64,000 nucleotides of DNA, taken from positions 1 to 64,000 of the IMG/VR virus record IMGVR_UViG_3300031973_001557. The stretch is one strand, 5' to 3'. The notes beneath the pieces are model-generated. The model made no database searches, was not told the origin of the DNA, and saw only the letters and a list, made by a program, of their open reading frames with translations. How positions within the stretch are numbered: position 1 is the stretch's first letter; every line of letters begins with the position of its first letter. The stretch is from a virus. Shown here piece after piece: positions 1 through 64,000 of this stretch. Both the position numbers and the translations under genes were made by a program.

Positions 1-1
1 A

Positions 2-2479
2 CATAAATCTAAAAGAGGTAATTATATAAATGATTTCTTTAGAGTAGTAGATTATAAAGTAGCTGAAGAAAGATTAGAGGAAGAAGAACTTCTAAACGAA
101 AGTTTATGGGCAAATATAAATGCTAAGAAAAAAAGAGGTGAAAAATCTTCACATAAAAACTCTAAAGCTTACAAAGCTGCAGTAAAATCTGGAGAAAAGT
201 TAAAAAAAAGTAAACTAAAAGAAGAAGATCCTAAAAAAGGTACTGGAAAAAAGCCTGAAGGATCTGGAAGACGTCTTTATACAGATGAAAACCCAAAAGA
301 TACAGTAAAAGTTAAGTTTAGAACTAAAGAAGATATAGTTGATACTCTAAATACAAAGACTTTTAAGTCTAAATCACATGCACGACAATCACAAGTTATT
401 AACTTAATACATCAAAGAGTACGAGCTGCATACCAAAATGCAAAAGATCCAGATACAAAGAGTAGATTAAAGAGAGCTTTCGATTATATTACTGATAGAA
501 AGGAAGCTTCTAAGGAAAAAACAAAAAGATTACAAAAGAACGAAGGTAAAAAAGGTGGTGGAAGAGGAAATGTTGGTTCTCGATATAGAGCTATAGAAAA
601 AAGAGGAAATAAATTTTATTATAGACAAGATGATCCATTAGGAGCAGGTGTAAGACAAGAATTTGGTCCATTTAAAACTAAAGCTGCTGCTTTAAGGAAA
701 ATGGGTGAATTTCCTCCTGCCACAAGCTACAGAGATATAACTGAAGGGGTAGATAATCAATTATTAACTGAATTTATAACATTTTGTTGTAAAAAACTTG
801 GTATTTCTGATAATTTTTTCGTATCTTTACATAGTAATAGGGATAAATTACAAACTTTAGCTCAATATAATCTAGTAGATAATTCTATAGATGTATATGT
901 TAAAGATAGACTAATGGCTGATATTTTAAGAAGTATAGCACACGAATTAGTACACCATCAACAACTAGAAAATGGTGATATTGATTTAAATAACATGCCA
1001 CAAGATATTGGAGGTACTATTGAGGATGAAGCTAATGCAGTAGCTGGTCAATTAGTTAAAGAGTTTGGTTATGATAATCCAGAAATCTTCGAAAATATAG
1101 ACCCAAAAGCTCAAAAAAAGCATCAAAAGAATCCAACAGCAGTTCCATTTGGTTCGGCATATTCTCCTGTTAAAGAAGATGGTAAGGAAGTATCTGATAA
1201 AAATATGGATGATTATAAAAAATCAAACATTAAAGAGGATAACGGTAAACCAAAAGCTATTTTTATGGCTGGTCCTGCCGGATCAGGTAAAACTTATATT
1301 TTAAATAAATTAGGAATAAAAGGATTTACTACAATTAATATAGATGATGAATTTGAAGAGCTTTTAAAGAAACAAATTGGTAAAAGTAGGTTTGCTGATA
1401 TGTCTCCTGAAGAACTTTCACAAGCTGCAAAGTTAATGGGTCAAGCTCGAAAAACAACTTCTGCTAAATTAGATAAAGCAAGAGAATCTTTAACTGATGT
1501 TATTATTGATGGAACTGGAGCAGCTTCTAATCCTATTCTTAAGAAGAAAAAACAATTTGAAGATCTAGGATATGAAACATTTATGATATTAATTTATGTT
1601 TCTCCTATTACTTCATTAATGAGAAATAAAGGTAGAGATAGAAGTTTACCACCAAGTGCTATTTTACAAACCTGGAAAGGAGTAGCACAAAATATGGAGA
1701 TTTATAAGAAAGAATTTGGAGATAATATCGTTCTAATTAATAACGATCCAGAAGATGCAGATAAAACATTTGATGATCCGCAAGAGATAATGAAACAATT
1801 TCCATCTCCAAAAGGTAAACCTAAAACTCCAGAAGAAATAGAAAAAGCTCGAGAAAAGAAAAAGAAACTAAATCAAGAGATACAAGATTTATTAAAAATA
1901 GAAAGAGAGTTTGATAATACAAAAGATGCTAAATCGAAAGTTATGAATTTTACAAAAGGTTTTATTAAAGAAGAAAAAGAAGGTAAGTTTAACATCTATT
2001 TAGATATGGATGGAGTAGTAGCTGACTTTGATCAACGATTTATAGATTTAAGTGGTATGCTACCAAAAGAGTTCGAAAATAAATTTGGTCGAAAAGAATT
2101 TTGGAACTTTATAGATGAAAAAAATAAATTAAAATTCTGGGTAGGAATACCAGAAATGTCAGATGCTAAGCAATTAGTAGATTATATTACTCCACACGGA
2201 TTTCAAATGTTAACAGCTCCTTCTATTAAAAAACAATCCTATTTAGGAAAAATGCTTTGGATTAAAAATCATGTAGGATCTTTATTTTCTTTTAAACCAT
2301 ATATTAATTTTAAGAAAGCAAAAGAAAAGCATAATGTTAAATCTAATTTAACTCCTAACGATATACTTATTGATGATAGAGAAGATACTATTGATAGATG
2401 GAATGCAGCAGGCGGCACCGGTGTACATCACACTTCAGCTTCCTCAACTATAAATAAATTAAAGAAATTAGGTATATGA
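2..2479 (+). CDS. Multi-module polyprotein, probable internal head protein, 5'-truncated: basic modules + HExxH metallopeptidase-like + zeta-toxin/AAA_33-like P-loop kinase + HAD 5'(3')-deoxyribonucleotidase
   Basis: The frame of ORF 701..2479 has no stop back to base 2 (HKSKRGNY...LLNE SLWANINAKKKRGEK...LKE EDPKKGTGKKPEGSGRRLYTDENPKD...). Motifs: AHELVH (941-955), GPAGSGKT (1271-1294), DMDGVVADF and ILIDD (HAD). Confidence 0.85.
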   Translation, partial: HKSKRGNYINDFFRVVDYKVAEERLEEEELLNESLWANINAKKKRGEKSSHKNSKAYKAAVKSGEKLKKSKLKEEDPKKGTGKKPEGSGRRLYTDENPKDTVKVKFRTKEDIVDTLNTKTFKSKSHARQSQVINLIHQRVRAAYQNAKDPDTKSRLKRAFDYITDRKEASKEKTKRLQKNEGKKGGGRGNVGSRYRAIEKRGNKFYYRQDDPLGAGVRQEFGPFKTKAAALRKMGEFPPATSYRDITEGVDNQLLTEFITFCCKKLGISDNFFVSLHSNRDKLQTLAQYNLVDNSIDVYVKDRLMADILRSIAHELVHHQQLENGDIDLNNMPQDIGGTIEDEANAVAGQLVKEFGYDNPEIFENIDPKAQKKHQKNPTAVPFGSAYSPVKEDGKEVSDKNMDDYKKSNIKEDNGKPKAIFMAGPAGSGKTYILNKLGIKGFTTINIDDEFEELLKKQIGKSRFADMSPEELSQAAKLMGQARKTTSAKLDKARESLTDVIIDGTGAASNPILKKKKQFEDLGYETFMILIYVSPITSLMRNKGRDRSLPPSAILQTWKGVAQNMEIYKKEFGDNIVLINNDPEDADKTFDDPQEIMKQFPSPKGKPKTPEEIEKAREKKKKLNQEIQDLLKIEREFDNTKDAKSKVMNFTKGFIKEEKEGKFNIYLDMDGVVADFDQRFIDLSGMLPKEFENKFGRKEFWNFIDEKNKLKFWVGIPEMSDAKQLVDYITPHGFQMLTAPSIKKQSYLGKMLWIKNHVGSLFSFKPYINFKKAKEKHNVKSNLTPNDILIDDREDTIDRWNAAGGTGVHHTSASSTINKLKKLGI
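798..829 (+). promoter_or_regulatory. Putative host-sigma (early/middle) promoter inside the polyprotein gene
   Basis: TTG-N21-TATCTTTA with the TTTTCG extension also seen upstream of the replication genes; resembles the Bacteroidota TTG/TAnnTTTG consensus. Confidence 0.4.
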
Positions 2480-3048
2480 GAGATACAGTTTTAAAAAAAC
2501 AGTTTCAAGAAAAAGATATTAAAAGAATGCGTAACCTCATTAAAGGTGAGGGAAATAAAGCTACACAAATTCAATTAGGATATAAGAAAAAGCAAATTGA
2601 TAGAAAAGAAGGTGATGTTTGGGAAGAGGATGGTCGAAAATGGACTATAAAAAATGGTATAAAAAAGAATTTTACAAAAAATAGTTTAGCAAAAAAAATT
2701 AATGCACCTCTTTTTTGTCCATCTTGTAATAAAATTATGAATAAACAAACTGATCCTTTCTTTTATAGTATTAGACAAACATGCTCAGATTGTTTTTACG
2801 ATTGGCAAACAAATATGAAAGTACAGGGTAAGTGGGAAGAATACAAAAAAAATGTAAATAATAAAGATATTGATTACATGAAGCAGGAATTATCGCAATT
2901 TTTTGAAGCATTTACAACCTATTCAGATGAAAGCTATATAACGGAAGGAGGTGATGTAGAAAAATGGGTAGGAAAAACTAATACTGATGAAATGAAGAAA
3001 GGGTTAGATTATATGCTTAAAAAATTAGATGAGCTAAAGAAAGATTAA
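2476..3048 (+). CDS. Hypothetical protein with zinc ribbon
   Basis: CPSC...CSDC; ATGA overlap with the upstream stop. Confidence 0.75.
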   Translation: MRDTVLKKQFQEKDIKRMRNLIKGEGNKATQIQLGYKKKQIDRKEGDVWEEDGRKWTIKNGIKKNFTKNSLAKKINAPLFCPSCNKIMNKQTDPFFYSIRQTCSDCFYDWQTNMKVQGKWEEYKKNVNNKDIDYMKQELSQFFEAFTTYSDESYITEGGDVEKWVGKTNTDEMKKGLDYMLKKLDELKKD

Positions 3049-3056
3049 ATTTCTTA

Positions 3057-3064
3057 TATTTATA
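3057..3064 (+). promoter_or_regulatory. Putative late promoter TATTTATA
   Basis: The motif recurs upstream of many structural genes. Confidence 0.5.
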
Positions 3065-3080
3065 AAAATAAATTTATACT

Positions 3081-3347
3081 ATGAGTAAACAGGAATTCAA
3101 CATTCATAACTGGAGATTTAAACAAGCTATCAAAGAAGCTGAAGAAGAAGAAACAGTTGAAAAAGAAGAAGAAACGGAAGAAGTTGAAACAGAAGCTGAT
3201 ACTGAAGAGGTAGCTGATGATGATGAATCAAGAGTTCCTTATAATAGATTATACAAACTATTAAGCAAAGGATTAGGAAAATCATTTACAGAACTATATC
3301 CTACACCGGATTATTTCTTTGATATTGCTAGTCAATTATTTAAATAA
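3081..3347 (+). CDS. Acidic hypothetical protein, probable internal head protein
   Basis: N-terminal FNIHNW...IKE propeptide-like segment and a Glu-rich tract. Confidence 0.7.
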   Translation: MSKQEFNIHNWRFKQAIKEAEEEETVEKEEETEEVETEADTEEVADDDESRVPYNRLYKLLSKGLGKSFTELYPTPDYFFDIASQLFK

Positions 3348-3357
3348 AACAAATATT

Positions 3358-3522
3358 ATGAGCAAATTAGCTAAAATAAAAGAAGTTTTAACATCTGAAT
3401 ATTTTGTTGTTAGTGTAGCTGGTCTTACCGGAGCAGTCGTTTATTTCAAGGGTTTACCACTAATTGGAGGTATTGCAATTGGAGTTGCTGCAACTAAACT
3501 TTGGGAGGTTTTAAGAAAATAA
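3358..3522 (+). CDS. Small membrane protein with two hydrophobic segments (holin-like candidate)
   Basis: ATG at 3358 preferred over the overlapping TTG at 3319; two hydrophobic helices and a basic C-terminus. Confidence 0.55.
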   Translation: MSKLAKIKEVLTSEYFVVSVAGLTGAVVYFKGLPLIGGIAIGVAATKLWEVLRK

Positions 3523-3546
3523 TTTATGTTAATTATTATTAATTTA

Positions 3547-3578
3547 GCAGGTCGGTTGTAATATACCGGCCTGTTTTT
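3547..3578 (+). terminator. Rho-independent terminator
   Basis: GCAGGTCGGT-loop-ACCGGCCTGT followed by a T run. Confidence 0.75.
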
Positions 3579-3590
3579 ATTTTAAATATT

Positions 3591-4262
3591 ATGAAACTAA
3601 TACAAGCATATAAACAAATAATAAGAGAAGATAAAACCTGCCCACCAGCTACTCAAGATTTAGATCTTAATCTAAAAAATCGTAATAAAGCTTTTAAAGA
3701 ATATAATTACGGTCCAGCAGATCCAAGATTAGATCTTAAATTAGATGTTGATGTATCATCTATTAAATTTGATAAAAATAGATTATATACAGATGCTCAA
3801 GGGGAAGATATTTTTTTAAGTGAAGATGAGTTAAAAGAAAAAGGTAATTATACCTATTGGAAAAAATTAGCTGATGTTTATAATCAAGAAAGTATAAACG
3901 AATCTTTACAAATGAGATGTGGTAATTGTGCTGCATTTGTTATTACTTCAGAAATGAAAGCTTGTATTGAAAAAGGTATATCTGATGTAGAATCTGCATT
4001 AACTGAAAAAGCAGGAGAATTAGGTTACTGTCAATTTTTAAAATTTAAATGCGCAGCTGCTCGAACCTGTCAATCATGGGTTGGTGGAGGACCAATTAAA
4101 GATGAAGAAGTTGAAGAACGCAAATTAACTAAAAAAGAAAAGAAGGGATTAAGAAAATTAGAAAAAGATATCCCAATGAAAAGTTTTAAAAAGCAGTATG
4201 GTAAAGATGCTGAAGATATTTATTATGGTACGCTAACTAATTTAGCAAAGAAAAAATATTAA
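3591..4262 (+). CDS. Probable internal head protein; Cys-rich domain plus basic C-terminal module
   Basis: MKLIQAYKQIIRE leader; CGNCAAF...GYC...C...C; VEE followed by an RKLTKKEK module. Confidence 0.75.
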   Translation: MKLIQAYKQIIREDKTCPPATQDLDLNLKNRNKAFKEYNYGPADPRLDLKLDVDVSSIKFDKNRLYTDAQGEDIFLSEDELKEKGNYTYWKKLADVYNQESINESLQMRCGNCAAFVITSEMKACIEKGISDVESALTEKAGELGYCQFLKFKCAAARTCQSWVGGGPIKDEEVEERKLTKKEKKGLRKLEKDIPMKSFKKQYGKDAEDIYYGTLTNLAKKKY

Positions 4263-4266
4263 AAAA

Positions 4267-4770
4267 ATGGCACAAGATAACTTTAACATCGGTAAATTCT
4301 TAAAAGAATCAGTAAAAAACTCTTATACTAAACAAGTAGCAGGAGAAGAGAAAAAAGAATTATTAAATGAAAATTTCGTTGGTTTAGAACCTATTAATAC
4401 TATTCCTACTAGAAATAAAGAAGATTATGAATTAGCATTTTCTAAATTTTTAGGAGAAGAAAAAGAAGAAACTCACGAAGAAATGGAAGAAGATTTACAT
4501 GTAGTACCTGTTGGAGTAGATAATAAGATTGATCATTCTAATCATGGTATAGATGATGAAGGTAGAATGGCTAAATCTCAATTATATAAAATTGCTAAAT
4601 ATGCTTCTGAATTATATAAAATGATGGATGATAATACACAACTTGATGCATGGGTACAAGCTAAGCTTACAAAAGCATGTGATTACGTTGGTACTGTAAA
4701 ACATTATCTAGAAGGAGAGGAAGCAATTGATATGTTAGGAGAAGAAAAAGAAGATGAACATAAAGGATAG
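4267..4770 (+). CDS. Probable internal head protein
   Basis: FNIGKFLKE leader; shares a 34-aa segment with ORF 13549. Confidence 0.75.
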   Translation: MAQDNFNIGKFLKESVKNSYTKQVAGEEKKELLNENFVGLEPINTIPTRNKEDYELAFSKFLGEEKEETHEEMEEDLHVVPVGVDNKIDHSNHGIDDEGRMAKSQLYKIAKYASELYKMMDDNTQLDAWVQAKLTKACDYVGTVKHYLEGEEAIDMLGEEKEDEHKG

Positions 4771-5203
4771 GATAAAGAATCTTGTTAAAGATGTATTTAA
4801 TCAGTTAGAAAAACCACAGTATAAACCAGCAGGTTTAGATGTTTTAACTGACTATCCTTCTTTATATGAAACTTTAAATGATCTTTTTGATAATCAATAT
4901 TTTAATTTTGTAAAAACTATTGATTGGGTATCTCCAATACCAACAACATTTAGAATAGTACTAGTTAATGGAGCTGAGTTTTATTTAATTTATTCTAAAA
5001 ATTCATGGATAGCCCAAGTTGCAGGTAAAAAATATTTTTTAATTAAATTACCTCAAAAACAAAGAGCAGTAAACGCTATATCAAGATTATTAAGACATTA
5101 TTATGTTGATGTTAATAATGAAGAAGATAGCGGAGGAGTAAGTATTGAACCACCAGCTGATGATACTCCAGCAGAGGAACCACCAGCTCCAGAAGAAGAG
5201 TAA
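4754..5203 (+). CDS. Hypothetical protein with Pro/Glu-rich tail
   Basis: 149-aa ORF coupled to its neighbours. Confidence 0.7.
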   Translation: MNIKDRIKNLVKDVFNQLEKPQYKPAGLDVLTDYPSLYETLNDLFDNQYFNFVKTIDWVSPIPTTFRIVLVNGAEFYLIYSKNSWIAQVAGKKYFLIKLPQKQRAVNAISRLLRHYYVDVNNEEDSGGVSIEPPADDTPAEEPPAPEEE

Positions 5204-5204
5204 T

Positions 5205-5558
5205 ATGAATAGCTTTGATTTAAAAAAATATCTATCTGAAAATAAACTTACTGAAGAACATTACTCAGTAAAAATACCACCTGCAATGATGCAAATAGCA
5301 TGTAGATGCTTAGATAAAGCTAATATTCCACATAGTGTAGATAATACTACTTCATCAGTTATATTTAATAACGAATCTGGAATGAAAAGGGGTAAAGATA
5401 TTTTTAATATGATTTATAGAGGAGTAGATCAATTTAATGAAGGTGTAGATATTGATGATAATGAAGCAGATTCTAGAGAAACTTCTGTAGATGATAATGA
5501 AACATATTCAGGTCAAAACAGAGATGAGACAGATAATATAGAAAAAATGGGCTTATAA
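5205..5558 (+). CDS. Probable internal head protein
   Basis: ATG at 5205 just after the upstream stop; MNSFDLKKYLSENKLTE leader. Confidence 0.65.
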   Translation: MNSFDLKKYLSENKLTEEHYSVKIPPAMMQIACRCLDKANIPHSVDNTTSSVIFNNESGMKRGKDIFNMIYRGVDQFNEGVDIDDNEADSRETSVDDNETYSGQNRDETDNIEKMGL

Positions 5559-5559
5559 T

Positions 5560-6816
5560 ATGGATCCTATAACAAGATTTTTAAATAAAGTTTCCCATAA
5601 ATTCCCAAAAGGGTATCCTGAACTTACAGAAGAAAAGGATATTCTTTTATTACAATCATTATTAGAAAATTTAGATTTAAAAGTAAATTTACAAGAATTA
5701 GTTAAGTTAGAATATGATATTCTTTCTGATAAGGCAAAAAAAATAGCTGAAGAATTAATTACATTACTAGGAATTACTAAAGAACAAATTAAACCAGCCT
5801 CTAAAAATAAAATTGTTATATATGATGATAACAGAGATGTTTTAATTGATAGAATTGAAGATTCTAATAAATACGGTCAAAGAAGACATCCTAGAAGTGG
5901 TAATTTTAAAATAGATGATGTATTTATTATTTTAAAACCAGGAGCTAAAGGAGGTGAATATTACGAATTAAAACCACAACAGCTAGGAATTACTTTAGAT
6001 GAAAAAATAACTCTTGATCAATTATTTAAAGAATTAGAACGAGGAGTAAAAGATAATAAAATAATGTCGGACACTCAGAAAAAAGTTCTTTTATATACTA
6101 TTAATAAGCAAGATAAACCAAGTAGTGAAGAAATAGAAGAAGCAATGTCAGCTCCTAGTTTTTATAATGAAGTATTAAAAAATTTAGGAGAGCCATTAGG
6201 GGCATTAGTATATGGTAAGTCAATAGGAGCTGAAGGAGTTGAATTTCCTGGAGCTGGAAATTATCCTTTAATTGATTATTTACTGTATCAAGGAGATGAT
6301 CAAATCCAAGTAAGTGCTAAAACTTCTAAAGGAATGGGTAATACGGTTAAGTTAAATGATCTTAAAAAAGTAGTTGAGAAAAAAGATGGTGAAATAGATG
6401 CTGATAAAATGTTAGTAATTGATGAAATAACAAAAGGATCAGTATTAGAGGGGCCCCTTAATTTGATAGAAAAAATAGGTAGCTCTACCTTAAAAAAACA
6501 ACTAAAAGAATTTTACGAAAAATATCCTGAATTTCCTAAAATTAATAATCCTTATGATAGGGAAGCTCATGCAGATAGAATTAGGTTAGAAAAAGCATTA
6601 ATTAAAGAATTAAATGCAGATCCAAAATATAATTACAACGATTTATTTAACGAATATGTAGCTGTAAGATATGTTAAATACAAACTAAATCAAAAAAATC
6701 TTGAAGATGGATTTGATATAATCGATGCAGGACAATTTAACGTAACACTAGCTTCTAAAAACAGTCCAGGTCATGATTCAGATAGAGTTGGTTTAGCAGT
6801 TAAAAAATTAAAATAA
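5560..6816 (+). CDS. Putative PD-(D/E)xK-fold endonuclease with N-terminal propeptide
   Basis: LGE...FPGAGNYPLIDY...VSAK resembles a restriction-endonuclease-like active site; leader ends in LLE/LQE. Confidence 0.5.
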   Translation: MDPITRFLNKVSHKFPKGYPELTEEKDILLLQSLLENLDLKVNLQELVKLEYDILSDKAKKIAEELITLLGITKEQIKPASKNKIVIYDDNRDVLIDRIEDSNKYGQRRHPRSGNFKIDDVFIILKPGAKGGEYYELKPQQLGITLDEKITLDQLFKELERGVKDNKIMSDTQKKVLLYTINKQDKPSSEEIEEAMSAPSFYNEVLKNLGEPLGALVYGKSIGAEGVEFPGAGNYPLIDYLLYQGDDQIQVSAKTSKGMGNTVKLNDLKKVVEKKDGEIDADKMLVIDEITKGSVLEGPLNLIEKIGSSTLKKQLKEFYEKYPEFPKINNPYDREAHADRIRLEKALIKELNADPKYNYNDLFNEYVAVRYVKYKLNQKNLEDGFDIIDAGQFNVTLASKNSPGHDSDRVGLAVKKLK

Positions 6817-6817
6817 T

Positions 6818-7411
6818 ATGTGTAAATGTGGATGTAATACATGCGATGATAATAAAGCTCCTATTATAAAAGAGGAGAAAAAAGGACTTTTATCTGAAGG
6901 TTTAAAGTATCATCTTGAATATAATATCCCATTATCGGAAAATATCTATCGTATAGGATCCGAAGAATATTGTAAATTATTTCAAGAAGCTCGTAAATTA
7001 TATACTAAAGGACTAATTGAAGTAAATGATAATGATAAGTGGTATCTAACTGAAAATGTTGGTGAATTAGCATATTTTAAAGGAAGAAAAGTTATATTAG
7101 ATACTCCATTTGAAATAAAAGAAGCTGAATATCAAGGTAAACAAGTTGATCTTAATAAACCTAAAAGAGGAGGCAGAAAAAAATTTTATGTTTATGTAAA
7201 AACTCCAACAGGAAGAATAAAAAAAGTTGAATTCGGTGGAACTACAGGATTAAAAGTTAAACTTAAAGATACAGCTAGAAGAAAAGCATTTGCTGATAGA
7301 CATAATTGTAAAGATAAAAAAGATAAAACTAAACCTGGCTATTGGTCTTGTAATCTACCAAGATATGCTCATCAGTTAGGATTAGGTAAAAACATGAATA
7401 CTTTTTGGTAA
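6818..7411 (+). CDS. Two-module probable internal head protein
   Basis: CKCGCNTC N-terminus; IKE, LSE, LTE and IKE sites; basic C-terminal module KKFYVYVK...RHNC...YWSC. Confidence 0.75.
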   Translation: MCKCGCNTCDDNKAPIIKEEKKGLLSEGLKYHLEYNIPLSENIYRIGSEEYCKLFQEARKLYTKGLIEVNDNDKWYLTENVGELAYFKGRKVILDTPFEIKEAEYQGKQVDLNKPKRGGRKKFYVYVKTPTGRIKKVEFGGTTGLKVKLKDTARRKAFADRHNCKDKKDKTKPGYWSCNLPRYAHQLGLGKNMNTFW

Positions 7412-7959
7412 TGGATAGAATAGATAAATTAGTAGAGCAATATCTTAAAGAGCTTAAAGAAAAGACTGAAGTTAAGCAAGATAAGGATATTAAAGGTAGA
7501 AAAGGAACTCAACCTGCAAAATATCATAAAGGATTAAGCAAATCAACTAAAGCAAAAAGAGATGCTCAGTTTAAAAAGCAGGCTAAAATGTCAGATAAAG
7601 ATCCTAGCGCTTATAAAAAAGCACCAGGAGATGCTAGAGCAAAAACTAAACCATCACAATATACTAAGAAGTTTGAAAAAATGTTTGGTGAAATAAAACA
7701 AACATTAAATGAAGAAGATAAAGTTACAAAAGCTTTAAAAAATAAAGCAAAAAAAGCTAATGCTCCTTTAGGTGCTCTTAGAGCTATATACAATAAAGGA
7801 TTAGCCGCTTGGAAAACAGGTCATAGACCTGGTGCAGGAATGCATCAATGGGGAATGGCAAGAGTTAATTCTGTTTTAACTGGAGGAAAAGCAAGAAAAG
7901 TTGATGCTGCACAATGGAAAAAAATCCAAAAATACCGCAAAAACAAGAAAAAGAAGTAG
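7411..7959 (+). CDS. Two-module basic probable internal head protein
   Basis: ATG overlaps the upstream TAA; LKE and LNE sites separate two basic modules. Confidence 0.75.
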   Translation: MDRIDKLVEQYLKELKEKTEVKQDKDIKGRKGTQPAKYHKGLSKSTKAKRDAQFKKQAKMSDKDPSAYKKAPGDARAKTKPSQYTKKFEKMFGEIKQTLNEEDKVTKALKNKAKKANAPLGALRAIYNKGLAAWKTGHRPGAGMHQWGMARVNSVLTGGKARKVDAAQWKKIQKYRKNKKKK

Positions 7960-8219
7960 TTTTTACCGATAATTCTTATCAAGATTATTTTATTCGCACT
8001 ATTTCAAAAGATGTTGATATAATGTCCTTAATATGGCATAAAGATCAATACACAAGAGATATAGAAGTAATACAATCAAATAATTGGCAGTTTCAATTTG
8101 ATAATAAAGTACCTTTTAAGTTGGAAAATAATCAAAAATTTACTATCTTAAAGGAACGTATACATAGAGTAATTAAAGGTAAAGGTGATTTAATTTTAAA
8201 AATAAAGGAACAAAAATAA
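7914..8219 (+). CDS. Cupin-like small protein
   Basis: WHKD...WQFQFD...HRVIKG cupin-type His motifs; start uncertain. Confidence 0.55.
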   Translation: MEKNPKIPQKQEKEVVFTDNSYQDYFIRTISKDVDIMSLIWHKDQYTRDIEVIQSNNWQFQFDNKVPFKLENNQKFTILKERIHRVIKGKGDLILKIKEQK

Positions 8220-8238
8220 ATAAAGATATTTATAAATA

Positions 8239-8907
8239 ATGCAACAACAACCACATAGATACGAAAAATTTAGAGTAATAAATACCATTTTAATAGTAGT
8301 ATTAATTATTGTTTTACTAATGAAAGGATGTGGGGATGGTAATGGAGGTCCTACTGAACCTGTTATTATTAGAGATACTACATCTGTGGTTACTTATGAT
8401 ACAGTTACTAATGAAACAGTTAGTTACGTACCTCAATATTATGAGAGAGAAACAATAAAATATATTCATGATACAATCACCCAGATTGAATATAAAATTG
8501 AGCCAACTGATACGTCTGCCATTCTAGAAGATTACTTTGCTAAGTATTATTATGTGGATACTGTAATTCATACCGATAGTATTACTTTCATTGTATACGA
8601 TACTATTACTCAAAATCAAATAGCAGGTAGATCTTCTAAGTATAATATTTTATATCCTACTATTACAAATACAATTACTGAAAAGCATTATATTAATGCA
8701 AGAGAGCTATATTTAGGATTTAATACAGGCTTTATAGTTAAACCCTTTAATTTAGCTAACGCTAATTTAGGAGTATTATTACGAACTAAAAGAAGATATA
8801 TTATAGGATTAAATGGAGGAGTTCAATTTAGTCATGATAATGGTAATTTTATAAATACTACACCTTATTTAGGAGTTAGTTATTATCAAAAACTTACAAA
8901 AAAATAG
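8239..8907 (+). CDS. N-terminally anchored membrane or lipoprotein (spanin-like candidate)
   Basis: Hydrophobic helix then KGC; repeated D-T/S-[IVT] motifs; beta-rich aromatic C-terminus. Confidence 0.6.
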   Translation: MQQQPHRYEKFRVINTILIVVLIIVLLMKGCGDGNGGPTEPVIIRDTTSVVTYDTVTNETVSYVPQYYERETIKYIHDTITQIEYKIEPTDTSAILEDYFAKYYYVDTVIHTDSITFIVYDTITQNQIAGRSSKYNILYPTITNTITEKHYINARELYLGFNTGFIVKPFNLANANLGVLLRTKRRYIIGLNGGVQFSHDNGNFINTTPYLGVSYYQKLTKK

Positions 8908-10475
8908 TGTCGGATATTAAACAAATAATTAAGCAAGAATATATAAAGTGCGCAACTGATCCTGTACACTTTATGAAGAAGTATTGCTTTATCCAACACC
9001 CTCAAAGAGGTAAAATTAATTTTCATTTATATCCTTTTCAAGAAAGAGTAATGACATTATGGAAAGATAATCCATATTCTATTATTCTTAAATCAAGACA
9101 GTTAGGTATTTCAACATTAGGTGCAGGATATGCATTATGGTTAATGTCTTTCTTTGAAAATAAAAATGTATTAGCATTAGCAACAACCCAGGCAACAGCA
9201 CGTAACTTAGTTACTAAAGTGCAATTTATGTATAATAATTTACCTTCATGGTTAAAAGTTGATAATGTAGAAAATAATAAATTATCTTTAAGATTAAAGA
9301 ATGGTTCAAGAATTCAAGCTAAATCTTCTTCTCCAGATGCAGCTCGTTCAGAAGCAGTATCTCTATTGATTGTTGATGAGGCTGCATTTATTGATAATAT
9401 TGGTGAGACCTGGGCAGCAGCTCAACAAACACTAGCAACAGGTGGTGGTGCATTAGTTTTATCTACTCCATATGGTGTAGGAAATTGGTTTCATAAAATG
9501 TGGGTTAGTGCACAAGAAGGTACTAATAATTTTTTACCTATAAAATTACCCTGGGATGTACATCCAGAAAGAGATCAAGAATGGAGAGATAGACAAGATT
9601 TATTATTAGGAGATCCTAAAAAAGCTGCTCAAGAATGCGATTGTGATTTTAATACTTCCGGTGATACAGTCTTTCCAGCTAATCAATTAACTCATATTAC
9701 AGAAGAAACTACCGTAAACCCACAAGAAAAAAGAGGTATTGATAAATCATTATGGGTATGGGAGCCGGTAGATTATTCTAAAAATTATATAGTAGCTGCT
9801 GATGTAGCGAGAGGAGATGGTCAAGATTACTCAGCATTTCATATTATTGATATAGCTTCTAATACTCAGGTTGCTGAATATAAAGGTAAGTTACCAACAT
9901 TGGATTTTGGTAATTTATTAGTTTCTATTGCGACTGAGTATAATAATGCTTTATTAGTAGTAGAGAACTCAACTATTGGATGGGCAGTTATTCAAGCAAT
10001 CCAACAAAGAGGATATAGAAATTTATATCATTCACCGAAGGGAGGTAGCGTAACGGTTGAATCTTTCTTTTCTGAATGGTCCGATCATAGTAAGCTTACC
10101 CCTGGGTTCTCAATGAATCTAAAAACTAGACCATTAGCTATCTCTAAATTTTTAGAATTTGTTAACGATAGAAGTGTTACTATTAAATCTAAAAGATTAT
10201 TAGAGGAAATGAAAACATTTGTATGGAGAAATGGAAAAGCTGCTTCACAAGAAGGATATAATGATGACTTAGTTATGTCATTTGCTATTGCAATGTTTAT
10301 GAGAGATATATCACTAGCTTATAAGTCACAATCCACTGATATGTCAAAAACTTTATTAAACGGAATAGTTAACAGTAAAAATAACAATATTTATACAAAT
10401 AATAGTATGGTAAGAAATCCATACGAAGTAGATTTAGATAAAGACAAAGGTCACGATATAAAGTGGCTTTTATAA
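8907..10475 (+). CDS. terL: Terminase large subunit (T4 gp17-like)
   Basis: KSRQLGIST Walker A, LLIVDEAAF Walker B, LSTP motif, ADVARG and NDDLVM nuclease motifs; GTG start. Confidence 0.95.
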   Translation: MSDIKQIIKQEYIKCATDPVHFMKKYCFIQHPQRGKINFHLYPFQERVMTLWKDNPYSIILKSRQLGISTLGAGYALWLMSFFENKNVLALATTQATARNLVTKVQFMYNNLPSWLKVDNVENNKLSLRLKNGSRIQAKSSSPDAARSEAVSLLIVDEAAFIDNIGETWAAAQQTLATGGGALVLSTPYGVGNWFHKMWVSAQEGTNNFLPIKLPWDVHPERDQEWRDRQDLLLGDPKKAAQECDCDFNTSGDTVFPANQLTHITEETTVNPQEKRGIDKSLWVWEPVDYSKNYIVAADVARGDGQDYSAFHIIDIASNTQVAEYKGKLPTLDFGNLLVSIATEYNNALLVVENSTIGWAVIQAIQQRGYRNLYHSPKGGSVTVESFFSEWSDHSKLTPGFSMNLKTRPLAISKFLEFVNDRSVTIKSKRLLEEMKTFVWRNGKAASQEGYNDDLVMSFAIAMFMRDISLAYKSQSTDMSKTLLNGIVNSKNNNIYTNNSMVRNPYEVDLDKDKGHDIKWLL

Positions 10476-10484
10476 ATTTAAAAT

Positions 10485-12443
10485 ATGGCTGATATTAATA
10501 ATCCAATGCCACCATACGAAGATGGTAAGAATGAAGGTCAAATGGGACCTCAAACAGGTATTTTTGCAACTCTTAGAAGACTATTTTCTACTGATGTAGT
10601 AATTAGAAATGCAGGTGGTAAAGAATTAACTGTAGTTGATAGTGATCATATCCAATCATATGGTAAATATGATACTAATGCATTAGTTGATAGATTTAAT
10701 AGAATTTATACATCTGGTCCTACTTCATTATATGGATATCAAAGTAATTTTAATTATCAATTATTAAGACCACAATTATACTCTGAATATGATGTAATGG
10801 ATACTGATGCTATTATAGCTTCAGCCCTTGATATAGTAGCTGATGAATCAACTTTAAAAAATGATATGGGGGAGGTATTGCAAATACAATCTTCCGATGA
10901 TGATATTCAACAAATATTATATAACTTATTTTATGATATATTAAATATTGAATTTAATATGTGGCCATGGGTAAGAAATATGTGTAAATATGGAGACTTT
11001 TTTCTTAAATTAGAAATATCTGAAAAATATGGTGTATATAATGTTATACCATATTCAGCATTTCATATTGAAAGGCAAGAAGGATGGAATAGAGATAATC
11101 CATCAGAGGTAAGATTTAAGTATTTTCCACAAGGCATATCTCAAGGTCAAACAGGATACTATAATGTAATGGGAGCAGGATCAGAGGATAATAAAAACCA
11201 AATTATTCTCGATAACTATGAAGTAGCTCACTTTAGACTATTAACTGATACAAATTACTTACCATATGGTAGAAGTTATTTAGAACCTGGTCGCAAATTA
11301 TTCAAGCAATATACTTTAATGGAGGATGCAATGTTAATCCACCGTATAGTAAGAGCTCCTGAAAAAAGAATTTTTTATATTAATATTGGTAATATTGCTC
11401 CTAACGAAGTTGATAATTTCATGCAAAAAGTAGTTTCAAAAATAAAAAGAACTCCTTATATGGATGAACAAACTGGAGAATATAATCTAAAATACAATTT
11501 ACAAAATCAATTAGAAGATTTCTATATACCAGTGCGTGGTAATGATGCTGCTACAAAAATTGAAACAACTAAAGGTTTAGAATATGACGGTATTCAAGAT
11601 GTAGCTTATTTAAGAGAAAAATTATTTGCTGCATTAAAAGTTCCTAAAGCATTTATGGGTTATGATGAAAACTTAGATGGTAAAGCAACTTTAGCAGCAC
11701 AAGATATTAGATTTGCAAGAACAGTTGAAAGGATTCAAAGAATTATAGTGTCTGAACTATACAAAATAGCATTTGTTCATTTATATACATTAGGATATAG
11801 AGATGATAATTTAACTAATTTTAAATTATCTGCAACTACTCCATCAATTATTTATGATCAGGAAAGAGTTGCACTACTAAAAGAAAAAGTAGACTTAGCA
11901 AATCAAATAAAAGATAATAATCTATTACCAACTGATTGGATTTATGAAAATATATTCCATTTTGGAGAAGAAGAGTATCAAGAATATAGAGATTTACAAA
12001 TCGAAGATGCAAAGCGTAAGTTTAGATTATCTCAAGTAGAAGCAGAAGGTAATGATCCTGTTAAAACTGGTAAATCGTATGGTACTCCTCATGATTTAGC
12101 ATCATTATATGGTCCAGGAAGATATGGGCAAAAACAAGAAGTACCAAAAGGTTATGATGAAGAAAACCCAGAGGGTAGACCAAAAGAAAGAGCATCTACT
12201 ATAGGTACTCAAAATAATAACTTTGGTAGAGATCCGTTAGGAAGTGGAGGCGTTAAGAATGATGTAAATGATAATGGACGTATAAATCCTAATGCAAAGA
12301 AATTCAAATTTAGTCAAGCAGAAGCTAAAGTAAATAATTTATCTAACAATGGTTTATTTAATCGTTTAGATTCTAAAAAACGCGTAATCTTAAAAGAAGA
12401 AGATGGGTTATTAGATGAAAATAATATTTTAAATAACGATTAA
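10485..12443 (+). CDS. Portal protein (T4 gp20-like)
   Basis: LMEDAMLIHRIVRAPEKRIFYI, EDFYIPVRG, LFAALKVP; follows terL. Confidence 0.93.
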   Translation: MADINNPMPPYEDGKNEGQMGPQTGIFATLRRLFSTDVVIRNAGGKELTVVDSDHIQSYGKYDTNALVDRFNRIYTSGPTSLYGYQSNFNYQLLRPQLYSEYDVMDTDAIIASALDIVADESTLKNDMGEVLQIQSSDDDIQQILYNLFYDILNIEFNMWPWVRNMCKYGDFFLKLEISEKYGVYNVIPYSAFHIERQEGWNRDNPSEVRFKYFPQGISQGQTGYYNVMGAGSEDNKNQIILDNYEVAHFRLLTDTNYLPYGRSYLEPGRKLFKQYTLMEDAMLIHRIVRAPEKRIFYINIGNIAPNEVDNFMQKVVSKIKRTPYMDEQTGEYNLKYNLQNQLEDFYIPVRGNDAATKIETTKGLEYDGIQDVAYLREKLFAALKVPKAFMGYDENLDGKATLAAQDIRFARTVERIQRIIVSELYKIAFVHLYTLGYRDDNLTNFKLSATTPSIIYDQERVALLKEKVDLANQIKDNNLLPTDWIYENIFHFGEEEYQEYRDLQIEDAKRKFRLSQVEAEGNDPVKTGKSYGTPHDLASLYGPGRYGQKQEVPKGYDEENPEGRPKERASTIGTQNNNFGRDPLGSGGVKNDVNDNGRINPNAKKFKFSQAEAKVNNLSNNGLFNRLDSKKRVILKEEDGLLDENNILNND

Positions 12444-12468
12444 ATATTTATAATAATAAATAAATATA

Positions 12469-13311
12469 ATGGCTAAACATTCGAAGTATAAAAATACAGG
12501 TATAATTTTTGAATTACTTGTAAGGCAGCTTACCGAAGATACCATAAATCAGAGATCAAGCAAATGTCAATCTCTTATTAAAAAATATTTTAATAAATCT
12601 ACTTTACTTTCTGAGTATAAACTATATAAAAGAATAGTAGAAAAAAAAGAAGATACAGAGGCTAGAGCTAATTTAATAATTGAATCAACTATTAAATACT
12701 CTGAAAAAATTAATTTAGAAGAGAATCGAAAATTAAAATATAATTTAATTAAAGAAATCTCTAATCATTATGATGTAAAAGAATTTTTTAATCATAATAT
12801 TCCAAACTATAAACCGTATGCAGCTTTATATTGTTTAATGGAAGATAATAGATTAGATAATAGTGATTATGAAACTACTTTAAAGAATAAAATTACTTTA
12901 GTAGAACATATTACTCAAAAAACAGAAACTAAAAGAGTAAATAATCAATTATCTGATTTTTTAGCAGAAGATAAAGATACAAGAAAATTAGTTTATCAAG
13001 TACTTTTACAGGAATTTAATTCTAAATATGATGGTTTACTTGATACACAAAAACAAGCTTTAAGAGAAATTCTTAATAATATTGATAATAAAGAAAGATT
13101 AAAATCATTTTATAATTTAAAAATAAATGAAATTAAATCGGATCTTAAACAAGCTATTCCTAATATAACTGATAAAGTAATTAAAATTAAAGTTAATACT
13201 TTAGCTGATCTTTTAAAAGAGGCAAGAGTTTATAAGGAAGTTAATGACGAGTCAATAGCTAGACTTCTAAAATATTATGAATTACTTAAAGATATAGAGC
13301 ATGGAGTCTAA
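12469..13311 (+). CDS. Conserved head-module protein (prohead core candidate)
   Basis: 280-aa helical ORF between portal and protease; preceded by TATTTATA at 12445. Confidence 0.7.
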   Translation: MAKHSKYKNTGIIFELLVRQLTEDTINQRSSKCQSLIKKYFNKSTLLSEYKLYKRIVEKKEDTEARANLIIESTIKYSEKINLEENRKLKYNLIKEISNHYDVKEFFNHNIPNYKPYAALYCLMEDNRLDNSDYETTLKNKITLVEHITQKTETKRVNNQLSDFLAEDKDTRKLVYQVLLQEFNSKYDGLLDTQKQALREILNNIDNKERLKSFYNLKINEIKSDLKQAIPNITDKVIKIKVNTLADLLKEARVYKEVNDESIARLLKYYELLKDIEHGV

Positions 13312-13549
13312 ATTAAGAGAAAGAATTAGAGGCTTGATTAGATTAGATGAAGTATCTGCAACTGCTACAGGAGCCGGATCTTCCGCCTTTACAGCTAATG
13401 CTGGAACTGGTGCACAATATGCAACTCCACGAGCTTTTAGAAAAGATAAAGACGCTAAAGGAGCTGAACATATTTATTATTATAAATTAGGTTTTAAACC
13501 GGTGCCAAAAATTAAACCAAGGTCTTACGACATAAAAAAAATATATTAA
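13301..13549 (+). CDS. Small probable prohead core or internal protein
   Basis: LRERIRGLIRLDE leader, then Gly/Ala-rich and YATP segments. Confidence 0.7.
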   Translation: MESKLRERIRGLIRLDEVSATATGAGSSAFTANAGTGAQYATPRAFRKDKDAKGAEHIYYYKLGFKPVPKIKPRSYDIKKIY

Positions 13550-14337
13550 TGAGCTCATTACAGAATCAATATAATAGTATAAAAAAAGGAAAAGGAAATA
13601 AAGATGGACTATTAAGAGAATCCAAAAGATTATTTCCAAATTATATTCCTAACTCTGCTAATTATAATCAAGCTATAGATATTTTAAAATCTAGACAAAT
13701 TATAAATGAAAACGTTGTAGGACTTCAACCTATTAATCAACTTCAACCTGCTAAAAAAGAAAACTTCGAAAAAGCATTCGAAAAATTTTTAGCAGAAGAA
13801 ACAGTAGATGCAAAAGCAACTGAAAGAAAACAATCTAAATTAGTGGATGAGCCTTTATCACATCAGTATCCATATCAAGAAAAAGATAGATTAGATAATC
13901 AAATATTTGATCAAATTATGTCTGGATATTATACTGAGATGAAAGATCCTAAAAATACTGATAAAACTGAAGAAGAATTAAAAGCAATTGTTCTTAAGAA
14001 TCTTGAAAAAGATCCATTATATTATACTAAAGAAGCACAATTTGGTATTAAAGGTCTCGGATATAGAGATGACGTACCTGGTGCAGGTTTAGTAAAAGAA
14101 CCAACTGGAAAGTATAAAGCTTCTGGATATGGTGATCTAAAAGAGAGTAAACAAGTAACTGAAGCTTCTTCAATGCCAAGCGAAGAATTATTATCTTTAT
14201 TAGATGATATGTTAGAAGATTTAGTTGATAATTCTGTTGACGCAGAACAAGCAGTAAAAAAAGTAATCAGTATGAATCCTGCACTTAAGCATTATGAAAC
14301 TGCACTTTTACAATTAGCTGAACCAAAATTCCCATGA
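13549..14337 (+). CDS. Probable prohead core or internal protein
   Basis: INE, LAE, LKE and VTE sites; segment shared with ORF 4267. Confidence 0.7.
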   Translation: MSSLQNQYNSIKKGKGNKDGLLRESKRLFPNYIPNSANYNQAIDILKSRQIINENVVGLQPINQLQPAKKENFEKAFEKFLAEETVDAKATERKQSKLVDEPLSHQYPYQEKDRLDNQIFDQIMSGYYTEMKDPKNTDKTEEELKAIVLKNLEKDPLYYTKEAQFGIKGLGYRDDVPGAGLVKEPTGKYKASGYGDLKESKQVTEASSMPSEELLSLLDDMLEDLVDNSVDAEQAVKKVISMNPALKHYETALLQLAEPKFP

Positions 14338-14924
14338 AGCAAGTTTTAGTAGAAACGATTAATTTTTCACCTGTTAGAGCACTAACAGAGTCAAAATCTC
14401 ATAGAGGTAATCCTATAGTAGAAGGAATACTTGCTACAGTAGAGACTGTAAACGAGAACGGTCGTTTTTATAAAAAGTCTATTTGGGATAGAGAAGTAGA
14501 TAAATATAAAGTACTAATAGCGGAAAAAAGAGCATTAGGAGAATTAGATCATCCTGATTCTATGAATATAAATTTAAAAAATGTTTGTCATAATATTGTA
14601 GATTTATATTGGGATGGTAAAAATATAATGGGTAAATTAGAAATCTTACCAACACCATCAGGTCAAATAGTAAAAAATCTAATTGATAATGGAATTACTT
14701 TAGGAGTATCTTCTAGAGGAACAGGTACATTACAACAAAGAGATGGTGTAAATGAAGTACAAGATGACTTTGAGCTATTATGTTGGGACTTTGTATCTAC
14801 ACCATCTAATCCAGGATCATTTGTACATCCTATAAGAGAATCAAAAGAATTTAAATCTACTCCTATTACAATACATAATACTATTTCTGAACTATTATGT
14901 ATGCACGGTCAGTGCGAAATATAA
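14334..14924 (+). CDS. Prohead protease (T4 gp21-like)
   Basis: NENGRFY, ALGELDHP, GVSSRG (catalytic Ser), WDFVSTPS. Confidence 0.93.
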   Translation: MKQVLVETINFSPVRALTESKSHRGNPIVEGILATVETVNENGRFYKKSIWDREVDKYKVLIAEKRALGELDHPDSMNINLKNVCHNIVDLYWDGKNIMGKLEILPTPSGQIVKNLIDNGITLGVSSRGTGTLQQRDGVNEVQDDFELLCWDFVSTPSNPGSFVHPIRESKEFKSTPITIHNTISELLCMHGQCEI

Positions 14925-14942
14925 TTTTTATATTTTTAACTA

Positions 14943-14974
14943 TATTTATATTATATCACCATCCTAATATGGTG
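14943..14974 (+). promoter_or_regulatory. Late promoter plus 5' hairpin of the scaffold-capsid transcript
   Basis: TATTTATA at 14943-14950, then CACCAT-cctaat-ATGGTG at 14957-14974. Confidence 0.45.
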
Positions 14975-15036
14975 TAACTAATATTATATTAATACTATTA
15001 TATCTCTACTAGATATAGAATTTCAAAACATTTATT

Positions 15037-16167
15037 ATGGCAACATCTGATATGTTAAGACAAGCTATTGCTGATGCTAAAATTATTAAAGAGACAGCAA
15101 TTGCTAATGCTAAAAACGCATTAGAAGAGGCATTTACGCCTAAGTTAAAAGAACTTCTTTCTGAGAAAATTGAAGAAATGGATATGGAAGAAGAAATGGA
15201 TGAGGGTATGTATTCTGAAGAAGAAAAGATGCACGAAAAAGATATGCACGAAGGTGACATGGATGAAGAAATGCATAAAGAAGAAATGCATAAAGAAGAA
15301 ATGCATAAAGAAGAAACATCTGAACCTCATGGTAATATTGGTCAACATACCCCAGAAGGAGAACCTCTTGGTTTTCTAGAAGGAGATATGGAAGAAGAAA
15401 TGACTGAAGAAGATCTCGAAGAAATGCTTAAAGAGATGGAGAAAGAAATGCATGAAGGTGATATGGAAGAAGGTGAAAAGATGCATGAAAAAGATGACAT
15501 GCATGAAGAGAAAGATATGCACGAAGGTGACATGGATGAAGAAAAACATCACGAAGAAAAACATCACGAAGAAAAAATGCATGAAGAAATGGATGAAGAA
15601 AAACATCACGAAGAAAAAATGCATGAAGAAGTATCTGATGAAGATTTAATGGATCTTATTAAAGATGTAGTTAAATCTATGGCAGATGCAGGCGAGCTAG
15701 AAGGTGTAGAAGTTGAATTTGATGAAACTGAAGAAGAAGGTGAAGAAGAAGAAATGGAAGCACCAGAAACTGAAGAAGAAGAAACGGAAGAGCTTGCTGA
15801 AATGAGAAAAGAAAACGCTGAATTAAAAGAAGCTGTAGAGTTTCTAACAACTCAGCTTAATGAAATTAACGTACTTAATGCTAAATTACTTTACGTTAAC
15901 AAAATTTTCAAAGCTAAAAACTTGTCAGAAAGTAAAAAAGTTAAGCTATTATCTCAATTCGATGGAGCTAGTTCCATCAAAGAGGTGAAATTAGTTTATA
16001 ATACTGTAGTGGCAAATCTAGCAGAGGAAACTAAAGTTACTAAAAAGACGTCTTTGAAAGAAGGTGTAGGTAGAGCGTCAAAACCTAGCGGAGTTTCAAG
16101 TAGAAAGCCAATTGTAAATGTTGATCCAACAATTGCAAGGTTTCAAAAACTCGCAGGTATTAGATAA
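15037..16167 (+). CDS. Prohead scaffolding/core protein (T4 gp22 analogue)
   Basis: Between protease and capsid; very acidic, with E/M/H repeats and a C-terminal RFQKLAGI. Confidence 0.85.
   Translation: MATSDMLRQAIADAKIIKETAIANAKNALEEAFTPKLKELLSEKIEEMDMEEEMDEGMYSEEEKMHEKDMHEGDMDEEMHKEEMHKEEMHKEETSEPHGNIGQHTPEGEPLGFLEGDMEEEMTEEDLEEMLKEMEKEMHEGDMEEGEKMHEKDDMHEEKDMHEGDMDEEKHHEEKHHEEKMHEEMDEEKHHEEKMHEEVSDEDLMDLIKDVVKSMADAGELEGVEVEFDETEEEGEEEEMEAPETEEEETEELAEMRKENAELKEAVEFLTTQLNEINVLNAKLLYVNKIFKAKNLSESKKVKLLSQFDGASSIKEVKLVYNTVVANLAEETKVTKKTSLKEGVGRASKPSGVSSRKPIVNVDPTIARFQKLAGIR
15225..15630 (+). repeat. In-frame 15-nt-unit repeats in the scaffold gene
   Basis: GAAGAAATGCATAAA x3, repeated GAAGAAAAACATCAC, and duplicated GATATGCACGAAGGTGACATGGATGAAGAA. 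Confidence 0.85.
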
Positions 16168-16184
16168 TTTTTTAACAAATAACA

Positions 16185-17897
16185 ATGGCAAATTTAATTA
16201 ACAACTTGTTAGAAAGCTCTGCTTCAGGATGGAAATCCATGCAGGGTGATGCGGCGCGCTTAGCCGGCAAGTGGGCTAAAACTGGTCTACTTGAAGGAAT
16301 TGAAGGCGAAGTAGAGCGCAATAATATGGCTATGATTCTTGAGAATCAGGCTAAACAACTCGTAGTTGAGCAATCATCTACACAAGGAGGTTCAGCATTT
16401 ACATCTAATGCAGGAACTGGTGCTAACTGGGCAGGAATTGCTCTTCCGTTAGTAAGAAAGGTATTCGGACAAATTTCTTCTAAAGAGTTTGTTTCCGTAC
16501 AACCTATGAACTTACCTTCAGGTCTTGTATTCTTTCTAGACTTCCAATATGGTGGTACAGGAGATGCAACAAATAAAACATTTACAGCTGGAGGTAATGT
16601 ATTCGAATCAGGATCTATGTATGGTCTTACTGATTCAGGAGGAGGTGATCCATCGGAAGGTCTTTATGGAGCAGGTAGATTTGGTTATTCATTAAACCAG
16701 TTCTCTTCTTCAAACTTGACTTTCCATTCTGGATCTACTTCAACTTATGCTGTTAATACAGCATCTCTTGCTGTTTGGGCTGACGTTCAGTATAATTCTG
16801 ATCTTTCAGCTTCAGTTGCAGCAGGTGAACTTACTAAGATTGTTGTAGATGCATCTGATTTAACTACTCCAGATCTTAGAGCAGTAAGATCATTTGTACT
16901 TACATCTGGTTCAAGCTTAACAAATATTGCTAATTCATTACCAAAGTATACTACTACTAGAGATAATGATACTAAAGTAGTATTTGTATTTGATAATCAG
17001 ATCCGTACGATTATGAAAGATACTCGTACTGATTATAACTGTTTCTTCTATAAGCAGCCTGAAGATAATTCAAGAGGTGATTTTGAAGATAATTCAGGTG
17101 CAGGTCGTCCTAATGCAAGAACACAAGCTACTGATGCATTAAATATTCCTCAAGTAGATGTGAAGCTTAAGTCTGAAGGTATTATTGCTAAGACTCGTAA
17201 GCTTAAAGCACAATGGACTCCTGAATTCGCTCAAGATTTGAATGCTTATCAAGCACTTGATGCAGAAGCTGAATTGACATCTATTATGTCTGAGTATATT
17301 GCACTTGAGATTGATCTTGAGATTCTTGATATGCTTATTGTAGATGCAACTGCTGCTGACGAGTATTGGTATGCTACTAATAACCGAGCTCTAAATTCAA
17401 CTAAAACTGGATACGATGATGCTGGATTTTATAATACTCAAGGTCAATGGTTCCAAACTTTAGGAACTAAGATGCAAAAAGTATCTAATAAAATCCATCA
17501 GAAAACGTTAAGAGGAGGAGCTAATTTTGTAGTAACTTCACCAACTGTAGCAACAATTCTTGAGTCTATCCCAGGATTTGCTTCTGCAGGTAATGGAGAT
17601 GCTGCTGCAGCTACTTATGCTTTCGGTATTCAAAAAGTGGGACAACTTAATAACAGATATACTGTTTATAAGAACCCATATATGAATGAAGGATTAATCT
17701 TAATGGGATATAGAGGATCTCAATTCCTTGAAACTGGTGCTACTTTTGCTCCATATATTCCATTGATCATGACTCCTTTAGTATACGATCCAGAAACCTT
17801 CACACCACGTAAAGGTCTATTGACTCGATATGCTAAGAAAATGATTCGTCCAGAATTTTATGGTCGTATCTTTGTCAACGACTTGAACGTACTTTAA
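16185..17897 (+). CDS. Major capsid protein (T4 gp23-like)
   Basis: VSVQPMNLPSGLVF, TRKLKAQWTPEFAQDL, FAPYIPL, GLLTRY. Confidence 0.96.
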   Translation: MANLINNLLESSASGWKSMQGDAARLAGKWAKTGLLEGIEGEVERNNMAMILENQAKQLVVEQSSTQGGSAFTSNAGTGANWAGIALPLVRKVFGQISSKEFVSVQPMNLPSGLVFFLDFQYGGTGDATNKTFTAGGNVFESGSMYGLTDSGGGDPSEGLYGAGRFGYSLNQFSSSNLTFHSGSTSTYAVNTASLAVWADVQYNSDLSASVAAGELTKIVVDASDLTTPDLRAVRSFVLTSGSSLTNIANSLPKYTTTRDNDTKVVFVFDNQIRTIMKDTRTDYNCFFYKQPEDNSRGDFEDNSGAGRPNARTQATDALNIPQVDVKLKSEGIIAKTRKLKAQWTPEFAQDLNAYQALDAEAELTSIMSEYIALEIDLEILDMLIVDATAADEYWYATNNRALNSTKTGYDDAGFYNTQGQWFQTLGTKMQKVSNKIHQKTLRGGANFVVTSPTVATILESIPGFASAGNGDAAAATYAFGIQKVGQLNNRYTVYKNPYMNEGLILMGYRGSQFLETGATFAPYIPLIMTPLVYDPETFTPRKGLLTRYAKKMIRPEFYGRIFVNDLNVL

Positions 17898-17921
17898 TAT
17901 AATCGTTTAAGTTAGGAAATT

Positions 17922-17950
17922 AGGGGGGACTTCGGTCCCCTCTTTTTTTT
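17922..17950 (+). terminator. Rho-independent terminator with cUUCGg tetraloop
   Basis: AGGGGGGAC-TTCG-GTCCCCTCT followed by a T run. Confidence 0.92.
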
Positions 17951-18045
17951 GTATATAGGTTATACCTCTTATGAGAATTTTTAATATTTTTTTATGTTCA
18001 TATCTTTTGCTATTAATCTATTTATTAATAACTTAACTGTTTTAA

Positions 18046-18711
18046 ATGAATACAAATAATAATAGTTCTCAAAAAAGGAAACCAAAGAATCCAATTAAAT
18101 TTAAACTACAACTTACTGAAGAACAAAAACTAGGAAAAGCTACTATCTTAGATAATAAGATTACAGTTGTTACAGGTAAAGCGGGATCTTCTAAAACTTT
18201 TTTATGTTGTAATGTAGCTTTAGATTTATTATTTACAAAGCAGATCGAAAAAATTGTTATTATGCGACCTATGGTTGGTACTGAAGATATAGGACATTTA
18301 CCTGGAGATATTAATGATAAAATGCAACCCTGGATGACTCCTATTATAGAAAATATGTATGATTTATATGATAAAACGAAAATAGAAAAAGAAATAGTAG
18401 AGGGTCGTATTCGAATTTTACCTTTACAATTTACACAAGGAGTAACATTTAGAAACTCTGCAGTAATAGTTGATGAAGCACAAAATTGTACAAAAGAACA
18501 ATTAAAAATGATTCTTACTAGAACTGGTATAGATTCTAAAATAATGATTGCAGGAGATCCTCAACAAATACAAATAAGAAGAAAATCAGATTCAGGATTA
18601 TCAAAATTAATAGATGTAGCAGAAAGAATTGATAAATTAGCTTTAATTCATTTAACTTCTAATTATAGAGATCCTATAGTAGAGCAAATTATAGATGAAT
18701 ACGATAATTAA
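18046..18711 (+). CDS. phoH: PhoH-family ATPase
   Basis: GKAGSSKT, IGHLPGD, IVDEAQN, GDPQQ. Confidence 0.92.
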   Translation: MNTNNNSSQKRKPKNPIKFKLQLTEEQKLGKATILDNKITVVTGKAGSSKTFLCCNVALDLLFTKQIEKIVIMRPMVGTEDIGHLPGDINDKMQPWMTPIIENMYDLYDKTKIEKEIVEGRIRILPLQFTQGVTFRNSAVIVDEAQNCTKEQLKMILTRTGIDSKIMIAGDPQQIQIRRKSDSGLSKLIDVAERIDKLALIHLTSNYRDPIVEQIIDEYDN

Positions 18712-18737
18712 GATACTTATAATAATAAACTATAAGT

Positions 18738-19139
18738 ATGGCAGCAGGTAAATATAATTTTACAATTGAACAAGGAGCTACTACTAATTTTGAAATAGCT
18801 TATAAAGATTCTAATAATAATCCTATAGATCTAACAAGCTACTCAGGAAGATTACAAATTAGATCTAATTTTGCAGATGATTCTGGAACTATTTTTTTAA
18901 CTCTTTCTTCATCTAGAAATAGTGATGGTACAGGACTAAATTTTAGTGGATCTAATAGTATAACTCCACCAACTTCAGGTAGTATAGGTATTTTTATTGC
19001 TGCATGTACTAGCTCTACCTTAACATTTAATCAAGCTTTATATGATTTAGAAATATATAGTGGTAGTAGTGAATGTCCATTTACGGTTAGACTAATTCAA
19101 GGAACAGTAAAATTAAGTAAAGAAGTAACTAGAATATAA
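18738..19139 (+). CDS. Virion fibre-attachment/adaptor protein
   Basis: IEQGAT...DLTSYSGRLQIR...YDLEI...GTVKLS pattern typical of phage structural adaptors. Confidence 0.65.
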   Translation: MAAGKYNFTIEQGATTNFEIAYKDSNNNPIDLTSYSGRLQIRSNFADDSGTIFLTLSSSRNSDGTGLNFSGSNSITPPTSGSIGIFIAACTSSTLTFNQALYDLEIYSGSSECPFTVRLIQGTVKLSKEVTRI

Positions 19140-20959
19140 TGTCTAATACAGTAAACGTAAATACTAATAATAATATAGTAACTGTTAATCAAGGGGCTAC
19201 TGAAATAATTTCAGTTTCTACACCTGGACCTAGAGGAGTTAACGGACCAGCAGGACCAGCAGGACCTACAGGAAGTATTGATTCTGGATCATTTGCTACT
19301 ACAGGTTCAAATGTGTTTATAGGAGATCAAACAATAACCGGGTCTTTATTAATATCAGGATCTTCTACTTTTACAAATATAGGTCCTGCTATATTTTCAG
19401 GATCTACTACTATAACAGGTAGTTTAAATATTACCGGATCATTAACAATATCTGGTTCAGGAGATATAATTACTAGTGAAGATACAGGATCATTTGTTAC
19501 TAATTCTCAGACTAGTTCGTTTGTAACTAACTCTCAAACAGGATCTTTTGCTACTACAGGGTCTAACTCATTTACTGGCAGTTTAGATGTAAGTGGAAGT
19601 TTAATCATAACAGGATCTATACTAATATCAGGTTCAGGAGATATTATTACGAGTAATGATACAGGTTCGTTTGTAACTAATTCTCAAACTGGGTCTTTTG
19701 TAACTAATTCTCAAACTGGGTCTTTTGCCACTACAGGCTCGAACTCATTTACTGGTAGTTTAGATATAAGTGGAAGTTTAACTATAACAGGATCATTAAC
19801 AGTTTCGGGTTCAGGAACTTTTAATAATATTGGTCCTTTTAATCAAACAGGTGAATCATCATTTATTGGTAATATAACATCATCCGGTAATATTAGTGCA
19901 AGTGGAGATATAATAGGTGATACTATTAAAACAAATACTATAGATTCTCTAGGAAGTGGTTTTGTTAGCATTGTACCCATATCAAGTAGTCAAATGAAAT
20001 TATCTGGTGTAGATGCTAACTCCGGTATATATTTTGCTAATCTTAGTGATAAACCTATTTTTCATACTTTTAATGATGTTTTAACTCTAGGCTCTCTTGT
20101 ACATCAAACACCTATCAAGTTACTATATGATGTAACTGCATCGGCAAACATAAGTGCAAGTGCAATTATACAAGCTGGAACAATTCAATCTAATGGTGTA
20201 TCAACAGCTAAAACAAGAGTAATTATTGACCCAGGAACTGGGAATGGAGCACAGTTGGAAATGTCATCAGCTGGAAATCTAGCAATAGCTACTGATGAAG
20301 GAGGTACACTAACATCTACTACTTTTCTTAGTAATAATGTTATAGCATCTAATAATATAAGTGCAAGTGGAGAAATGGCAGCCGATTCTTTTAGAATAGA
20401 AAATCGTGCATCAGGAGTTACTGCTGATTTAATAATAACAGGATCTACATTTGATGGAGATTCGAGAGATGTACAAATCATTTATCCTAGTCATGGATTA
20501 CATTTTAATAGTGATGCATCCCATAATCGCACATTAGCATTAGCAGGTCCTAATGTAGGAGTAAGAATACAACCAGATAGTAGCAAAGCAGCTTTAACTG
20601 TATCTGGTAGTATTAACTTAATAGATGGTCATATAACAGCATCTGGTAACATAAGTGCAAGCGGTGATATAATAGCTAATAAAGTAACAGCTGATGTAGT
20701 TGATACTAGCTTTGAAACATTTTTAAATTTTGAAGCCGCTACCGCATTTACATTTATTGCTCCATTTCCTATGACTATAAACTTTACAGGTTCATCTACA
20801 AGTTCAATGGATTTAGCAGGATTTGTAACAGCAAGTGCTAATACAAGTTCTTTTTCTTCTCAACAAGTTATACCAATAACATTAAATAGATTTGATAAAT
20901 TAAAAATAACTCCATCATCATCTGGTTTATTTACTCTAAGTGGTTCTAGAATAATATGA
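19139..20959 (+). CDS. Fibre shaft protein 1
   Basis: Short collagen-like GPx stretch; TGSFVTNSQ repeats; ITASGNISASGDI repeats. Confidence 0.8.
   Translation: MSNTVNVNTNNNIVTVNQGATEIISVSTPGPRGVNGPAGPAGPTGSIDSGSFATTGSNVFIGDQTITGSLLISGSSTFTNIGPAIFSGSTTITGSLNITGSLTISGSGDIITSEDTGSFVTNSQTSSFVTNSQTGSFATTGSNSFTGSLDVSGSLIITGSILISGSGDIITSNDTGSFVTNSQTGSFVTNSQTGSFATTGSNSFTGSLDISGSLTITGSLTVSGSGTFNNIGPFNQTGESSFIGNITSSGNISASGDIIGDTIKTNTIDSLGSGFVSIVPISSSQMKLSGVDANSGIYFANLSDKPIFHTFNDVLTLGSLVHQTPIKLLYDVTASANISASAIIQAGTIQSNGVSTAKTRVIIDPGTGNGAQLEMSSAGNLAIATDEGGTLTSTTFLSNNVIASNNISASGEMAADSFRIENRASGVTADLIITGSTFDGDSRDVQIIYPSHGLHFNSDASHNRTLALAGPNVGVRIQPDSSKAALTVSGSINLIDGHITASGNISASGDIIANKVTADVVDTSFETFLNFEAATAFTFIAPFPMTINFTGSSTSSMDLAGFVTASANTSSFSSQQVIPITLNRFDKLKITPSSSGLFTLSGSRII
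19410..19810 (+). repeat. Tandem 177-nt (59-aa) duplication with nested 27-nt units in the fibre gene
   Basis: TTTGCTACTACAGG at 19547 recurs as TTTGCCACTACAGG at 19724; SFVTNSQT[GS] units. Confidence 0.8.
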
Positions 20960-23007
20960 TACAATACATAAATATACCCGCACCCTCAACTGGAGGAGGA
21001 TTTGATTTAACACTATCTCAATCAGTAACTAGAAGTGTATATCTATCTGGTTCAGCTACCTTTACAGCTACTACTGATACAGCAGGAGTAACTTTAACAA
21101 CAGCTGATTGGTATGATAATGGAAAATATATAGGATCAGGATTAACTTTACCATATACATCTAGCTACCTTCTCGGTGATGTTGAAATAAAATGTGTAGC
21201 TTCTGATGGTACCTCAGCTGCATCAGGTTCATTTACTCATGAAGTAGTAGGTATAATTTATGATGATGTAAGACCTGATTGGCCTGATATTAAATCTCTT
21301 GTTAGTGACGGAGATGAAAAAATTGTAATTCAATCAGCTGTTTTTGAAACAGGATCAAACTTTTTAGGATTTAGAGTACAAGGAGCTTATACTGTAGATT
21401 GGGGTGATGGAGTAACAGAAAATTTTGCTGATGATGCTGATTGTGGTCATTTTTATACTTCATCGGATTTTCCTGCATCTAGCGGTTCTTCAAGAGGATA
21501 CAAAGTAGCAACTGCAACTGTTACTCCTCAAGGAGGTCAACAATTAACTACATTTGAATTTGGTCCATTTGATCCACCATCACCAGCTGTTGCAGGTACA
21601 GTAAGTACAGCTTTAGATATTAGATTAGCTGGTGGTAACTTTACAAACGTTAGAGTAGAACAAGATGATCATATCCCAAGACCTATGCTTGAAAGAGTAG
21701 AATTTGTTGGTGATGGAGGAACTTTTGTAAATGCCGGTTTTGCAATTGCCTCAAATCCAGCACTCCTATACTTTAGAATGCCTAATCCTAATGCAACTAA
21801 TCTACACTTAGATGCAGATTTTGCTTCTAATAATTCATTGCGTGCATGTACAATCGGTGACAGAGAATATAGACAAGATGTTTCCTCTGCTACAGGTTTA
21901 AATAGCACTTTTTCAAATAATCACTCTATGTACCATTATGATGGTCCTTCAGGTAGCTTAAGTGCATCTTCTGCTGATTCTTTACAAAGTTGTTTTGCAA
22001 ATAATTATTCTTTAAGAAATGTAGGTAATATGGAGTTTACCTCATGTACATCTAATAATGCAACTTTTCAAAATTGTAATAATTTAGTAAAAATAGGTAA
22101 TCAAACGGTTAATGAAAATGGAAGAGCTAATTCAGATGGTAAATTTGCATTTCCTAATTCAACTTCCACAGTCAATATGTTCAAAAGCTGTATTCAATTA
22201 TCCTCTGACCTATTTCCACCTAATCTAGTATTTCCATCTGTTACTCAAGCAGATTCTATGTTTCAAGGATGCTCTTCATTAGAAGTATTTAGACCTAACC
22301 CTGAATTAATACCATCTGCTATTGATATGTTAAGTTTATTCCAATCATGTCAAAAATTAACAACATTAGGACCATTAAACACCTCAGCTAATCAAAGAGC
22401 AACCACAATGTTTAGATTCTGCAATAGTTTAAAAACTATAGAATCAATGTCATTTGCAAGTGTAGGAGCAAATAGTGCTGACTTAATGTTAGATGATGCT
22501 TTCGCTTTAGTAAATACTCCTGTTTTTGATTTTAATACTGCAACGGATTTATCTGATACATTTGAAACTTCTCAAATGCTACATAATGTAGGTGCTCCTC
22601 TTAGTATGAGTATGAATAATAATACTAATTGTGATGATTTATTTAAAAATTCTACATATATTCAACATATTTATATTACAGGATCTAATAATGTAACTAA
22701 TTGGAATGAAGCTTTTAGAGGCTGTGTAAATTTAGTAAAGTTAGAAGCAAATATGAGCTATACAGGAGCTTCCTTTACTGATACATTTGTTAGAGCCGAT
22801 TCATTATCAGTAGTAGATATTCCAGGTATTTCAAATAATGTTGACTTTAGTGATTGTCATAGTATGACTAAAGAAGTATTAGATGGATTATTTCAAAGTT
22901 TAGCCACAGTATCAGGAAAAACAATAGATGTGAGTGGTACTGTAGGAGCTTCTACTTGTAATACATCAATAGCAACCAGTAAAGGTTGGACAGTTACAAC
23001 ATCTTAA
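20956..23007 (+). CDS. Adhesin-like virion protein (Ig/PKD-like domain + BspA/DUF285-type leucine-rich repeats)
   Basis: TVDWGDG; repeated MF..C.SL units; C-terminal IATSKGWTV. Confidence 0.75.
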   Translation: MIQYINIPAPSTGGGFDLTLSQSVTRSVYLSGSATFTATTDTAGVTLTTADWYDNGKYIGSGLTLPYTSSYLLGDVEIKCVASDGTSAASGSFTHEVVGIIYDDVRPDWPDIKSLVSDGDEKIVIQSAVFETGSNFLGFRVQGAYTVDWGDGVTENFADDADCGHFYTSSDFPASSGSSRGYKVATATVTPQGGQQLTTFEFGPFDPPSPAVAGTVSTALDIRLAGGNFTNVRVEQDDHIPRPMLERVEFVGDGGTFVNAGFAIASNPALLYFRMPNPNATNLHLDADFASNNSLRACTIGDREYRQDVSSATGLNSTFSNNHSMYHYDGPSGSLSASSADSLQSCFANNYSLRNVGNMEFTSCTSNNATFQNCNNLVKIGNQTVNENGRANSDGKFAFPNSTSTVNMFKSCIQLSSDLFPPNLVFPSVTQADSMFQGCSSLEVFRPNPELIPSAIDMLSLFQSCQKLTTLGPLNTSANQRATTMFRFCNSLKTIESMSFASVGANSADLMLDDAFALVNTPVFDFNTATDLSDTFETSQMLHNVGAPLSMSMNNNTNCDDLFKNSTYIQHIYITGSNNVTNWNEAFRGCVNLVKLEANMSYTGASFTDTFVRADSLSVVDIPGISNNVDFSDCHSMTKEVLDGLFQSLATVSGKTIDVSGTVGASTCNTSIATSKGWTVTTS

Positions 23008-23019
23008 AATAAAAAAATT

Positions 23020-23235
23020 ATGCCAAAGTTTTATTCAGGATCAGCTTATTATAACTACGATAGTACAGAAGACTATTGGTGGACCGGTCATACAATATAT
23101 GGACCTTACCAACAATGGGAACTAACAGTTACAAATCATGAAGATCATTCCTATCCTTTTAATGGATGGACATGGTACGATACTGCACCATCAGAATATG
23201 TTACTTGGTATAGTGCTTCTTATATAGATGAATAA
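23020..23235 (+). CDS. Small aromatic-rich fibre-associated protein
   Basis: 71 aa, YPFNGWTWYD; follows the adhesin. Confidence 0.65.
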   Translation: MPKFYSGSAYYNYDSTEDYWWTGHTIYGPYQQWELTVTNHEDHSYPFNGWTWYDTAPSEYVTWYSASYIDE

Positions 23236-23279
23236 GTAATTGATTAAAATTTAGCTAACTATTTATAAAGAAAGATAGT

Positions 23280-24431
23280 ATGGCTAACATTCCTATATGG
23301 CCTGGTTCCTCATCCTTTGCGGCCGGCGAAACACCTTTTGGATTTTACGATTTAGATCCAGACTTTCAAACTGATGCTGATAAAGTAGCTACGTTTGTAA
23401 CTCGAAGATTAGGGTATCCTTTAATGGATGTTGAGCTTCAAGAAATTAGTATTTATGCAGCTTTCGAAGAAGCTGTAACTACCTATGGTAATGAATTATA
23501 TGCTTATAAAGTAAGAGAAAATTATTTATATACTGAAGGAAATTCTACGTCTATTACAGCAAATAATAAACTAGTCTCTCCGAATATGGGTACTACTATT
23601 CGACTCTCTCAGCAATATGGAGAAGAAGCAGGTATTGGTGGAGATGTAAAATTTCACACTGGTTCAATAGATTTAGTACGAGGAAAACAATATTATAATT
23701 TAGATGATTTTGCTACAAAAGAAGGATTACAAACATATGATTTAGAAATAAAAAGAGTTTATTATGAAGCTCCTCCTGCAGTAACAAGATTTTTCGATCC
23801 TTATGCAGGTTCAGGAACTGGTATGATAAATATGTTAGATTCATTTGGATTTGGTCAATTCTCTCCTGCTATTAATTTTTTATTAATGCCAGTATCATTT
23901 GATATGCAGAGAATACAAGCTATTGAATTTAACGATCAAGTAAGAAAATCGCAATATTCTTTTAATATAGTTGGTAATGAGTTACAGATATTTCCAATAC
24001 CTAATGGATCAGTTTCTAAATTATATTTAAAATACATAAAAAAATCAGATAGAAATAATCCATATAAAAACCCACAAGGGGAAGGTGTTATTACTGATGT
24101 ATCTAAAGTACCTTATCAAAACCCTGAATATACATTAATAAATTCTATAGGTAGAAAATGGATATTTGATTATTCTTTAGCATTATGTAAGGAAATGTTA
24201 GGATATATTAGAGGAAAATATCAAGTAGTACCAATACCTAATGCTGATACTACTTTAAATCACGGTGATTTAATTACAGCAGCTACAGCAGAAAAAAATG
24301 CTCTTGTAGAAAGATTAAGAGCATATTTTGAAGAAACTTCAAGAGAAAAATTATTAGAAAGAAAAAATTTAGAAGCAGATGCTATAAATAAAGATTTAGG
24401 ATATTCACCTTACGTAATTTATATAGGATAA
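23280..24431 (+). CDS. Neck protein (T4 gp13-like)
   Basis: RRLGYPLMDVEL, KWIFDYSLALCKEMLGYIRGKY; position after the head module. Confidence 0.8.
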   Translation: MANIPIWPGSSSFAAGETPFGFYDLDPDFQTDADKVATFVTRRLGYPLMDVELQEISIYAAFEEAVTTYGNELYAYKVRENYLYTEGNSTSITANNKLVSPNMGTTIRLSQQYGEEAGIGGDVKFHTGSIDLVRGKQYYNLDDFATKEGLQTYDLEIKRVYYEAPPAVTRFFDPYAGSGTGMINMLDSFGFGQFSPAINFLLMPVSFDMQRIQAIEFNDQVRKSQYSFNIVGNELQIFPIPNGSVSKLYLKYIKKSDRNNPYKNPQGEGVITDVSKVPYQNPEYTLINSIGRKWIFDYSLALCKEMLGYIRGKYQVVPIPNADTTLNHGDLITAATAEKNALVERLRAYFEETSREKLLERKNLEADAINKDLGYSPYVIYIG

Positions 24432-24432
24432 T

Positions 24433-24948
24433 ATGGCAATATTTGGTAGAGATAGAGATGTATCATTATTTCGTAACATTAATAAAGAATTACTTAGAGA
24501 TGTTATCACACAACAGTGTGCATATTATAAGTTTAGATTAGATGAAACAAAAGTTAATATTTACGGAGAATCAGCTGGAGTAAAATATTATAATGAACCA
24601 GTATTATTAAACTGTTTAATTAATAGATCTGATCAAGAATTTACTAGTGGTGATTTTGGAGTGGATCACAATCAAAATATAGAATTTTATTTTTATAGAC
24701 AATTTTTACAAGATGCTAATTTAGTAGTACAACCTGGAGATATTATTCAATATTATGAAGATTATTTTGAAGTACATGATGTGGTAGATAATCAATTATT
24801 TGTTGGTAAAGATCCATCTTTTCCTTATAATACTAATCCATGGAATCCAGGATTAGAAAATTTTGGTCAAAATGTATCCGTAATAGCTAAAACATTTTAT
24901 ATACCTGCTGATAAAGTACAAATAACATTAGAAAGAGGAAATGCCTGA
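24433..24948 (+). CDS. Neck/head-closure protein (gp14-like)
   Basis: NIYGE...PGDII motifs; synteny. Confidence 0.7.
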   Translation: MAIFGRDRDVSLFRNINKELLRDVITQQCAYYKFRLDETKVNIYGESAGVKYYNEPVLLNCLINRSDQEFTSGDFGVDHNQNIEFYFYRQFLQDANLVVQPGDIIQYYEDYFEVHDVVDNQLFVGKDPSFPYNTNPWNPGLENFGQNVSVIAKTFYIPADKVQITLERGNA

Positions 24949-25834
24949 TTATAGAAAACCAATACCGAAAACACAAAAAGAGATATCTAAAAATCTTCAA
25001 CAACCATATAATGATGGAGAAGGAAGATTTATAGGTCAAAATCCTAATTTTCCATCTAATCCTAACGAACTTGAATCAGGTAAAAACTTTAATAGAGCGG
25101 AAAAAACATCGTTTAAAAATGATACATCTAAAATACAAACTATTAGTATTCAAGACATTGATGAAGCTATAATGTATTATTTTGAAAACGTAATTAAACC
25201 AAGAGTAATTCAAAATGGTAATACAGTTAAAGTACCAATAATATATGGAGCTCCTGAGAGATGGAAATCTATACAAAAAGATGGATTTTATAGGGATAAA
25301 AAAGGTGCTATAATGTACCCACTAATTATGTTTAAAAGAACATCGGTACAAAAAAATAAAAATTTAACTAATAAATTAGATTCTAATAATCCTAATGTAT
25401 ATACTTTTACACAAGATAATTATACTCAAAGAAATTTTTATTCAAATTTTAATGTATTAAATAATAGAATACCACAAAAAGTTAAACGTGCAATAGTAGT
25501 TCCTGACTACGTAAAGTTAGTTTATCAATGTGCAATACAAACTTACTATGTAGAACAATTAAATAAAATAATTGAAGATATTAATTATGCTTCTTATTCA
25601 TATTGGGGAGACCAAGAAAGATTTAAATTTATATCAGCTATAGATAGCTTTGAAATAGTAACAGAATTAAATACAGGTCAAGAAAGGGCTGTAAAATCAA
25701 CCTTTCAATTAACTATGGATGGTTATTTAATACCTGATAATATACAAAAAGATACTGCTTCGATAAAAAAATATTCTGATAAATCCTCAGTTACATTTAA
25801 TATGGAAACTGTTAAAAATATAAATGAAATTTAG
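24941..25834 (+). CDS. Tail terminator/sheath stabiliser (gp15-like)
   Basis: VKVPIIYGAPERW; synteny. Confidence 0.7.
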   Translation: MPDYRKPIPKTQKEISKNLQQPYNDGEGRFIGQNPNFPSNPNELESGKNFNRAEKTSFKNDTSKIQTISIQDIDEAIMYYFENVIKPRVIQNGNTVKVPIIYGAPERWKSIQKDGFYRDKKGAIMYPLIMFKRTSVQKNKNLTNKLDSNNPNVYTFTQDNYTQRNFYSNFNVLNNRIPQKVKRAIVVPDYVKLVYQCAIQTYYVEQLNKIIEDINYASYSYWGDQERFKFISAIDSFEIVTELNTGQERAVKSTFQLTMDGYLIPDNIQKDTASIKKYSDKSSVTFNMETVKNINEI

Positions 25835-25836
25835 TT

Positions 25837-26619
25837 ATGGCTCGAATAAAAGTTTCTAGACCTGCTATAATTGATACCCCTGCATCTTTTACTGATTTAA
25901 CAGCTACAGGTGATCTAACTATTTTAGGATCAGCATCATTTAGCGGATCATTTACTTTTTCAGGTAGTTTTGATGGAGGTAATGCTACTTTTAATAATAT
26001 TACAGCATCTGGTAATATAAGCGCAAGTAGTACTGGTTCATTTGCACATGTACAACTACCAGGACAAGGTAAAATAGCATTTGATAATACCAGTCCTTCA
26101 GACCAATTTATTACTGGGTATGATGATCTTATACAGATAGATGCTGATCAAAATTTAGATTTATTAGCACGCACTCATATAAAACATAATACACCATTAG
26201 TGATAAGTAGAACCAATGGAACTGTGTATAATTTTACTGGTTCTATGAATATAACTTCTAGTACCCCTGGGAGTCTTAACGCATCATTAAATGTAGAAGG
26301 ACCTATTACTTCATCTATACTAAAAGCTAATACTAGTACTCAATTAACATTAAGCTCTTCTTTTAGTACTACTTTAAATTTTAGTATTAATAGAATAATG
26401 ATAACTCATTCAGTACAACCATTAACAATGTCTATTGATTCAGATCTTGCTGTATTAGGAAATGTTATAATGACTGACATATCCGCCTCAGGTTTAGATT
26501 TACCTTCCTCAGATTTTAAAGTTTTAAATGGTACATTTGATACTACTAAAAGAAATTATGTGTATTATCATTATATAGGAAACGATACAGCATTAGTTAC
26601 AATTAATCAGGAGTCATAA
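25837..26619 (+). CDS. Fibre shaft protein 2
   Basis: ITASGNISAS repeat; rich in S/T-G-S. Confidence 0.7.
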   Translation: MARIKVSRPAIIDTPASFTDLTATGDLTILGSASFSGSFTFSGSFDGGNATFNNITASGNISASSTGSFAHVQLPGQGKIAFDNTSPSDQFITGYDDLIQIDADQNLDLLARTHIKHNTPLVISRTNGTVYNFTGSMNITSSTPGSLNASLNVEGPITSSILKANTSTQLTLSSSFSTTLNFSINRIMITHSVQPLTMSIDSDLAVLGNVIMTDISASGLDLPSSDFKVLNGTFDTTKRNYVYYHYIGNDTALVTINQES

Positions 26620-27533
26620 TGTCAATGATAGCTGCATTTTTTAGTTCAACTGCTGCAGTAGCAGGACAAACTTTTTTATTAGATCAATTTGGAGATAATA
26701 TAAGAGTAGCTTATTCTGTTAGAAAACTATCTTCTACATATTCTGGTGCTGCAATGAGAGTCCGTGAAACTGGATTTAATACTGAAACTGATATTGGATT
26801 TGACTCAAATGGAGATTTAGACACAACAGCTTTATTAGCTCATTGTGCATCTAATGGAGAAGGAAGAATAGTTACATGGTATGATCAAAGCGGTAATGGG
26901 ATAGATGTTACTCAAGGAACTGCAGACAGACAACCAGTAATAGTAACAGGTAATGCGGTAGTTACAGTTAATGGTAAACCAGCAGGCTTTAGAGATACTA
27001 CTTCACATTTTTTAGAAAGTAGTGCTAATGCACAATTAGTAAATGCATCCGATGCCTCTAATACTTCAATTGGGGTAGTAAAATATTCATCAAGTTACAG
27101 AACGTGCGCTTTAGGACAGGATAAAGCAGGAACGAGTGGAAGAGTAGGACAATTTATTCGTAATGGACATACCAATAATGTAAATAAACTAAGAGTAGTA
27201 TATTTTACAAATAATGGGATTAGTTCATTCCTTATAGATACAGCAGCTAATTCAGCATATATTGGTAATCAAATACTTCAAGTTGGGTTCAGTGAAGGAA
27301 ATAGCACCAAAACAATAGGTATTCGATATAATGGTAGTCAAGTAGTTACATCTACAACATCCGGAACTATATTTAGTGGTGCTCTGCATGTTTTTCTATT
27401 TGATAATGGTAGAAATGCTCCTTCTGATGGTTCAGATCATCATATTCAAGAAATATTATCATACGATACTCTTAAATCAGATATAGCAGATATAGAAACT
27501 AATATTAATTCATACTTTTCAATATACTCATAA
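26619..27533 (+). CDS. Lectin-like adhesin (concanavalin A / arabinofuranosidase-B-like fold)
   Basis: AYSVRKL..YSG..MRVR...DIGF...TWYDQSGNG pattern. Confidence 0.75.
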   Translation: MSMIAAFFSSTAAVAGQTFLLDQFGDNIRVAYSVRKLSSTYSGAAMRVRETGFNTETDIGFDSNGDLDTTALLAHCASNGEGRIVTWYDQSGNGIDVTQGTADRQPVIVTGNAVVTVNGKPAGFRDTTSHFLESSANAQLVNASDASNTSIGVVKYSSSYRTCALGQDKAGTSGRVGQFIRNGHTNNVNKLRVVYFTNNGISSFLIDTAANSAYIGNQILQVGFSEGNSTKTIGIRYNGSQVVTSTTSGTIFSGALHVFLFDNGRNAPSDGSDHHIQEILSYDTLKSDIADIETNINSYFSIYS

Positions 27534-27536
27534 ATT

Positions 27537-27824
27537 ATGCACATATATTACGAATATCCTAATTCATCCTCAGCCTATGAGGCATCATCTCAAATTTATG
27601 ATTTGAATACATCTTCTTTACAACCACATGGAACTTATTATGCATATAGTATTTGTACACAAACTGGAAGTGATCCGAGATGTTTAGTAATGTATACAGA
27701 TAATGAATATTTTGATACTGGTTCCGTATTTGATGGAGTATCTACTCTGACTAATCAACAAGCTATTGAACAAGGTTATTTTGTATCTGGTTCCCCTGCT
27801 TATGATGATGGAGGAATAGATTAA
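27537..27824 (+). CDS. Small fibre-associated protein
   Basis: 95 aa; follows the adhesin. Confidence 0.65.
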   Translation: MHIYYEYPNSSSAYEASSQIYDLNTSSLQPHGTYYAYSICTQTGSDPRCLVMYTDNEYFDTGSVFDGVSTLTNQQAIEQGYFVSGSPAYDDGGID

Positions 27825-27850
27825 TTTTATAACTATTTATAAATAAAGTA

Positions 27851-29158
27851 ATGGCCAAACAATTATCAAAAACTGGTATACTTGATGGACAATTAGCAAC
27901 TGCTGCACAAGTAACACAATCCATAGATGCATTAACAGGCGCTGATGGATATGATATTACAATATCAGGATCTCTAACCGTAACAGGATCTACTGATTTA
28001 AATGGTAATTTAGCTATTACAGGATTTCCAAATGTTTCAGCATCTCTTGCAGCATCTGGTGTTGGTAATGGATTTCCATTTACTGGATCAGCTGAAATAA
28101 CAGGGTCTTTAAATATAGTAGGAAATATAACAGCATCTGGTAATATAAGTTCAAGTGGAGATATATTTGCTAATGATATTACCTTAGAAGCAAATGGTAT
28201 ATCTGATAAACCTAATGTAATATTACAAAGAGGTGCTATTCAAGGAATTACTCTTGAAATGGGTAGTGGTGGTAATGATAATGGTCTTCTTCGAGTTAAT
28301 AATACTTCTGGTTTACCTATGATAAGACTTGAAGGTGGAGGTAATAGCTTCTTTTCACAATCACTTAATGTAGGTGTACCATATTCGTATCCTGAACCCG
28401 TAGGTGGTACATTTACTGTAAGAGGTACTATAAGCTCGAGTGGAGCTATTAATACATTATCAGATATAACTTCATCAGGAAATATAGTATTTGCAGGTAA
28501 TATAAGTGGTAGTGGAACTAATTCTTCATATTTTGGAGATGAATATAATGCACATGGTGGAGATGGAAATTCAGGATTTACATTATTATCTTTAGGTAAT
28601 AAACCTAGTATCTTTGCTTCAGGAACCTCTGTTTTTGTAGGTAATTCAGCTAATACTACACAAACAGGCATAAATTTAGTAGGACAAGTAACAGCATCTG
28701 GTAATATAAGTGCAAGTGGAGACATAATTGGAAATAATGGATCTTTTTCTACATCCGTAACTACTCCAGAAATTTCTGGGAATACAGAAATTACAGGTGA
28801 TCTACAAGTAGTAAATATTACTGCAACTCATATCACAGCATCAGGTCATGGATTATTTCAAGCAGGTAAACCTATTATTACACATACAACACATTTATCT
28901 GCATCCATATCTCAAGCTGGATTTTATAATATAGTAGGAGGACAATTTACATGCTCTATTACAATATCAAGTGCACCTGTAGGAGCTGAATATGAATTTT
29001 TTCAAACTTCTTCTGCTGGAAACTTTTTCTTTCATACTGGATCAGGAATTACGTTAATATCTAAAAATAATAGCTTAAGACTAGCCCAACAAGGATCATC
29101 AGCAGTACTTAAAAAAGTAGCTACTGATACTTTCCATTTAATGGGTGATTTAACATAA
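27851..29158 (+). CDS. Fibre shaft protein 3
   Basis: Several ITASGNIS repeats; C-terminal SSAVLKKVATDTFHLMGDL domain. Confidence 0.78.
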   Translation: MAKQLSKTGILDGQLATAAQVTQSIDALTGADGYDITISGSLTVTGSTDLNGNLAITGFPNVSASLAASGVGNGFPFTGSAEITGSLNIVGNITASGNISSSGDIFANDITLEANGISDKPNVILQRGAIQGITLEMGSGGNDNGLLRVNNTSGLPMIRLEGGGNSFFSQSLNVGVPYSYPEPVGGTFTVRGTISSSGAINTLSDITSSGNIVFAGNISGSGTNSSYFGDEYNAHGGDGNSGFTLLSLGNKPSIFASGTSVFVGNSANTTQTGINLVGQVTASGNISASGDIIGNNGSFSTSVTTPEISGNTEITGDLQVVNITATHITASGHGLFQAGKPIITHTTHLSASISQAGFYNIVGGQFTCSITISSAPVGAEYEFFQTSSAGNFFFHTGSGITLISKNNSLRLAQQGSSAVLKKVATDTFHLMGDLT

Positions 29159-29162
29159 TTAA

Positions 29163-29864
29163 ATGAGTAAGATAGGCGCAATAGCACAATCAGATACTTC
29201 CATTATAACTGATGGGTTAATATATAATTTGGACTTTTCCAAGTTCTCGTGCTTTCCAAGAACAGGTACTACTGTTACAGATTTAGAAGAATCATTAACT
29301 GCAACTATTGCAAATGGAGCATCATTCACTTCCAATGATTTAGGAGCTTGTGATTTTGATGCTGTAGATGATCAAATTGCTATCAATCCTCCGCCTGGCA
29401 TACTTGAATCATATCCATTATCCATTGAAGTATGGTTCAAGTCTGGAAATAACAATACAGGTATAGTTTCAAAGGGTAGGACAAGAGGAAGTGCTAGTCA
29501 AAGAGATTTAGATATAACAGGTACTGGAACTGATATAAGATTTCTAATTAGTAATGGTTCAGGATATAATTTCATACTGGATGCTACTTATCCATCTTTA
29601 AATGTATGGCATCATTTAGTATGCATGTGGGATGGAACAACAACAACAAATGGCGCAAAAATGTATTTAGATGGCTCTTTATATGCTCAAGCAACTTCAA
29701 CGGGTACAAGTTTTGCTACAGGAGATGGTATATACATAGGCGGTAACAGATCAGGTTTCTTTTTTGATGGACCGATTGCTGTGACAAGATTCTATAACAA
29801 ATCTCTTTCAGCAGATGAAGTATCCATTAATTATAATGCGTTAAAAGAAAGATTTGGGCTATGA
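29163..29864 (+). CDS. LamG/ConA-like lectin-domain adhesin
   Basis: DGLIYNLD, SIEVWFK, WHHLV, YLDG, RFYNKSLSADEV. Confidence 0.85.
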   Translation: MSKIGAIAQSDTSIITDGLIYNLDFSKFSCFPRTGTTVTDLEESLTATIANGASFTSNDLGACDFDAVDDQIAINPPPGILESYPLSIEVWFKSGNNNTGIVSKGRTRGSASQRDLDITGTGTDIRFLISNGSGYNFILDATYPSLNVWHHLVCMWDGTTTTNGAKMYLDGSLYAQATSTGTSFATGDGIYIGGNRSGFFFDGPIAVTRFYNKSLSADEVSINYNALKERFGL

Positions 29865-30109
29865 GTAATACTAGAAAATATATTATATTTGATATTACTG
29901 AATTAAATACTATAGATTTTAATCAGGTATTAGAAACATCAAGTGACACTGTTATATATAATGTAGCTGAAACACAAACTATAGTAAAATATTTAGGTGA
30001 TATGCCATCCTCAGTACAATCTTTAACTACTAAAGAAGGACCATATACACATACACAAATTATGAATATTATAACAGGTTCTGCTTGGACCGATCCTAAT
30101 GCAGAATAA
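29861..30109 (+). CDS. Small fibre-associated protein
   Basis: 82 aa; ATGA-coupled to the LamG gene. Confidence 0.7.
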   Translation: MSNTRKYIIFDITELNTIDFNQVLETSSDTVIYNVAETQTIVKYLGDMPSSVQSLTTKEGPYTHTQIMNIITGSAWTDPNAE

Positions 30110-30164
30110 TTAAATTTTGTAGTTTAATAAAAATATATTATATTTATTATAGTAAAAATAAGTC

Positions 30165-30422
30165 ATGATAAAACAAAAAAAAGTTACTAAACAAGAATTA
30201 GAATCTATTAATACTATTAAAGAACAACAAAATACTTTAATTAGTAATCTAGGATTAGCTGAATATCAGCTGAAGTTTTTAGAGCAACAAAAAAATGATT
30301 TAATGGTAGAATTATCTAAAACTGAAATAGAATTAGATAAACTATCAAATAATTTAAAAGAAAAATATGGAGATGTTTCTATTAATATGGAAACAGGTGA
30401 ATTTATTAACGAAAATAAATAG
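30165..30422 (+). CDS. Small coiled-coil protein (possible fibre chaperone)
   Basis: Heptad pattern; KYG...IN.ETGE C-terminus. Confidence 0.7.
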   Translation: MIKQKKVTKQELESINTIKEQQNTLISNLGLAEYQLKFLEQQKNDLMVELSKTEIELDKLSNNLKEKYGDVSINMETGEFINENK

Positions 30423-30536
30423 ATATTTATATTTGATATAGATAAAAATAATATACACTAAGTATAGTGTAAAGTTTCTTGAATAATTAGTTTTGTAAAT
30501 AAATAAGATATTTATTATTATAGCAAAACAACAAAA

Positions 30537-32252
30537 ATGGCAGAGACATTATTATCACCAGGTGTATTAGCAAGAGAGAATGATCTTTCTTTTATTCAAC
30601 AACAACCTGTTCAAGCTGGAACAGCAATCCTTGGACCTACAGCTAGAGGCCCAGTTTTAAGACCAACCCTTGTTACATCATATTCTGATTTTAAAAATAG
30701 ATTTGGTACTACTGTAGAAAGTGGTAGTAACGAGTATACATATCTTACTTCTATTGCAGCTTATAATTTTTTCCAGCAAGGAGGTACTACATTATTAGTA
30801 ACTAGAGTTGCAACAGGATCACATACTCCTGCAACTAGTTCATTTGTTTCTTCAAGCTTACCTGCAACACCTAATGCTTTTATCTTAGAAACTTTAGCAG
30901 ATGGTACTGATCAAAATAGTGTAGGACCAACTGGTACTAATCAAACACTACTAAGCGGATCTGATGAAAATTTAAGATGGGAAATTGTTAATCCTAATAC
31001 TGCATCAGGTACTTTTACTCTCTTAATTAGAAGAGGAGATGATAGCATTAATGAAAAAGTTATTTTAGAAACTTTTACTGATCTTACTTTAGATCCGTTT
31101 TCAAATGACTTTATAACTAAACGTATAGGTGATTTAACATCTACTTTAAATACATCTGAAACACAATTCTTCCTACAGCAAACAGGTACGGAACCAAATA
31201 GATCTAGATATGTAAGAGTTAAAGAAGTAAATGCTCTTACCCCTAATTTCTTTGATAATGATGGAGTTGCTAAGCCTGCTTTAACAGGGTCTATTCCTAT
31301 TGCAGCTAGTGGTACTTTTGGTGCAGCTACTGGAGATTTATTCGGACCTAGAGCAGCTAATTTTTATACTGCTATTAATGCTACCGATACACAAGGACTA
31401 GTAGCTGAAAACTATGATCAAGCTATTAATCTTTTAAATAATAAAGATGAATATAGATATAATCTATTAGTAGCTCCAGGTCTTACACTACAAGATCACT
31501 CTTCGCAATTAACTACTATAGCTAACAATGCAAGATCAAGAGGTGATTTTATGTTAATTGCTGATCCTGTAAGATATAGTAGTACTATATTGAATGTAAT
31601 AACTCAAAGTACTGTACTTAATAATTCCTATTCTGCAGTGTACTGGCCATGGCTACAAGTAATAGATCCAGATAGAGGATCAACAGTATTTGTTCCACCA
31701 TCAACTATTCTTCCAGGTACTTTTGCATTTAATGATTCAGTTGCTGAACCATGGTTTGCACCAGCTGGTATTAACAGAGGTACTCTTAATGGTGTTATAA
31801 GAGCTGAAAGAAGATTAACTCAGAATAATAGAGATGAACTTTATGATAATAATGTTAATCCTATTGCTACTTTCCCTAACGCTGGTGTAGTTGTATTCGG
31901 ACAAAAGACTACTCAGAAAAAAGCCTCAGCATTAGATAGAGTAAATGTAAGAAGATTATTGATTGCACTTAAATCATTTATTTCTCAAGTAGCTGACAAT
32001 TTAGTATTCGAACAAAATACTATAGCAACAAGAAATAATTTCTTATCTCAAGTTAATCCATATTTAGCATCAGTACAAGAAAGACAGGGTCTTTTTGCTT
32101 TCAAAGTTGTAATGGATGAAACAAATAACACACCAGATGTTATAGATAGAAATCAATTAGTAGGACAAATATTCTTACAACCAACAAGAACAGCAGAATT
32201 TATTATTCTTGATTTCAATGTATTACCAACAGGAGCAGAGTTTCCAGAATAA
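30537..32252 (+). CDS. Tail sheath protein (gp18-like)
   Basis: LSPGVLARE, PWFAPAG.NRG, NVNPI, DRVNVRRL, FEQN. Confidence 0.96.
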   Translation: MAETLLSPGVLARENDLSFIQQQPVQAGTAILGPTARGPVLRPTLVTSYSDFKNRFGTTVESGSNEYTYLTSIAAYNFFQQGGTTLLVTRVATGSHTPATSSFVSSSLPATPNAFILETLADGTDQNSVGPTGTNQTLLSGSDENLRWEIVNPNTASGTFTLLIRRGDDSINEKVILETFTDLTLDPFSNDFITKRIGDLTSTLNTSETQFFLQQTGTEPNRSRYVRVKEVNALTPNFFDNDGVAKPALTGSIPIAASGTFGAATGDLFGPRAANFYTAINATDTQGLVAENYDQAINLLNNKDEYRYNLLVAPGLTLQDHSSQLTTIANNARSRGDFMLIADPVRYSSTILNVITQSTVLNNSYSAVYWPWLQVIDPDRGSTVFVPPSTILPGTFAFNDSVAEPWFAPAGINRGTLNGVIRAERRLTQNNRDELYDNNVNPIATFPNAGVVVFGQKTTQKKASALDRVNVRRLLIALKSFISQVADNLVFEQNTIATRNNFLSQVNPYLASVQERQGLFAFKVVMDETNNTPDVIDRNQLVGQIFLQPTRTAEFIILDFNVLPTGAEFPE

Positions 32253-32297
32253 AAAATAAGTTCTTAGATATTTATAATAAAGATTAAAATATAAAAC

Positions 32298-32786
32298 ATG
32301 CCAGTACTAGATAGTAACGAAATATTTTTTACCGCGTTTGAACCTAAACAGAAGAATAGATTTATTATGTTTATGGATGGTTTTCCAACATTTATGGTTA
32401 AAGGTGTTGGAGCTATCACAGTTGAGAACGGAGAGGTAAAACTTAATCATATTAATGTATATAGAAAAGTTAAAGGAACAACTACATGGGGAGATGTTCA
32501 AATAACTCTATATGATCCGATTACACCATCAGGTGCTCAAGCTATTATGGAATGGGTTCGTTTACATCACGAATCAGTAACTGGTAGAGATGGATATTCT
32601 GATTTCTATAAAAAAGATTTAACATTTAACGTTCTTGGTCCTGTAGGAGATATTGTATCTGAATGGATTATGAAAGGTGCATTTATTAAAACAGCTAACT
32701 TTGGAGATTATAACTGGGGAGATGAAAATGCAGCTCAAGAACTTACAATGACAGTAGGAATGGATTACTGTGTATTAAACTTCTAA
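32298..32786 (+). CDS. Tail tube protein (gp19-like)
   Basis: Follows the sheath; ITLYDPI, YKKD, GAF motifs. Confidence 0.9.
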   Translation: MPVLDSNEIFFTAFEPKQKNRFIMFMDGFPTFMVKGVGAITVENGEVKLNHINVYRKVKGTTTWGDVQITLYDPITPSGAQAIMEWVRLHHESVTGRDGYSDFYKKDLTFNVLGPVGDIVSEWIMKGAFIKTANFGDYNWGDENAAQELTMTVGMDYCVLNF

Positions 32787-32831
32787 GATTAATTTAAAGG
32801 TTTTAAAAAATAGTTTTAAAAAATAAAATTT

Positions 32832-33560
32832 ATGGCAACAACTAAATTCCCGTCTGAGATCGTATCTCTTCCTTCTAAAGGTGTATTATATTCTAAAGAT
32901 TCTCTACTTGCTAAAGGAGAAATAGAGATGAAGTATATGACAGCTAAAGAAGAAGATATTCTTACCAATCAAACTTATATTGAAAAAGGTATTGTAATTG
33001 ATAAATTAATTAAATCCTTAATAGTATCAGATATTAACTATGATGATCTTTTAACAGGAGATAAGAATGGTATAATGATTGCTGCTCGAATTCTTTCATA
33101 TGGTAAAGAATATACTTTTACTATGAATGGAGAAGAATATACTGTTGATTTAACAGATTATAAAGAAAAAGACTTACATCCGGAAGTTAAAAAAGGTATT
33201 AATAATTTTTCATTTACTTTACCATATTCAAAAATACCTGTTACATTTAAGCTTTTAACTCACAAAGATGAACGAAATATTGAGCAGGAAATTAAATCTC
33301 TTAAAAGAATAAAATCTTCGGAAAGTTTTTTATTATCAACTAGATTAAAGCATATGATTACTTCAGTTGGAGATCAGGATGATAGTAAAACTATTAGAGA
33401 ATTTGTTGATAAAGAATTGCTTGCAATGGATGCTAGAGCATTAAGAAAATATGTAAAAGAGATAGCACCAGATATGGACTTATTTTTTTTTACAGAAGGA
33501 AGCGATAAACCTATCAGCCTCCCAATTACTATCCAGTTCTTTTATCCTGACGTCGAGTGA
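32832..33560 (+). CDS. Tail assembly chaperone / baseplate hub assembly protein
   Basis: LPSKG..Y, MTAKEEDIL; lies between tube and tape measure. Confidence 0.8.
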   Translation: MATTKFPSEIVSLPSKGVLYSKDSLLAKGEIEMKYMTAKEEDILTNQTYIEKGIVIDKLIKSLIVSDINYDDLLTGDKNGIMIAARILSYGKEYTFTMNGEEYTVDLTDYKEKDLHPEVKKGINNFSFTLPYSKIPVTFKLLTHKDERNIEQEIKSLKRIKSSESFLLSTRLKHMITSVGDQDDSKTIREFVDKELLAMDARALRKYVKEIAPDMDLFFFTEGSDKPISLPITIQFFYPDVE

Positions 33561-33831
33561 GGCATTAGAGTATAGAAAAAATCTTTTTACAGTTATACAT
33601 CAGATTGTATTTCATGGTAATGGTGGATACGATTTTGATACTGTATATAACTTACCTATGTGGTTAAGAAAATTTACTTATCATGAAATTAAAAATTATT
33701 ATGATAAGGAGAAAGAGCAATATCAAAAAGCTAGTAGGGGAAATAATACTACCACATTAGTTAATCCAGATGGGACTATAAATAAACAAGAGTTTAAAAA
33801 CGCTCAACCTCGTGCTCCAATTTATAAATAA
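33544..33831 (+). CDS. Unannotated +1-frame extension of the tail chaperone (G/GT-like)
   Basis: The +1 frame reads ILTSSEALEYRKNLFTVIHQIVFHGNGGYDFDTVYNLPMWLRKF...PIYK*, fills the gap before the tape measure gene and has no 5' ATG. Confidence 0.7.
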   Translation: MLTSSEALEYRKNLFTVIHQIVFHGNGGYDFDTVYNLPMWLRKFTYHEIKNYYDKEKEQYQKASRGNNTTTLVNPDGTINKQEFKNAQPRAPIYK

Positions 33832-33855
33832 TTTATTTGCTAGATATTTATTATT

Positions 33856-36324
33856 ATGGCATTAACACCAGAACAACAAAAAGTATTAAATAAATTATTA
33901 GCTGAAGGTTTAATTACTCAAAAGCAAATTAATGATGTTGCTAAAGATACAGCAGCTACTAATCAACTTATTAATGATACTCTAGAAACACAGAGTAGAA
34001 TAAATCAATCAAATCTTGATACTCAATTTAAAGCTTATACTCAATCTGCAAGACTTACAGATGAAATTGAAGAGCAGTTAAATATACAAAGAAAAAGAAA
34101 TAAAGAAGAAAGAGAGTTAGCTAAACTTACTAATGATATTAGCTCAACATTAAATAAACAAATAAAAGATTTTAAGAGCGTAGATAAAATTAATGCTCAA
34201 ATATCAAAAAATACAGATCTACAAAAAAGAATTAAAACTGAAATAGCTAATGCTGATAGTAAATCAAAAGCTATTTTAGCTGAATATTCTAGTTTAGAGT
34301 CACAAATTACTGCTGAAGTTGAAAAACAAGATACCTTAACAGGTCAAGAGTTGATTGATAGTCAACAAAAATTAAGTAATTTATTAAATCAAGCAGATGT
34401 ATTAAAAGATAATTTAACTTCACAGCAATCAATATTAGTAGCATTAGATGAGCAAAGTACTGCTATAGATACTGCAAACCAAGCTTTAGAAGCTCAAAAA
34501 GATAATGTAAAAGATATAAATAAAAGGTTAGGATTATCAGGCGGAATAGTTAAAGGAGCAACTAAATTATTTAGAGGATTAGGTATAGATTCAGCAGCTG
34601 ATCAAATGGGTGGGTTAAATGAGGAGCTACAAACGATGGCCGAAGAAGGAGCTAGCTCAGGAGATATAATGAAAAAATCTTTTACTGGATCAACAGATGC
34701 CCTTAAAGAAGGCTTGAAAGATCCTTTAACACAAATAACTTTATTAGGAGCTGCTGGTATAGGTATTTTTAAAATGCTTTTAAATTTTGCGTTAGAAGCT
34801 GATAAAGGATTTGGTCAGATAGTTAAACAAACGGGATTACAGAATGATGCAGCATTAAAAGTAAGAGATAATATATCTCAACAAGCAGCAGCTACGGATA
34901 ATCTTTTTATAAATTCTAAAAATTTAACAGAATCATTTAATACTCTAACACAACAAACTGGAATGTTAGCTGATTTTGGAGGTCAAACATTAGAAACATT
35001 TACCTCTTTAAATAAACAGTTAGGATTATCAGAAAAAGGAGCTACTCAACTTACAATGCAAGCTAGAATGCAAGGTAAGAATACTGAACGAGTATTAGAA
35101 AATACCGTTGGAGTAGTAAATCAAATAAATAAACAAAATAAAAGTGCTTTAAGTGCTAAAGAAATATTAAACGATGTTGCTGAGGTTTCTGCAGATATAG
35201 CTGTATCTCTAGGTCAAAATCCAGAAGCAATTGCTGCTGCGGTAGCAGAAGCTAAACTATTAGGTTTAAATCTAGATGAAGTTGCGGGTATAGCAGATGG
35301 ATTACTTAATATACAAGGTTCCCTTCAAGCTGAAATGGAAGCAGAATTAATATTGGGTAAAAATTTAAACTTAGAAAAAGCAAGAAGTTTAGCTTTAGAT
35401 AATGATATGGCTGGATTAGCTGAAGAACTTCGTAATCAAGAAGAGATAATGCTAGCTTTTAGAACTGGAAATAGAATAGAGCAAGAAGCTGCCGCTAAAG
35501 CTTTAGGATTATCTAGAGAGCAAATGGGTCAAATAATTCAACAACAGGATTATTTAAATTTAAGTCAGGAAGAATATACAGCTGCATATGGTGAACAATC
35601 ATATGAACAAATGCAACAATTAGATGCTCAAGAAAAAATGAATGCATCAATGGAGCAATTTAAAATGGCTATGGCTGATGTTGCTGTACAAATGATTCCG
35701 ATTATAGAAGGTATTGCAAATTTTATATCAGGTTTAGCAAAAGCAAAAGGTGGAGCAGGAGCATTAGTAACAGTGTTAGGAGTAATCGCAAGTCTTTCAG
35801 TAGCAGCCTCTATTGCAAAAATTATTTCATCTTTTGCTCAAATACCAATGGGGGTTGGTATACCACTAGGTATAGCTGCTTCTATCAGTATGTTAGCATT
35901 AATTAGTTCTGCAAAAGCTAAAGTAGCTAAAGCAACTCAAGCAAAAGATTTAAGACAAAGATCAGGTCAAAAGGCAGTAATGTCTCAAACTTTAGGTGGA
36001 TTAGAACCAGTATTACCTGCACCTGAAGATGATATAGTAATGGGTCCAGGAATTTTAAATAAAGTTGAAAGAGCAGAAGCAATGGATAGAAATCCAAGAC
36101 CTGGAATAACAAACTCAGTATTAGAATCAAAAGCTCAAGCAAAAGAAAAAGTAATAGTTAATAATGATAACTCTGAATTAGTTAAACAAAATAGTGAAAT
36201 GATGGCAATGTTTAAATCTATGAATCAATCTTTAAACTCTATCAATAAAAAAGAATCGAATGTTTACCTTGGATCTGAACAAGTACAAAATAATCTTAAT
36301 AGATCTACTGCAGGATTAAGGTAA
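33856..36324 (+). CDS. Tape measure protein
   Basis: Long helical Ala/Leu/Gln-rich protein with hydrophobic segments; position after the chaperone. Confidence 0.85.
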   Translation: MALTPEQQKVLNKLLAEGLITQKQINDVAKDTAATNQLINDTLETQSRINQSNLDTQFKAYTQSARLTDEIEEQLNIQRKRNKEERELAKLTNDISSTLNKQIKDFKSVDKINAQISKNTDLQKRIKTEIANADSKSKAILAEYSSLESQITAEVEKQDTLTGQELIDSQQKLSNLLNQADVLKDNLTSQQSILVALDEQSTAIDTANQALEAQKDNVKDINKRLGLSGGIVKGATKLFRGLGIDSAADQMGGLNEELQTMAEEGASSGDIMKKSFTGSTDALKEGLKDPLTQITLLGAAGIGIFKMLLNFALEADKGFGQIVKQTGLQNDAALKVRDNISQQAAATDNLFINSKNLTESFNTLTQQTGMLADFGGQTLETFTSLNKQLGLSEKGATQLTMQARMQGKNTERVLENTVGVVNQINKQNKSALSAKEILNDVAEVSADIAVSLGQNPEAIAAAVAEAKLLGLNLDEVAGIADGLLNIQGSLQAEMEAELILGKNLNLEKARSLALDNDMAGLAEELRNQEEIMLAFRTGNRIEQEAAAKALGLSREQMGQIIQQQDYLNLSQEEYTAAYGEQSYEQMQQLDAQEKMNASMEQFKMAMADVAVQMIPIIEGIANFISGLAKAKGGAGALVTVLGVIASLSVAASIAKIISSFAQIPMGVGIPLGIAASISMLALISSAKAKVAKATQAKDLRQRSGQKAVMSQTLGGLEPVLPAPEDDIVMGPGILNKVERAEAMDRNPRPGITNSVLESKAQAKEKVIVNNDNSELVKQNSEMMAMFKSMNQSLNSINKKESNVYLGSEQVQNNLNRSTAGLR

Positions 36325-36356
36325 TTTATAAATTATTATATTTATAATAAAATACA

Positions 36357-36701
36357 ATGGGATTAAAAGATAAACTTACAAACGAAGGCTCAAGCTTCTC
36401 ATATAATAATGGAGGAAATGCTGCAACATTAGATGGATCTTTAGATCAATCAAAATTACATGGTGATCCAAATGGAGGACCAGGTTACTCTTTAGATGGT
36501 AGTAGTTTTAATCAAGTAAATAACTCTTATCAACAATATCAAGATGGAGCTACTAATTTCTTACCACAACCATCTCAATTAGATACTAATGGTGTTACAC
36601 CAAGTGGACCTTTAAAAGCACCTAATACTATCTCAGTAAATAATACTTTTGCAAACGGTACATATAGAAATAATCTACCTGAAGGTGCTCAGACTTTTTA
36701 A
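36357..36701 (+). CDS. Small virion protein
   Basis: Preceded by TATTTATA at 36339; in the tail module. Confidence 0.7.
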   Translation: MGLKDKLTNEGSSFSYNNGGNAATLDGSLDQSKLHGDPNGGPGYSLDGSSFNQVNNSYQQYQDGATNFLPQPSQLDTNGVTPSGPLKAPNTISVNNTFANGTYRNNLPEGAQTF

Positions 36702-36712
36702 AATAGGTAAAA

Positions 36713-39610
36713 ATGAGCTTGTTAGGATCTTTCAAAGACGGTACTCAAACCGATCTTACATCTTTAAAGTATGGTAATGACCGAAAAGGTGGTGGATCTT
36801 CTAATGAACCATATATTTTTAATCCTATACTATCAAATGTAATACCAGGTACATTTAATAATTTATTACAACCTCTCCCTGTAGGTACTAATATAGATGG
36901 AATCGTTAGAGGTGGACTTGCTGGACCCTTACATGCAGCCGATGATGTAAAACGAATAAGCAGAAAACTATTTGATAATAAAAATATATCTGGTACTTTA
37001 TTTACAATAAAACAGCAAGTTTTATCTAAAATAGCTCCTCGCACCCAACATTCTAAAGGTCTATTAAATGAAGGTATTTATAGTCCATTAAATACTCTAG
37101 CCCAAGTAGGTGGAGGATTTTTAGGATTTCATACTGAAAAACAAGGACCTATTGTAGGAGTTACTAATCGATATTTAGACTCTGTAAAACCTACCTTAAA
37201 TATACCAACAACCCAATTAACTTCCATACCTGAAGGACCAGCATTACCAAACCAACCTACACCAGATATAGATAACGATGGTATTCCTGATACTATAGAT
37301 GTTAATTCCATTAATCCACCAACGATTGGAAGTAATAGTAGATTAGCGGGATTATTTTTTGTACATCAAGAAGGATTTCCTGTAAAAAATAAAGCATTAT
37401 TTCCATTTAAACTACACAATCCCCTAATTAATGTATATTCATATAGAGGTGGTCCAAGCTCAGTTTTAGGTTTAGGTAGGACTAATCTTAAATTTGCAAC
37501 TACTATAACGGGTGCTCCTATTAAAATTGAAAAATTTAATACTAATAGTTTTACTGATGGAGTTAACAAAAACTATATCGGATCAGGAGCTGAATATCGA
37601 TTAGCATTTTTATATAGACACCAATATAATACTTTTAATTATCGCGAAGATACTGGATTTTTTACAGGTAAATATTTTTTTAATTTAGCTAAAAAACAAG
37701 ATAATCAAACTTTATTAAAAACTGTACCACTTTCAAAACAAAAAAAATCATCCTTTAGCTTTAGATTACCATTTATTGAAAGTCCAAGATTCATAAATAG
37801 ATTAGTAAATTATTATGGAATATACTACAACAAGTATGTCCCAGGAGATCCTAATTCTATTCCAATTACAAGGATTGACACTGGAATTACAACCACTACT
37901 TTAGGTACTGATAAAAATAATCAAGTACCTTTAAGAACTGCAAATAGTAATCCAACTAAAGACTTTCAGTGGAATATTACTCAAATTAAAGGTGTTGAAA
38001 ATAACCAATCTATAAACGATAGTAGTATTTTAGAAAGTGCTCCTACAATACGAGAGAACTTTACTAGAAGAATTAATGCATATGCAAATTACGCTCCTTC
38101 ATATTCTCCTAACAATATAATTGATAATAGACTAGGTTTAGGAAATCCTGGAGGTCGTAATTCAAAAACTGCATATCAACAACCAGGAAGTGCAGTTCGG
38201 TATGATGATATAGATTTAACAATAAATACTCCTAATGATAATAATAGTACACGCACTAGAGAACAATTAAATGCTGCATTAGATAAATTAAATGCTCTTG
38301 GAGTGTATGGTCCTACTAGAGATATGGTAACTGGTCAAGTAGGAGGTAATTCTATTATACCTGTTGACGACTTAGTTAAATTTAATATAGGGGTAATATC
38401 AAATGGTAATGCAAGTAGATCTAGATTTTTACACTTTAGAGCCTTTTTAGGGGATATAACTGATGATTATTCTTCTAACTGGGATACTCATAATTATGTT
38501 GGTAGAGCAGAAAATTTTTATAATTATACCGGTCAGTTTGAAAGAAATATTTCTTTATCGTTTATAGTAGCAGCACAATCTAAAGCTGAACTTATTCCGA
38601 TGTATAAAAAATTAAACTTTTTAGCATCAGCTATGGCTGGAGATTATACAGGAGCAGGATATTTAGCTGGGAATTTAATGGAATTAACTATAGGTGGTTA
38701 TGTATATAGAACACCTGGATTTTTAAAAGGTATAACTTATACTCTAAAGCAAGGATATCCGTGGGAGATAGGTTTAACTAGAGGAGCAGGAGAAGGATTT
38801 GGTATTGATACTACTGTTAAAGAACTTTGTCATTATGTAGAAGTTTCAGGATTTAACTTTACTGTAATACACGACTTCCTACCAACATTAGCTAAAACTC
38901 CTGATATTACTACTAAAAGATTTATATCTTTACAAGATATTTATGGTAATAGCTATAATACTTTTGGTAATAGACCTGAGAATGAAATAGTTCAAGAAAA
39001 ATTAGCTGAGTTAGAAAGAAATAGTGAAACTAATACACCTGAAACTTTACCAGAAGATCCAGGAGATATTTTATTTGATCTTTCAGGACTAGGAGAAGAG
39101 TTACAACAAGCTGCATTTGTTGATGATGATGTAGTTATTACTACACCAACTAATAATGAAAATAATACATCACCTAATCCAGATATTCCTAAACCTAATG
39201 CATCAGCACAATCTACACGAGAACCTAGCGTTCAAGGAGGAGGATCAATAATTGATGCAAGAGAAAACGATATTGTTACTGTTGATGTTGGACAAGGCCC
39301 TCAGGAAGTTACAATAACGCAATTTTTTCCAGGTCTTGGTGTCTTTGGTACTGCAGCTGATGGTAGTGTAGTAGATTTAACTCCTTTCTTTGAACAAGAT
39401 CCTGATTTTGCAGATACTTTAGATGAAATAGTAGTAAAACCAAGAGAAGAGGCAGCTACTATAGAAATAGAGCCATTAAGCTTAACTGAAATAGCTGCTC
39501 CTATAAATACACCTGAAACTATAGAAAAAGTAGATGAAATACCTCTTGACTTTGGAGATGATTCAAAAGAGGCTAAAAATTATTCTGATTTCAGAGATAA
39601 ATTAAATTAA
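36713..39610 (+). CDS. Baseplate / tail-tube initiator-like protein
   Basis: FRAFL..ITDDY...YVGRAE.FYNY...ISLSF...LTIG tube-like domain; DIDNDGIPD motif; acidic tail. Confidence 0.7.
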   Translation: MSLLGSFKDGTQTDLTSLKYGNDRKGGGSSNEPYIFNPILSNVIPGTFNNLLQPLPVGTNIDGIVRGGLAGPLHAADDVKRISRKLFDNKNISGTLFTIKQQVLSKIAPRTQHSKGLLNEGIYSPLNTLAQVGGGFLGFHTEKQGPIVGVTNRYLDSVKPTLNIPTTQLTSIPEGPALPNQPTPDIDNDGIPDTIDVNSINPPTIGSNSRLAGLFFVHQEGFPVKNKALFPFKLHNPLINVYSYRGGPSSVLGLGRTNLKFATTITGAPIKIEKFNTNSFTDGVNKNYIGSGAEYRLAFLYRHQYNTFNYREDTGFFTGKYFFNLAKKQDNQTLLKTVPLSKQKKSSFSFRLPFIESPRFINRLVNYYGIYYNKYVPGDPNSIPITRIDTGITTTTLGTDKNNQVPLRTANSNPTKDFQWNITQIKGVENNQSINDSSILESAPTIRENFTRRINAYANYAPSYSPNNIIDNRLGLGNPGGRNSKTAYQQPGSAVRYDDIDLTINTPNDNNSTRTREQLNAALDKLNALGVYGPTRDMVTGQVGGNSIIPVDDLVKFNIGVISNGNASRSRFLHFRAFLGDITDDYSSNWDTHNYVGRAENFYNYTGQFERNISLSFIVAAQSKAELIPMYKKLNFLASAMAGDYTGAGYLAGNLMELTIGGYVYRTPGFLKGITYTLKQGYPWEIGLTRGAGEGFGIDTTVKELCHYVEVSGFNFTVIHDFLPTLAKTPDITTKRFISLQDIYGNSYNTFGNRPENEIVQEKLAELERNSETNTPETLPEDPGDILFDLSGLGEELQQAAFVDDDVVITTPTNNENNTSPNPDIPKPNASAQSTREPSVQGGGSIIDARENDIVTVDVGQGPQEVTITQFFPGLGVFGTAADGSVVDLTPFFEQDPDFADTLDEIVVKPREEAATIEIEPLSLTEIAAPINTPETIEKVDEIPLDFGDDSKEAKNYSDFRDKLN

Positions 39611-39622
39611 TAAATTTTTAAT

Positions 39623-40000
39623 ATGGGTAGATATACTAGTGTAAAAGTAATGAATGATAGGGATTATAAAAAAGAATTATATGTTAATCAAAAATATCCT
39701 ATACCACCTTTAGATCCTAATGATATATATGTTTATGCTAATGAAACTGATAGATATGATATATTTGCTGATAAATTTTACGGTGATTCTACGTTATGGT
39801 ATATTATTTCTTTAGCTAATACTGAAAGTAATACCAATATGGCTTCTATATATCCACCAGTAGGTAAAAGAATTAGAATACCAATTGATTATGTTCAGTT
39901 TGAAAGTCTTTATATGCAAGGAAATCGACGTAGAGTATTTACTCAAGGTCTTAATTATAAAAACTTTAATACTGGATATGTAAGAAATATTTATAATTAA
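39623..40000 (+). CDS. LysM-like baseplate wedge protein (gp53/tail X-like)
   Basis: DRYDIFADKFYGDSTLWYIISLAN...G.RIRIP. Confidence 0.8.
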   Translation: MGRYTSVKVMNDRDYKKELYVNQKYPIPPLDPNDIYVYANETDRYDIFADKFYGDSTLWYIISLANTESNTNMASIYPPVGKRIRIPIDYVQFESLYMQGNRRRVFTQGLNYKNFNTGYVRNIYN

Positions 40001-40005
40001 ATCAA

Positions 40006-43000
40006 ATGCCACAAAGAACAGCTCATTCAGATAGTTTTAAGCATATAATTGGTCAAGGTTTTGCATTAGATGTACAAAAAGCATTAAATAATAAGCAAAG
40101 GTTAATGGCTATTAAAGGTGATGCTCATAATCAATATTTTAATAATAATAGTCCTTGGATAAAATTAGCATCATCAGTAAAAGTCCTTGCAGATAATAAT
40201 GGAAAAAATAAACTTATAAGCGCTGGCTTACCACCTAATACATTTTTAGGTAATAAACTAGCAACTAATTTTTATTTATTTTCTGAAATGAAAGCTGGTA
40301 GGGCTGAAAGAGAAACAGTAACTGTTGGGGATCTTTATAATGCTACACCTTCATTAATTCAAAAAGGAGCTGAATTTTTACTAGGAGAGGACATAACAAA
40401 TAAAATAAGTAATAGTGAGATAGGATTGTACTCACACGGTCCAACAACATTTTACAGTTCAGGTAAAAATGCAGGTATTGCTGGTAGACATGGAGGTAGC
40501 TTTACTAGTGCTTATGGATTCGGAGATTTAGAGTTTGGTATTAGACCACTACCAGGTATAACAGATTTACAAATTGAAACATTAGGAAATAATGGTAGTT
40601 TAAGAAAAGCAACTCTAAAAATAAAAGCATTTAATAAAATGCAATTTAATATAATTGAATTATTATATTTAAGATTAGGATTTCATGTATTAGTTGAATT
40701 TGGAAATAGACTTTATATAAAAAATAACTTATCGGTCGGTAATGTAGGTACGACTTTAATGGAACAAAAATGGTTTGGGGATGAAAACTTTGTAGATCTT
40801 AATGATCCTGGATTAATAGGTATAGGTCAACAAATAGCACAATTAAATGAAGATATTGTAATCCAAGGTGCTAATTTAGAAAGAGCACAAAGTGAGTTTG
40901 ATGCAGCCGAAAACTTGAGAAATGTAGCATCTGATGCAATAGATGAGTCATATAAAAAAGATTATGAAGCTGCCTTGAGATATGCACAGGAGGTTACTGC
41001 AGGAGAAGGACATTATCGATTATTATATAATTATAAAGATTCTGATGAACAACGATCAGCCGATTTAATAGAGTACTTAGAAATGAGAGTTGAAATGATG
41101 AAAGAAAACGATTGGCGGGAAAGTTCAATTGAGTATACATCAAGACAACTCGAAGCAGCTCAAGAATATAATACCTTACTTGTACAGGAAAGGAAAAATG
41201 AAGAGGAAGCTAAAATTGAAGCTGAAAAACTAGAAGAAGCACAAGAAGCAATAAATAATTTAAGTTCACAAATACAAGAATTACAAGAAGATATAGGAAC
41301 TGAAATAAACGATTATTTAGATGATCTTAATAAAGATATTAATAGTTTAAGAAAAACTTATAATTATGATTATGATGGATTTATTGGTAGAGTAACTAAT
41401 TTTGATTGGAATATTGATACCAATGGAGTATATAATATTACAGTAGAAGTATTTAGTGCCGGTGACGTACTACAATCATTAACAGTTAATGGTAAAAATA
41501 GTATTGTAGGACCATTTGAATCACAATCAGATTTAGATGGTAGTAATCCATTAAATGTAACCAAAGATAGTAGTGATCTTGTAACAGCTTTAAATAATTT
41601 AGCAACATTAGCTAGAGGATATACAGTACAAGATGAAGAAGAATTTGTAAGAAGTCAATTAAGTGCATATACATTAAGAGCCTTAACAGGAGATACTCAA
41701 GAAGGGGATCCAAGTGTAAATCTTGCTGAAGATACAACTCAAGGTTCTATCGAACAAGCTACTTTAATTGCAAAACAACCAGGCTTTTCTGGGAATAACT
41801 ACATGAGCGGATATGCTAGTTTTGGCGGCACAGAGGCAAAAAGATCTCCTATATTGTATACTAATAGAATACAAACTATAATAAAAATTATTGGTGGAAC
41901 TAGAGAAGAACAATTTGGGGAATTAGGCACTGCATCAGGAGGAGGCTTTTATACCACAGATCCAGGATTTGAAGTAGTAAAAGTAAAAAGTAACGGAAAT
42001 GGAGTAGCATCTAATTCATTTTATATTACTTTAAAATTTTATTTACAATTAATACAAGCAATTTGTTTACCAAAAAGTACACCACATGGTTCACTAGGAA
42101 CCCCTTTCATACGTATCTTAACTGAAAGAGGAAAATATTTATTTACTAGTCATAATATGTTGGCATCTAGTAAACCAAGTATATGTGTGGTTTCTACTGA
42201 ATTTGATATTGGAAGTCTCTTAGATAGTGCAGGAGGTAAATTATTTGTTCCACCATCTTCACCTAGAGCATTATCAATATTAAGTGATAAAGGATCAGGA
42301 AAGAATTTTTTTGCTGATTATCGAGTAATAAAAGATGATGTAGTATATGGTGATATTATGAATATCTATCTTAATATGGATTTTTTAGCTAAATCACTAT
42401 TAGAAGAAGATACTAACGATCTTGGTAATGTAAATTTTTTACAACATATATCTAGAATTTGCAAAGGAATAAACGATTCATTTGGCAATACTACCCAAAT
42501 AGATTTTAAAGTAGATGAAGATAGAAATGTATGTTATTTTGTAGATAAAAAATCTTTACCAAATTTAAACGGATTATTATCAGAGGCAAATAAACCAACT
42601 AATCCATATATTTTTAATATAAACGGATTTGCTAATGCTCAAGGCTTAGGTCTTGTTGGTAATATAGTAAGAAATTTTAACTTAAAATCTACAATACCTC
42701 CTGATTTAGCTACACTAATAACCGTAGGAGCTAATCAAGCAGGAAGTGGTGCTACAGGTGGATTTGATGGTACATCTTTTTCTAAATGGAATAGTGGATT
42801 AAGTGATAGAGTAGTACCAACTCGATTTATAGAAGGATTTAATCCTACCACTGGTAATTTAGCTACTATACAAAAGCGTAATAAAATTTATATAGAATAT
42901 TTATCAGCTTTAGAAAAACTATATAATGTTGAATTAGATGATGAAAAAGATGTTGATGTAACTGTATCATATAAAACTTTTTTATGGGCAGAATGGGGAC

Positions 43001-44268
43001 ACGAAGTATCTGCAATTGATATTGATACTGATAAAAATATTTACCAAGGAGTAAATTTAAACGTAGAAGCAGGTGTATCAGATATACAAAGAAGTGCTTT
43101 AGGAACTGCTTATGCTAAGATGGCTTTAGATGGACAAGTAGCTGCACCACTAGCTGGGTTTTTACCTATAGATTTAGCTTTAACTTTTAATGGAACTTCA
43201 GGTATGAAAATATTTGAAACTTATACTGTACCAGCTAAATTTCTCCCTGCCACATATCCTAATGTATTAAATTTTATAGCAAAAAAAATTACCCATAGTA
43301 TTAACGATAAAGGATGGTTAACTAAATTAAATAGCTTTAGTATACCAGTACCTCCAGATTCTGAAACTGCTAGAACATTTTTATCTAATCCTGGTAATTT
43401 AAGTTTAAATTATAAAGATTTTAATAATAATTCTTCTCCTACACCTCAGGGTGAATATAGCTCAACAACATCTAATACTACTGATAGGACTAGAGTTACT
43501 CGCGATAGAGCAAATAAAGGAGGAAGAATTGGATATACCGACTATACTTTACCTGATATATTTGTTTTTCCTATTGGAGGTATAAAATGGAATATAGGAT
43601 ATGATGCATTTGAAAAAATATATAGAAACGATACATCAGTAGTAGATCGAAGTCAGCCTGCATGGATTGGTCCTGCTGATATGCAACCAACTAAAATTAA
43701 GCATGTAAGTGATTTTCATATTGGAGGAGGCGATGCATCCCATAGAGCACATGGAGGTCATTTTGGAATAGATATATTTTGCCCTATAGGATCTGATGCT
43801 CCATTAGTAGCTTGCTCTCCTGGTAAAATTGTAGAAACTGGTTATAGTGGTGGGCCTGGTAATTATGTTAAACTAGTAGAACCTGATACTAATATTTGTT
43901 ATTTTTATATGCATTTAGAGGAACCATGCAAATTGGCTGTTGGTACACAAGTTGAAGCAGGTGATTTTTTAGGAAATGCAGGAAAAAGCGGATCTGCTGG
44001 AGGAGGATATGCTCACTTACATTTTAATGTACAAGTAGGAGCGGATGGGTATCATAGCAGATCTATTAATTCATTTTATTGGTTATTAATGTTAGATAAA
44101 AGAATACGTAAATTAAATTTACAAGTCGATAAAACTATGCTACAAAGTCAGATTGATGATAATAAAGATAAATTATTAGCTAGAAATAAAAGATTAACTG
44201 ATAAAGGTATGTATTGGTTTAAATATATATCACCCTTGGAGATACCGTCTAATTATAATGCCGCATAA
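40006..44268 (+). CDS. Baseplate hub protein with C-terminal M23 peptidase
   Basis: Hub-like N-terminal region with a coiled-coil insert; HFGIDIF (HxxxD), YMHL, AHLHF. Confidence 0.8.
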   Translation: MPQRTAHSDSFKHIIGQGFALDVQKALNNKQRLMAIKGDAHNQYFNNNSPWIKLASSVKVLADNNGKNKLISAGLPPNTFLGNKLATNFYLFSEMKAGRAERETVTVGDLYNATPSLIQKGAEFLLGEDITNKISNSEIGLYSHGPTTFYSSGKNAGIAGRHGGSFTSAYGFGDLEFGIRPLPGITDLQIETLGNNGSLRKATLKIKAFNKMQFNIIELLYLRLGFHVLVEFGNRLYIKNNLSVGNVGTTLMEQKWFGDENFVDLNDPGLIGIGQQIAQLNEDIVIQGANLERAQSEFDAAENLRNVASDAIDESYKKDYEAALRYAQEVTAGEGHYRLLYNYKDSDEQRSADLIEYLEMRVEMMKENDWRESSIEYTSRQLEAAQEYNTLLVQERKNEEEAKIEAEKLEEAQEAINNLSSQIQELQEDIGTEINDYLDDLNKDINSLRKTYNYDYDGFIGRVTNFDWNIDTNGVYNITVEVFSAGDVLQSLTVNGKNSIVGPFESQSDLDGSNPLNVTKDSSDLVTALNNLATLARGYTVQDEEEFVRSQLSAYTLRALTGDTQEGDPSVNLAEDTTQGSIEQATLIAKQPGFSGNNYMSGYASFGGTEAKRSPILYTNRIQTIIKIIGGTREEQFGELGTASGGGFYTTDPGFEVVKVKSNGNGVASNSFYITLKFYLQLIQAICLPKSTPHGSLGTPFIRILTERGKYLFTSHNMLASSKPSICVVSTEFDIGSLLDSAGGKLFVPPSSPRALSILSDKGSGKNFFADYRVIKDDVVYGDIMNIYLNMDFLAKSLLEEDTNDLGNVNFLQHISRICKGINDSFGNTTQIDFKVDEDRNVCYFVDKKSLPNLNGLLSEANKPTNPYIFNINGFANAQGLGLVGNIVRNFNLKSTIPPDLATLITVGANQAGSGATGGFDGTSFSKWNSGLSDRVVPTRFIEGFNPTTGNLATIQKRNKIYIEYLSALEKLYNVELDDEKDVDVTVSYKTFLWAEWGHEVSAIDIDTDKNIYQGVNLNVEAGVSDIQRSALGTAYAKMALDGQVAAPLAGFLPIDLALTFNGTSGMKIFETYTVPAKFLPATYPNVLNFIAKKITHSINDKGWLTKLNSFSIPVPPDSETARTFLSNPGNLSLNYKDFNNNSSPTPQGEYSSTTSNTTDRTRVTRDRANKGGRIGYTDYTLPDIFVFPIGGIKWNIGYDAFEKIYRNDTSVVDRSQPAWIGPADMQPTKIKHVSDFHIGGGDASHRAHGGHFGIDIFCPIGSDAPLVACSPGKIVETGYSGGPGNYVKLVEPDTNICYFYMHLEEPCKLAVGTQVEAGDFLGNAGKSGSAGGGYAHLHFNVQVGADGYHSRSINSFYWLLMLDKRIRKLNLQVDKTMLQSQIDDNKDKLLARNKRLTDKGMYWFKYISPLEIPSNYNAA

Positions 44269-44278
44269 CTAAAAAAAT

Positions 44279-44995
44279 ATGAGTCAACAAATTATTTCAT
44301 ATGGCAGCATTGAAGAGCAAAATGATTATTACTATGTTAATAATAATAGTAATGATTATTTTTGTATAGCTTTTAGCGATTATAATACTAAAGCTGTTCG
44401 ATATTATAATGAATTTATAAAAAAGTATAATAATTTACCAAAGGATAAAGATGCTAGTATACAACATTTTAATACTATTCAAAATTGGTTAGTATTAAAT
44501 TATAATTATGCTTCTAACGGAAGCTTTTCAAACGTGCTTAAACAAATTAATAAAAGAGCACAAATATTATTATTATTTGGATGGGGTAGAGGAGCAAAAA
44601 ATTTATGGAAATATTTATTGTTAAATAAATTACCAATACTATTATTAGATCCAGAATTAAATGAACAAGATTTAGAATATTATAAATCAATGTCTAATAA
44701 GCAAAGAAATATGACTATTATTAATTGTAATAGTGATAATTGGAATAATAATAAACAAATACAAAGACAATTAAGAATATTAGAAAATAATTATCAAAAT
44801 TTTGATAATTCCTTAATAAAACAGCCCAATAATAACGGCCTATCAGCAACTCATAATTTAATCGGTCAACCATTATTTAATAATAATATAATCATAAAAG
44901 CTTATGATGCTGTATTGAATACATCTTACTATAGAGATAAAGTAAAAATTTATGATCTACAAGAAGATAGATATATAAGAAGATATAATATTTAA
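44279..44995 (+). CDS. Hypothetical Asn-rich protein (degenerate alpha/beta-hydrolase-like)
   Basis: LFGWGRGA followed by LLLDP. Confidence 0.55.
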   Translation: MSQQIISYGSIEEQNDYYYVNNNSNDYFCIAFSDYNTKAVRYYNEFIKKYNNLPKDKDASIQHFNTIQNWLVLNYNYASNGSFSNVLKQINKRAQILLLFGWGRGAKNLWKYLLLNKLPILLLDPELNEQDLEYYKSMSNKQRNMTIINCNSDNWNNNKQIQRQLRILENNYQNFDNSLIKQPNNNGLSATHNLIGQPLFNNNIIIKAYDAVLNTSYYRDKVKIYDLQEDRYIRRYNI

Positions 44996-44996
44996 A

Positions 44997-46067
44997 ATGA
45001 GATTACCAAAAAGTATAATAGAAGAAAATTTGCATACTAAAAACTTTGCTCCTTTATATACTGGAGCAGGGGAAAGATATCAAGGTCCTGTATTTAGACT
45101 TATTACAGGTGAATTATTTACTGGGGCTACTGTAGAAAATACAACCGCAAAATTATACTATAAAGATGGTGGATTACTTACAACCTCAGCAAAAGCTCCT
45201 AAAGATGATTTTCCACATGGTAAAACACAATATCTATTCACGGAACGTAATAATGAAGAATATTTTGCAAGTAAAAAAAGTACTAATAAAGGTGGATTTA
45301 TAAAAGATTATATTGATAATGAAGTATTTATTCCACATGAAAACACTTCTTCTCCTACATCATATGATTATTTAAAAGGTAATATGATAAGATTTATAGC
45401 TAAAAGTAATTATAATAACATATATTATTTTACTACATTAGATTCTTATAAAACATTTAAAAGTGAATTACAATCAAATAATAGAAAATATTTAAGCTTA
45501 TTTAATATAAAAAATACTATATGGTATATAAGAGCTAATTCTAGAGAAGATGTAATAAAAATAAATGAATACTATACTAATGAGCTAAAGAAAAATATAT
45601 CTTTTAGAGATATAAATAGATATATTAATGATACTAATTATGATGAATTCTATAGAGATAAAAATGAACAATTATACACAGCAGGTAACGAACTAATATA
45701 TGATAATGGTTTAAATTATAGAGGCCTTTATCATATACATCCTGATAAGGGTCCTATGGAAGGACCTATTCATACTTCAAATAGACATAAACAACTTTTT
45801 ATTAAAAATAGAAAAGGTAGCTTAGAAGCAGGAATTCAAAATTTAGCTAATGTTAAAGCATTAAATAAAATTTTAAAATTTTTAACTATTAATAATATAG
45901 GAGGTAAAAGTGGAAGCAGTCCCTCTACACAACAACTTATAGATAGTTATAGATCTCAAGAACAACAATTAAATACTCCAGTAACACCAGCACCACAAAT
46001 AACTCAACCAGCTCCCCCACCTGCTGGAGGCGGAGGAGGATCTTACAGTGGAGGAGGTGGTTATTAG
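44997..46067 (+). CDS. Hypothetical virion-associated protein
   Basis: Repeated LYT.G..Y.G module, YHIHPDKGPMEG, Pro/Gly tail. Confidence 0.65.
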   Translation: MRLPKSIIEENLHTKNFAPLYTGAGERYQGPVFRLITGELFTGATVENTTAKLYYKDGGLLTTSAKAPKDDFPHGKTQYLFTERNNEEYFASKKSTNKGGFIKDYIDNEVFIPHENTSSPTSYDYLKGNMIRFIAKSNYNNIYYFTTLDSYKTFKSELQSNNRKYLSLFNIKNTIWYIRANSREDVIKINEYYTNELKKNISFRDINRYINDTNYDEFYRDKNEQLYTAGNELIYDNGLNYRGLYHIHPDKGPMEGPIHTSNRHKQLFIKNRKGSLEAGIQNLANVKALNKILKFLTINNIGGKSGSSPSTQQLIDSYRSQEQQLNTPVTPAPQITQPAPPPAGGGGGSYSGGGGY

Positions 46068-46073
46068 AGATAT

Positions 46074-46087
46074 TTTTCGTATCTTTA
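46074..46087 (+). promoter_or_regulatory. Putative early/middle promoter at the start of the replication module
   Basis: TTTTCGTATCTTTA; similar motifs at 816, 47278, 55909 and 59265. Confidence 0.55.
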
Positions 46088-46090
46088 AGT

Positions 46091-47347
46091 ATGTACTGGT
46101 TAATAGAGAATAAAAAACAGTTTAATACTTTTAAAAATATAGTAAAAGATAATCTCTATATTGAAATAATACCTGACTTTTTTAATGAGCATCCCTGTCA
46201 ACAAAATATTGTTGGATATTATATTAGACCTATTACTGATAAAAAAGGATATATTTTACCTATAAATCATTACGAAACTGGTAATTTATTACAAAAAAAT
46301 ATTATTGATTTTCTTAAAGGAATATCTAAGTTTTACTGTTATGATAAAAAGAAACTATTACATAACTTTAAACATAGAAATCTATTTGATATACAAATAA
46401 ATTACAAAGAATTACAAATAGATTATCCATTAATTATACAAGATTTTCAAAGGAGAAAAATATCTAACTCAAACTGCTCTATAGTAAAGATATATGAGTA
46501 CTACGAAGCTAAGTATGAGGAGATTAGTGAGCATATTGATAATGATTATAATTCATTTTATAATAATAAAGTACCTCTAGTATTCTCAGTTATTGAGTCA
46601 AGTGGTATAAAAATAAATAAACAGTTATTTGAAAAACATTTTTATGAAAACGAAGAAGATTTTGTTTTTACTCAGTATAACTATACTACTATAACTACTC
46701 GACCATCTAATACATTTAAGAAAGTAAATTATGCAGCTCTAAATAAAGATAATGGCAGTAGGAGTTGTTTTATACCAAGAAATGATTATTTTGTAGAAAT
46801 AGATGTTTCATCTTATCATATACTTCTACTGTGTCAGTTACTTAAATATGAATTTGAGGTAGAAGATATACATGAATATTTTGCATCTGTATATCAAACA
46901 TCGTATGATAAAGCAAAACAATTAACTTTTCAACAAATATATGGAGGAATAAAATCTGAATACGAACATATACCTTTCTTTCAGAAAGTAAAAAACTATT
47001 CAAATAATCTATGGTCTGAATTTAATTCAAAAGGTTATATAGAATGCCCAATATCTAATTATAAATTTTCAAAGAAAGATCATCCGCAAATGAATTCATT
47101 AAAATTAATGAATTATTTATTGCAAAATTTGGAAACTTCAAATAATGTTCTTATCTTATATGATATCTTGAAACTATTGCGAGGTAAACAAACTAAGGTT
47201 GTTTTATATACCTATGATAGTATATTATTAGATGTAGATAAAAAAGAAGAGAAAATAGTAGAGAAAATTAAAGAAGTTTTTCGTATTTTTAATCTTAAAA
47301 TAAAATGTAAAAATGGTAAAAATTATGGTAATCTTGTAAAATGTTAA
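46091..47347 (+). CDS. Divergent family A DNA polymerase-like protein
   Basis: TTRPSN...NYAAL, motif A-like EIDVSSYH, motif B-like AKQLTFQQIYG, motif C-like YTYDSIL. Confidence 0.78.
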   Translation: MYWLIENKKQFNTFKNIVKDNLYIEIIPDFFNEHPCQQNIVGYYIRPITDKKGYILPINHYETGNLLQKNIIDFLKGISKFYCYDKKKLLHNFKHRNLFDIQINYKELQIDYPLIIQDFQRRKISNSNCSIVKIYEYYEAKYEEISEHIDNDYNSFYNNKVPLVFSVIESSGIKINKQLFEKHFYENEEDFVFTQYNYTTITTRPSNTFKKVNYAALNKDNGSRSCFIPRNDYFVEIDVSSYHILLLCQLLKYEFEVEDIHEYFASVYQTSYDKAKQLTFQQIYGGIKSEYEHIPFFQKVKNYSNNLWSEFNSKGYIECPISNYKFSKKDHPQMNSLKLMNYLLQNLETSNNVLILYDILKLLRGKQTKVVLYTYDSILLDVDKKEEKIVEKIKEVFRIFNLKIKCKNGKNYGNLVKC

Positions 47348-47351
47348 AGTT

Positions 47352-47819
47352 ATGGAGGAGAATTTAGTTATGGAGTCGCAAGTTGATATTTATAATCGAT
47401 ATGATTATGATAAAATCAACAGCGAAGTAGACGTGAATAATAAATTATTTTGTACATTCGTTACTCTTGAGGAATTAGAAGGAAAATTGAAAGATATTAC
47501 TTCTGAGTATGAAATTAAGTACAACAAGTTATTTGTATTATCTGTAGAAGATAGTGAAGAATATGTTATTACATATAATGTAGAAAATGCAAATATTAGT
47601 GCAATTCCTCACAATACTATTTTAGTGCATAGAAAAAAACATACAAATACTTTGTATACGATTAATGCATTAAATGAATTAATTAAAAAATTAAATGGTG
47701 GAGTAGTCGATACTAAATTTCCTATTGAATGGAACCACTATAGAAATACCATCATGCTAACTCAACAAGGTGGTTTAAAAATGTTAAAGACAAAAATATA
47801 TCAAATAATCGAGTTATAA
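47352..47819 (+). CDS. Hypothetical protein (start may be GTG at 47433)
   Basis: NKLFCTF...HRKKHTNTLYTINALN; TATTTATA at 47387 lies upstream of the GTG. Confidence 0.7.
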   Translation: MEENLVMESQVDIYNRYDYDKINSEVDVNNKLFCTFVTLEELEGKLKDITSEYEIKYNKLFVLSVEDSEEYVITYNVENANISAIPHNTILVHRKKHTNTLYTINALNELIKKLNGGVVDTKFPIEWNHYRNTIMLTQQGGLKMLKTKIYQIIEL

Positions 47820-47849
47820 TAAATTGTTTCATCTTAAAAAGTTTTAAAA

Positions 47850-48695
47850 ATGGATTTAAACGCAATTCGTCAGAAACTGCAGTCTATGCAGAATCAAGGT
47901 AATGGTCAAGCCAATAATAATAATCGACCAAATTATTTCTGGAAACCTTCTGAAGGTAATTCCAAAGTTAGGATTCTTCCATCAGCATTTAATGCCGCAT
48001 CACCATTCTCAGAAATGAAAATGTATTATGGTATTGGATCTAAAATGATGGTATCACCATTAAACTGGGGAGAGAAAGATCCTATTGCTGAATTTGTAAA
48101 GCAGCTTCGTCAATCTAATAACTCTGAACATTGGAGATTAGCTAAAACTTTAGATCCTAAAGTTCGTATCTATGCTCCTGTAATCGTTCGAGGAGAAGAA
48201 AATGAAGGAGTTAAGCTATGGGGATTCGGTAAAATGGTATATGAATCTCTTCTACAATTAATCTTAGATGAAGAGGTAGGTGATTATACTGATGCATATA
48301 ATGGTCGTGATATTAAAATTAATGTAGTACGTGATCCTAATGGAGGATATCCTAAAACTACTGTACAACCTTCTATGAATCAGTCACCTGTTCATGAAGA
48401 TGCTAAATTAGCAGAAGAGTTTTTACGTACTCAACCTAACCCATTAGAAGTATTCAAACCACTTCCATTTGATACTATGAAGTTAAATCTTCAGAATTAT
48501 ATTAATCCGGACGGAGGAGACACAGAAGCCGATACTGTAGCTACACCAAGCAATGTAACTACAACAGCTCAACCATCAGCTTTTCCACCTCCACCACCTT
48601 CTAATCATTCAGAACCACCTGCCGTAAAGAAAAGTAAAGCAGATATGTTTGATGATTTATTTGAAGAAGAGTCTAAAGAAGAAGCTCCGTTTTAA
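47850..48695 (+). CDS. Single-stranded DNA-binding protein (gp32-like)
   Basis: FWKP...VRILP, GVKLWGFG, GRDI; acidic C-terminus ending in PF. Confidence 0.85.
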   Translation: MDLNAIRQKLQSMQNQGNGQANNNNRPNYFWKPSEGNSKVRILPSAFNAASPFSEMKMYYGIGSKMMVSPLNWGEKDPIAEFVKQLRQSNNSEHWRLAKTLDPKVRIYAPVIVRGEENEGVKLWGFGKMVYESLLQLILDEEVGDYTDAYNGRDIKINVVRDPNGGYPKTTVQPSMNQSPVHEDAKLAEEFLRTQPNPLEVFKPLPFDTMKLNLQNYINPDGGDTEADTVATPSNVTTTAQPSAFPPPPPSNHSEPPAVKKSKADMFDDLFEEESKEEAPF

Positions 48696-48711
48696 TTAAT
48701 AATAGTATTTT

Positions 48712-49785
48712 ATGGCAAAAAGTAAAAAGTCTTTGTCCGAGGCCGTGTCTTCGGAGATCAAGTCGAAATTTGATTTAGGTAAGTTTAAACAAAAGAAAGG
48801 ATTAGCAGGAAATGTAAAGTTTAAAGAACAACAATGGATTCCTCTATCTGATGCTTACCAAGATATACTATCAGTACCTGGTATACCAATGGGACATATC
48901 GTTCTACTAAGAGGGCATTCCGATACTGGTAAAACAACAGCTCTACTCGAAGCAGCTGTATCAGCTCAAAAGCGAGGTATACTTCCTGTTATTATCGTAA
49001 CAGAAATGAAATGGAACTGGGAGCATGCTATGCAAATGGGACTAGAAGTAGAAACTGAAGTAGATGAAGAAACTGGTGAAGTAGTTGGTTACTCTGGAAA
49101 CTTTATCTATGTTGATAGAGAAACTCTAAATACTATTGAAGATGTAGCTGCATTCATTATGGATATTATCGATGAGCAGTCTAATGGTAACTTACCTTAT
49201 GATCTTCTTTTCCTATGGGATTCTATCGGAAGTATTCCTTGCGATCTTTCAGTACGCTCTAATAAGAATAATAACGAATGGAATGCAGGAGCAATGTCAA
49301 CTCAATTTGCAAATAATGTAAATCAGAAAATTGTTCTATCTCGTAAAGAGTCATCTAAATTTACTAATACTTTAGTTTGTATTAATAAGGTATGGGCTAT
49401 GAAGCCGGAATCACCAATGGGTCAACCTAAGCTTATGAATAAAGGAGGTTACTCGATGTGGTATGATGCAACATTCGTAGTTACTTTCGGTAATATTATG
49501 TCTGCTGGTACTTCTAAGATTAAAGCAATTAAAGATGGTAAGCAAGTAGAATTTGCTAAACGAGTAAACGTTCAGGTAGAAAAGAATCATATTAATGGTG
49601 TAACTACAAGAGGAAGAATTATTATGACTCCTCATGGATTTATCAAAGATACTCCTACAGCTCTAAATAACTATAAAAAAGCTAGAGCTCAAGAATGGTC
49701 TGATATTATGGGAGGTTCTACTTTTAATATCGTAGAAGAAGAGCACGATCTAACTGATATCTCAACTTACACACAAGAACCCTGA
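48712..49785 (+). CDS. recA: RecA/UvsX recombinase
   Basis: GHSDTGKT Walker A, WDSIGS, KGG, VEKNH. Confidence 0.85.
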   Translation: MAKSKKSLSEAVSSEIKSKFDLGKFKQKKGLAGNVKFKEQQWIPLSDAYQDILSVPGIPMGHIVLLRGHSDTGKTTALLEAAVSAQKRGILPVIIVTEMKWNWEHAMQMGLEVETEVDEETGEVVGYSGNFIYVDRETLNTIEDVAAFIMDIIDEQSNGNLPYDLLFLWDSIGSIPCDLSVRSNKNNNEWNAGAMSTQFANNVNQKIVLSRKESSKFTNTLVCINKVWAMKPESPMGQPKLMNKGGYSMWYDATFVVTFGNIMSAGTSKIKAIKDGKQVEFAKRVNVQVEKNHINGVTTRGRIIMTPHGFIKDTPTALNNYKKARAQEWSDIMGGSTFNIVEEEHDLTDISTYTQEP

Positions 49786-49790
49786 ATTAC

Positions 49791-50822
49791 ATGGAATACT
49801 TGGATATCTTAAATAACATTAACGAAGAGGATCAAGAAATTAGATTAAAACCTCATGATAGAGTTTTAATTATTGATGGCTTGAACTTATTCTTTCGTAA
49901 CTTTGCAACTATTAACTTAACTAATAATAATGGAGCACATATTGGAGGTCTAGGAGGATTTCTAAGATCAATGGGTACTTTGATTAATAAAGTACAACCA
50001 ACTTCAATATATGTTATTTTTGATGGTAAAGGTTCTACTGTAAATAGAAAGAATATAAATCCTGATTATAAAGCAAATAGAAATATCAATAGGATTACTA
50101 ATTGGGATTCATTTGATTCTTTAGAAGATGAGCATGAGTCTAAATTAGATCAACTATTAAGATTAGTTCAATATCTTAAATTACTACCAGTAAAAATATT
50201 ATCTTTTGATAAAGCAGAAGCTGATGATATTATATCAGTTTTATGTAATCAATTATCATACGATAAGAATAAATTATTCATAGTATCATCAGATAAAGAT
50301 TTCCTACAATTAGTAGATGATCATATTGTAGTGTATAGACCTACAGAGAAGAAGTTTTATACTTATGAAGATGTAGAAAGTTCATTTAATATTAAGCCGG
50401 AAAACTTTTTATTATATAAATGCTTACTCGGAGATAATTCCGATAATGTAAAAGGTATAAAAGGTCTCGGTAAAAAAACGCTAGCAAAGAGATTACCTGA
50501 ATTAGCCAATGAGGAAATACATTTAGGTAAGCTTCATAGTATATGTGAAGAGAAATTAACTACTAATATCTCATATGCTAGAATCTTAGATGATTTTAAT
50601 ACTATAGAAAAGAATTATAAGATAATGAATCTTAAAGATCCTATGGTCACCGAACAACAGATTCAGGGAGTAAAAGAAATAATTGCACATAAAGAATTAA
50701 ATTATTACCCTGATGAGTTTGAAAGTTTGCATAATGTTGATAAATTAGGTAATCTGATTAGGAATCCACAACATTGGTTTAATCAGTATTTTAATCAAAT
50801 TTATAAAATTAGTAAACAATGA
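49791..50822 (+). CDS. 5'-3' exonuclease / RNase H (FEN family)
   Basis: IDGLN, FDG, YKANR, EADD, SSDKDFLQL, GDNSDNVKGIKGLG. Confidence 0.93.
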   Translation: MEYLDILNNINEEDQEIRLKPHDRVLIIDGLNLFFRNFATINLTNNNGAHIGGLGGFLRSMGTLINKVQPTSIYVIFDGKGSTVNRKNINPDYKANRNINRITNWDSFDSLEDEHESKLDQLLRLVQYLKLLPVKILSFDKAEADDIISVLCNQLSYDKNKLFIVSSDKDFLQLVDDHIVVYRPTEKKFYTYEDVESSFNIKPENFLLYKCLLGDNSDNVKGIKGLGKKTLAKRLPELANEEIHLGKLHSICEEKLTTNISYARILDDFNTIEKNYKIMNLKDPMVTEQQIQGVKEIIAHKELNYYPDEFESLHNVDKLGNLIRNPQHWFNQYFNQIYKISKQ

Positions 50823-52201
50823 CATTAAGTTCATTAAACGCATATGGAAAGGCTTTTCAGATAAAAGTAATTTCATCATTATTAACACATAAAAAATTCT
50901 TAGTAAATATCTTTGACGTTCTAATCGAAGATTATTTTGATAGCGATGCAAGTAAGTGGGTAATTAAGCAAATTGTTTCTTACTACGAAAAATACCACAC
51001 TACACCCACTATGGATGTACTAAAGGTAGAATTAAATAAGCTAGAAAATGATGTATTAAAATTAGCAGTAAAAGAATTATTAAGAGAAGCATACAAAGCA
51101 TCAGATGAAGATTTAGAATTCGTTCAAGAAGAGTTTTCTAAGTTCTGTCAGAATCAACAACTTAAAGCTGCTCTATTAGAATCAGTTGACTTACTTAAAA
51201 CAGGAGATTATGAATCTATTCAATTCCGGATTAAGAAAGCAATGGAAGCAGGAGGAGATAAGAACGTTGGTCATGAATATAATATTGATGTAGAATCTCG
51301 ATATAGAGAAGATAACAGAACAGTAGTACCAACTCCATGGCCTGTATTTAATGACCTATTACAGGGAGGATTAGGTAACGGCGACTTTGGATTAATCTTT
51401 GGTAATCCTGGTGGTGGTAAATCTTGGTTATTGGTAGCTTTAGGAGCTTATGCTGTAAAAGCAGGATATAATGTTTTGCATTATACTTTAGAATTAGGAG
51501 AGGGATATGTAGGAAAAAGATATGATGCTAGTTTAACAGGTATAAATGTATCTGAAATTAGTTCTAAAGAAAACGTAGCAAAAGTAACTGAAGAAGTAAA
51601 CCAACTACCAGGAAAATTAATTATAAAAGAATATTCACCAGGTATTGCTACCATTGATACTGTAAGAGCTCATATAGAAAAAGTAAAAAACCTCGGCACC
51701 GAACCTGACTTAATAATTATCGACTATGCTGACTTAATGGGGAGCAGAAAGAAAAGTAAAGAACGAAAAGATAGTATAGATGATATTTATCTTAATACCA
51801 AGGGACTTGCAAGAGAACTAAACTTACCTATTTGGTCAGTTTCTCAAGTTAACCGAGCTGGTGCGAAGGATGACATAATTGAAGGAGACAAAGCTGCTGG
51901 ATCATATGATAAGATTATGATTACAGACTTTGCCCTATCTTTGTCACGAAAAAGAGAAGATAAAGTAAATGGAACGGGTCGATTTCATTTGATTAAAAAT
52001 CGATATGGAATGGATGGAATGACCTATGGGGTGAAAGCGGACACCAATGTGGGAAGATTTGATGTATATGATTATGATGAAGATCAAGAATTGACACCAC
52101 GAACCCAACCGACAAGAAATGGAGATCTTGACAGTTATGATAAGAAAATATTAGCTAACGAATTTTTTAAACTTAAAACCAATGGGAATATTCCAACCTA
52201 G
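50819..52201 (+). CDS. dnaB: Replicative DnaB/gp41-like helicase
   Basis: GNPGGGKS, IIIDYAD, SQVNR, KNRYG. Confidence 0.93.
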   Translation: MTLSSLNAYGKAFQIKVISSLLTHKKFLVNIFDVLIEDYFDSDASKWVIKQIVSYYEKYHTTPTMDVLKVELNKLENDVLKLAVKELLREAYKASDEDLEFVQEEFSKFCQNQQLKAALLESVDLLKTGDYESIQFRIKKAMEAGGDKNVGHEYNIDVESRYREDNRTVVPTPWPVFNDLLQGGLGNGDFGLIFGNPGGGKSWLLVALGAYAVKAGYNVLHYTLELGEGYVGKRYDASLTGINVSEISSKENVAKVTEEVNQLPGKLIIKEYSPGIATIDTVRAHIEKVKNLGTEPDLIIIDYADLMGSRKKSKERKDSIDDIYLNTKGLARELNLPIWSVSQVNRAGAKDDIIEGDKAAGSYDKIMITDFALSLSRKREDKVNGTGRFHLIKNRYGMDGMTYGVKADTNVGRFDVYDYDEDQELTPRTQPTRNGDLDSYDKKILANEFFKLKTNGNIPT

Positions 52202-53159
52202 ACCATTTTATAAACCATTTGAATATGGTGATATAACAAACCCTTTAATAGATGCAATGTGGGCATCACACTGGACAGTTAATGAATTTAATTTTACAAA
52301 AGATATACAAGACTTCAATACTAATTTAACTGAAAAAGAAAGACAGGTAGTCAAGCGTGCATTATTAATGATTTCTCAAGTAGAAGTATCAGTTAAAAGT
52401 TATTGGTCTAATGTTGGAAAACTTATACCTAAGCCAGAAATCTCAGAAATGGGATCAGTATTTGGTGGAGTAGAAGTTATACATTCAAGAGCTTATTCGG
52501 AAATTTTAACTAAGTTAGGATTAAACGACGAGTTTAGTACTTTGTTAGATACAGAAATTGTACAAAATAGAGTTAAGTATTTAACAAAATATAATGAAAA
52601 AAATTATGTAGATGATAGAAAAAATATCTATTATTCGTTAGCGTTATTTTCTTTATTTACTGAAAATGTATCTTTATTTTCTCAGTTTTATACTATTTTA
52701 GGATTTAACAGATATTATAATGTATTAAAAGATACTGCAAATGTTGTACAATATACATCAAAAGAAGAAAACTTACATGCAGCAGGTGGTATCGCTATAC
52801 TCAATAAAATTAAAGAAGAATATCCTGAAGTAGTTGATTATGCTATGGAGCTTAAAATATATGAAGAAGCTAAAGAAGCATATGATGCTGAATTAAGACT
52901 TATTGAATGGATATTAGATGGGTATGAAAATGAATTCTTATCTTATGATATATTAAAAACATATTTAGGAATTAGAATGAATGACTCATTAGAAAAGATA
53001 GGATTTGATAAAATGTTTGATGTAGATGAGAATCTAGCTGAAAAAACGTTATGGATGGAAGAGGAAATATATGTTCCTGCCTTAACAGATTTCTTTCATA
53101 AGAAACCTATTGATTATCAAAAAGCTATGAAAAGCTTTGATGCAGGTGAATTATTTTAA
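52182..53159 (+). CDS. nrdB: Ribonucleotide reductase class I beta subunit
   Basis: EVIHSRAY, ENVSLFSQF, EENLH di-metal motifs. Confidence 0.93.
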   Translation: MGIFQPRPFYKPFEYGDITNPLIDAMWASHWTVNEFNFTKDIQDFNTNLTEKERQVVKRALLMISQVEVSVKSYWSNVGKLIPKPEISEMGSVFGGVEVIHSRAYSEILTKLGLNDEFSTLLDTEIVQNRVKYLTKYNEKNYVDDRKNIYYSLALFSLFTENVSLFSQFYTILGFNRYYNVLKDTANVVQYTSKEENLHAAGGIAILNKIKEEYPEVVDYAMELKIYEEAKEAYDAELRLIEWILDGYENEFLSYDILKTYLGIRMNDSLEKIGFDKMFDVDENLAEKTLWMEEEIYVPALTDFFHKKPIDYQKAMKSFDAGELF

Positions 53160-53175
53160 TTTGTAAAACGTAGGA

Positions 53176-54813
53176 ATGTATTGGTTAAATAAACAGTCTA
53201 GGACTTTCTTGGAAAGAGACTATCTTCTTCCAGGTGTAACAGCAGAGCAAAGAATTAAAGAAATCTGCGATCGAGCAGAAAAAATATTAGGTATAAAAGG
53301 ATTTTCGGATAAGTTTCATTCTTATGTTGAGAAAGGATGGTATAGTTTTTCATCACCAGTTTGGTCCAACTTTGGACTAGATAGAGGATTACCTATATCA
53401 TGCTTTGGAATTGATATTCAGGATGATATTATGGATATCTTACGAGCATCATCTGAAATAGGTGCTATGACGAGATATGGAGGAGGAACAGCAGGCTTTT
53501 TCGGTAAGATAAGACCAAGAGGATCTGAGATTAAAAATAATGGTAAGACATCAGGGGCAGTTCACTTTATGGAATTATTCCAAACTATTACTCAAGTTGT
53601 ATCTCAAGGCAGAATGAGAAGAGGATTCTTTGCAGCATACATGCCTATTGATCATGGAGATATAGAAGAGTTTTTAAATTGTCATACTGAAGGACATCCA
53701 ATCCAAGATTTAGCTTTTGCAGTAACTATTCCGGAAGGATGGATGCAATCTATGATTGATGGTGATAAAAATAAAAGAAAATTATGGGCTAAAGTTTTAC
53801 AAAGAAGAGCAGAAAAAGGATACCCATATATTTTCTTTGATGATAATGTAAATAATAATTTACCCCAAGCGTACGAAGATAAAGGATTAAAAATTAATCA
53901 TTCTCAGATGTGTTCAGAAATAATTGAATATACAGATGAAGAAAAATCTTTTGTATGTTGCTTATCTTCTTTAAATTTATTGCATTACGATGATTGGAAA
54001 GATACTGATGCAGTAGAGATGTTAACTTATTTCTTAGATGCTGTTTATACAGAATTTATTGATAAGACAGAAGGAATTCCATTTATGGAAAAAGCTCGTA
54101 AGTTTGCAATCGAGCATCGAAGTATTGGAGTAGGAGTATTAGGGTGGCATTCATACCTACAATCTATTATGATACCGTTTGAAAGTATGGAAGCTAAGCT
54201 ACTTAATACGCAGATCTTTAAATTAATTGATGAAAGAACTTTAAAGGCATCAAAAGAGTTAGCTAAACTATATGGAGAACCTAAAATGTTAGAAGGATAC
54301 GGAGAAAGATTTACTACAAGAGTAGCTCCCGCTCCTACAACTTCTTCTTCATTTATTTTAGGACAAGTATCTCCATCTATAGAACCTTTGTTCTCTAATT
54401 ACTTTGTTAAGGATCTAGCTAAAGGTAAATTTACTTATAAGAACCCTTATCTACAAAAGCTATTAAAGGATAAAGGAATGAATTCAAGTGAGGTTTGGAG
54501 GTCAATTATGTCAAAAGGAGGTTCGGTACAACACTTGGATTTCTTAACTGAAAGAGAAAAATTTGTATTTAAAACTTTTGGAGAAATTACCCCATTAGAG
54601 ATTATTCAACAGGCAGCAGGAAGACAGAAATATATTGATCAATCACAATCTTTGAACTTAGTTATCCATCCAGATGCAAGTCTAAAAGATGTAAATGCAT
54701 TATATATTGAAGCTTGGAAATTAGGATTAAAAACTCTATATTATCAAAGGTCTTCTAATCTAGCACAAGAAACTTCACGGAATATTATGGATTGTGCTAG
54801 TTGCCAAGCATAA
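53176..54813 (+). CDS. nrdA: Ribonucleotide reductase class I alpha subunit (no ATP cone)
   Basis: PISCF, GGG, QMCSEI, CCLSS, APT..SS, TLYY, C-terminal CASC. Confidence 0.93.
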   Translation: MYWLNKQSRTFLERDYLLPGVTAEQRIKEICDRAEKILGIKGFSDKFHSYVEKGWYSFSSPVWSNFGLDRGLPISCFGIDIQDDIMDILRASSEIGAMTRYGGGTAGFFGKIRPRGSEIKNNGKTSGAVHFMELFQTITQVVSQGRMRRGFFAAYMPIDHGDIEEFLNCHTEGHPIQDLAFAVTIPEGWMQSMIDGDKNKRKLWAKVLQRRAEKGYPYIFFDDNVNNNLPQAYEDKGLKINHSQMCSEIIEYTDEEKSFVCCLSSLNLLHYDDWKDTDAVEMLTYFLDAVYTEFIDKTEGIPFMEKARKFAIEHRSIGVGVLGWHSYLQSIMIPFESMEAKLLNTQIFKLIDERTLKASKELAKLYGEPKMLEGYGERFTTRVAPAPTTSSSFILGQVSPSIEPLFSNYFVKDLAKGKFTYKNPYLQKLLKDKGMNSSEVWRSIMSKGGSVQHLDFLTEREKFVFKTFGEITPLEIIQQAAGRQKYIDQSQSLNLVIHPDASLKDVNALYIEAWKLGLKTLYYQRSSNLAQETSRNIMDCASCQA

Positions 54814-54821
54814 ACAATAGT

Positions 54822-55904
54822 ATGAGAAAATTATTTAACTTTTTAGGAAAAGCTATCTTTCCTACTCTGATTGCAGTAACCGCTTTAGCCATTTCAGGTT
54901 CAGCGGCTACTTTTTCAGTAATTGGATTATCAAAATTATTTGCTGGAGCTTCATTAGCTGTTATTATAATGACAGGAACTTTAGAAGCATCTAAATTAGT
55001 AGTAGCATCATTACTACATCAATATTGGTCTGACTTAAATAGATTACTTAAAATATATTTAACTTTAGCAGTTGTAATACTAATTATCATTACTTCAATG
55101 GGTATTTATGGTTATTTATCTGCTGCATATCAAGAAACAGCTAATAAAGAAGGTATCACTCAAAAAGAGTTAGCTATATATGATTCTAAGATAGAGAATT
55201 ATAAAAAACAAAAATCTTCAAGAGAACAAACAGCTAATTCCGTTCAAGAAAGAATCACTCAACTAAACGAAGGCATTAATAATATTGAATATAGTTGGGT
55301 AGATAGAGATGGAGCAGGAGATCAAAGAGAATTATTATCTACTCAATTAGAAATAGCTAATAAGGAATATCTAAGAGTTAGTAATGATATTTCAAAATTA
55401 GATTCTACTATTTTAGCATTAGAGAATGAAAGATTTGAAACTGAAATTAGCTCTGATGTAGCAGCCGAATTAGGACCTTTAAAATATATTAGTAAAATCT
55501 CAGGATGGGAGATGGATAAGACAGTTAATGTTCTTATCTTAATTATTGTATTTGTATTTGATCCTTTAGCTATATGTTTGGTACTTGCAGCTAATTTTGC
55601 GTTCGGAAAGGCATTTCCAAAAAAAAGAGAAAATATTTACGGTGAAAAGGTAGTTATAACTCAAACACCTATAGTTGAATTAGAAGCTGAACCAGAGGAT
55701 CTTCCAGATTTACAAGAAAATAAATTTAATCCTGAAAGAGAAAAAATTGAAAAAGAAATAGAAGAAATAGAAAATGAACAAATTAAATTAGCGCAAAGCA
55801 CGGCATCAGGTCGAGCTATTCACGCAGCTAGTGAAGAATTAAAAGAAAGGAAAAAAATTTTAAAAAAACAATTAAATAATGATGATAATAGTATTACTTA
55901 TTAA
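54822..55904 (+). CDS. Membrane protein with coiled coil
   Basis: Three N-terminal TM segments, a coiled coil and a VFDPLAI TM segment; ATG at 54822 preferred. Confidence 0.75.
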   Translation: MRKLFNFLGKAIFPTLIAVTALAISGSAATFSVIGLSKLFAGASLAVIIMTGTLEASKLVVASLLHQYWSDLNRLLKIYLTLAVVILIIITSMGIYGYLSAAYQETANKEGITQKELAIYDSKIENYKKQKSSREQTANSVQERITQLNEGINNIEYSWVDRDGAGDQRELLSTQLEIANKEYLRVSNDISKLDSTILALENERFETEISSDVAAELGPLKYISKISGWEMDKTVNVLILIIVFVFDPLAICLVLAANFAFGKAFPKKRENIYGEKVVITQTPIVELEAEPEDLPDLQENKFNPEREKIEKEIEEIENEQIKLAQSTASGRAIHAASEELKERKKILKKQLNNDDNSITY

Positions 55905-55934
55905 CTATTTTTCGTATATTTAATTAAAATAGTT

Positions 55935-56390
55935 ATGAGACATATTTACGATAGAGAAGTTATAGAAAAGAATCTAAAAAGATTAAAACCATTAAATTAT
56001 AATAGATTTATGTGGTGGCGTAGTCATACTAGAAAGAATAAGCTTCTAAGTAATTATGCACCTCTTATTCAAAGAATTAAGAATGGTGATTACGATCACA
56101 GTATTTACTTCTGGCAAGCTCAATTAGCTACTCTTAATTATAATGAAAGATATCAAGCTAATATTGGTAGTGGTCAAGGAGATGATAAACTAAGCTTAAT
56201 GGCTGAACGTTGTAAGAGATTATGGGAAGACTTTGAGAAAGATGAAGCAAAACTATTAGTTGAGATACGTAAGGAGTTTTGTAAACTATTTAGAATAAGT
56301 ATTAAAGCTTATGAAAGAGTAATGGATGAGTTTGATGGTACTTTAGAAGACCTTTACTATTATTGTGAAAAAAAATATAAGAATGACTAA
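55935..56390 (+). CDS. Hypothetical protein
   Basis: 151-aa ORF after the promoter-like TTTTCGTATATTTA at 55909. Confidence 0.7.
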   Translation: MRHIYDREVIEKNLKRLKPLNYNRFMWWRSHTRKNKLLSNYAPLIQRIKNGDYDHSIYFWQAQLATLNYNERYQANIGSGQGDDKLSLMAERCKRLWEDFEKDEAKLLVEIRKEFCKLFRISIKAYERVMDEFDGTLEDLYYYCEKKYKND

Positions 56391-56580
56391 ATTAGGTATA
56401 AATAAAGGTCCACATAGAGAAGATAGAGTCTTACAGAATACATATTTCGAAGAAGAATTAAATATATTATTTTCTAGAATAAGAGATAATGGAGTTAATT
56501 TAACGAAAAATGATATGAAGTATTTAGAATATTTAGGTAATAAAACAGTTAATGATAATTTAAAACAAGAAAATGAGTAA
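56383..56580 (+). CDS. Hypothetical protein
   Basis: ATG at 56383; overlaps both neighbours. Confidence 0.55.
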   Translation: MTKLGINKGPHREDRVLQNTYFEEELNILFSRIRDNGVNLTKNDMKYLEYLGNKTVNDNLKQENE

Positions 56581-57385
56581 AAATGTTGTAATTAGTCTTT
56601 CTGGAGGGATGGACTCCTCTACTTTATTAATCCATGCTTTAAAAGAAGGATTTAATGTAACTGCAGTATCTTTTGATTACGGTCAAAAGCATCGTGTAGA
56701 ACTTGAAAGAGCTCAGTCTTTAATTGATTATATTAATCTAACCAGATTGAATGAACCAAACATCAAGTATCAAGTAATTAAATTAGATGGTCTTCCAGAT
56801 CTACTTAACTCAGCTCTAGTATCAGGAGGAGAAGAAGTACCGGAAGGACATTATGCAGAAGAAAATATGAAAGCTACGGTAGTACCTAATCGTAATAAAA
56901 TCTTTTCTTCTATAACTCAAGCTATTGCTCTCTCAATGTATAAAGCAAATAATCTACCAACTTATATTGGAATGGGTATTCATGCAGGTGATCACGCAAT
57001 TTATCCCGACTGTAGAGAAGAATTTAGAGATGCAGATCTAGCTACTTTTAAATTAGGAAACTGGGATGCTGATAATATCGAATATTATACTCCGTTTATT
57101 AATGATGATAAGTATGGTATTTTACAAGCAGGAGAAGTTGCTTGTTTTGAATTAGGATTAGATTTTAATGAAGTATATTCTCGAACGAATACTTCATATA
57201 AACCTATTCAAATAGATAAAGAATGGTATTCTGATTATAAATCAGCTTCTTCTGTAGAACGTATCGAAGCATTTATTAAGTTAGGAAAAAAAGATCCTGT
57301 AAGATATGCTGACGAAACAGGAGTAGTACATTGGCAGAAAGCTAAAGCTCACGTACAAGAAGTATTATTAAATTATAATACATAA
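56573..57385 (+). CDS. queC: 7-cyano-7-deazaguanine synthase
   Basis: SGGMDS, FDYGQKH, VPNRN, YPDCR. Confidence 0.95.
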   Translation: MSKNVVISLSGGMDSSTLLIHALKEGFNVTAVSFDYGQKHRVELERAQSLIDYINLTRLNEPNIKYQVIKLDGLPDLLNSALVSGGEEVPEGHYAEENMKATVVPNRNKIFSSITQAIALSMYKANNLPTYIGMGIHAGDHAIYPDCREEFRDADLATFKLGNWDADNIEYYTPFINDDKYGILQAGEVACFELGLDFNEVYSRTNTSYKPIQIDKEWYSDYKSASSVERIEAFIKLGKKDPVRYADETGVVHWQKAKAHVQEVLLNYNT

Positions 57386-57390
57386 TATTA

Positions 57391-57534
57391 ATGAAAGAAT
57401 TTATATATCATATGCTAGGATTATGCGGGGAATCACATCCTTCCTTACTATCTTTACTTATGATAGGGATTACTCCATTTATTTTTATGTATAAAAAAAT
57501 AATAAATTATGTCAAAAAAATTTTTATCAAGTAA
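57391..57534 (+). CDS. Small hydrophobic protein (47 aa), absent from the ORF track
   Basis: MKEFIYHMLGLCGESHPSLLSLLMIGITPFIFMYKKIINYVKKIFIK fills the queC-queD gap. Confidence 0.55.
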   Translation: MKEFIYHMLGLCGESHPSLLSLLMIGITPFIFMYKKIINYVKKIFIK

Positions 57535-57979
57535 AATATATGATGGGTATTCTACTTGTTTTCGACAATGGAAAGCAACAGATACACACTGTCAATATTT
57601 ACATGGATACTCAGTATCTCTTAAAATAACATACGAAGGTGAACTCGATGATAAAAATTGGGTAGTAGATTTTGGCAGAGCTAAAAGATCCAATATAGAA
57701 ATCGACGGTATGAAAGTAAAAGAATGGTTATCATATATGTTAGATCATACTGTAATAGTAGCAGAGGATGACCCATTTTTAGAAGCTTTTAAACAAATGG
57801 ATAAAGTAGGAGCAGCTCGAGTAAGAGTTATTCCTGCTGTAGGAGCAGAAAAATTTGCTGAGTATTTTTATAATAAATTAAATGATTGGGTAAAAGAAGA
57901 TACTAATAATCGATGTAAAATAGTATCAGTAGAAGTTAGAGAACACGAAAAAAATAGTGCAATATATTATGGAGAATAA
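57509..57979 (+). CDS. queD: 6-carboxy-5,6,7,8-tetrahydropterin synthase
   Basis: HCQYLHGY, VVDFG, LDH, GAE, VREHEKNSA. Confidence 0.9.
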   Translation: MSKKFLSSKIYDGYSTCFRQWKATDTHCQYLHGYSVSLKITYEGELDDKNWVVDFGRAKRSNIEIDGMKVKEWLSYMLDHTVIVAEDDPFLEAFKQMDKVGAARVRVIPAVGAEKFAEYFYNKLNDWVKEDTNNRCKIVSVEVREHEKNSAIYYGE

Positions 57980-58787
57980 AATTAGAATAGCTCATGAAGC
58001 ACCTATGTCAATATTTGATAAGGTACAACAGCTAACAGATTACGATTATTGTTTAGTTCATTTAATGGATGAAATTCCGGAATATAAAGAAATATTTTTT
58101 AAAGCTAAAAAACAAGGCAGAGAAATTATTTTAGATAATAGTATTTTTGAATTAGGTAAATCATTTAATAATAAAAAATATTATCATTGGGTAACTGAAC
58201 TAGAACCAACATGGTATATTATTCCAGATGTATTAGAAGATTGCGATAAAACGATTGATAAAGCAAAAAGATGGCTATCAAAATATCCTGATATTAAAAG
58301 TAAATCTATTGGTGTAGTTCAAGGTAAAACATATGAAGAAATAGTTAAATGTTATAAATTTATGGTGGAGGAAGCTAAGGTAGATAAAGTAGCTATTTCA
58401 TTTGATTATTCATATTATTTAAATACTTACGAAAGTTTAGGATCAAATAAATATGAAAGATTTACAATTGGTAGAGCATGCTTAATAGATCAAATGATCG
58501 AGGACAAAGTTATTGACTATAGTATCCCAGTTCATCTATTAGGCTGCGGTTTACCACAAGAAGGAGCATTCTATAAAGAAGATCCTGAACGATACTTTTT
58601 TATAGATTCTGTAGATACATCTAATCCTATAGTGCATGGTATAAAAAATGTACAATATACAAAATATGGATTAAAAGATAAAGAATCACAAAAATTATTT
58701 ACTATGATAAATTATAAATTAAATTCTCAAATATGGGATTTAATAGAATATAATACTAAAGCATTTAAAAATTTATGGAATGCATAA
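57969..58787 (+). CDS. dpdA: TGT-fold deazaguanine transglycosylase (DpdA-like)
   Basis: IILDNS, PDVLED, GVVQG, HLLG and SVDTS motifs; inside the que operon. Confidence 0.75.
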   Translation: MENKIRIAHEAPMSIFDKVQQLTDYDYCLVHLMDEIPEYKEIFFKAKKQGREIILDNSIFELGKSFNNKKYYHWVTELEPTWYIIPDVLEDCDKTIDKAKRWLSKYPDIKSKSIGVVQGKTYEEIVKCYKFMVEEAKVDKVAISFDYSYYLNTYESLGSNKYERFTIGRACLIDQMIEDKVIDYSIPVHLLGCGLPQEGAFYKEDPERYFFIDSVDTSNPIVHGIKNVQYTKYGLKDKESQKLFTMINYKLNSQIWDLIEYNTKAFKNLWNA

Positions 58788-59331
58788 AAGATGGATCGCA
58801 ATGTTCTCGCAAACTGGAAGCGAGCTTATAGAAGTAATTAATGCTCTAGATAGAGAACCTGATATTATTATAACTAATAAAAGACCTGAACATTTAAGAA
58901 GTATTAATCAAGATTTATTAGATAGATGCAGAAATAAAATTTGTTATGTATCTAACAAACCAACACTAGAAGAATATTATGGAATATTTGAACGATTTGT
59001 TTTTAATCCTATTGTTACTCTCCACGGCTGGTTAAGAGTATTGCCGCCGGAAATATGTAGGAGTTATGAAATTTATAATGGTCACCCAGGAGATATAATT
59101 AAATATCCAAAATTAAAAGGAAAGGATCCACAGTTAAAAGCTTGGAAAAAAAATTATAAATTTATAGGAACAGTATTGCATAAGGTAATTGAACAGGTAG
59201 ATGAAGGAGAAATTATAGCTTATAAAAATAAAATTCCTACTAGAAATTTGGAACTTGATGATTATTTTCGTATATTAAGAAACGAGTCGATAGGCTTATG
59301 GATACAATTTTTGAATAAAAGGTTATACTAA
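58780..59331 (+). CDS. PurN-like formyltransferase (DpdN-like preQ1 formyltransferase)
   Basis: FSQTGS, IITN, GWLRVL, YNGHPG, H.V...VDEG.I. Confidence 0.8.
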   Translation: MHKRWIAMFSQTGSELIEVINALDREPDIIITNKRPEHLRSINQDLLDRCRNKICYVSNKPTLEEYYGIFERFVFNPIVTLHGWLRVLPPEICRSYEIYNGHPGDIIKYPKLKGKDPQLKAWKKNYKFIGTVLHKVIEQVDEGEIIAYKNKIPTRNLELDDYFRILRNESIGLWIQFLNKRLY

Positions 59332-59885
59332 TGAAAATAGCATTTACAGGAGCTCAGGGAACGGGTAAATCTACTTTAGTTAATTATCTTGCAGATAATA
59401 ATGTTAAAGAAATAGAAGAATATACTTTTGTAAAAGAAGTAACAAGAAGAATACAAAGACAATTTAATCTTGATATTAATGAGAAAGGAGATCTGACTAC
59501 TCAGATACTAATTATTACAGATCATATTGTAAATTTACGTAAACCAAAAGTAGTAATGGATAGATGTATTTTAGATGCATTAGTCTATACTCGATGGTTA
59601 TGTGATTATAATCCTGGTATTCCTAACTGGGTTTATGATTATTGTGAAAATGTATTTAAAAGTTATATTAATCAATATGACATTATATTTTATTTAAAGC
59701 CTGAATTTGATCTGGTTAGTGATGGTGTGAGAAGTGATGATATAGACTTTAGAGATGATATAGCAGATTTATTTGAAACCTACATAAATAATTTTGGTGT
59801 AGAAGTTGTGGAATTAACAGGTACGGTAAAACAAAGAGTTAAACAAATTAAAAAAGCAATTAATGAGCACACAAAGTCAAATTAA
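59331..59885 (+). CDS. P-loop nucleoside monophosphate kinase-like protein (AAA_28-type)
   Basis: GAQGTGKST, MDRCILD, DGVR. Confidence 0.8.
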   Translation: MKIAFTGAQGTGKSTLVNYLADNNVKEIEEYTFVKEVTRRIQRQFNLDINEKGDLTTQILIITDHIVNLRKPKVVMDRCILDALVYTRWLCDYNPGIPNWVYDYCENVFKSYINQYDIIFYLKPEFDLVSDGVRSDDIDFRDDIADLFETYINNFGVEVVELTGTVKQRVKQIKKAINEHTKSN

Positions 59886-60780
59886 TGATATAGCGGGAAC
59901 GCTATTAGGTAAAAGAGGAGGAGAAGGTTATTCAACAACTTATGATTCTTCTTTATTAGTTCGTATTCCTAGATCTTTAAATCGAGAAACTTATCGAATT
60001 GATAATAAAAATCTTCCGTTTATAGGAGGAGATGTCTGGAACGCATACGAAGTATCAGCTATTACTAATACTGGAAGACCAGTATCAGGAGTAATGAAGA
60101 TATGGTGTGATGCAGATTCTAAATATCACGTTGAATCTAAGTCAATTAAACTATATCTTAATTCCTTTAATATGACTCCTTTTGGGGAAACAGGAGAAGA
60201 ATGTATTAAGATTATTGAGGATACCGTATCAGAAGATTTATCAACTTTATTAGAAACAGAAGTTGAATGTAAATTATTTACAAGAAATGATAGTCTTAAT
60301 TTTGATGTCTTTAGTGATTATGATGAACTAGAAGATTTAGTAGATTTAGATAAAGTAGATTATTCTAATGATAAATTAGAAAAATTAGATATTACCAAAG
60401 CATCGTTTAAAGATTTTAATCCTAGATTAAAAGTTCGTACTAATCTTTTAAGAAGTAATTGTCGAGTAACTAATCAACCAGACTGGGGTGACTTATTTAT
60501 TTTTATTAAAGGTAATGAGAAGGATAGTGTATTTACTCTAGATAGTCTAGCAAGCTATATTGTTTCTCATAGACAAGTTAATCACTTTCATGAAGAGATC
60601 GTAGAAATGATCTTTAAAAAATTATACGATGAATTTAATCCTAAAGAACTAATGGTATGTGCAATGTATACTCGAAGAGGAGGGATTGATATTAATCCTA
60701 TTCGATCTACTCATGAGCATTTAATTCCTGGTGCATTTAGAACTATGAATAGCTTAACTCAAAAAACATTACGTCAATAA
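59863..60780 (+). CDS. queF: NADPH-dependent preQ0 reductase (bimodular QueF)
   Basis: WNAYE, VESKSIKLYLNSF, SNCRVTNQPDWG, FHE, YTRRGGIDINP. Confidence 0.95.
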   Translation: MSTQSQINDIAGTLLGKRGGEGYSTTYDSSLLVRIPRSLNRETYRIDNKNLPFIGGDVWNAYEVSAITNTGRPVSGVMKIWCDADSKYHVESKSIKLYLNSFNMTPFGETGEECIKIIEDTVSEDLSTLLETEVECKLFTRNDSLNFDVFSDYDELEDLVDLDKVDYSNDKLEKLDITKASFKDFNPRLKVRTNLLRSNCRVTNQPDWGDLFIFIKGNEKDSVFTLDSLASYIVSHRQVNHFHEEIVEMIFKKLYDEFNPKELMVCAMYTRRGGIDINPIRSTHEHLIPGAFRTMNSLTQKTLRQ

Positions 60781-61556
60781 TGAAATGTAAAAGATTAAGA
60801 AGTTACGAAAAACCTTTACAGGTATTAGAGCTTTATACTGCAGTTCAATCTGAAGGTTCAAGACAAGGTTACCCTACTATTGTAGTTAGAACATCAGGAT
60901 GTACTCATAGATGCTTCTTTGGTGAAGGTGGATGGTGTGATAGTTGGTATACATCTATTCATCCGGAAAAAGGTACTTTCTGTTTTAATGACATTATCAA
61001 AATGTATGATGATAATCCTCATATAAAAGAGATGATGTTAACTGGGGGATCTCCTACTATGCACCCTGCTTTAGTAAATGAATTAACTCATTTTGCTCAT
61101 GAGCGAGGAATCTTTATTACTATTGAAACAGAAGGATCTCATTTTTTAGAAACTGATTATCCTATTAATCTATTATCTATTTCACCTAAATTTAGTAATT
61201 CTATTCCAGTAGTAGGAGCTAAAACACCGCTAGGAGAGATAGTAGATGAGAAGATGATCATCAAACATAACAGTAAACGATTGAATAAAGAAGCAATCAA
61301 AGCTTCTATTGAATATCATAATGATTATCATATTAAACCAGTATTAGATAAAGATTTAACTATTCTTCCGGAAGTAGAGGAGTTTGTTAAAGAGTTAGAG
61401 ATACCAGATGAAAAGATTTGGTGTATGCCTGCTGGAGATGATATTCCTGCTCTACAAGAATCCTATCCTGTAGTAATGAACTTTGTTAGAGATAGAGGAT
61501 GGAGATTTACAGGTAGAAGTCATATTATGGCTTTTGGTACAGAAAGATGTGTTTAA
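60780..61556 (+). CDS. queE: 7-carboxy-7-deazaguanine synthase (radical SAM)
   Basis: QSEG...G.P...RTSGCTHRC..(insert)..WCDS, LTGG, IETEG, SISPK. Confidence 0.92.
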   Translation: MKCKRLRSYEKPLQVLELYTAVQSEGSRQGYPTIVVRTSGCTHRCFFGEGGWCDSWYTSIHPEKGTFCFNDIIKMYDDNPHIKEMMLTGGSPTMHPALVNELTHFAHERGIFITIETEGSHFLETDYPINLLSISPKFSNSIPVVGAKTPLGEIVDEKMIIKHNSKRLNKEAIKASIEYHNDYHIKPVLDKDLTILPEVEEFVKELEIPDEKIWCMPAGDDIPALQESYPVVMNFVRDRGWRFTGRSHIMAFGTERCV

Positions 61557-61572
61557 TATTTAAAATAAAATT

Positions 61573-62598
61573 ATGCAAGATAACAGAAATAAGGAAAAAA
61601 AATATGAGTGGATCGGAGATGTTAAATCTTATAAGGAACCGGAAGATAATGAATATTCGGTAAAATATAATGAACCGGATAGAGAATATGATGCTACTTA
61701 TAGACCTACAAAAGCTGATATCGAGACATTTCCTGATCTTCAAAATGGACCTTCATCTTTGATTCAAGGAAGTCCTGTAGAGATCCAACAAGTAGGTATT
61801 CATAATTTTAGATTACCTCTTAAGTATGAAAAGCGTGGAGGAGGGGATATTGAATTAGAAACTCGAGTAACCGGAACAGTATCCTTAGCAGCTCATAAGA
61901 AAGGAATTAATATGTCTCGTATTATGAGATCTTTCTATAAGTTTAAAGATGATTACGTATATGATAAGTTAGATGATATTCTAATGAAGTATAAAGATAA
62001 TCTAGATTCATTTGATGCTAAGATTGGATTACATTTTTCTTATCCTATTTTACAACCTTCTTTAAGATCAAATAATGCTGGTTATCAATATTATAATGTA
62101 ACTTTAGAAGGTAATATTGATTATACAGGTAATTTTAAAAAGATCTTACATTTTGATTTTGTTTATTCTTCTGCTTGTCCTTGTTCGTATGAATTAGCCG
62201 AGCATGCAAGAAAGTATAGAAATAAAGCAACAGTATCTCATTCTCAAAGATCGGTAGCTAGAATATCAATAGAGTTTGATAAAATTGTATGGATAGAAGA
62301 TCTACAAGAGATGTGTGCTAAAGCTCTTAAGACCGAAACTCAAGTAGTTGTAAAGAGAGAAGACGAAATGGCCTTTGCTGAACTTAATGGTTCTTATCTC
62401 AAATTTGTAGAAGATGCCGCTCGATTATTATACGAACAATTATCCGAAGATAAAAGAGTAAAAGATTTTAGAGTAATATGCTCTCATCAAGAGTCTCTAC
62501 ACTCTCACGATGCAATATCGGTTATAACAGCACCAAACAGCAAGTTTAGTCAAGATATATCACATGAGGTATGGTCCAGTTTAATTCATATTTCGTAA
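61573..62598 (+). CDS. folE2: GTP cyclohydrolase I type B
   Basis: PDLQ, VGI, KGINMSR, SACPCS, HSQRS, VKREDE, FVEDAAR, ESLHSHDA. Confidence 0.93.
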   Translation: MQDNRNKEKKYEWIGDVKSYKEPEDNEYSVKYNEPDREYDATYRPTKADIETFPDLQNGPSSLIQGSPVEIQQVGIHNFRLPLKYEKRGGGDIELETRVTGTVSLAAHKKGINMSRIMRSFYKFKDDYVYDKLDDILMKYKDNLDSFDAKIGLHFSYPILQPSLRSNNAGYQYYNVTLEGNIDYTGNFKKILHFDFVYSSACPCSYELAEHARKYRNKATVSHSQRSVARISIEFDKIVWIEDLQEMCAKALKTETQVVVKREDEMAFAELNGSYLKFVEDAARLLYEQLSEDKRVKDFRVICSHQESLHSHDAISVITAPNSKFSQDISHEVWSSLIHIS

Positions 62599-62671
62599 AA
62601 AAGATTTATTAAAAAGGTAGAAAAGTCGAAGAAAAATCGCTATCTTAAGAATATAATTAGAATAAATATAT

Positions 62672-63172
62672 ATGCAATATAAATATAGTAGAAGAGATGA
62701 TTATGTACCGTTTGTATCCGAGGTAGAACAATTTAATGAAGCCTTTAATAAGCCTAACAAGTATATTCCTAATGTTCCCGAAAAAGAACAATGGATGTTT
62801 GTGTATAACTTTATCTTAGAGGAGTTAAATGAGTATAAAGAAGCATGCGAGAGAGGGGATGTAGTAGAGGTCTTAGATGCATTAGCCGATATTACTTATG
62901 TTGCAACCGGAAATGGTGTAATGCTACATGGTCTTAAAGATCATTTTGAAGCAGCTTATGAAGAAGTACATCAATCAAATATGTCTAAGTTGTGTAAGAC
63001 TTTAGAGGAAGCCGAACAGACGCGCGACCTGCGGTCCGAACAACAAGGTGAACCATGTCATATTGAACAAAGAGATGATTACTGGGTAGTATTAAGAAGT
63101 AGTGATCGTAAGGTCATGAAGTCGGTTAACTATTTCCCACCAAATTTAAGCGCGATATTAAATGAGCAGTAA
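62672..63172 (+). CDS. MazG-like all-alpha nucleotide pyrophosphohydrolase
   Basis: EELNEY...EVLDALAD..YV...EVHQSNMSK. Confidence 0.85.
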   Translation: MQYKYSRRDDYVPFVSEVEQFNEAFNKPNKYIPNVPEKEQWMFVYNFILEELNEYKEACERGDVVEVLDALADITYVATGNGVMLHGLKDHFEAAYEEVHQSNMSKLCKTLEEAEQTRDLRSEQQGEPCHIEQRDDYWVVLRSSDRKVMKSVNYFPPNLSAILNEQ

Positions 63173-64000
63173 GGAGCAATTAGTACTACCTTACAAAAAG
63201 TGTTATGCAGAAAAAGGTAGAGGGAATAACTATACTATTCACTTATGGGATGATGGTGGATATAATCAATTAGATTGGCGTAATTATGCTTACAAAGAAT
63301 CTGATTATGGTGAGTATGAAGGTTTCCGAGGTGAGAAGTTAGATAAAGTGTATCAATGGGATTATGATGATAAGACTATTCATTATCATGATATGCAACC
63401 GGCTCAAAAGTTTCTGATCGAAACCTACGGTACTAATGATGAGCCTTCGACTTCACATAAAGAATTATTTTTCGATATTGAGATTGAGATTGGTGGACGA
63501 TTAACTCAAGAGTACATCCGTCAAGCTCCAATGCCTTGTACTTCTATTGCTTGGTATGATAAGTTTAGAGATAAGTGGGGTATCTTGATTTTAGATAAGC
63601 AAGGTAAAATGCAATACTCTGAAAAGGGTAATAAAGAGATTATACCTGTTCGTACAGAAAAAGAGTTACTTGCTAAATGGGTTGAACGTATTAGAGAAAT
63701 CGATCCAGATATCTTAATCGGATATAATAGTGATCATTTCGATATTCCTTATTTATATTTTCGTATCTGTAATGTATTAGGAGAGGAATGGGCTATGGCT
63801 ATGTCTCCTATTAATATTGCAAGAGATATATCTCAATGGTCTAGAGAACGTACTATTGAGTTTGCCGGTTTAGAAACTTTAGATTACTTACGACTACATA
63901 AGCAGTTCTCTATGAGAGAAGAACCTTCTTATAAGTTAGATGCTATTGGAGAGAAGTATGCTGGGTTAGGTAAGATTGAGTATGAAGGATCTCTTAATCG
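63162..64000 (+). CDS. Family B DNA polymerase, N-terminal and 3'-5' exonuclease part (3'-truncated)
   Basis: ATG at 63162, open to the window end; ExoI FFDIEIE, ExoII GYNSDHFDIPYL, SYKLDAIGE. Confidence 0.92.
   Translation, partial: MSSKEQLVLPYKKCYAEKGRGNNYTIHLWDDGGYNQLDWRNYAYKESDYGEYEGFRGEKLDKVYQWDYDDKTIHYHDMQPAQKFLIETYGTNDEPSTSHKELFFDIEIEIGGRLTQEYIRQAPMPCTSIAWYDKFRDKWGILILDKQGKMQYSEKGNKEIIPVRTEKELLAKWVERIREIDPDILIGYNSDHFDIPYLYFRICNVLGEEWAMAMSPINIARDISQWSRERTIEFAGLETLDYLRLHKQFSMREEPSYKLDAIGEKYAGLGKIEYEGSLN

Follow-up and report, generated by a model that had tools for sequence, protein, structure and literature searches.

The window analysed here, the first 64,000 nt of the IMG/VR virus record IMGVR_UViG_3300031973_001557, ends in a cluster of ten genes arranged head to tail on the plus strand: QueC, QueD, a DpdA3-type transglycosylase, a DpdN-type formyltransferase, an AAA_28 kinase, QueF, QueE, FolE2, a MazG/PRA-PH-like protein and a family B DNA polymerase (PolB) (Table 1). 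This arrangement bears out the contiguous one-strand operon from queC to PolB described in the initial annotation. The PolB gene (573 aa) extends past the window and ends at base 64883 of the contig, which is 72,415 bases long. QueE was called from its PHROG match, its Pfam and NCBIfam matches both falling under their cut-offs, and in the close relative L004 type I FolE takes the place of FolE2. Directly upstream lie the genes for ribonucleotide reductase beta and alpha, representing deoxynucleotide supply, a DnaB-type helicase and a flap nuclease; everything else in the window belongs to a myovirus structural module.

Table 1. Genes of the cluster and the upstream ribonucleotide reductase genes, with the profile matches behind each assignment
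Feature	Position	Strand	Evidence
Ribonucleotide reductase beta	52182..53159	+	PF00268 E 1.1e-46
Ribonucleotide reductase alpha	53176..54813	+	TIGR02510 755.8 bits
QueC (7-cyano-7-deazaguanine synthase; preQ0 maker)	56573..57385	+	PF06508 E 1.4e-37; phrog_1550 E 1.3e-44
QueD (6-carboxytetrahydropterin synthase)	57509..57979	+	PF01242 (PTPS) E 7.8e-16; phrog_2389 (QueD-like) E 6e-42
DpdA3-type guanine/7-deazaguanine transglycosylase, TGT-fold TIM barrel (predicted activity)	57957..58787	+	phrog_19058 2.7e-52
DpdN-type PurN-like formyltransferase	58780..59331	+	PF00551 28.9 bits (cut-off 26.1)
AAA_28 P-loop nucleoside/nucleotide kinase-like	59331..59885	+	PF13521 E 5.1e-20; phrog_2107 'thymidylate kinase' E 3e-36
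QueF, bimodular (preQ0 to preQ1)	59863..60780	+	QueF_N PF14819 E 1.4e-30; QueF PF14489 E 5.6e-22; TIGR03138 E 5e-72
QueE (radical SAM 7-carboxy-7-deazaguanine synthase)	60780..61556	+	phrog_2076 E 2.9e-49; TIGR03365 E 2.2e-14, below cut-off
FolE2 (GTP cyclohydrolase IB; entry step, acting on GTP)	61573..62598	+	PF02649 E 9.4e-70; NF010200 270.4 bits (cut-off 215)
MazG/PRA-PH-like all-alpha nucleoside triphosphate pyrophosphohydrolase, putative	62672..63172	+	PF01503 E 1.2e-10; phrog_671 E 3e-31
Family B DNA polymerase, N-terminal part	63162..64000	+	PF03104 E 8.2e-18; whole ORF PF00136 E 2.1e-25

The DpdA3 gene opens with GTG at 57957 in the ORF listing; ATG at 57969, used in the Atlas record and at the start of most homologues, is the likely true start. 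The protein is 51.5% identical to the 'DNA guanine transglycosylase' of the Flavobacterium phage immuto_2-6A and 40–42% identical to the proteins of the CP220 group, and it has no match in Pfam or NCBIfam. For its AF2 model (pLDDT 90.5), the top 50 Foldseek matches were all tRNA-guanine transglycosylases, and comparison with VIA gave Z scores of 17.3–18.4 and an rmsd of 2.9–3.4 Å over 234–239 residues; judged by this model, DpdA3 has the TGT fold. Residues D60, D91, Q122, G196 and D220 are invariant across 28 DpdA3 sequences, and since no Cys cluster follows D220, the protein lacks the TGT-type Zn site. DpdA1 and bacterial DpdA (phage 9g and the Dpd islands) share with DpdA3 a superfamily defined by fold and the use of a preQ0-type free base made by FolE, QueD, QueE and QueC, and the profile comparison with 9g DpdA gave a probability of 0.2%.

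The 183 aa of DpdN make up a PurN-type catalytic domain and nothing more; no added nucleic-acid-binding domain was seen. The protein is 51.7% identical to the immuto_2-6A YP_010114479 region, keeps the N-x-H-P and VDEGE motifs across 54 unique homologues, and is predicted to act on preQ1, or on the nucleotide of preQ1, by formylating its aminomethyl group. The DNA of immuto_2-6A is reported to hold fdPreQ1 at 345,000 per 10^6 nt, with no dPreQ1 and no dG peak, and to be fully substituted (PMC10516641); the initial annotation, which had named a Flavobacterium phage as the source of both fdPreQ1 and DpdN, agrees with that report. Because DpdA3 and DpdN are both approximately 52% identical to those of this fdPreQ1 phage, the cluster belongs to a known kind of system. 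By homology to the immuto_2-6A module, and in line with the formyl-preQ1 identity first assigned to it, it is predicted to be a module for complete guanine replacement by 7-(formylamino)methyl-7-deazaguanine (fdPreQ1).

The two phages also share the kinase (35% identity), QueF, QueC, QueD, QueE and a PRA-PH/MazG-like protein, as well as the core order DpdA3-DpdN-kinase-QueF. They differ in that immuto_2-6A carries type I FolE rather than FolE2, places MazG directly upstream of DpdA3 rather than downstream of FolE2, and has a family A polymerase instead of PolB, and the cluster described here is more compact, spanning 7.4 kb with no inserted small ORFs. A homologue of the immuto_2-6A phosphoribosyltransferase was not found within the 72 kb of this record, which is rated 45% complete. 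That such a cluster might instead boost queuosine precursors for host or phage tRNA, with no modification of phage DNA, was raised for phages that have preQ0 genes but lack DpdA (Hutinet 2019). For the present cluster this is highly improbable, given how closely its DpdA3 and DpdN resemble the proteins of immuto_2-6A, in whose DNA fdPreQ1 has been measured; moreover, the window has no tRNA gene, and the canonical TGT model PF01702 found nothing anywhere in the record.

The AAA_28 protein matches the NadR ribosylnicotinamide-kinase region below the cut-off (TIGR01526, E 5.2e-7), and its invariant residues are G7, G12, K13, T15, R39, D77, R78 and D82. Its association with DpdA3 was surveyed in the IMG/VR neighbourhoods of the best 80 of 469 confirmed DpdA3 loci. 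A nucleotide-kinase-like gene stands beside DpdA3 in all 73 informative loci, 52 with AAA_28 and 21 with a T7-gp1.7-like DUF3310 ORF; the two occupy the same slot between DpdN and QueF and never occur together, and the seven loci that have neither one break off within 1.5 kb past DpdA3. The surveyed loci are related to one another, which weighs against the nucleotide-level reading favoured below: when 62 unique DpdA3 sequences were placed on a quick tree, the alternation between AAA_28 and DUF3310 required only about three changes, two of them forced.

The association extends beyond these loci. In a second, divergent clade, 39 of 50 loci hold the DpdA3-like part, and in 39/39 of these the DUF3310 ORF follows directly and is fused to it or overlaps it, with one true fusion, a single 422-aa ORF, in the Rhizobium phage RHph_I1_18. 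In Campylobacter phages, all 14 records have an AAA_28 kinase homologue as the gene that follows DpdA3. In phiST and the Chryseobacterium phage MA9V-3, an AAA_18 P-loop protein lies immediately 5' of DpdA3, and in the Bacillus phage BSTP12 a protein with Walker A and DR motifs directly precedes it. Two near-identical relatives that lack DpdN (L022 and L034) have the kinase fused to a probable GNAT domain, a weak assignment. Taken together, the partners of DpdA3 come from three kinase families that are unrelated to one another, and one partner is joined to it in a gene fusion.

CP220 (Campylobacter, Firehammervirus), whose DNA carries dADG with complete replacement of G reported (PMC10516641), shares the core of this arrangement, its DpdA3 (40% identity) being followed directly by the AAA_28 kinase (41% identity). 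It differs in lacking QueF and DpdN and in having an HD+AAA_33 protein in the place of MazG. The pair and this HD+P-loop protein sit among tail genes, with the tail sheath gene on one side and the tail tube gene on the other, and QueC and FolE lie 45–55 kb away. In phage 9g, by contrast, no such kinase or MazG was found in 50 of its 56.7 kb; modification of its DpdA1 type is reported as partial, up to approximately 30% of G (PMC10516641).

The stand-alone DUF3310 ORFs (82–122 aa) match only the C-terminal third of T7 gp1.7 and lack its N-terminal 120 residues, and are regarded here as putative kinases. The likeness to gp1.7 is found in relatives of the cluster, where a DUF3310 ORF lies exactly at the kinase position, whereas the window has no DUF3310 gene. 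A DUF3310 ORF also adjoins the DpdA2 gene of the Salmonella phage 7-11, and since the DNA of this phage is reported to contain only approximately 0.02% dADG, a DUF3310 neighbour alone does not signify full replacement. Overall, each informative locus examined has a nucleotide-kinase-like gene alongside its DpdA3-family gene, the co-occurrence that the initial annotation had suggested checking, and the kinase is no bystander.

One could suppose that the P-loop protein, rather than phosphorylating a small molecule, is an ATPase partner that powers DpdA3 on double-stranded DNA, in the way that DpdB serves bacterial DpdA. Bacterial DpdA is described as needing DpdB (PMC10164549), and a P-loop gene tightly adjoins DpdA3 in several lineages. 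Such a role is nevertheless improbable: the protein can be replaced by a DUF3310 protein, which lacks a P-loop and has a known dNMP kinase among its relatives, and the P-loop proteins match AAA_28, NadR-kinase, dNK and TMPK-type families rather than the ParB-like DpdB. Furthermore, the invariant D77-R78 resembles the DR motif of TMPK-type kinases.

The coupling of DpdA3 to a kinase leads us to favour, with modest confidence, a guanine exchange at the nucleotide level, before replication. FolE2, QueD, QueE and QueC would convert GTP to preQ0 and QueF would reduce preQ0 to preQ1, following the known pathway, and DpdN would formylate the aminomethyl group. DpdA3, a stripped-down TGT-fold enzyme, would then take guanine out and put the deazapurine into a deoxyguanosine nucleotide, most likely dGMP. 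The modified dNMP would be phosphorylated by the adjoining AAA_28 kinase, the triphosphate would presumably be completed by the host NDP kinase, and the product could be incorporated by any polymerase that accepts 7-deaza-dGTP analogues. In the least secure step, the MazG-like protein would convert dGTP to dGMP, clearing the competitor while feeding DpdA3. If so, free nucleotides rather than finished DNA would be the substrate of the swap, which would precede replication.

The logic would be that of T4, which makes hydroxymethyl-dC with gp42, the gp1 kinase and the gp56 dCTPase, and of the 2-aminoadenine phages, with PurZ, MazZ and DatZ. If the pre-replicative reading is right, these systems would have in common a base-changing enzyme at the dNMP level, re-phosphorylation by a phage dNMP kinase, exclusion of the canonical dNTP by a MazG- or HD-type hydrolase, and complete substitution. 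They differ in that the base would here be exchanged whole by a transglycosylase, whereas gp42 and PurZ, which have no homology to the enzymes here, build or alter it on the nucleotide (the PurZ pathway is described in PMC12783734). Three fully substituted phages differ in their 7-substituent (amido, H and formylaminomethyl), and the feature common to the possible kinase substrates would be the deoxyribose 5'-phosphate end.

The chief alternative, which we consider possible but not probable, is that the genome is copied with dGTP and that each guanine of the DNA is afterwards flipped out by DpdA3 and exchanged for preQ1 or formyl-preQ1. Both the kinase and the MazG-like protein would then be ordinary pool enzymes. 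The kinase would be a (d)GMP kinase recycling host-derived or released guanine nucleotides into GTP for FolE2 and dGTP for replication, and the MazG-like protein a dUTPase. DpdA3 has the fold of polynucleotide-acting enzymes, and base exchange by the characterised members of the TGT/DpdA superfamily takes place in tRNA or DNA in every case, no member being known to act on a free nucleotide. Post-replicative insertion is also what the authors who named DpdA3 propose (Cui et al. 2023; PMC10516641), and a December 2025 paper still gives deazaguanine as the example of modification at the nucleic-acid level. Kinases of the gp1.7 and TMPK types are described as performing general dNMP salvage in T7-like phages, the phosphoribosyltransferase near FolE in immuto_2-6A could salvage released guanine, and the DUF3310 neighbour of DpdA2 in the sparsely modified phage 7-11 points the same way.

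However, post-replicative exchange leaves unexplained why the kinase keeps company with DpdA3 and not with the genes that consume GTP, as in the distant CP220 pair, why unrelated kinase families replace one another in a single slot, and why the DpdA3-like and DUF3310 parts are fused or overlapping throughout another clade. The loss of dG and the formylation in immuto_2-6A are complete, in contrast to the partial post-replicative methylation reported for phiSM, and DpdA3 was inactive when its authors tested it for DNA modification in E. coli, which is weak evidence (PMC10516641). The bare catalytic domain of DpdN likewise counts against post-replicative exchange. Nor is a pre-replicative route wholly new: a modified-dGTP route had been 'proposed for Campylobacter phages' (Hutinet 2019) and was dropped in 2023 once DpdA3 was found (PMC10516641). 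In favour of the nucleotide-level reading, the ADG nucleoside was reported from the cytoplasm of CP220-infected cells (PMC10516641). The pre-replicative proposal of the initial annotation is partly supported: the kinase holds in every informative locus, but its other two components, MazG and PolB, are less constant.

The MazG-like protein, to which removal of dGTP had been attributed, is present in the cluster, but MazG occurs in only 44 of the 64 DpdA3 loci with at least 2 kb upstream (among the best 80 of 469), and a short PRA-PH gene in only three of eight long DUF3310-type loci, so that its link to DpdA3 is weak. Among proteins of solved structure, the dUTPase-like DR2231 comes closest to it in sequence (E 0.033), and it may simply be a dUTPase, as post-replicative exchange would have it. 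The PF00692 dUTPase was not found in this record (rated 45% complete), immuto_2-6A or phiST, and it is present in CP220, which has no MazG. Because the MazG-carrying phages lack the canonical dUTPase, removal of dGTP competes with a second reading that is equally live, and the specificity may be for dGTP, dUTP or both. As for PolB, the idea of a conserved partner did not hold up: a homologue lies within 8 kb of DpdA3 in only two of the best 80 of 469 relatives, and the corresponding polymerase of immuto_2-6A is of family A.

The ten genes named in the initial annotation were recovered head to tail from position 56573, several of them with overlapping stops and starts (see table). They include a complete preQ1 pathway (GTP cyclohydrolase, QueD, QueE, QueC and QueF), in which QueE and QueD fall under the NCBIfam cut-offs yet are strong in PHROGs. 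Upstream of the cluster lies a replication and nucleotide block encoding an SSB, a UvsX-like recombinase, a flap nuclease, DnaB and the beta and alpha subunits of RNR. The window makes up the first 64 kb of a 72,415-base IMG/VR record rated 45% complete, has about 30% G+C and carries every long ORF on one strand; since it holds terminase, portal, capsid, sheath and tube genes, the phage is, by gene content, a myovirus. The region gave no match by megablast against 50,697 phage records, no tRNA genes were found in the window, and scans of positions 49000-64000 for promoters (85 vs 84.6) and terminators (4 vs 3.7) stood at chance level.

Coordinates of the genes discussed, in the window, in the full contig or in loci fetched from relatives (L numbers)
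Feature	Location	Length	Family or match
QueC	from 56573, + strand
QueD
DpdA3	likely 57969-58787	272-276 aa	no Pfam or NCBIfam match
DpdN			PurN-like formyltransferase; PF00551, 28.9 bits (cut-off 26.1)
Kinase-like protein	59331-59885		AAA_28 P-loop
QueF			bimodular
QueE
FolE2	61573-62598	341 aa
MazG-like protein	62672-63172		PRA-PH/MazG-like
PolB	contig 63162-64883 (L003:1163-2884)	573 aa	polymerase domain, profile positions 24-202 of 453
ORF after PolB	contig 64919-67699 (L003:2920-5700)	926 aa	no family match
ORF open at window start	2-2479		Zeta-toxin/AAA_33-type P-loop kinase domain; C-terminal 5'(3')-deoxyribonucleotidase-like part (phrog_2643, E 1.9e-24)
Type I FolE in a close relative	L004:11659-12342	227 aa	PF01227, E 5e-44
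DpdA3-like and DUF3310 frames	L097:2989-4263; L098:1-1257		in-frame, one stop codon between
phiST CGPG_00066	L086:6457-6936		AAA_18, E 9.4e-7, 29.8 bits (cut-off 29.4)
Kinase fused to probable GNAT	L034:6123-7079; L022:8816-9772		AAA_28; GNAT weak, E 0.0023, below cut-off
GNAT protein	L048:3327-4853	508 aa	E 2.4e-11
Amidoligase_2-like protein plus GNAT	L082:2905-4857	GNAT 147 aa	Amidoligase_2 weak
Homing-endonuclease-like genes	L048:935-1735; L048:2555-3280		HNH, NUMOD3
Membrane transporter	L044:11478-12086		Vut_1/YhhQ type, E 2.6e-20

The ORF that is open at the window start may encode a polynucleotide kinase-phosphatase or another nucleotide-pool enzyme. Its part at 701-2479 was compared with gp055 of the Campylobacter phage CP220 (HD plus P-loop), and the likeness was limited to the P-loop. 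Within the cluster, the FolE2 gene is replaced by a type I FolE in a close relative (L004) whose DpdA3 is 95% identical, with the flanking QueE end and MazG start nearly identical, a clean exchange between GTP cyclohydrolases of two unrelated types. A FolE2 homolog was found in 0/80 related loci.

The third protein of the cluster is 51.5% identical, over 97% of the query, to its counterpart in the Flavobacterium phage immuto_2-6A (immuto), and 40-42% identical to CP220-group proteins in 14 Campylobacter phage records. Identity to CGPG_00065 of the Cellulophaga phage phiST is 22.5% (E 0.02), and the DpdA3 profile matches phiST at E 8e-14. The family is large, with 3347 clusters when grouped at 90% identity and 3095 when grouped at 50%. 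An AlphaFold2 model based on 28 homologs was confident (pLDDT 90.5, pTM 0.89); the top 50 Foldseek matches in the PDB were all tRNA-guanine transglycosylases (TGT), with E from 4e-9, and a VIA comparison gave Z of 17.3-18.4 and an rmsd of 2.9-3.4 A over 234-239 residues. On this model, DpdA3 is predicted to have the TGT-type (beta/alpha)8 catalytic fold.

At the sequence level, the link to TGT is faint. The canonical TGT profile PF01702 gave no match anywhere in the record up to an E of 10, with 14/14 control genomes positive, and hhalign of the DpdA3 profile gave 46% probability (E 2e-4) with E. coli Tgt and 83% probability over 57 columns with DpdA2 of Salmonella phage 7-11. With DpdA1 of phage 9g, the hhalign probability was 0.2%, and the sole match of the 28-sequence profile among PDB sequences, a pyrophosphatase at E 0.067, was discarded as chance. 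Five residues are invariant in the 28 DpdA3 sequences: D60 (LDNS), D91 (PD), Q122 (VVQG), G196 (LLGCG) and D220 (DTSNP). They stand in motifs shaped like the catalytic and base-pocket motifs of TGT and would map to Asp102, Asp156, Gln203, Gly230 and Asp280 (Z. mobilis numbers), which we take to be their counterparts; hhalign pairs VVQG with IIQG and LLGCG with LMGVG of Tgt, with a 4-residue slip at D220. Canonical TGT also has a C-terminal Zn-binding CxCxxC...H subdomain. The window DpdA3 has zero Cys after D220, and the only invariant or nearly invariant Cys in the 28 sequences are C132 and C197, so the zinc subdomain is missing.

DpdN of the window is 51.7% identical over 97% to immuto YP_010114479, the only protein that it matched in the 50,697 phage records. 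The catalytic residues of the PurN-type Formyl_trans_N domain are N-x-H...D, and NGHPG and VDEGE are kept among 54 unique DpdN homologs. Natural fusions were found among metagenome DpdA3 proteins, as DpdA3::DpdN proteins of 447 aa (P0190, P0233) and DpdA3::QueF proteins of 531-568 aa (P0122-P0124); these fusions tie DpdA3 to the preQ1 base and its formylation. Of the best 150 of 3095 representatives, two are fused to DpdN, one to a NUMOD3 homing-endonuclease-like part and one to a weak GNAT; four longer proteins comprised the three DpdA3::QueF forms and one with an unknown N-terminal part. None of these best 150 of 3095 nor of the four longer proteins was a DpdA3::kinase fusion.

The names DpdA3 and DpdN come from Cui et al. 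(2023, PMC10516641), and the window cluster, by gene content, adds a new and compact example to the DpdA3/DpdN type described there. In immuto DNA, the dG peak was reported to be gone, with fdPreQ1 (formylated dPreQ1) at 345,000 per 10^6 nucleotides and dPreQ1 at 0; CP220 (dADG) and phiST (dDG) are likewise given as fully substituted DpdA3 carriers, and DpdA3 activity was not demonstrable in the authors' E. coli test (Cui et al., 2023, PMC10516641). The core order DpdA3-(small ORF)-DpdN-AAA_28 kinase-QueF is the same in immuto and in the window. The two differ in FolE2, PolB and the position of MazG, the PRA-PH/MazG-like gene of immuto lying just upstream of its DpdA3, and the window lacks the inserted small ORFs. 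No homolog of the immuto phosphoribosyltransferase was found in this record.

Beyond one more compact fdPreQ1 cluster, the main interest of the region is the kinase pattern around DpdA3. From 469 confirmed IMG/VR candidates with DpdA3 relatives, the best 80 loci were taken for iterative searches of their ORFs. Within these best 80 (of 469), an AAA_28 kinase was present in 52 loci and a short DUF3310 ORF occupied the same slot, between DpdN and QueF, in 21; no locus held both, and the seven with neither type all end less than 1.5 kb past DpdA3. DUF3310 is the sole Pfam domain of T7 gp1.7 (E 4.5e-23), and the stand-alone ORFs correspond to the C-terminal conserved core of gp1.7 only. The loci are related: a quick tree was built from 62 unique DpdA3 sequences after removal of duplicates and fragments below 240 aa, and on it the DUF3310 label requires three changes, two of them forced by well-supported branches, so that the 21 DUF3310 loci reflect few events. 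Compared with PDB sequences, the window kinase gave nothing informative (best SMG-9, E 0.08).

The same association recurs in more distant lineages. In Campylobacter phages, an AAA_28 kinase (39-41% identity) begins about 57 bases past DpdA3 in 14/14 records, and in CP220 an HD+AAA_33 protein, DpdA3 and the kinase lie between the tail sheath and tail tube genes, with QueC and FolE 45-55 kb from the DpdA3/kinase pair. The order in phiST is FolE, MazG, DpdL, an AAA_18 P-loop protein (CGPG_00066) and DpdA3. An AAA_18/AAA_33 protein directly precedes the DpdA3-like gene of Chryseobacterium phage MA9V-3, and in Bacillus phage BSTP12 this position holds a protein bearing Walker A and DR motifs. A second and remote DpdA3-like clade, 26% identical to the window protein, was reached via Rhizobium phage RHph_I1_18, where the DpdA3-like part and a DUF3310 domain form a single 422-aa ORF. 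The DpdA3-like part is present in 39 of 50 related IMG/VR loci, and in 39/39 of these a DUF3310 ORF follows directly on the same strand, abutting or overlapping. Two loci (L097, L098) have both frames in register, separated by a single stop codon.

In phage 9g, a control with DpdA1 and partial modification, neither a kinase of this sort nor DUF3310 or MazG was found across 50 of the 56.7 kb. Caution is called for in reading this pattern, as a DUF3310 ORF also stands before the DpdA2 gene of phage 7-11 and its twin (it is missing in two 40%-identical relatives), and only about 0.02% dADG has been reported in 7-11 DNA.

The initial annotation had singled out co-occurrence of the kinase with this DpdA subfamily, and this was borne out: a nucleotide-kinase-like gene lies beside DpdA3 in 73/73, 39/39 and 14/14 loci of three sets. 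In every lineage examined, as read from the sequences, a small nucleotide-kinase-like gene accompanies the DpdA3-type gene: the two are adjacent, unrelated kinase families replace one another in the same slot, and in one case the two are fused. As far as our searches reach, this comparative pattern is new and not in print. Neither Cui et al. (2023, PMC10516641) nor Hutinet et al. (2019) uses the word 'kinase' in the main text, and the former describe CGPG_00066 as a protein of unknown function without homologs in other deazaguanine phages.

The proposal that the MazG-like protein removes dGTP fared less well: the gene is present and frequent, but its linkage is partial and a dUTPase role is equally possible. 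A MazG-type gene was found in 44/64 loci with at least 2 kb upstream, and a short PRA-PH gene in only 3/8 DUF3310-type loci with at least 5 kb downstream. The 48 loci with long flanks divided into 38 with kinase and MazG, 4 with kinase only, 6 with neither and 0 with MazG only. Among PDB sequences the nearest solved relative was DR2231, which is dUTP-specific, at an uninformative E of 0.033. The canonical dUTPase PF00692 is missing in this record (45% complete), immuto and phiST, and is present in CP220, which carries an HD protein instead of MazG. Because DR2231 is the nearest relative and PF00692 is missing where MazG is present, the MazG-like protein may be a phage dUTPase, a dGTPase or both, by analogy with T4 gp56, which acts on dCTP and dUTP. 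The phiST protein was scored as dUTPase or MazG by Cui et al. (2023, PMC10516641).

PolB, which the initial annotation had regarded as the polymerase incorporating the analogue, is not a conserved partner, with a homolog within 8 kb in only 2 of the best 80 (of 469) loci and a family A polymerase at that place in immuto and BSTP12. In the window phage, the PolB gene continues beyond the window as far as contig base 64883. The ORF is short and is followed by a large ORF without family match; the polymerase may be split or very divergent.

FolE2, QueD, QueE and QueC would take GTP to preQ0 and QueF would take preQ0 to preQ1, as in the established pathway. By homology to a phage with measured DNA, DpdN would then formylate the aminomethyl group and DpdA3 would swap guanine for the deazapurine, and the window phage genome is probably fully substituted. 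The gene neighbourhood further suggests that the exchange takes place on a deoxyguanosine nucleotide (dGMP + 7-deazaguanine base -> deaza-dNMP + guanine) and that the kinase re-phosphorylates the product. DpdA3 would then be a nucleotide-level exchanger, the first in the TGT superfamily, rather than a DNA transglycosylase, and complete 7-deazaguanine genomes (fdPreQ1, dADG and dDG) would be made pre-replicatively via a dedicated dNMP kinase, a role filled interchangeably by AAA_28, AAA_18 or gp1.7-like DUF3310 proteins. We give this proposal an even chance of being correct.

Several observations argue for it over the published alternative, in which exchange takes place in finished DNA and the kinase and MazG serve as pool enzymes, a fully possible reading that we hold to be less likely. 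The kinase accompanies DpdA3 rather than the genes that consume GTP, its position is occupied by any of three unrelated kinase-type families, and one fusion and 39 abutting or overlapping gene pairs exist. As the 7-substituents differ among the three fully substituted phages, a shared kinase target would most simply be the sugar-phosphate end. Immuto shows complete substitution and formylation, in contrast to phiSM, where post-replicative methylation is partial according to a table in Cui et al. (PMC10516641), and free ADG nucleoside was reported in infected cells in the same paper; both points favour a nucleotide-level route, as does the statement of Hutinet et al. (2019) that polymerases tolerate 7-substituted 7-deazaguanine nucleotides. 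According to the same paper by Hutinet et al. (2019), a modified-dGTP route had earlier been 'proposed for Campylobacter phages'; our literature search found no later mechanistic study of DpdA3 or of a nucleotide-level deazaguanine route. The pre-replicative G replacement suggested by the initial annotation is partly supported, in its kinase linkage and not in PolB adjacency or a constant MazG linkage.

Pre-replicative systems of the T4 hmC and S-2L Z type share with DpdA3 loci a kinase-like gene linked to the modifying enzyme, the kinase role being predicted here; they also have a canonical-dNTP hydrolase, a role for which the partially linked MazG-like gene is a candidate here. Their base-changing enzyme acts on a free dNMP, as DpdA3 would under the present proposal. 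Should the exchange prove to take place on dGMP, the TGT fold would gain a new reaction type and pre-replicative DNA base replacement a fourth class, and 7-substituted 7-deaza-dGTPs, in wide use as synthetic nucleotides, would become accessible by an enzymatic route. The pattern also bears on how a base-exchange enzyme could reach 100% substitution.

In relatives that lack DpdN, the stretch from DpdA3 to QueF holds other acyl-transfer genes. These include the AAA_28 kinase fused to a probable GNAT, a GNAT protein with a glyoxalase-fold neighbour, and an Amidoligase_2-like protein accompanied by a GNAT; the products in such phages may be so far undescribed preQ1 bases with N-acetyl or other N-acyl groups. 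In some relatives, homing-endonuclease-like genes flank DpdA3 or are fused with it (L048, and the metagenome representative P0129), and in CP220 a homing endonuclease lies just upstream of the HD/DpdA3/kinase trio. In a T4-like relative (L044), a membrane transporter gene stands right after QueC, inside the deazaguanine cluster; YhhQ, whose type it belongs to, is a queuosine-precursor transporter.
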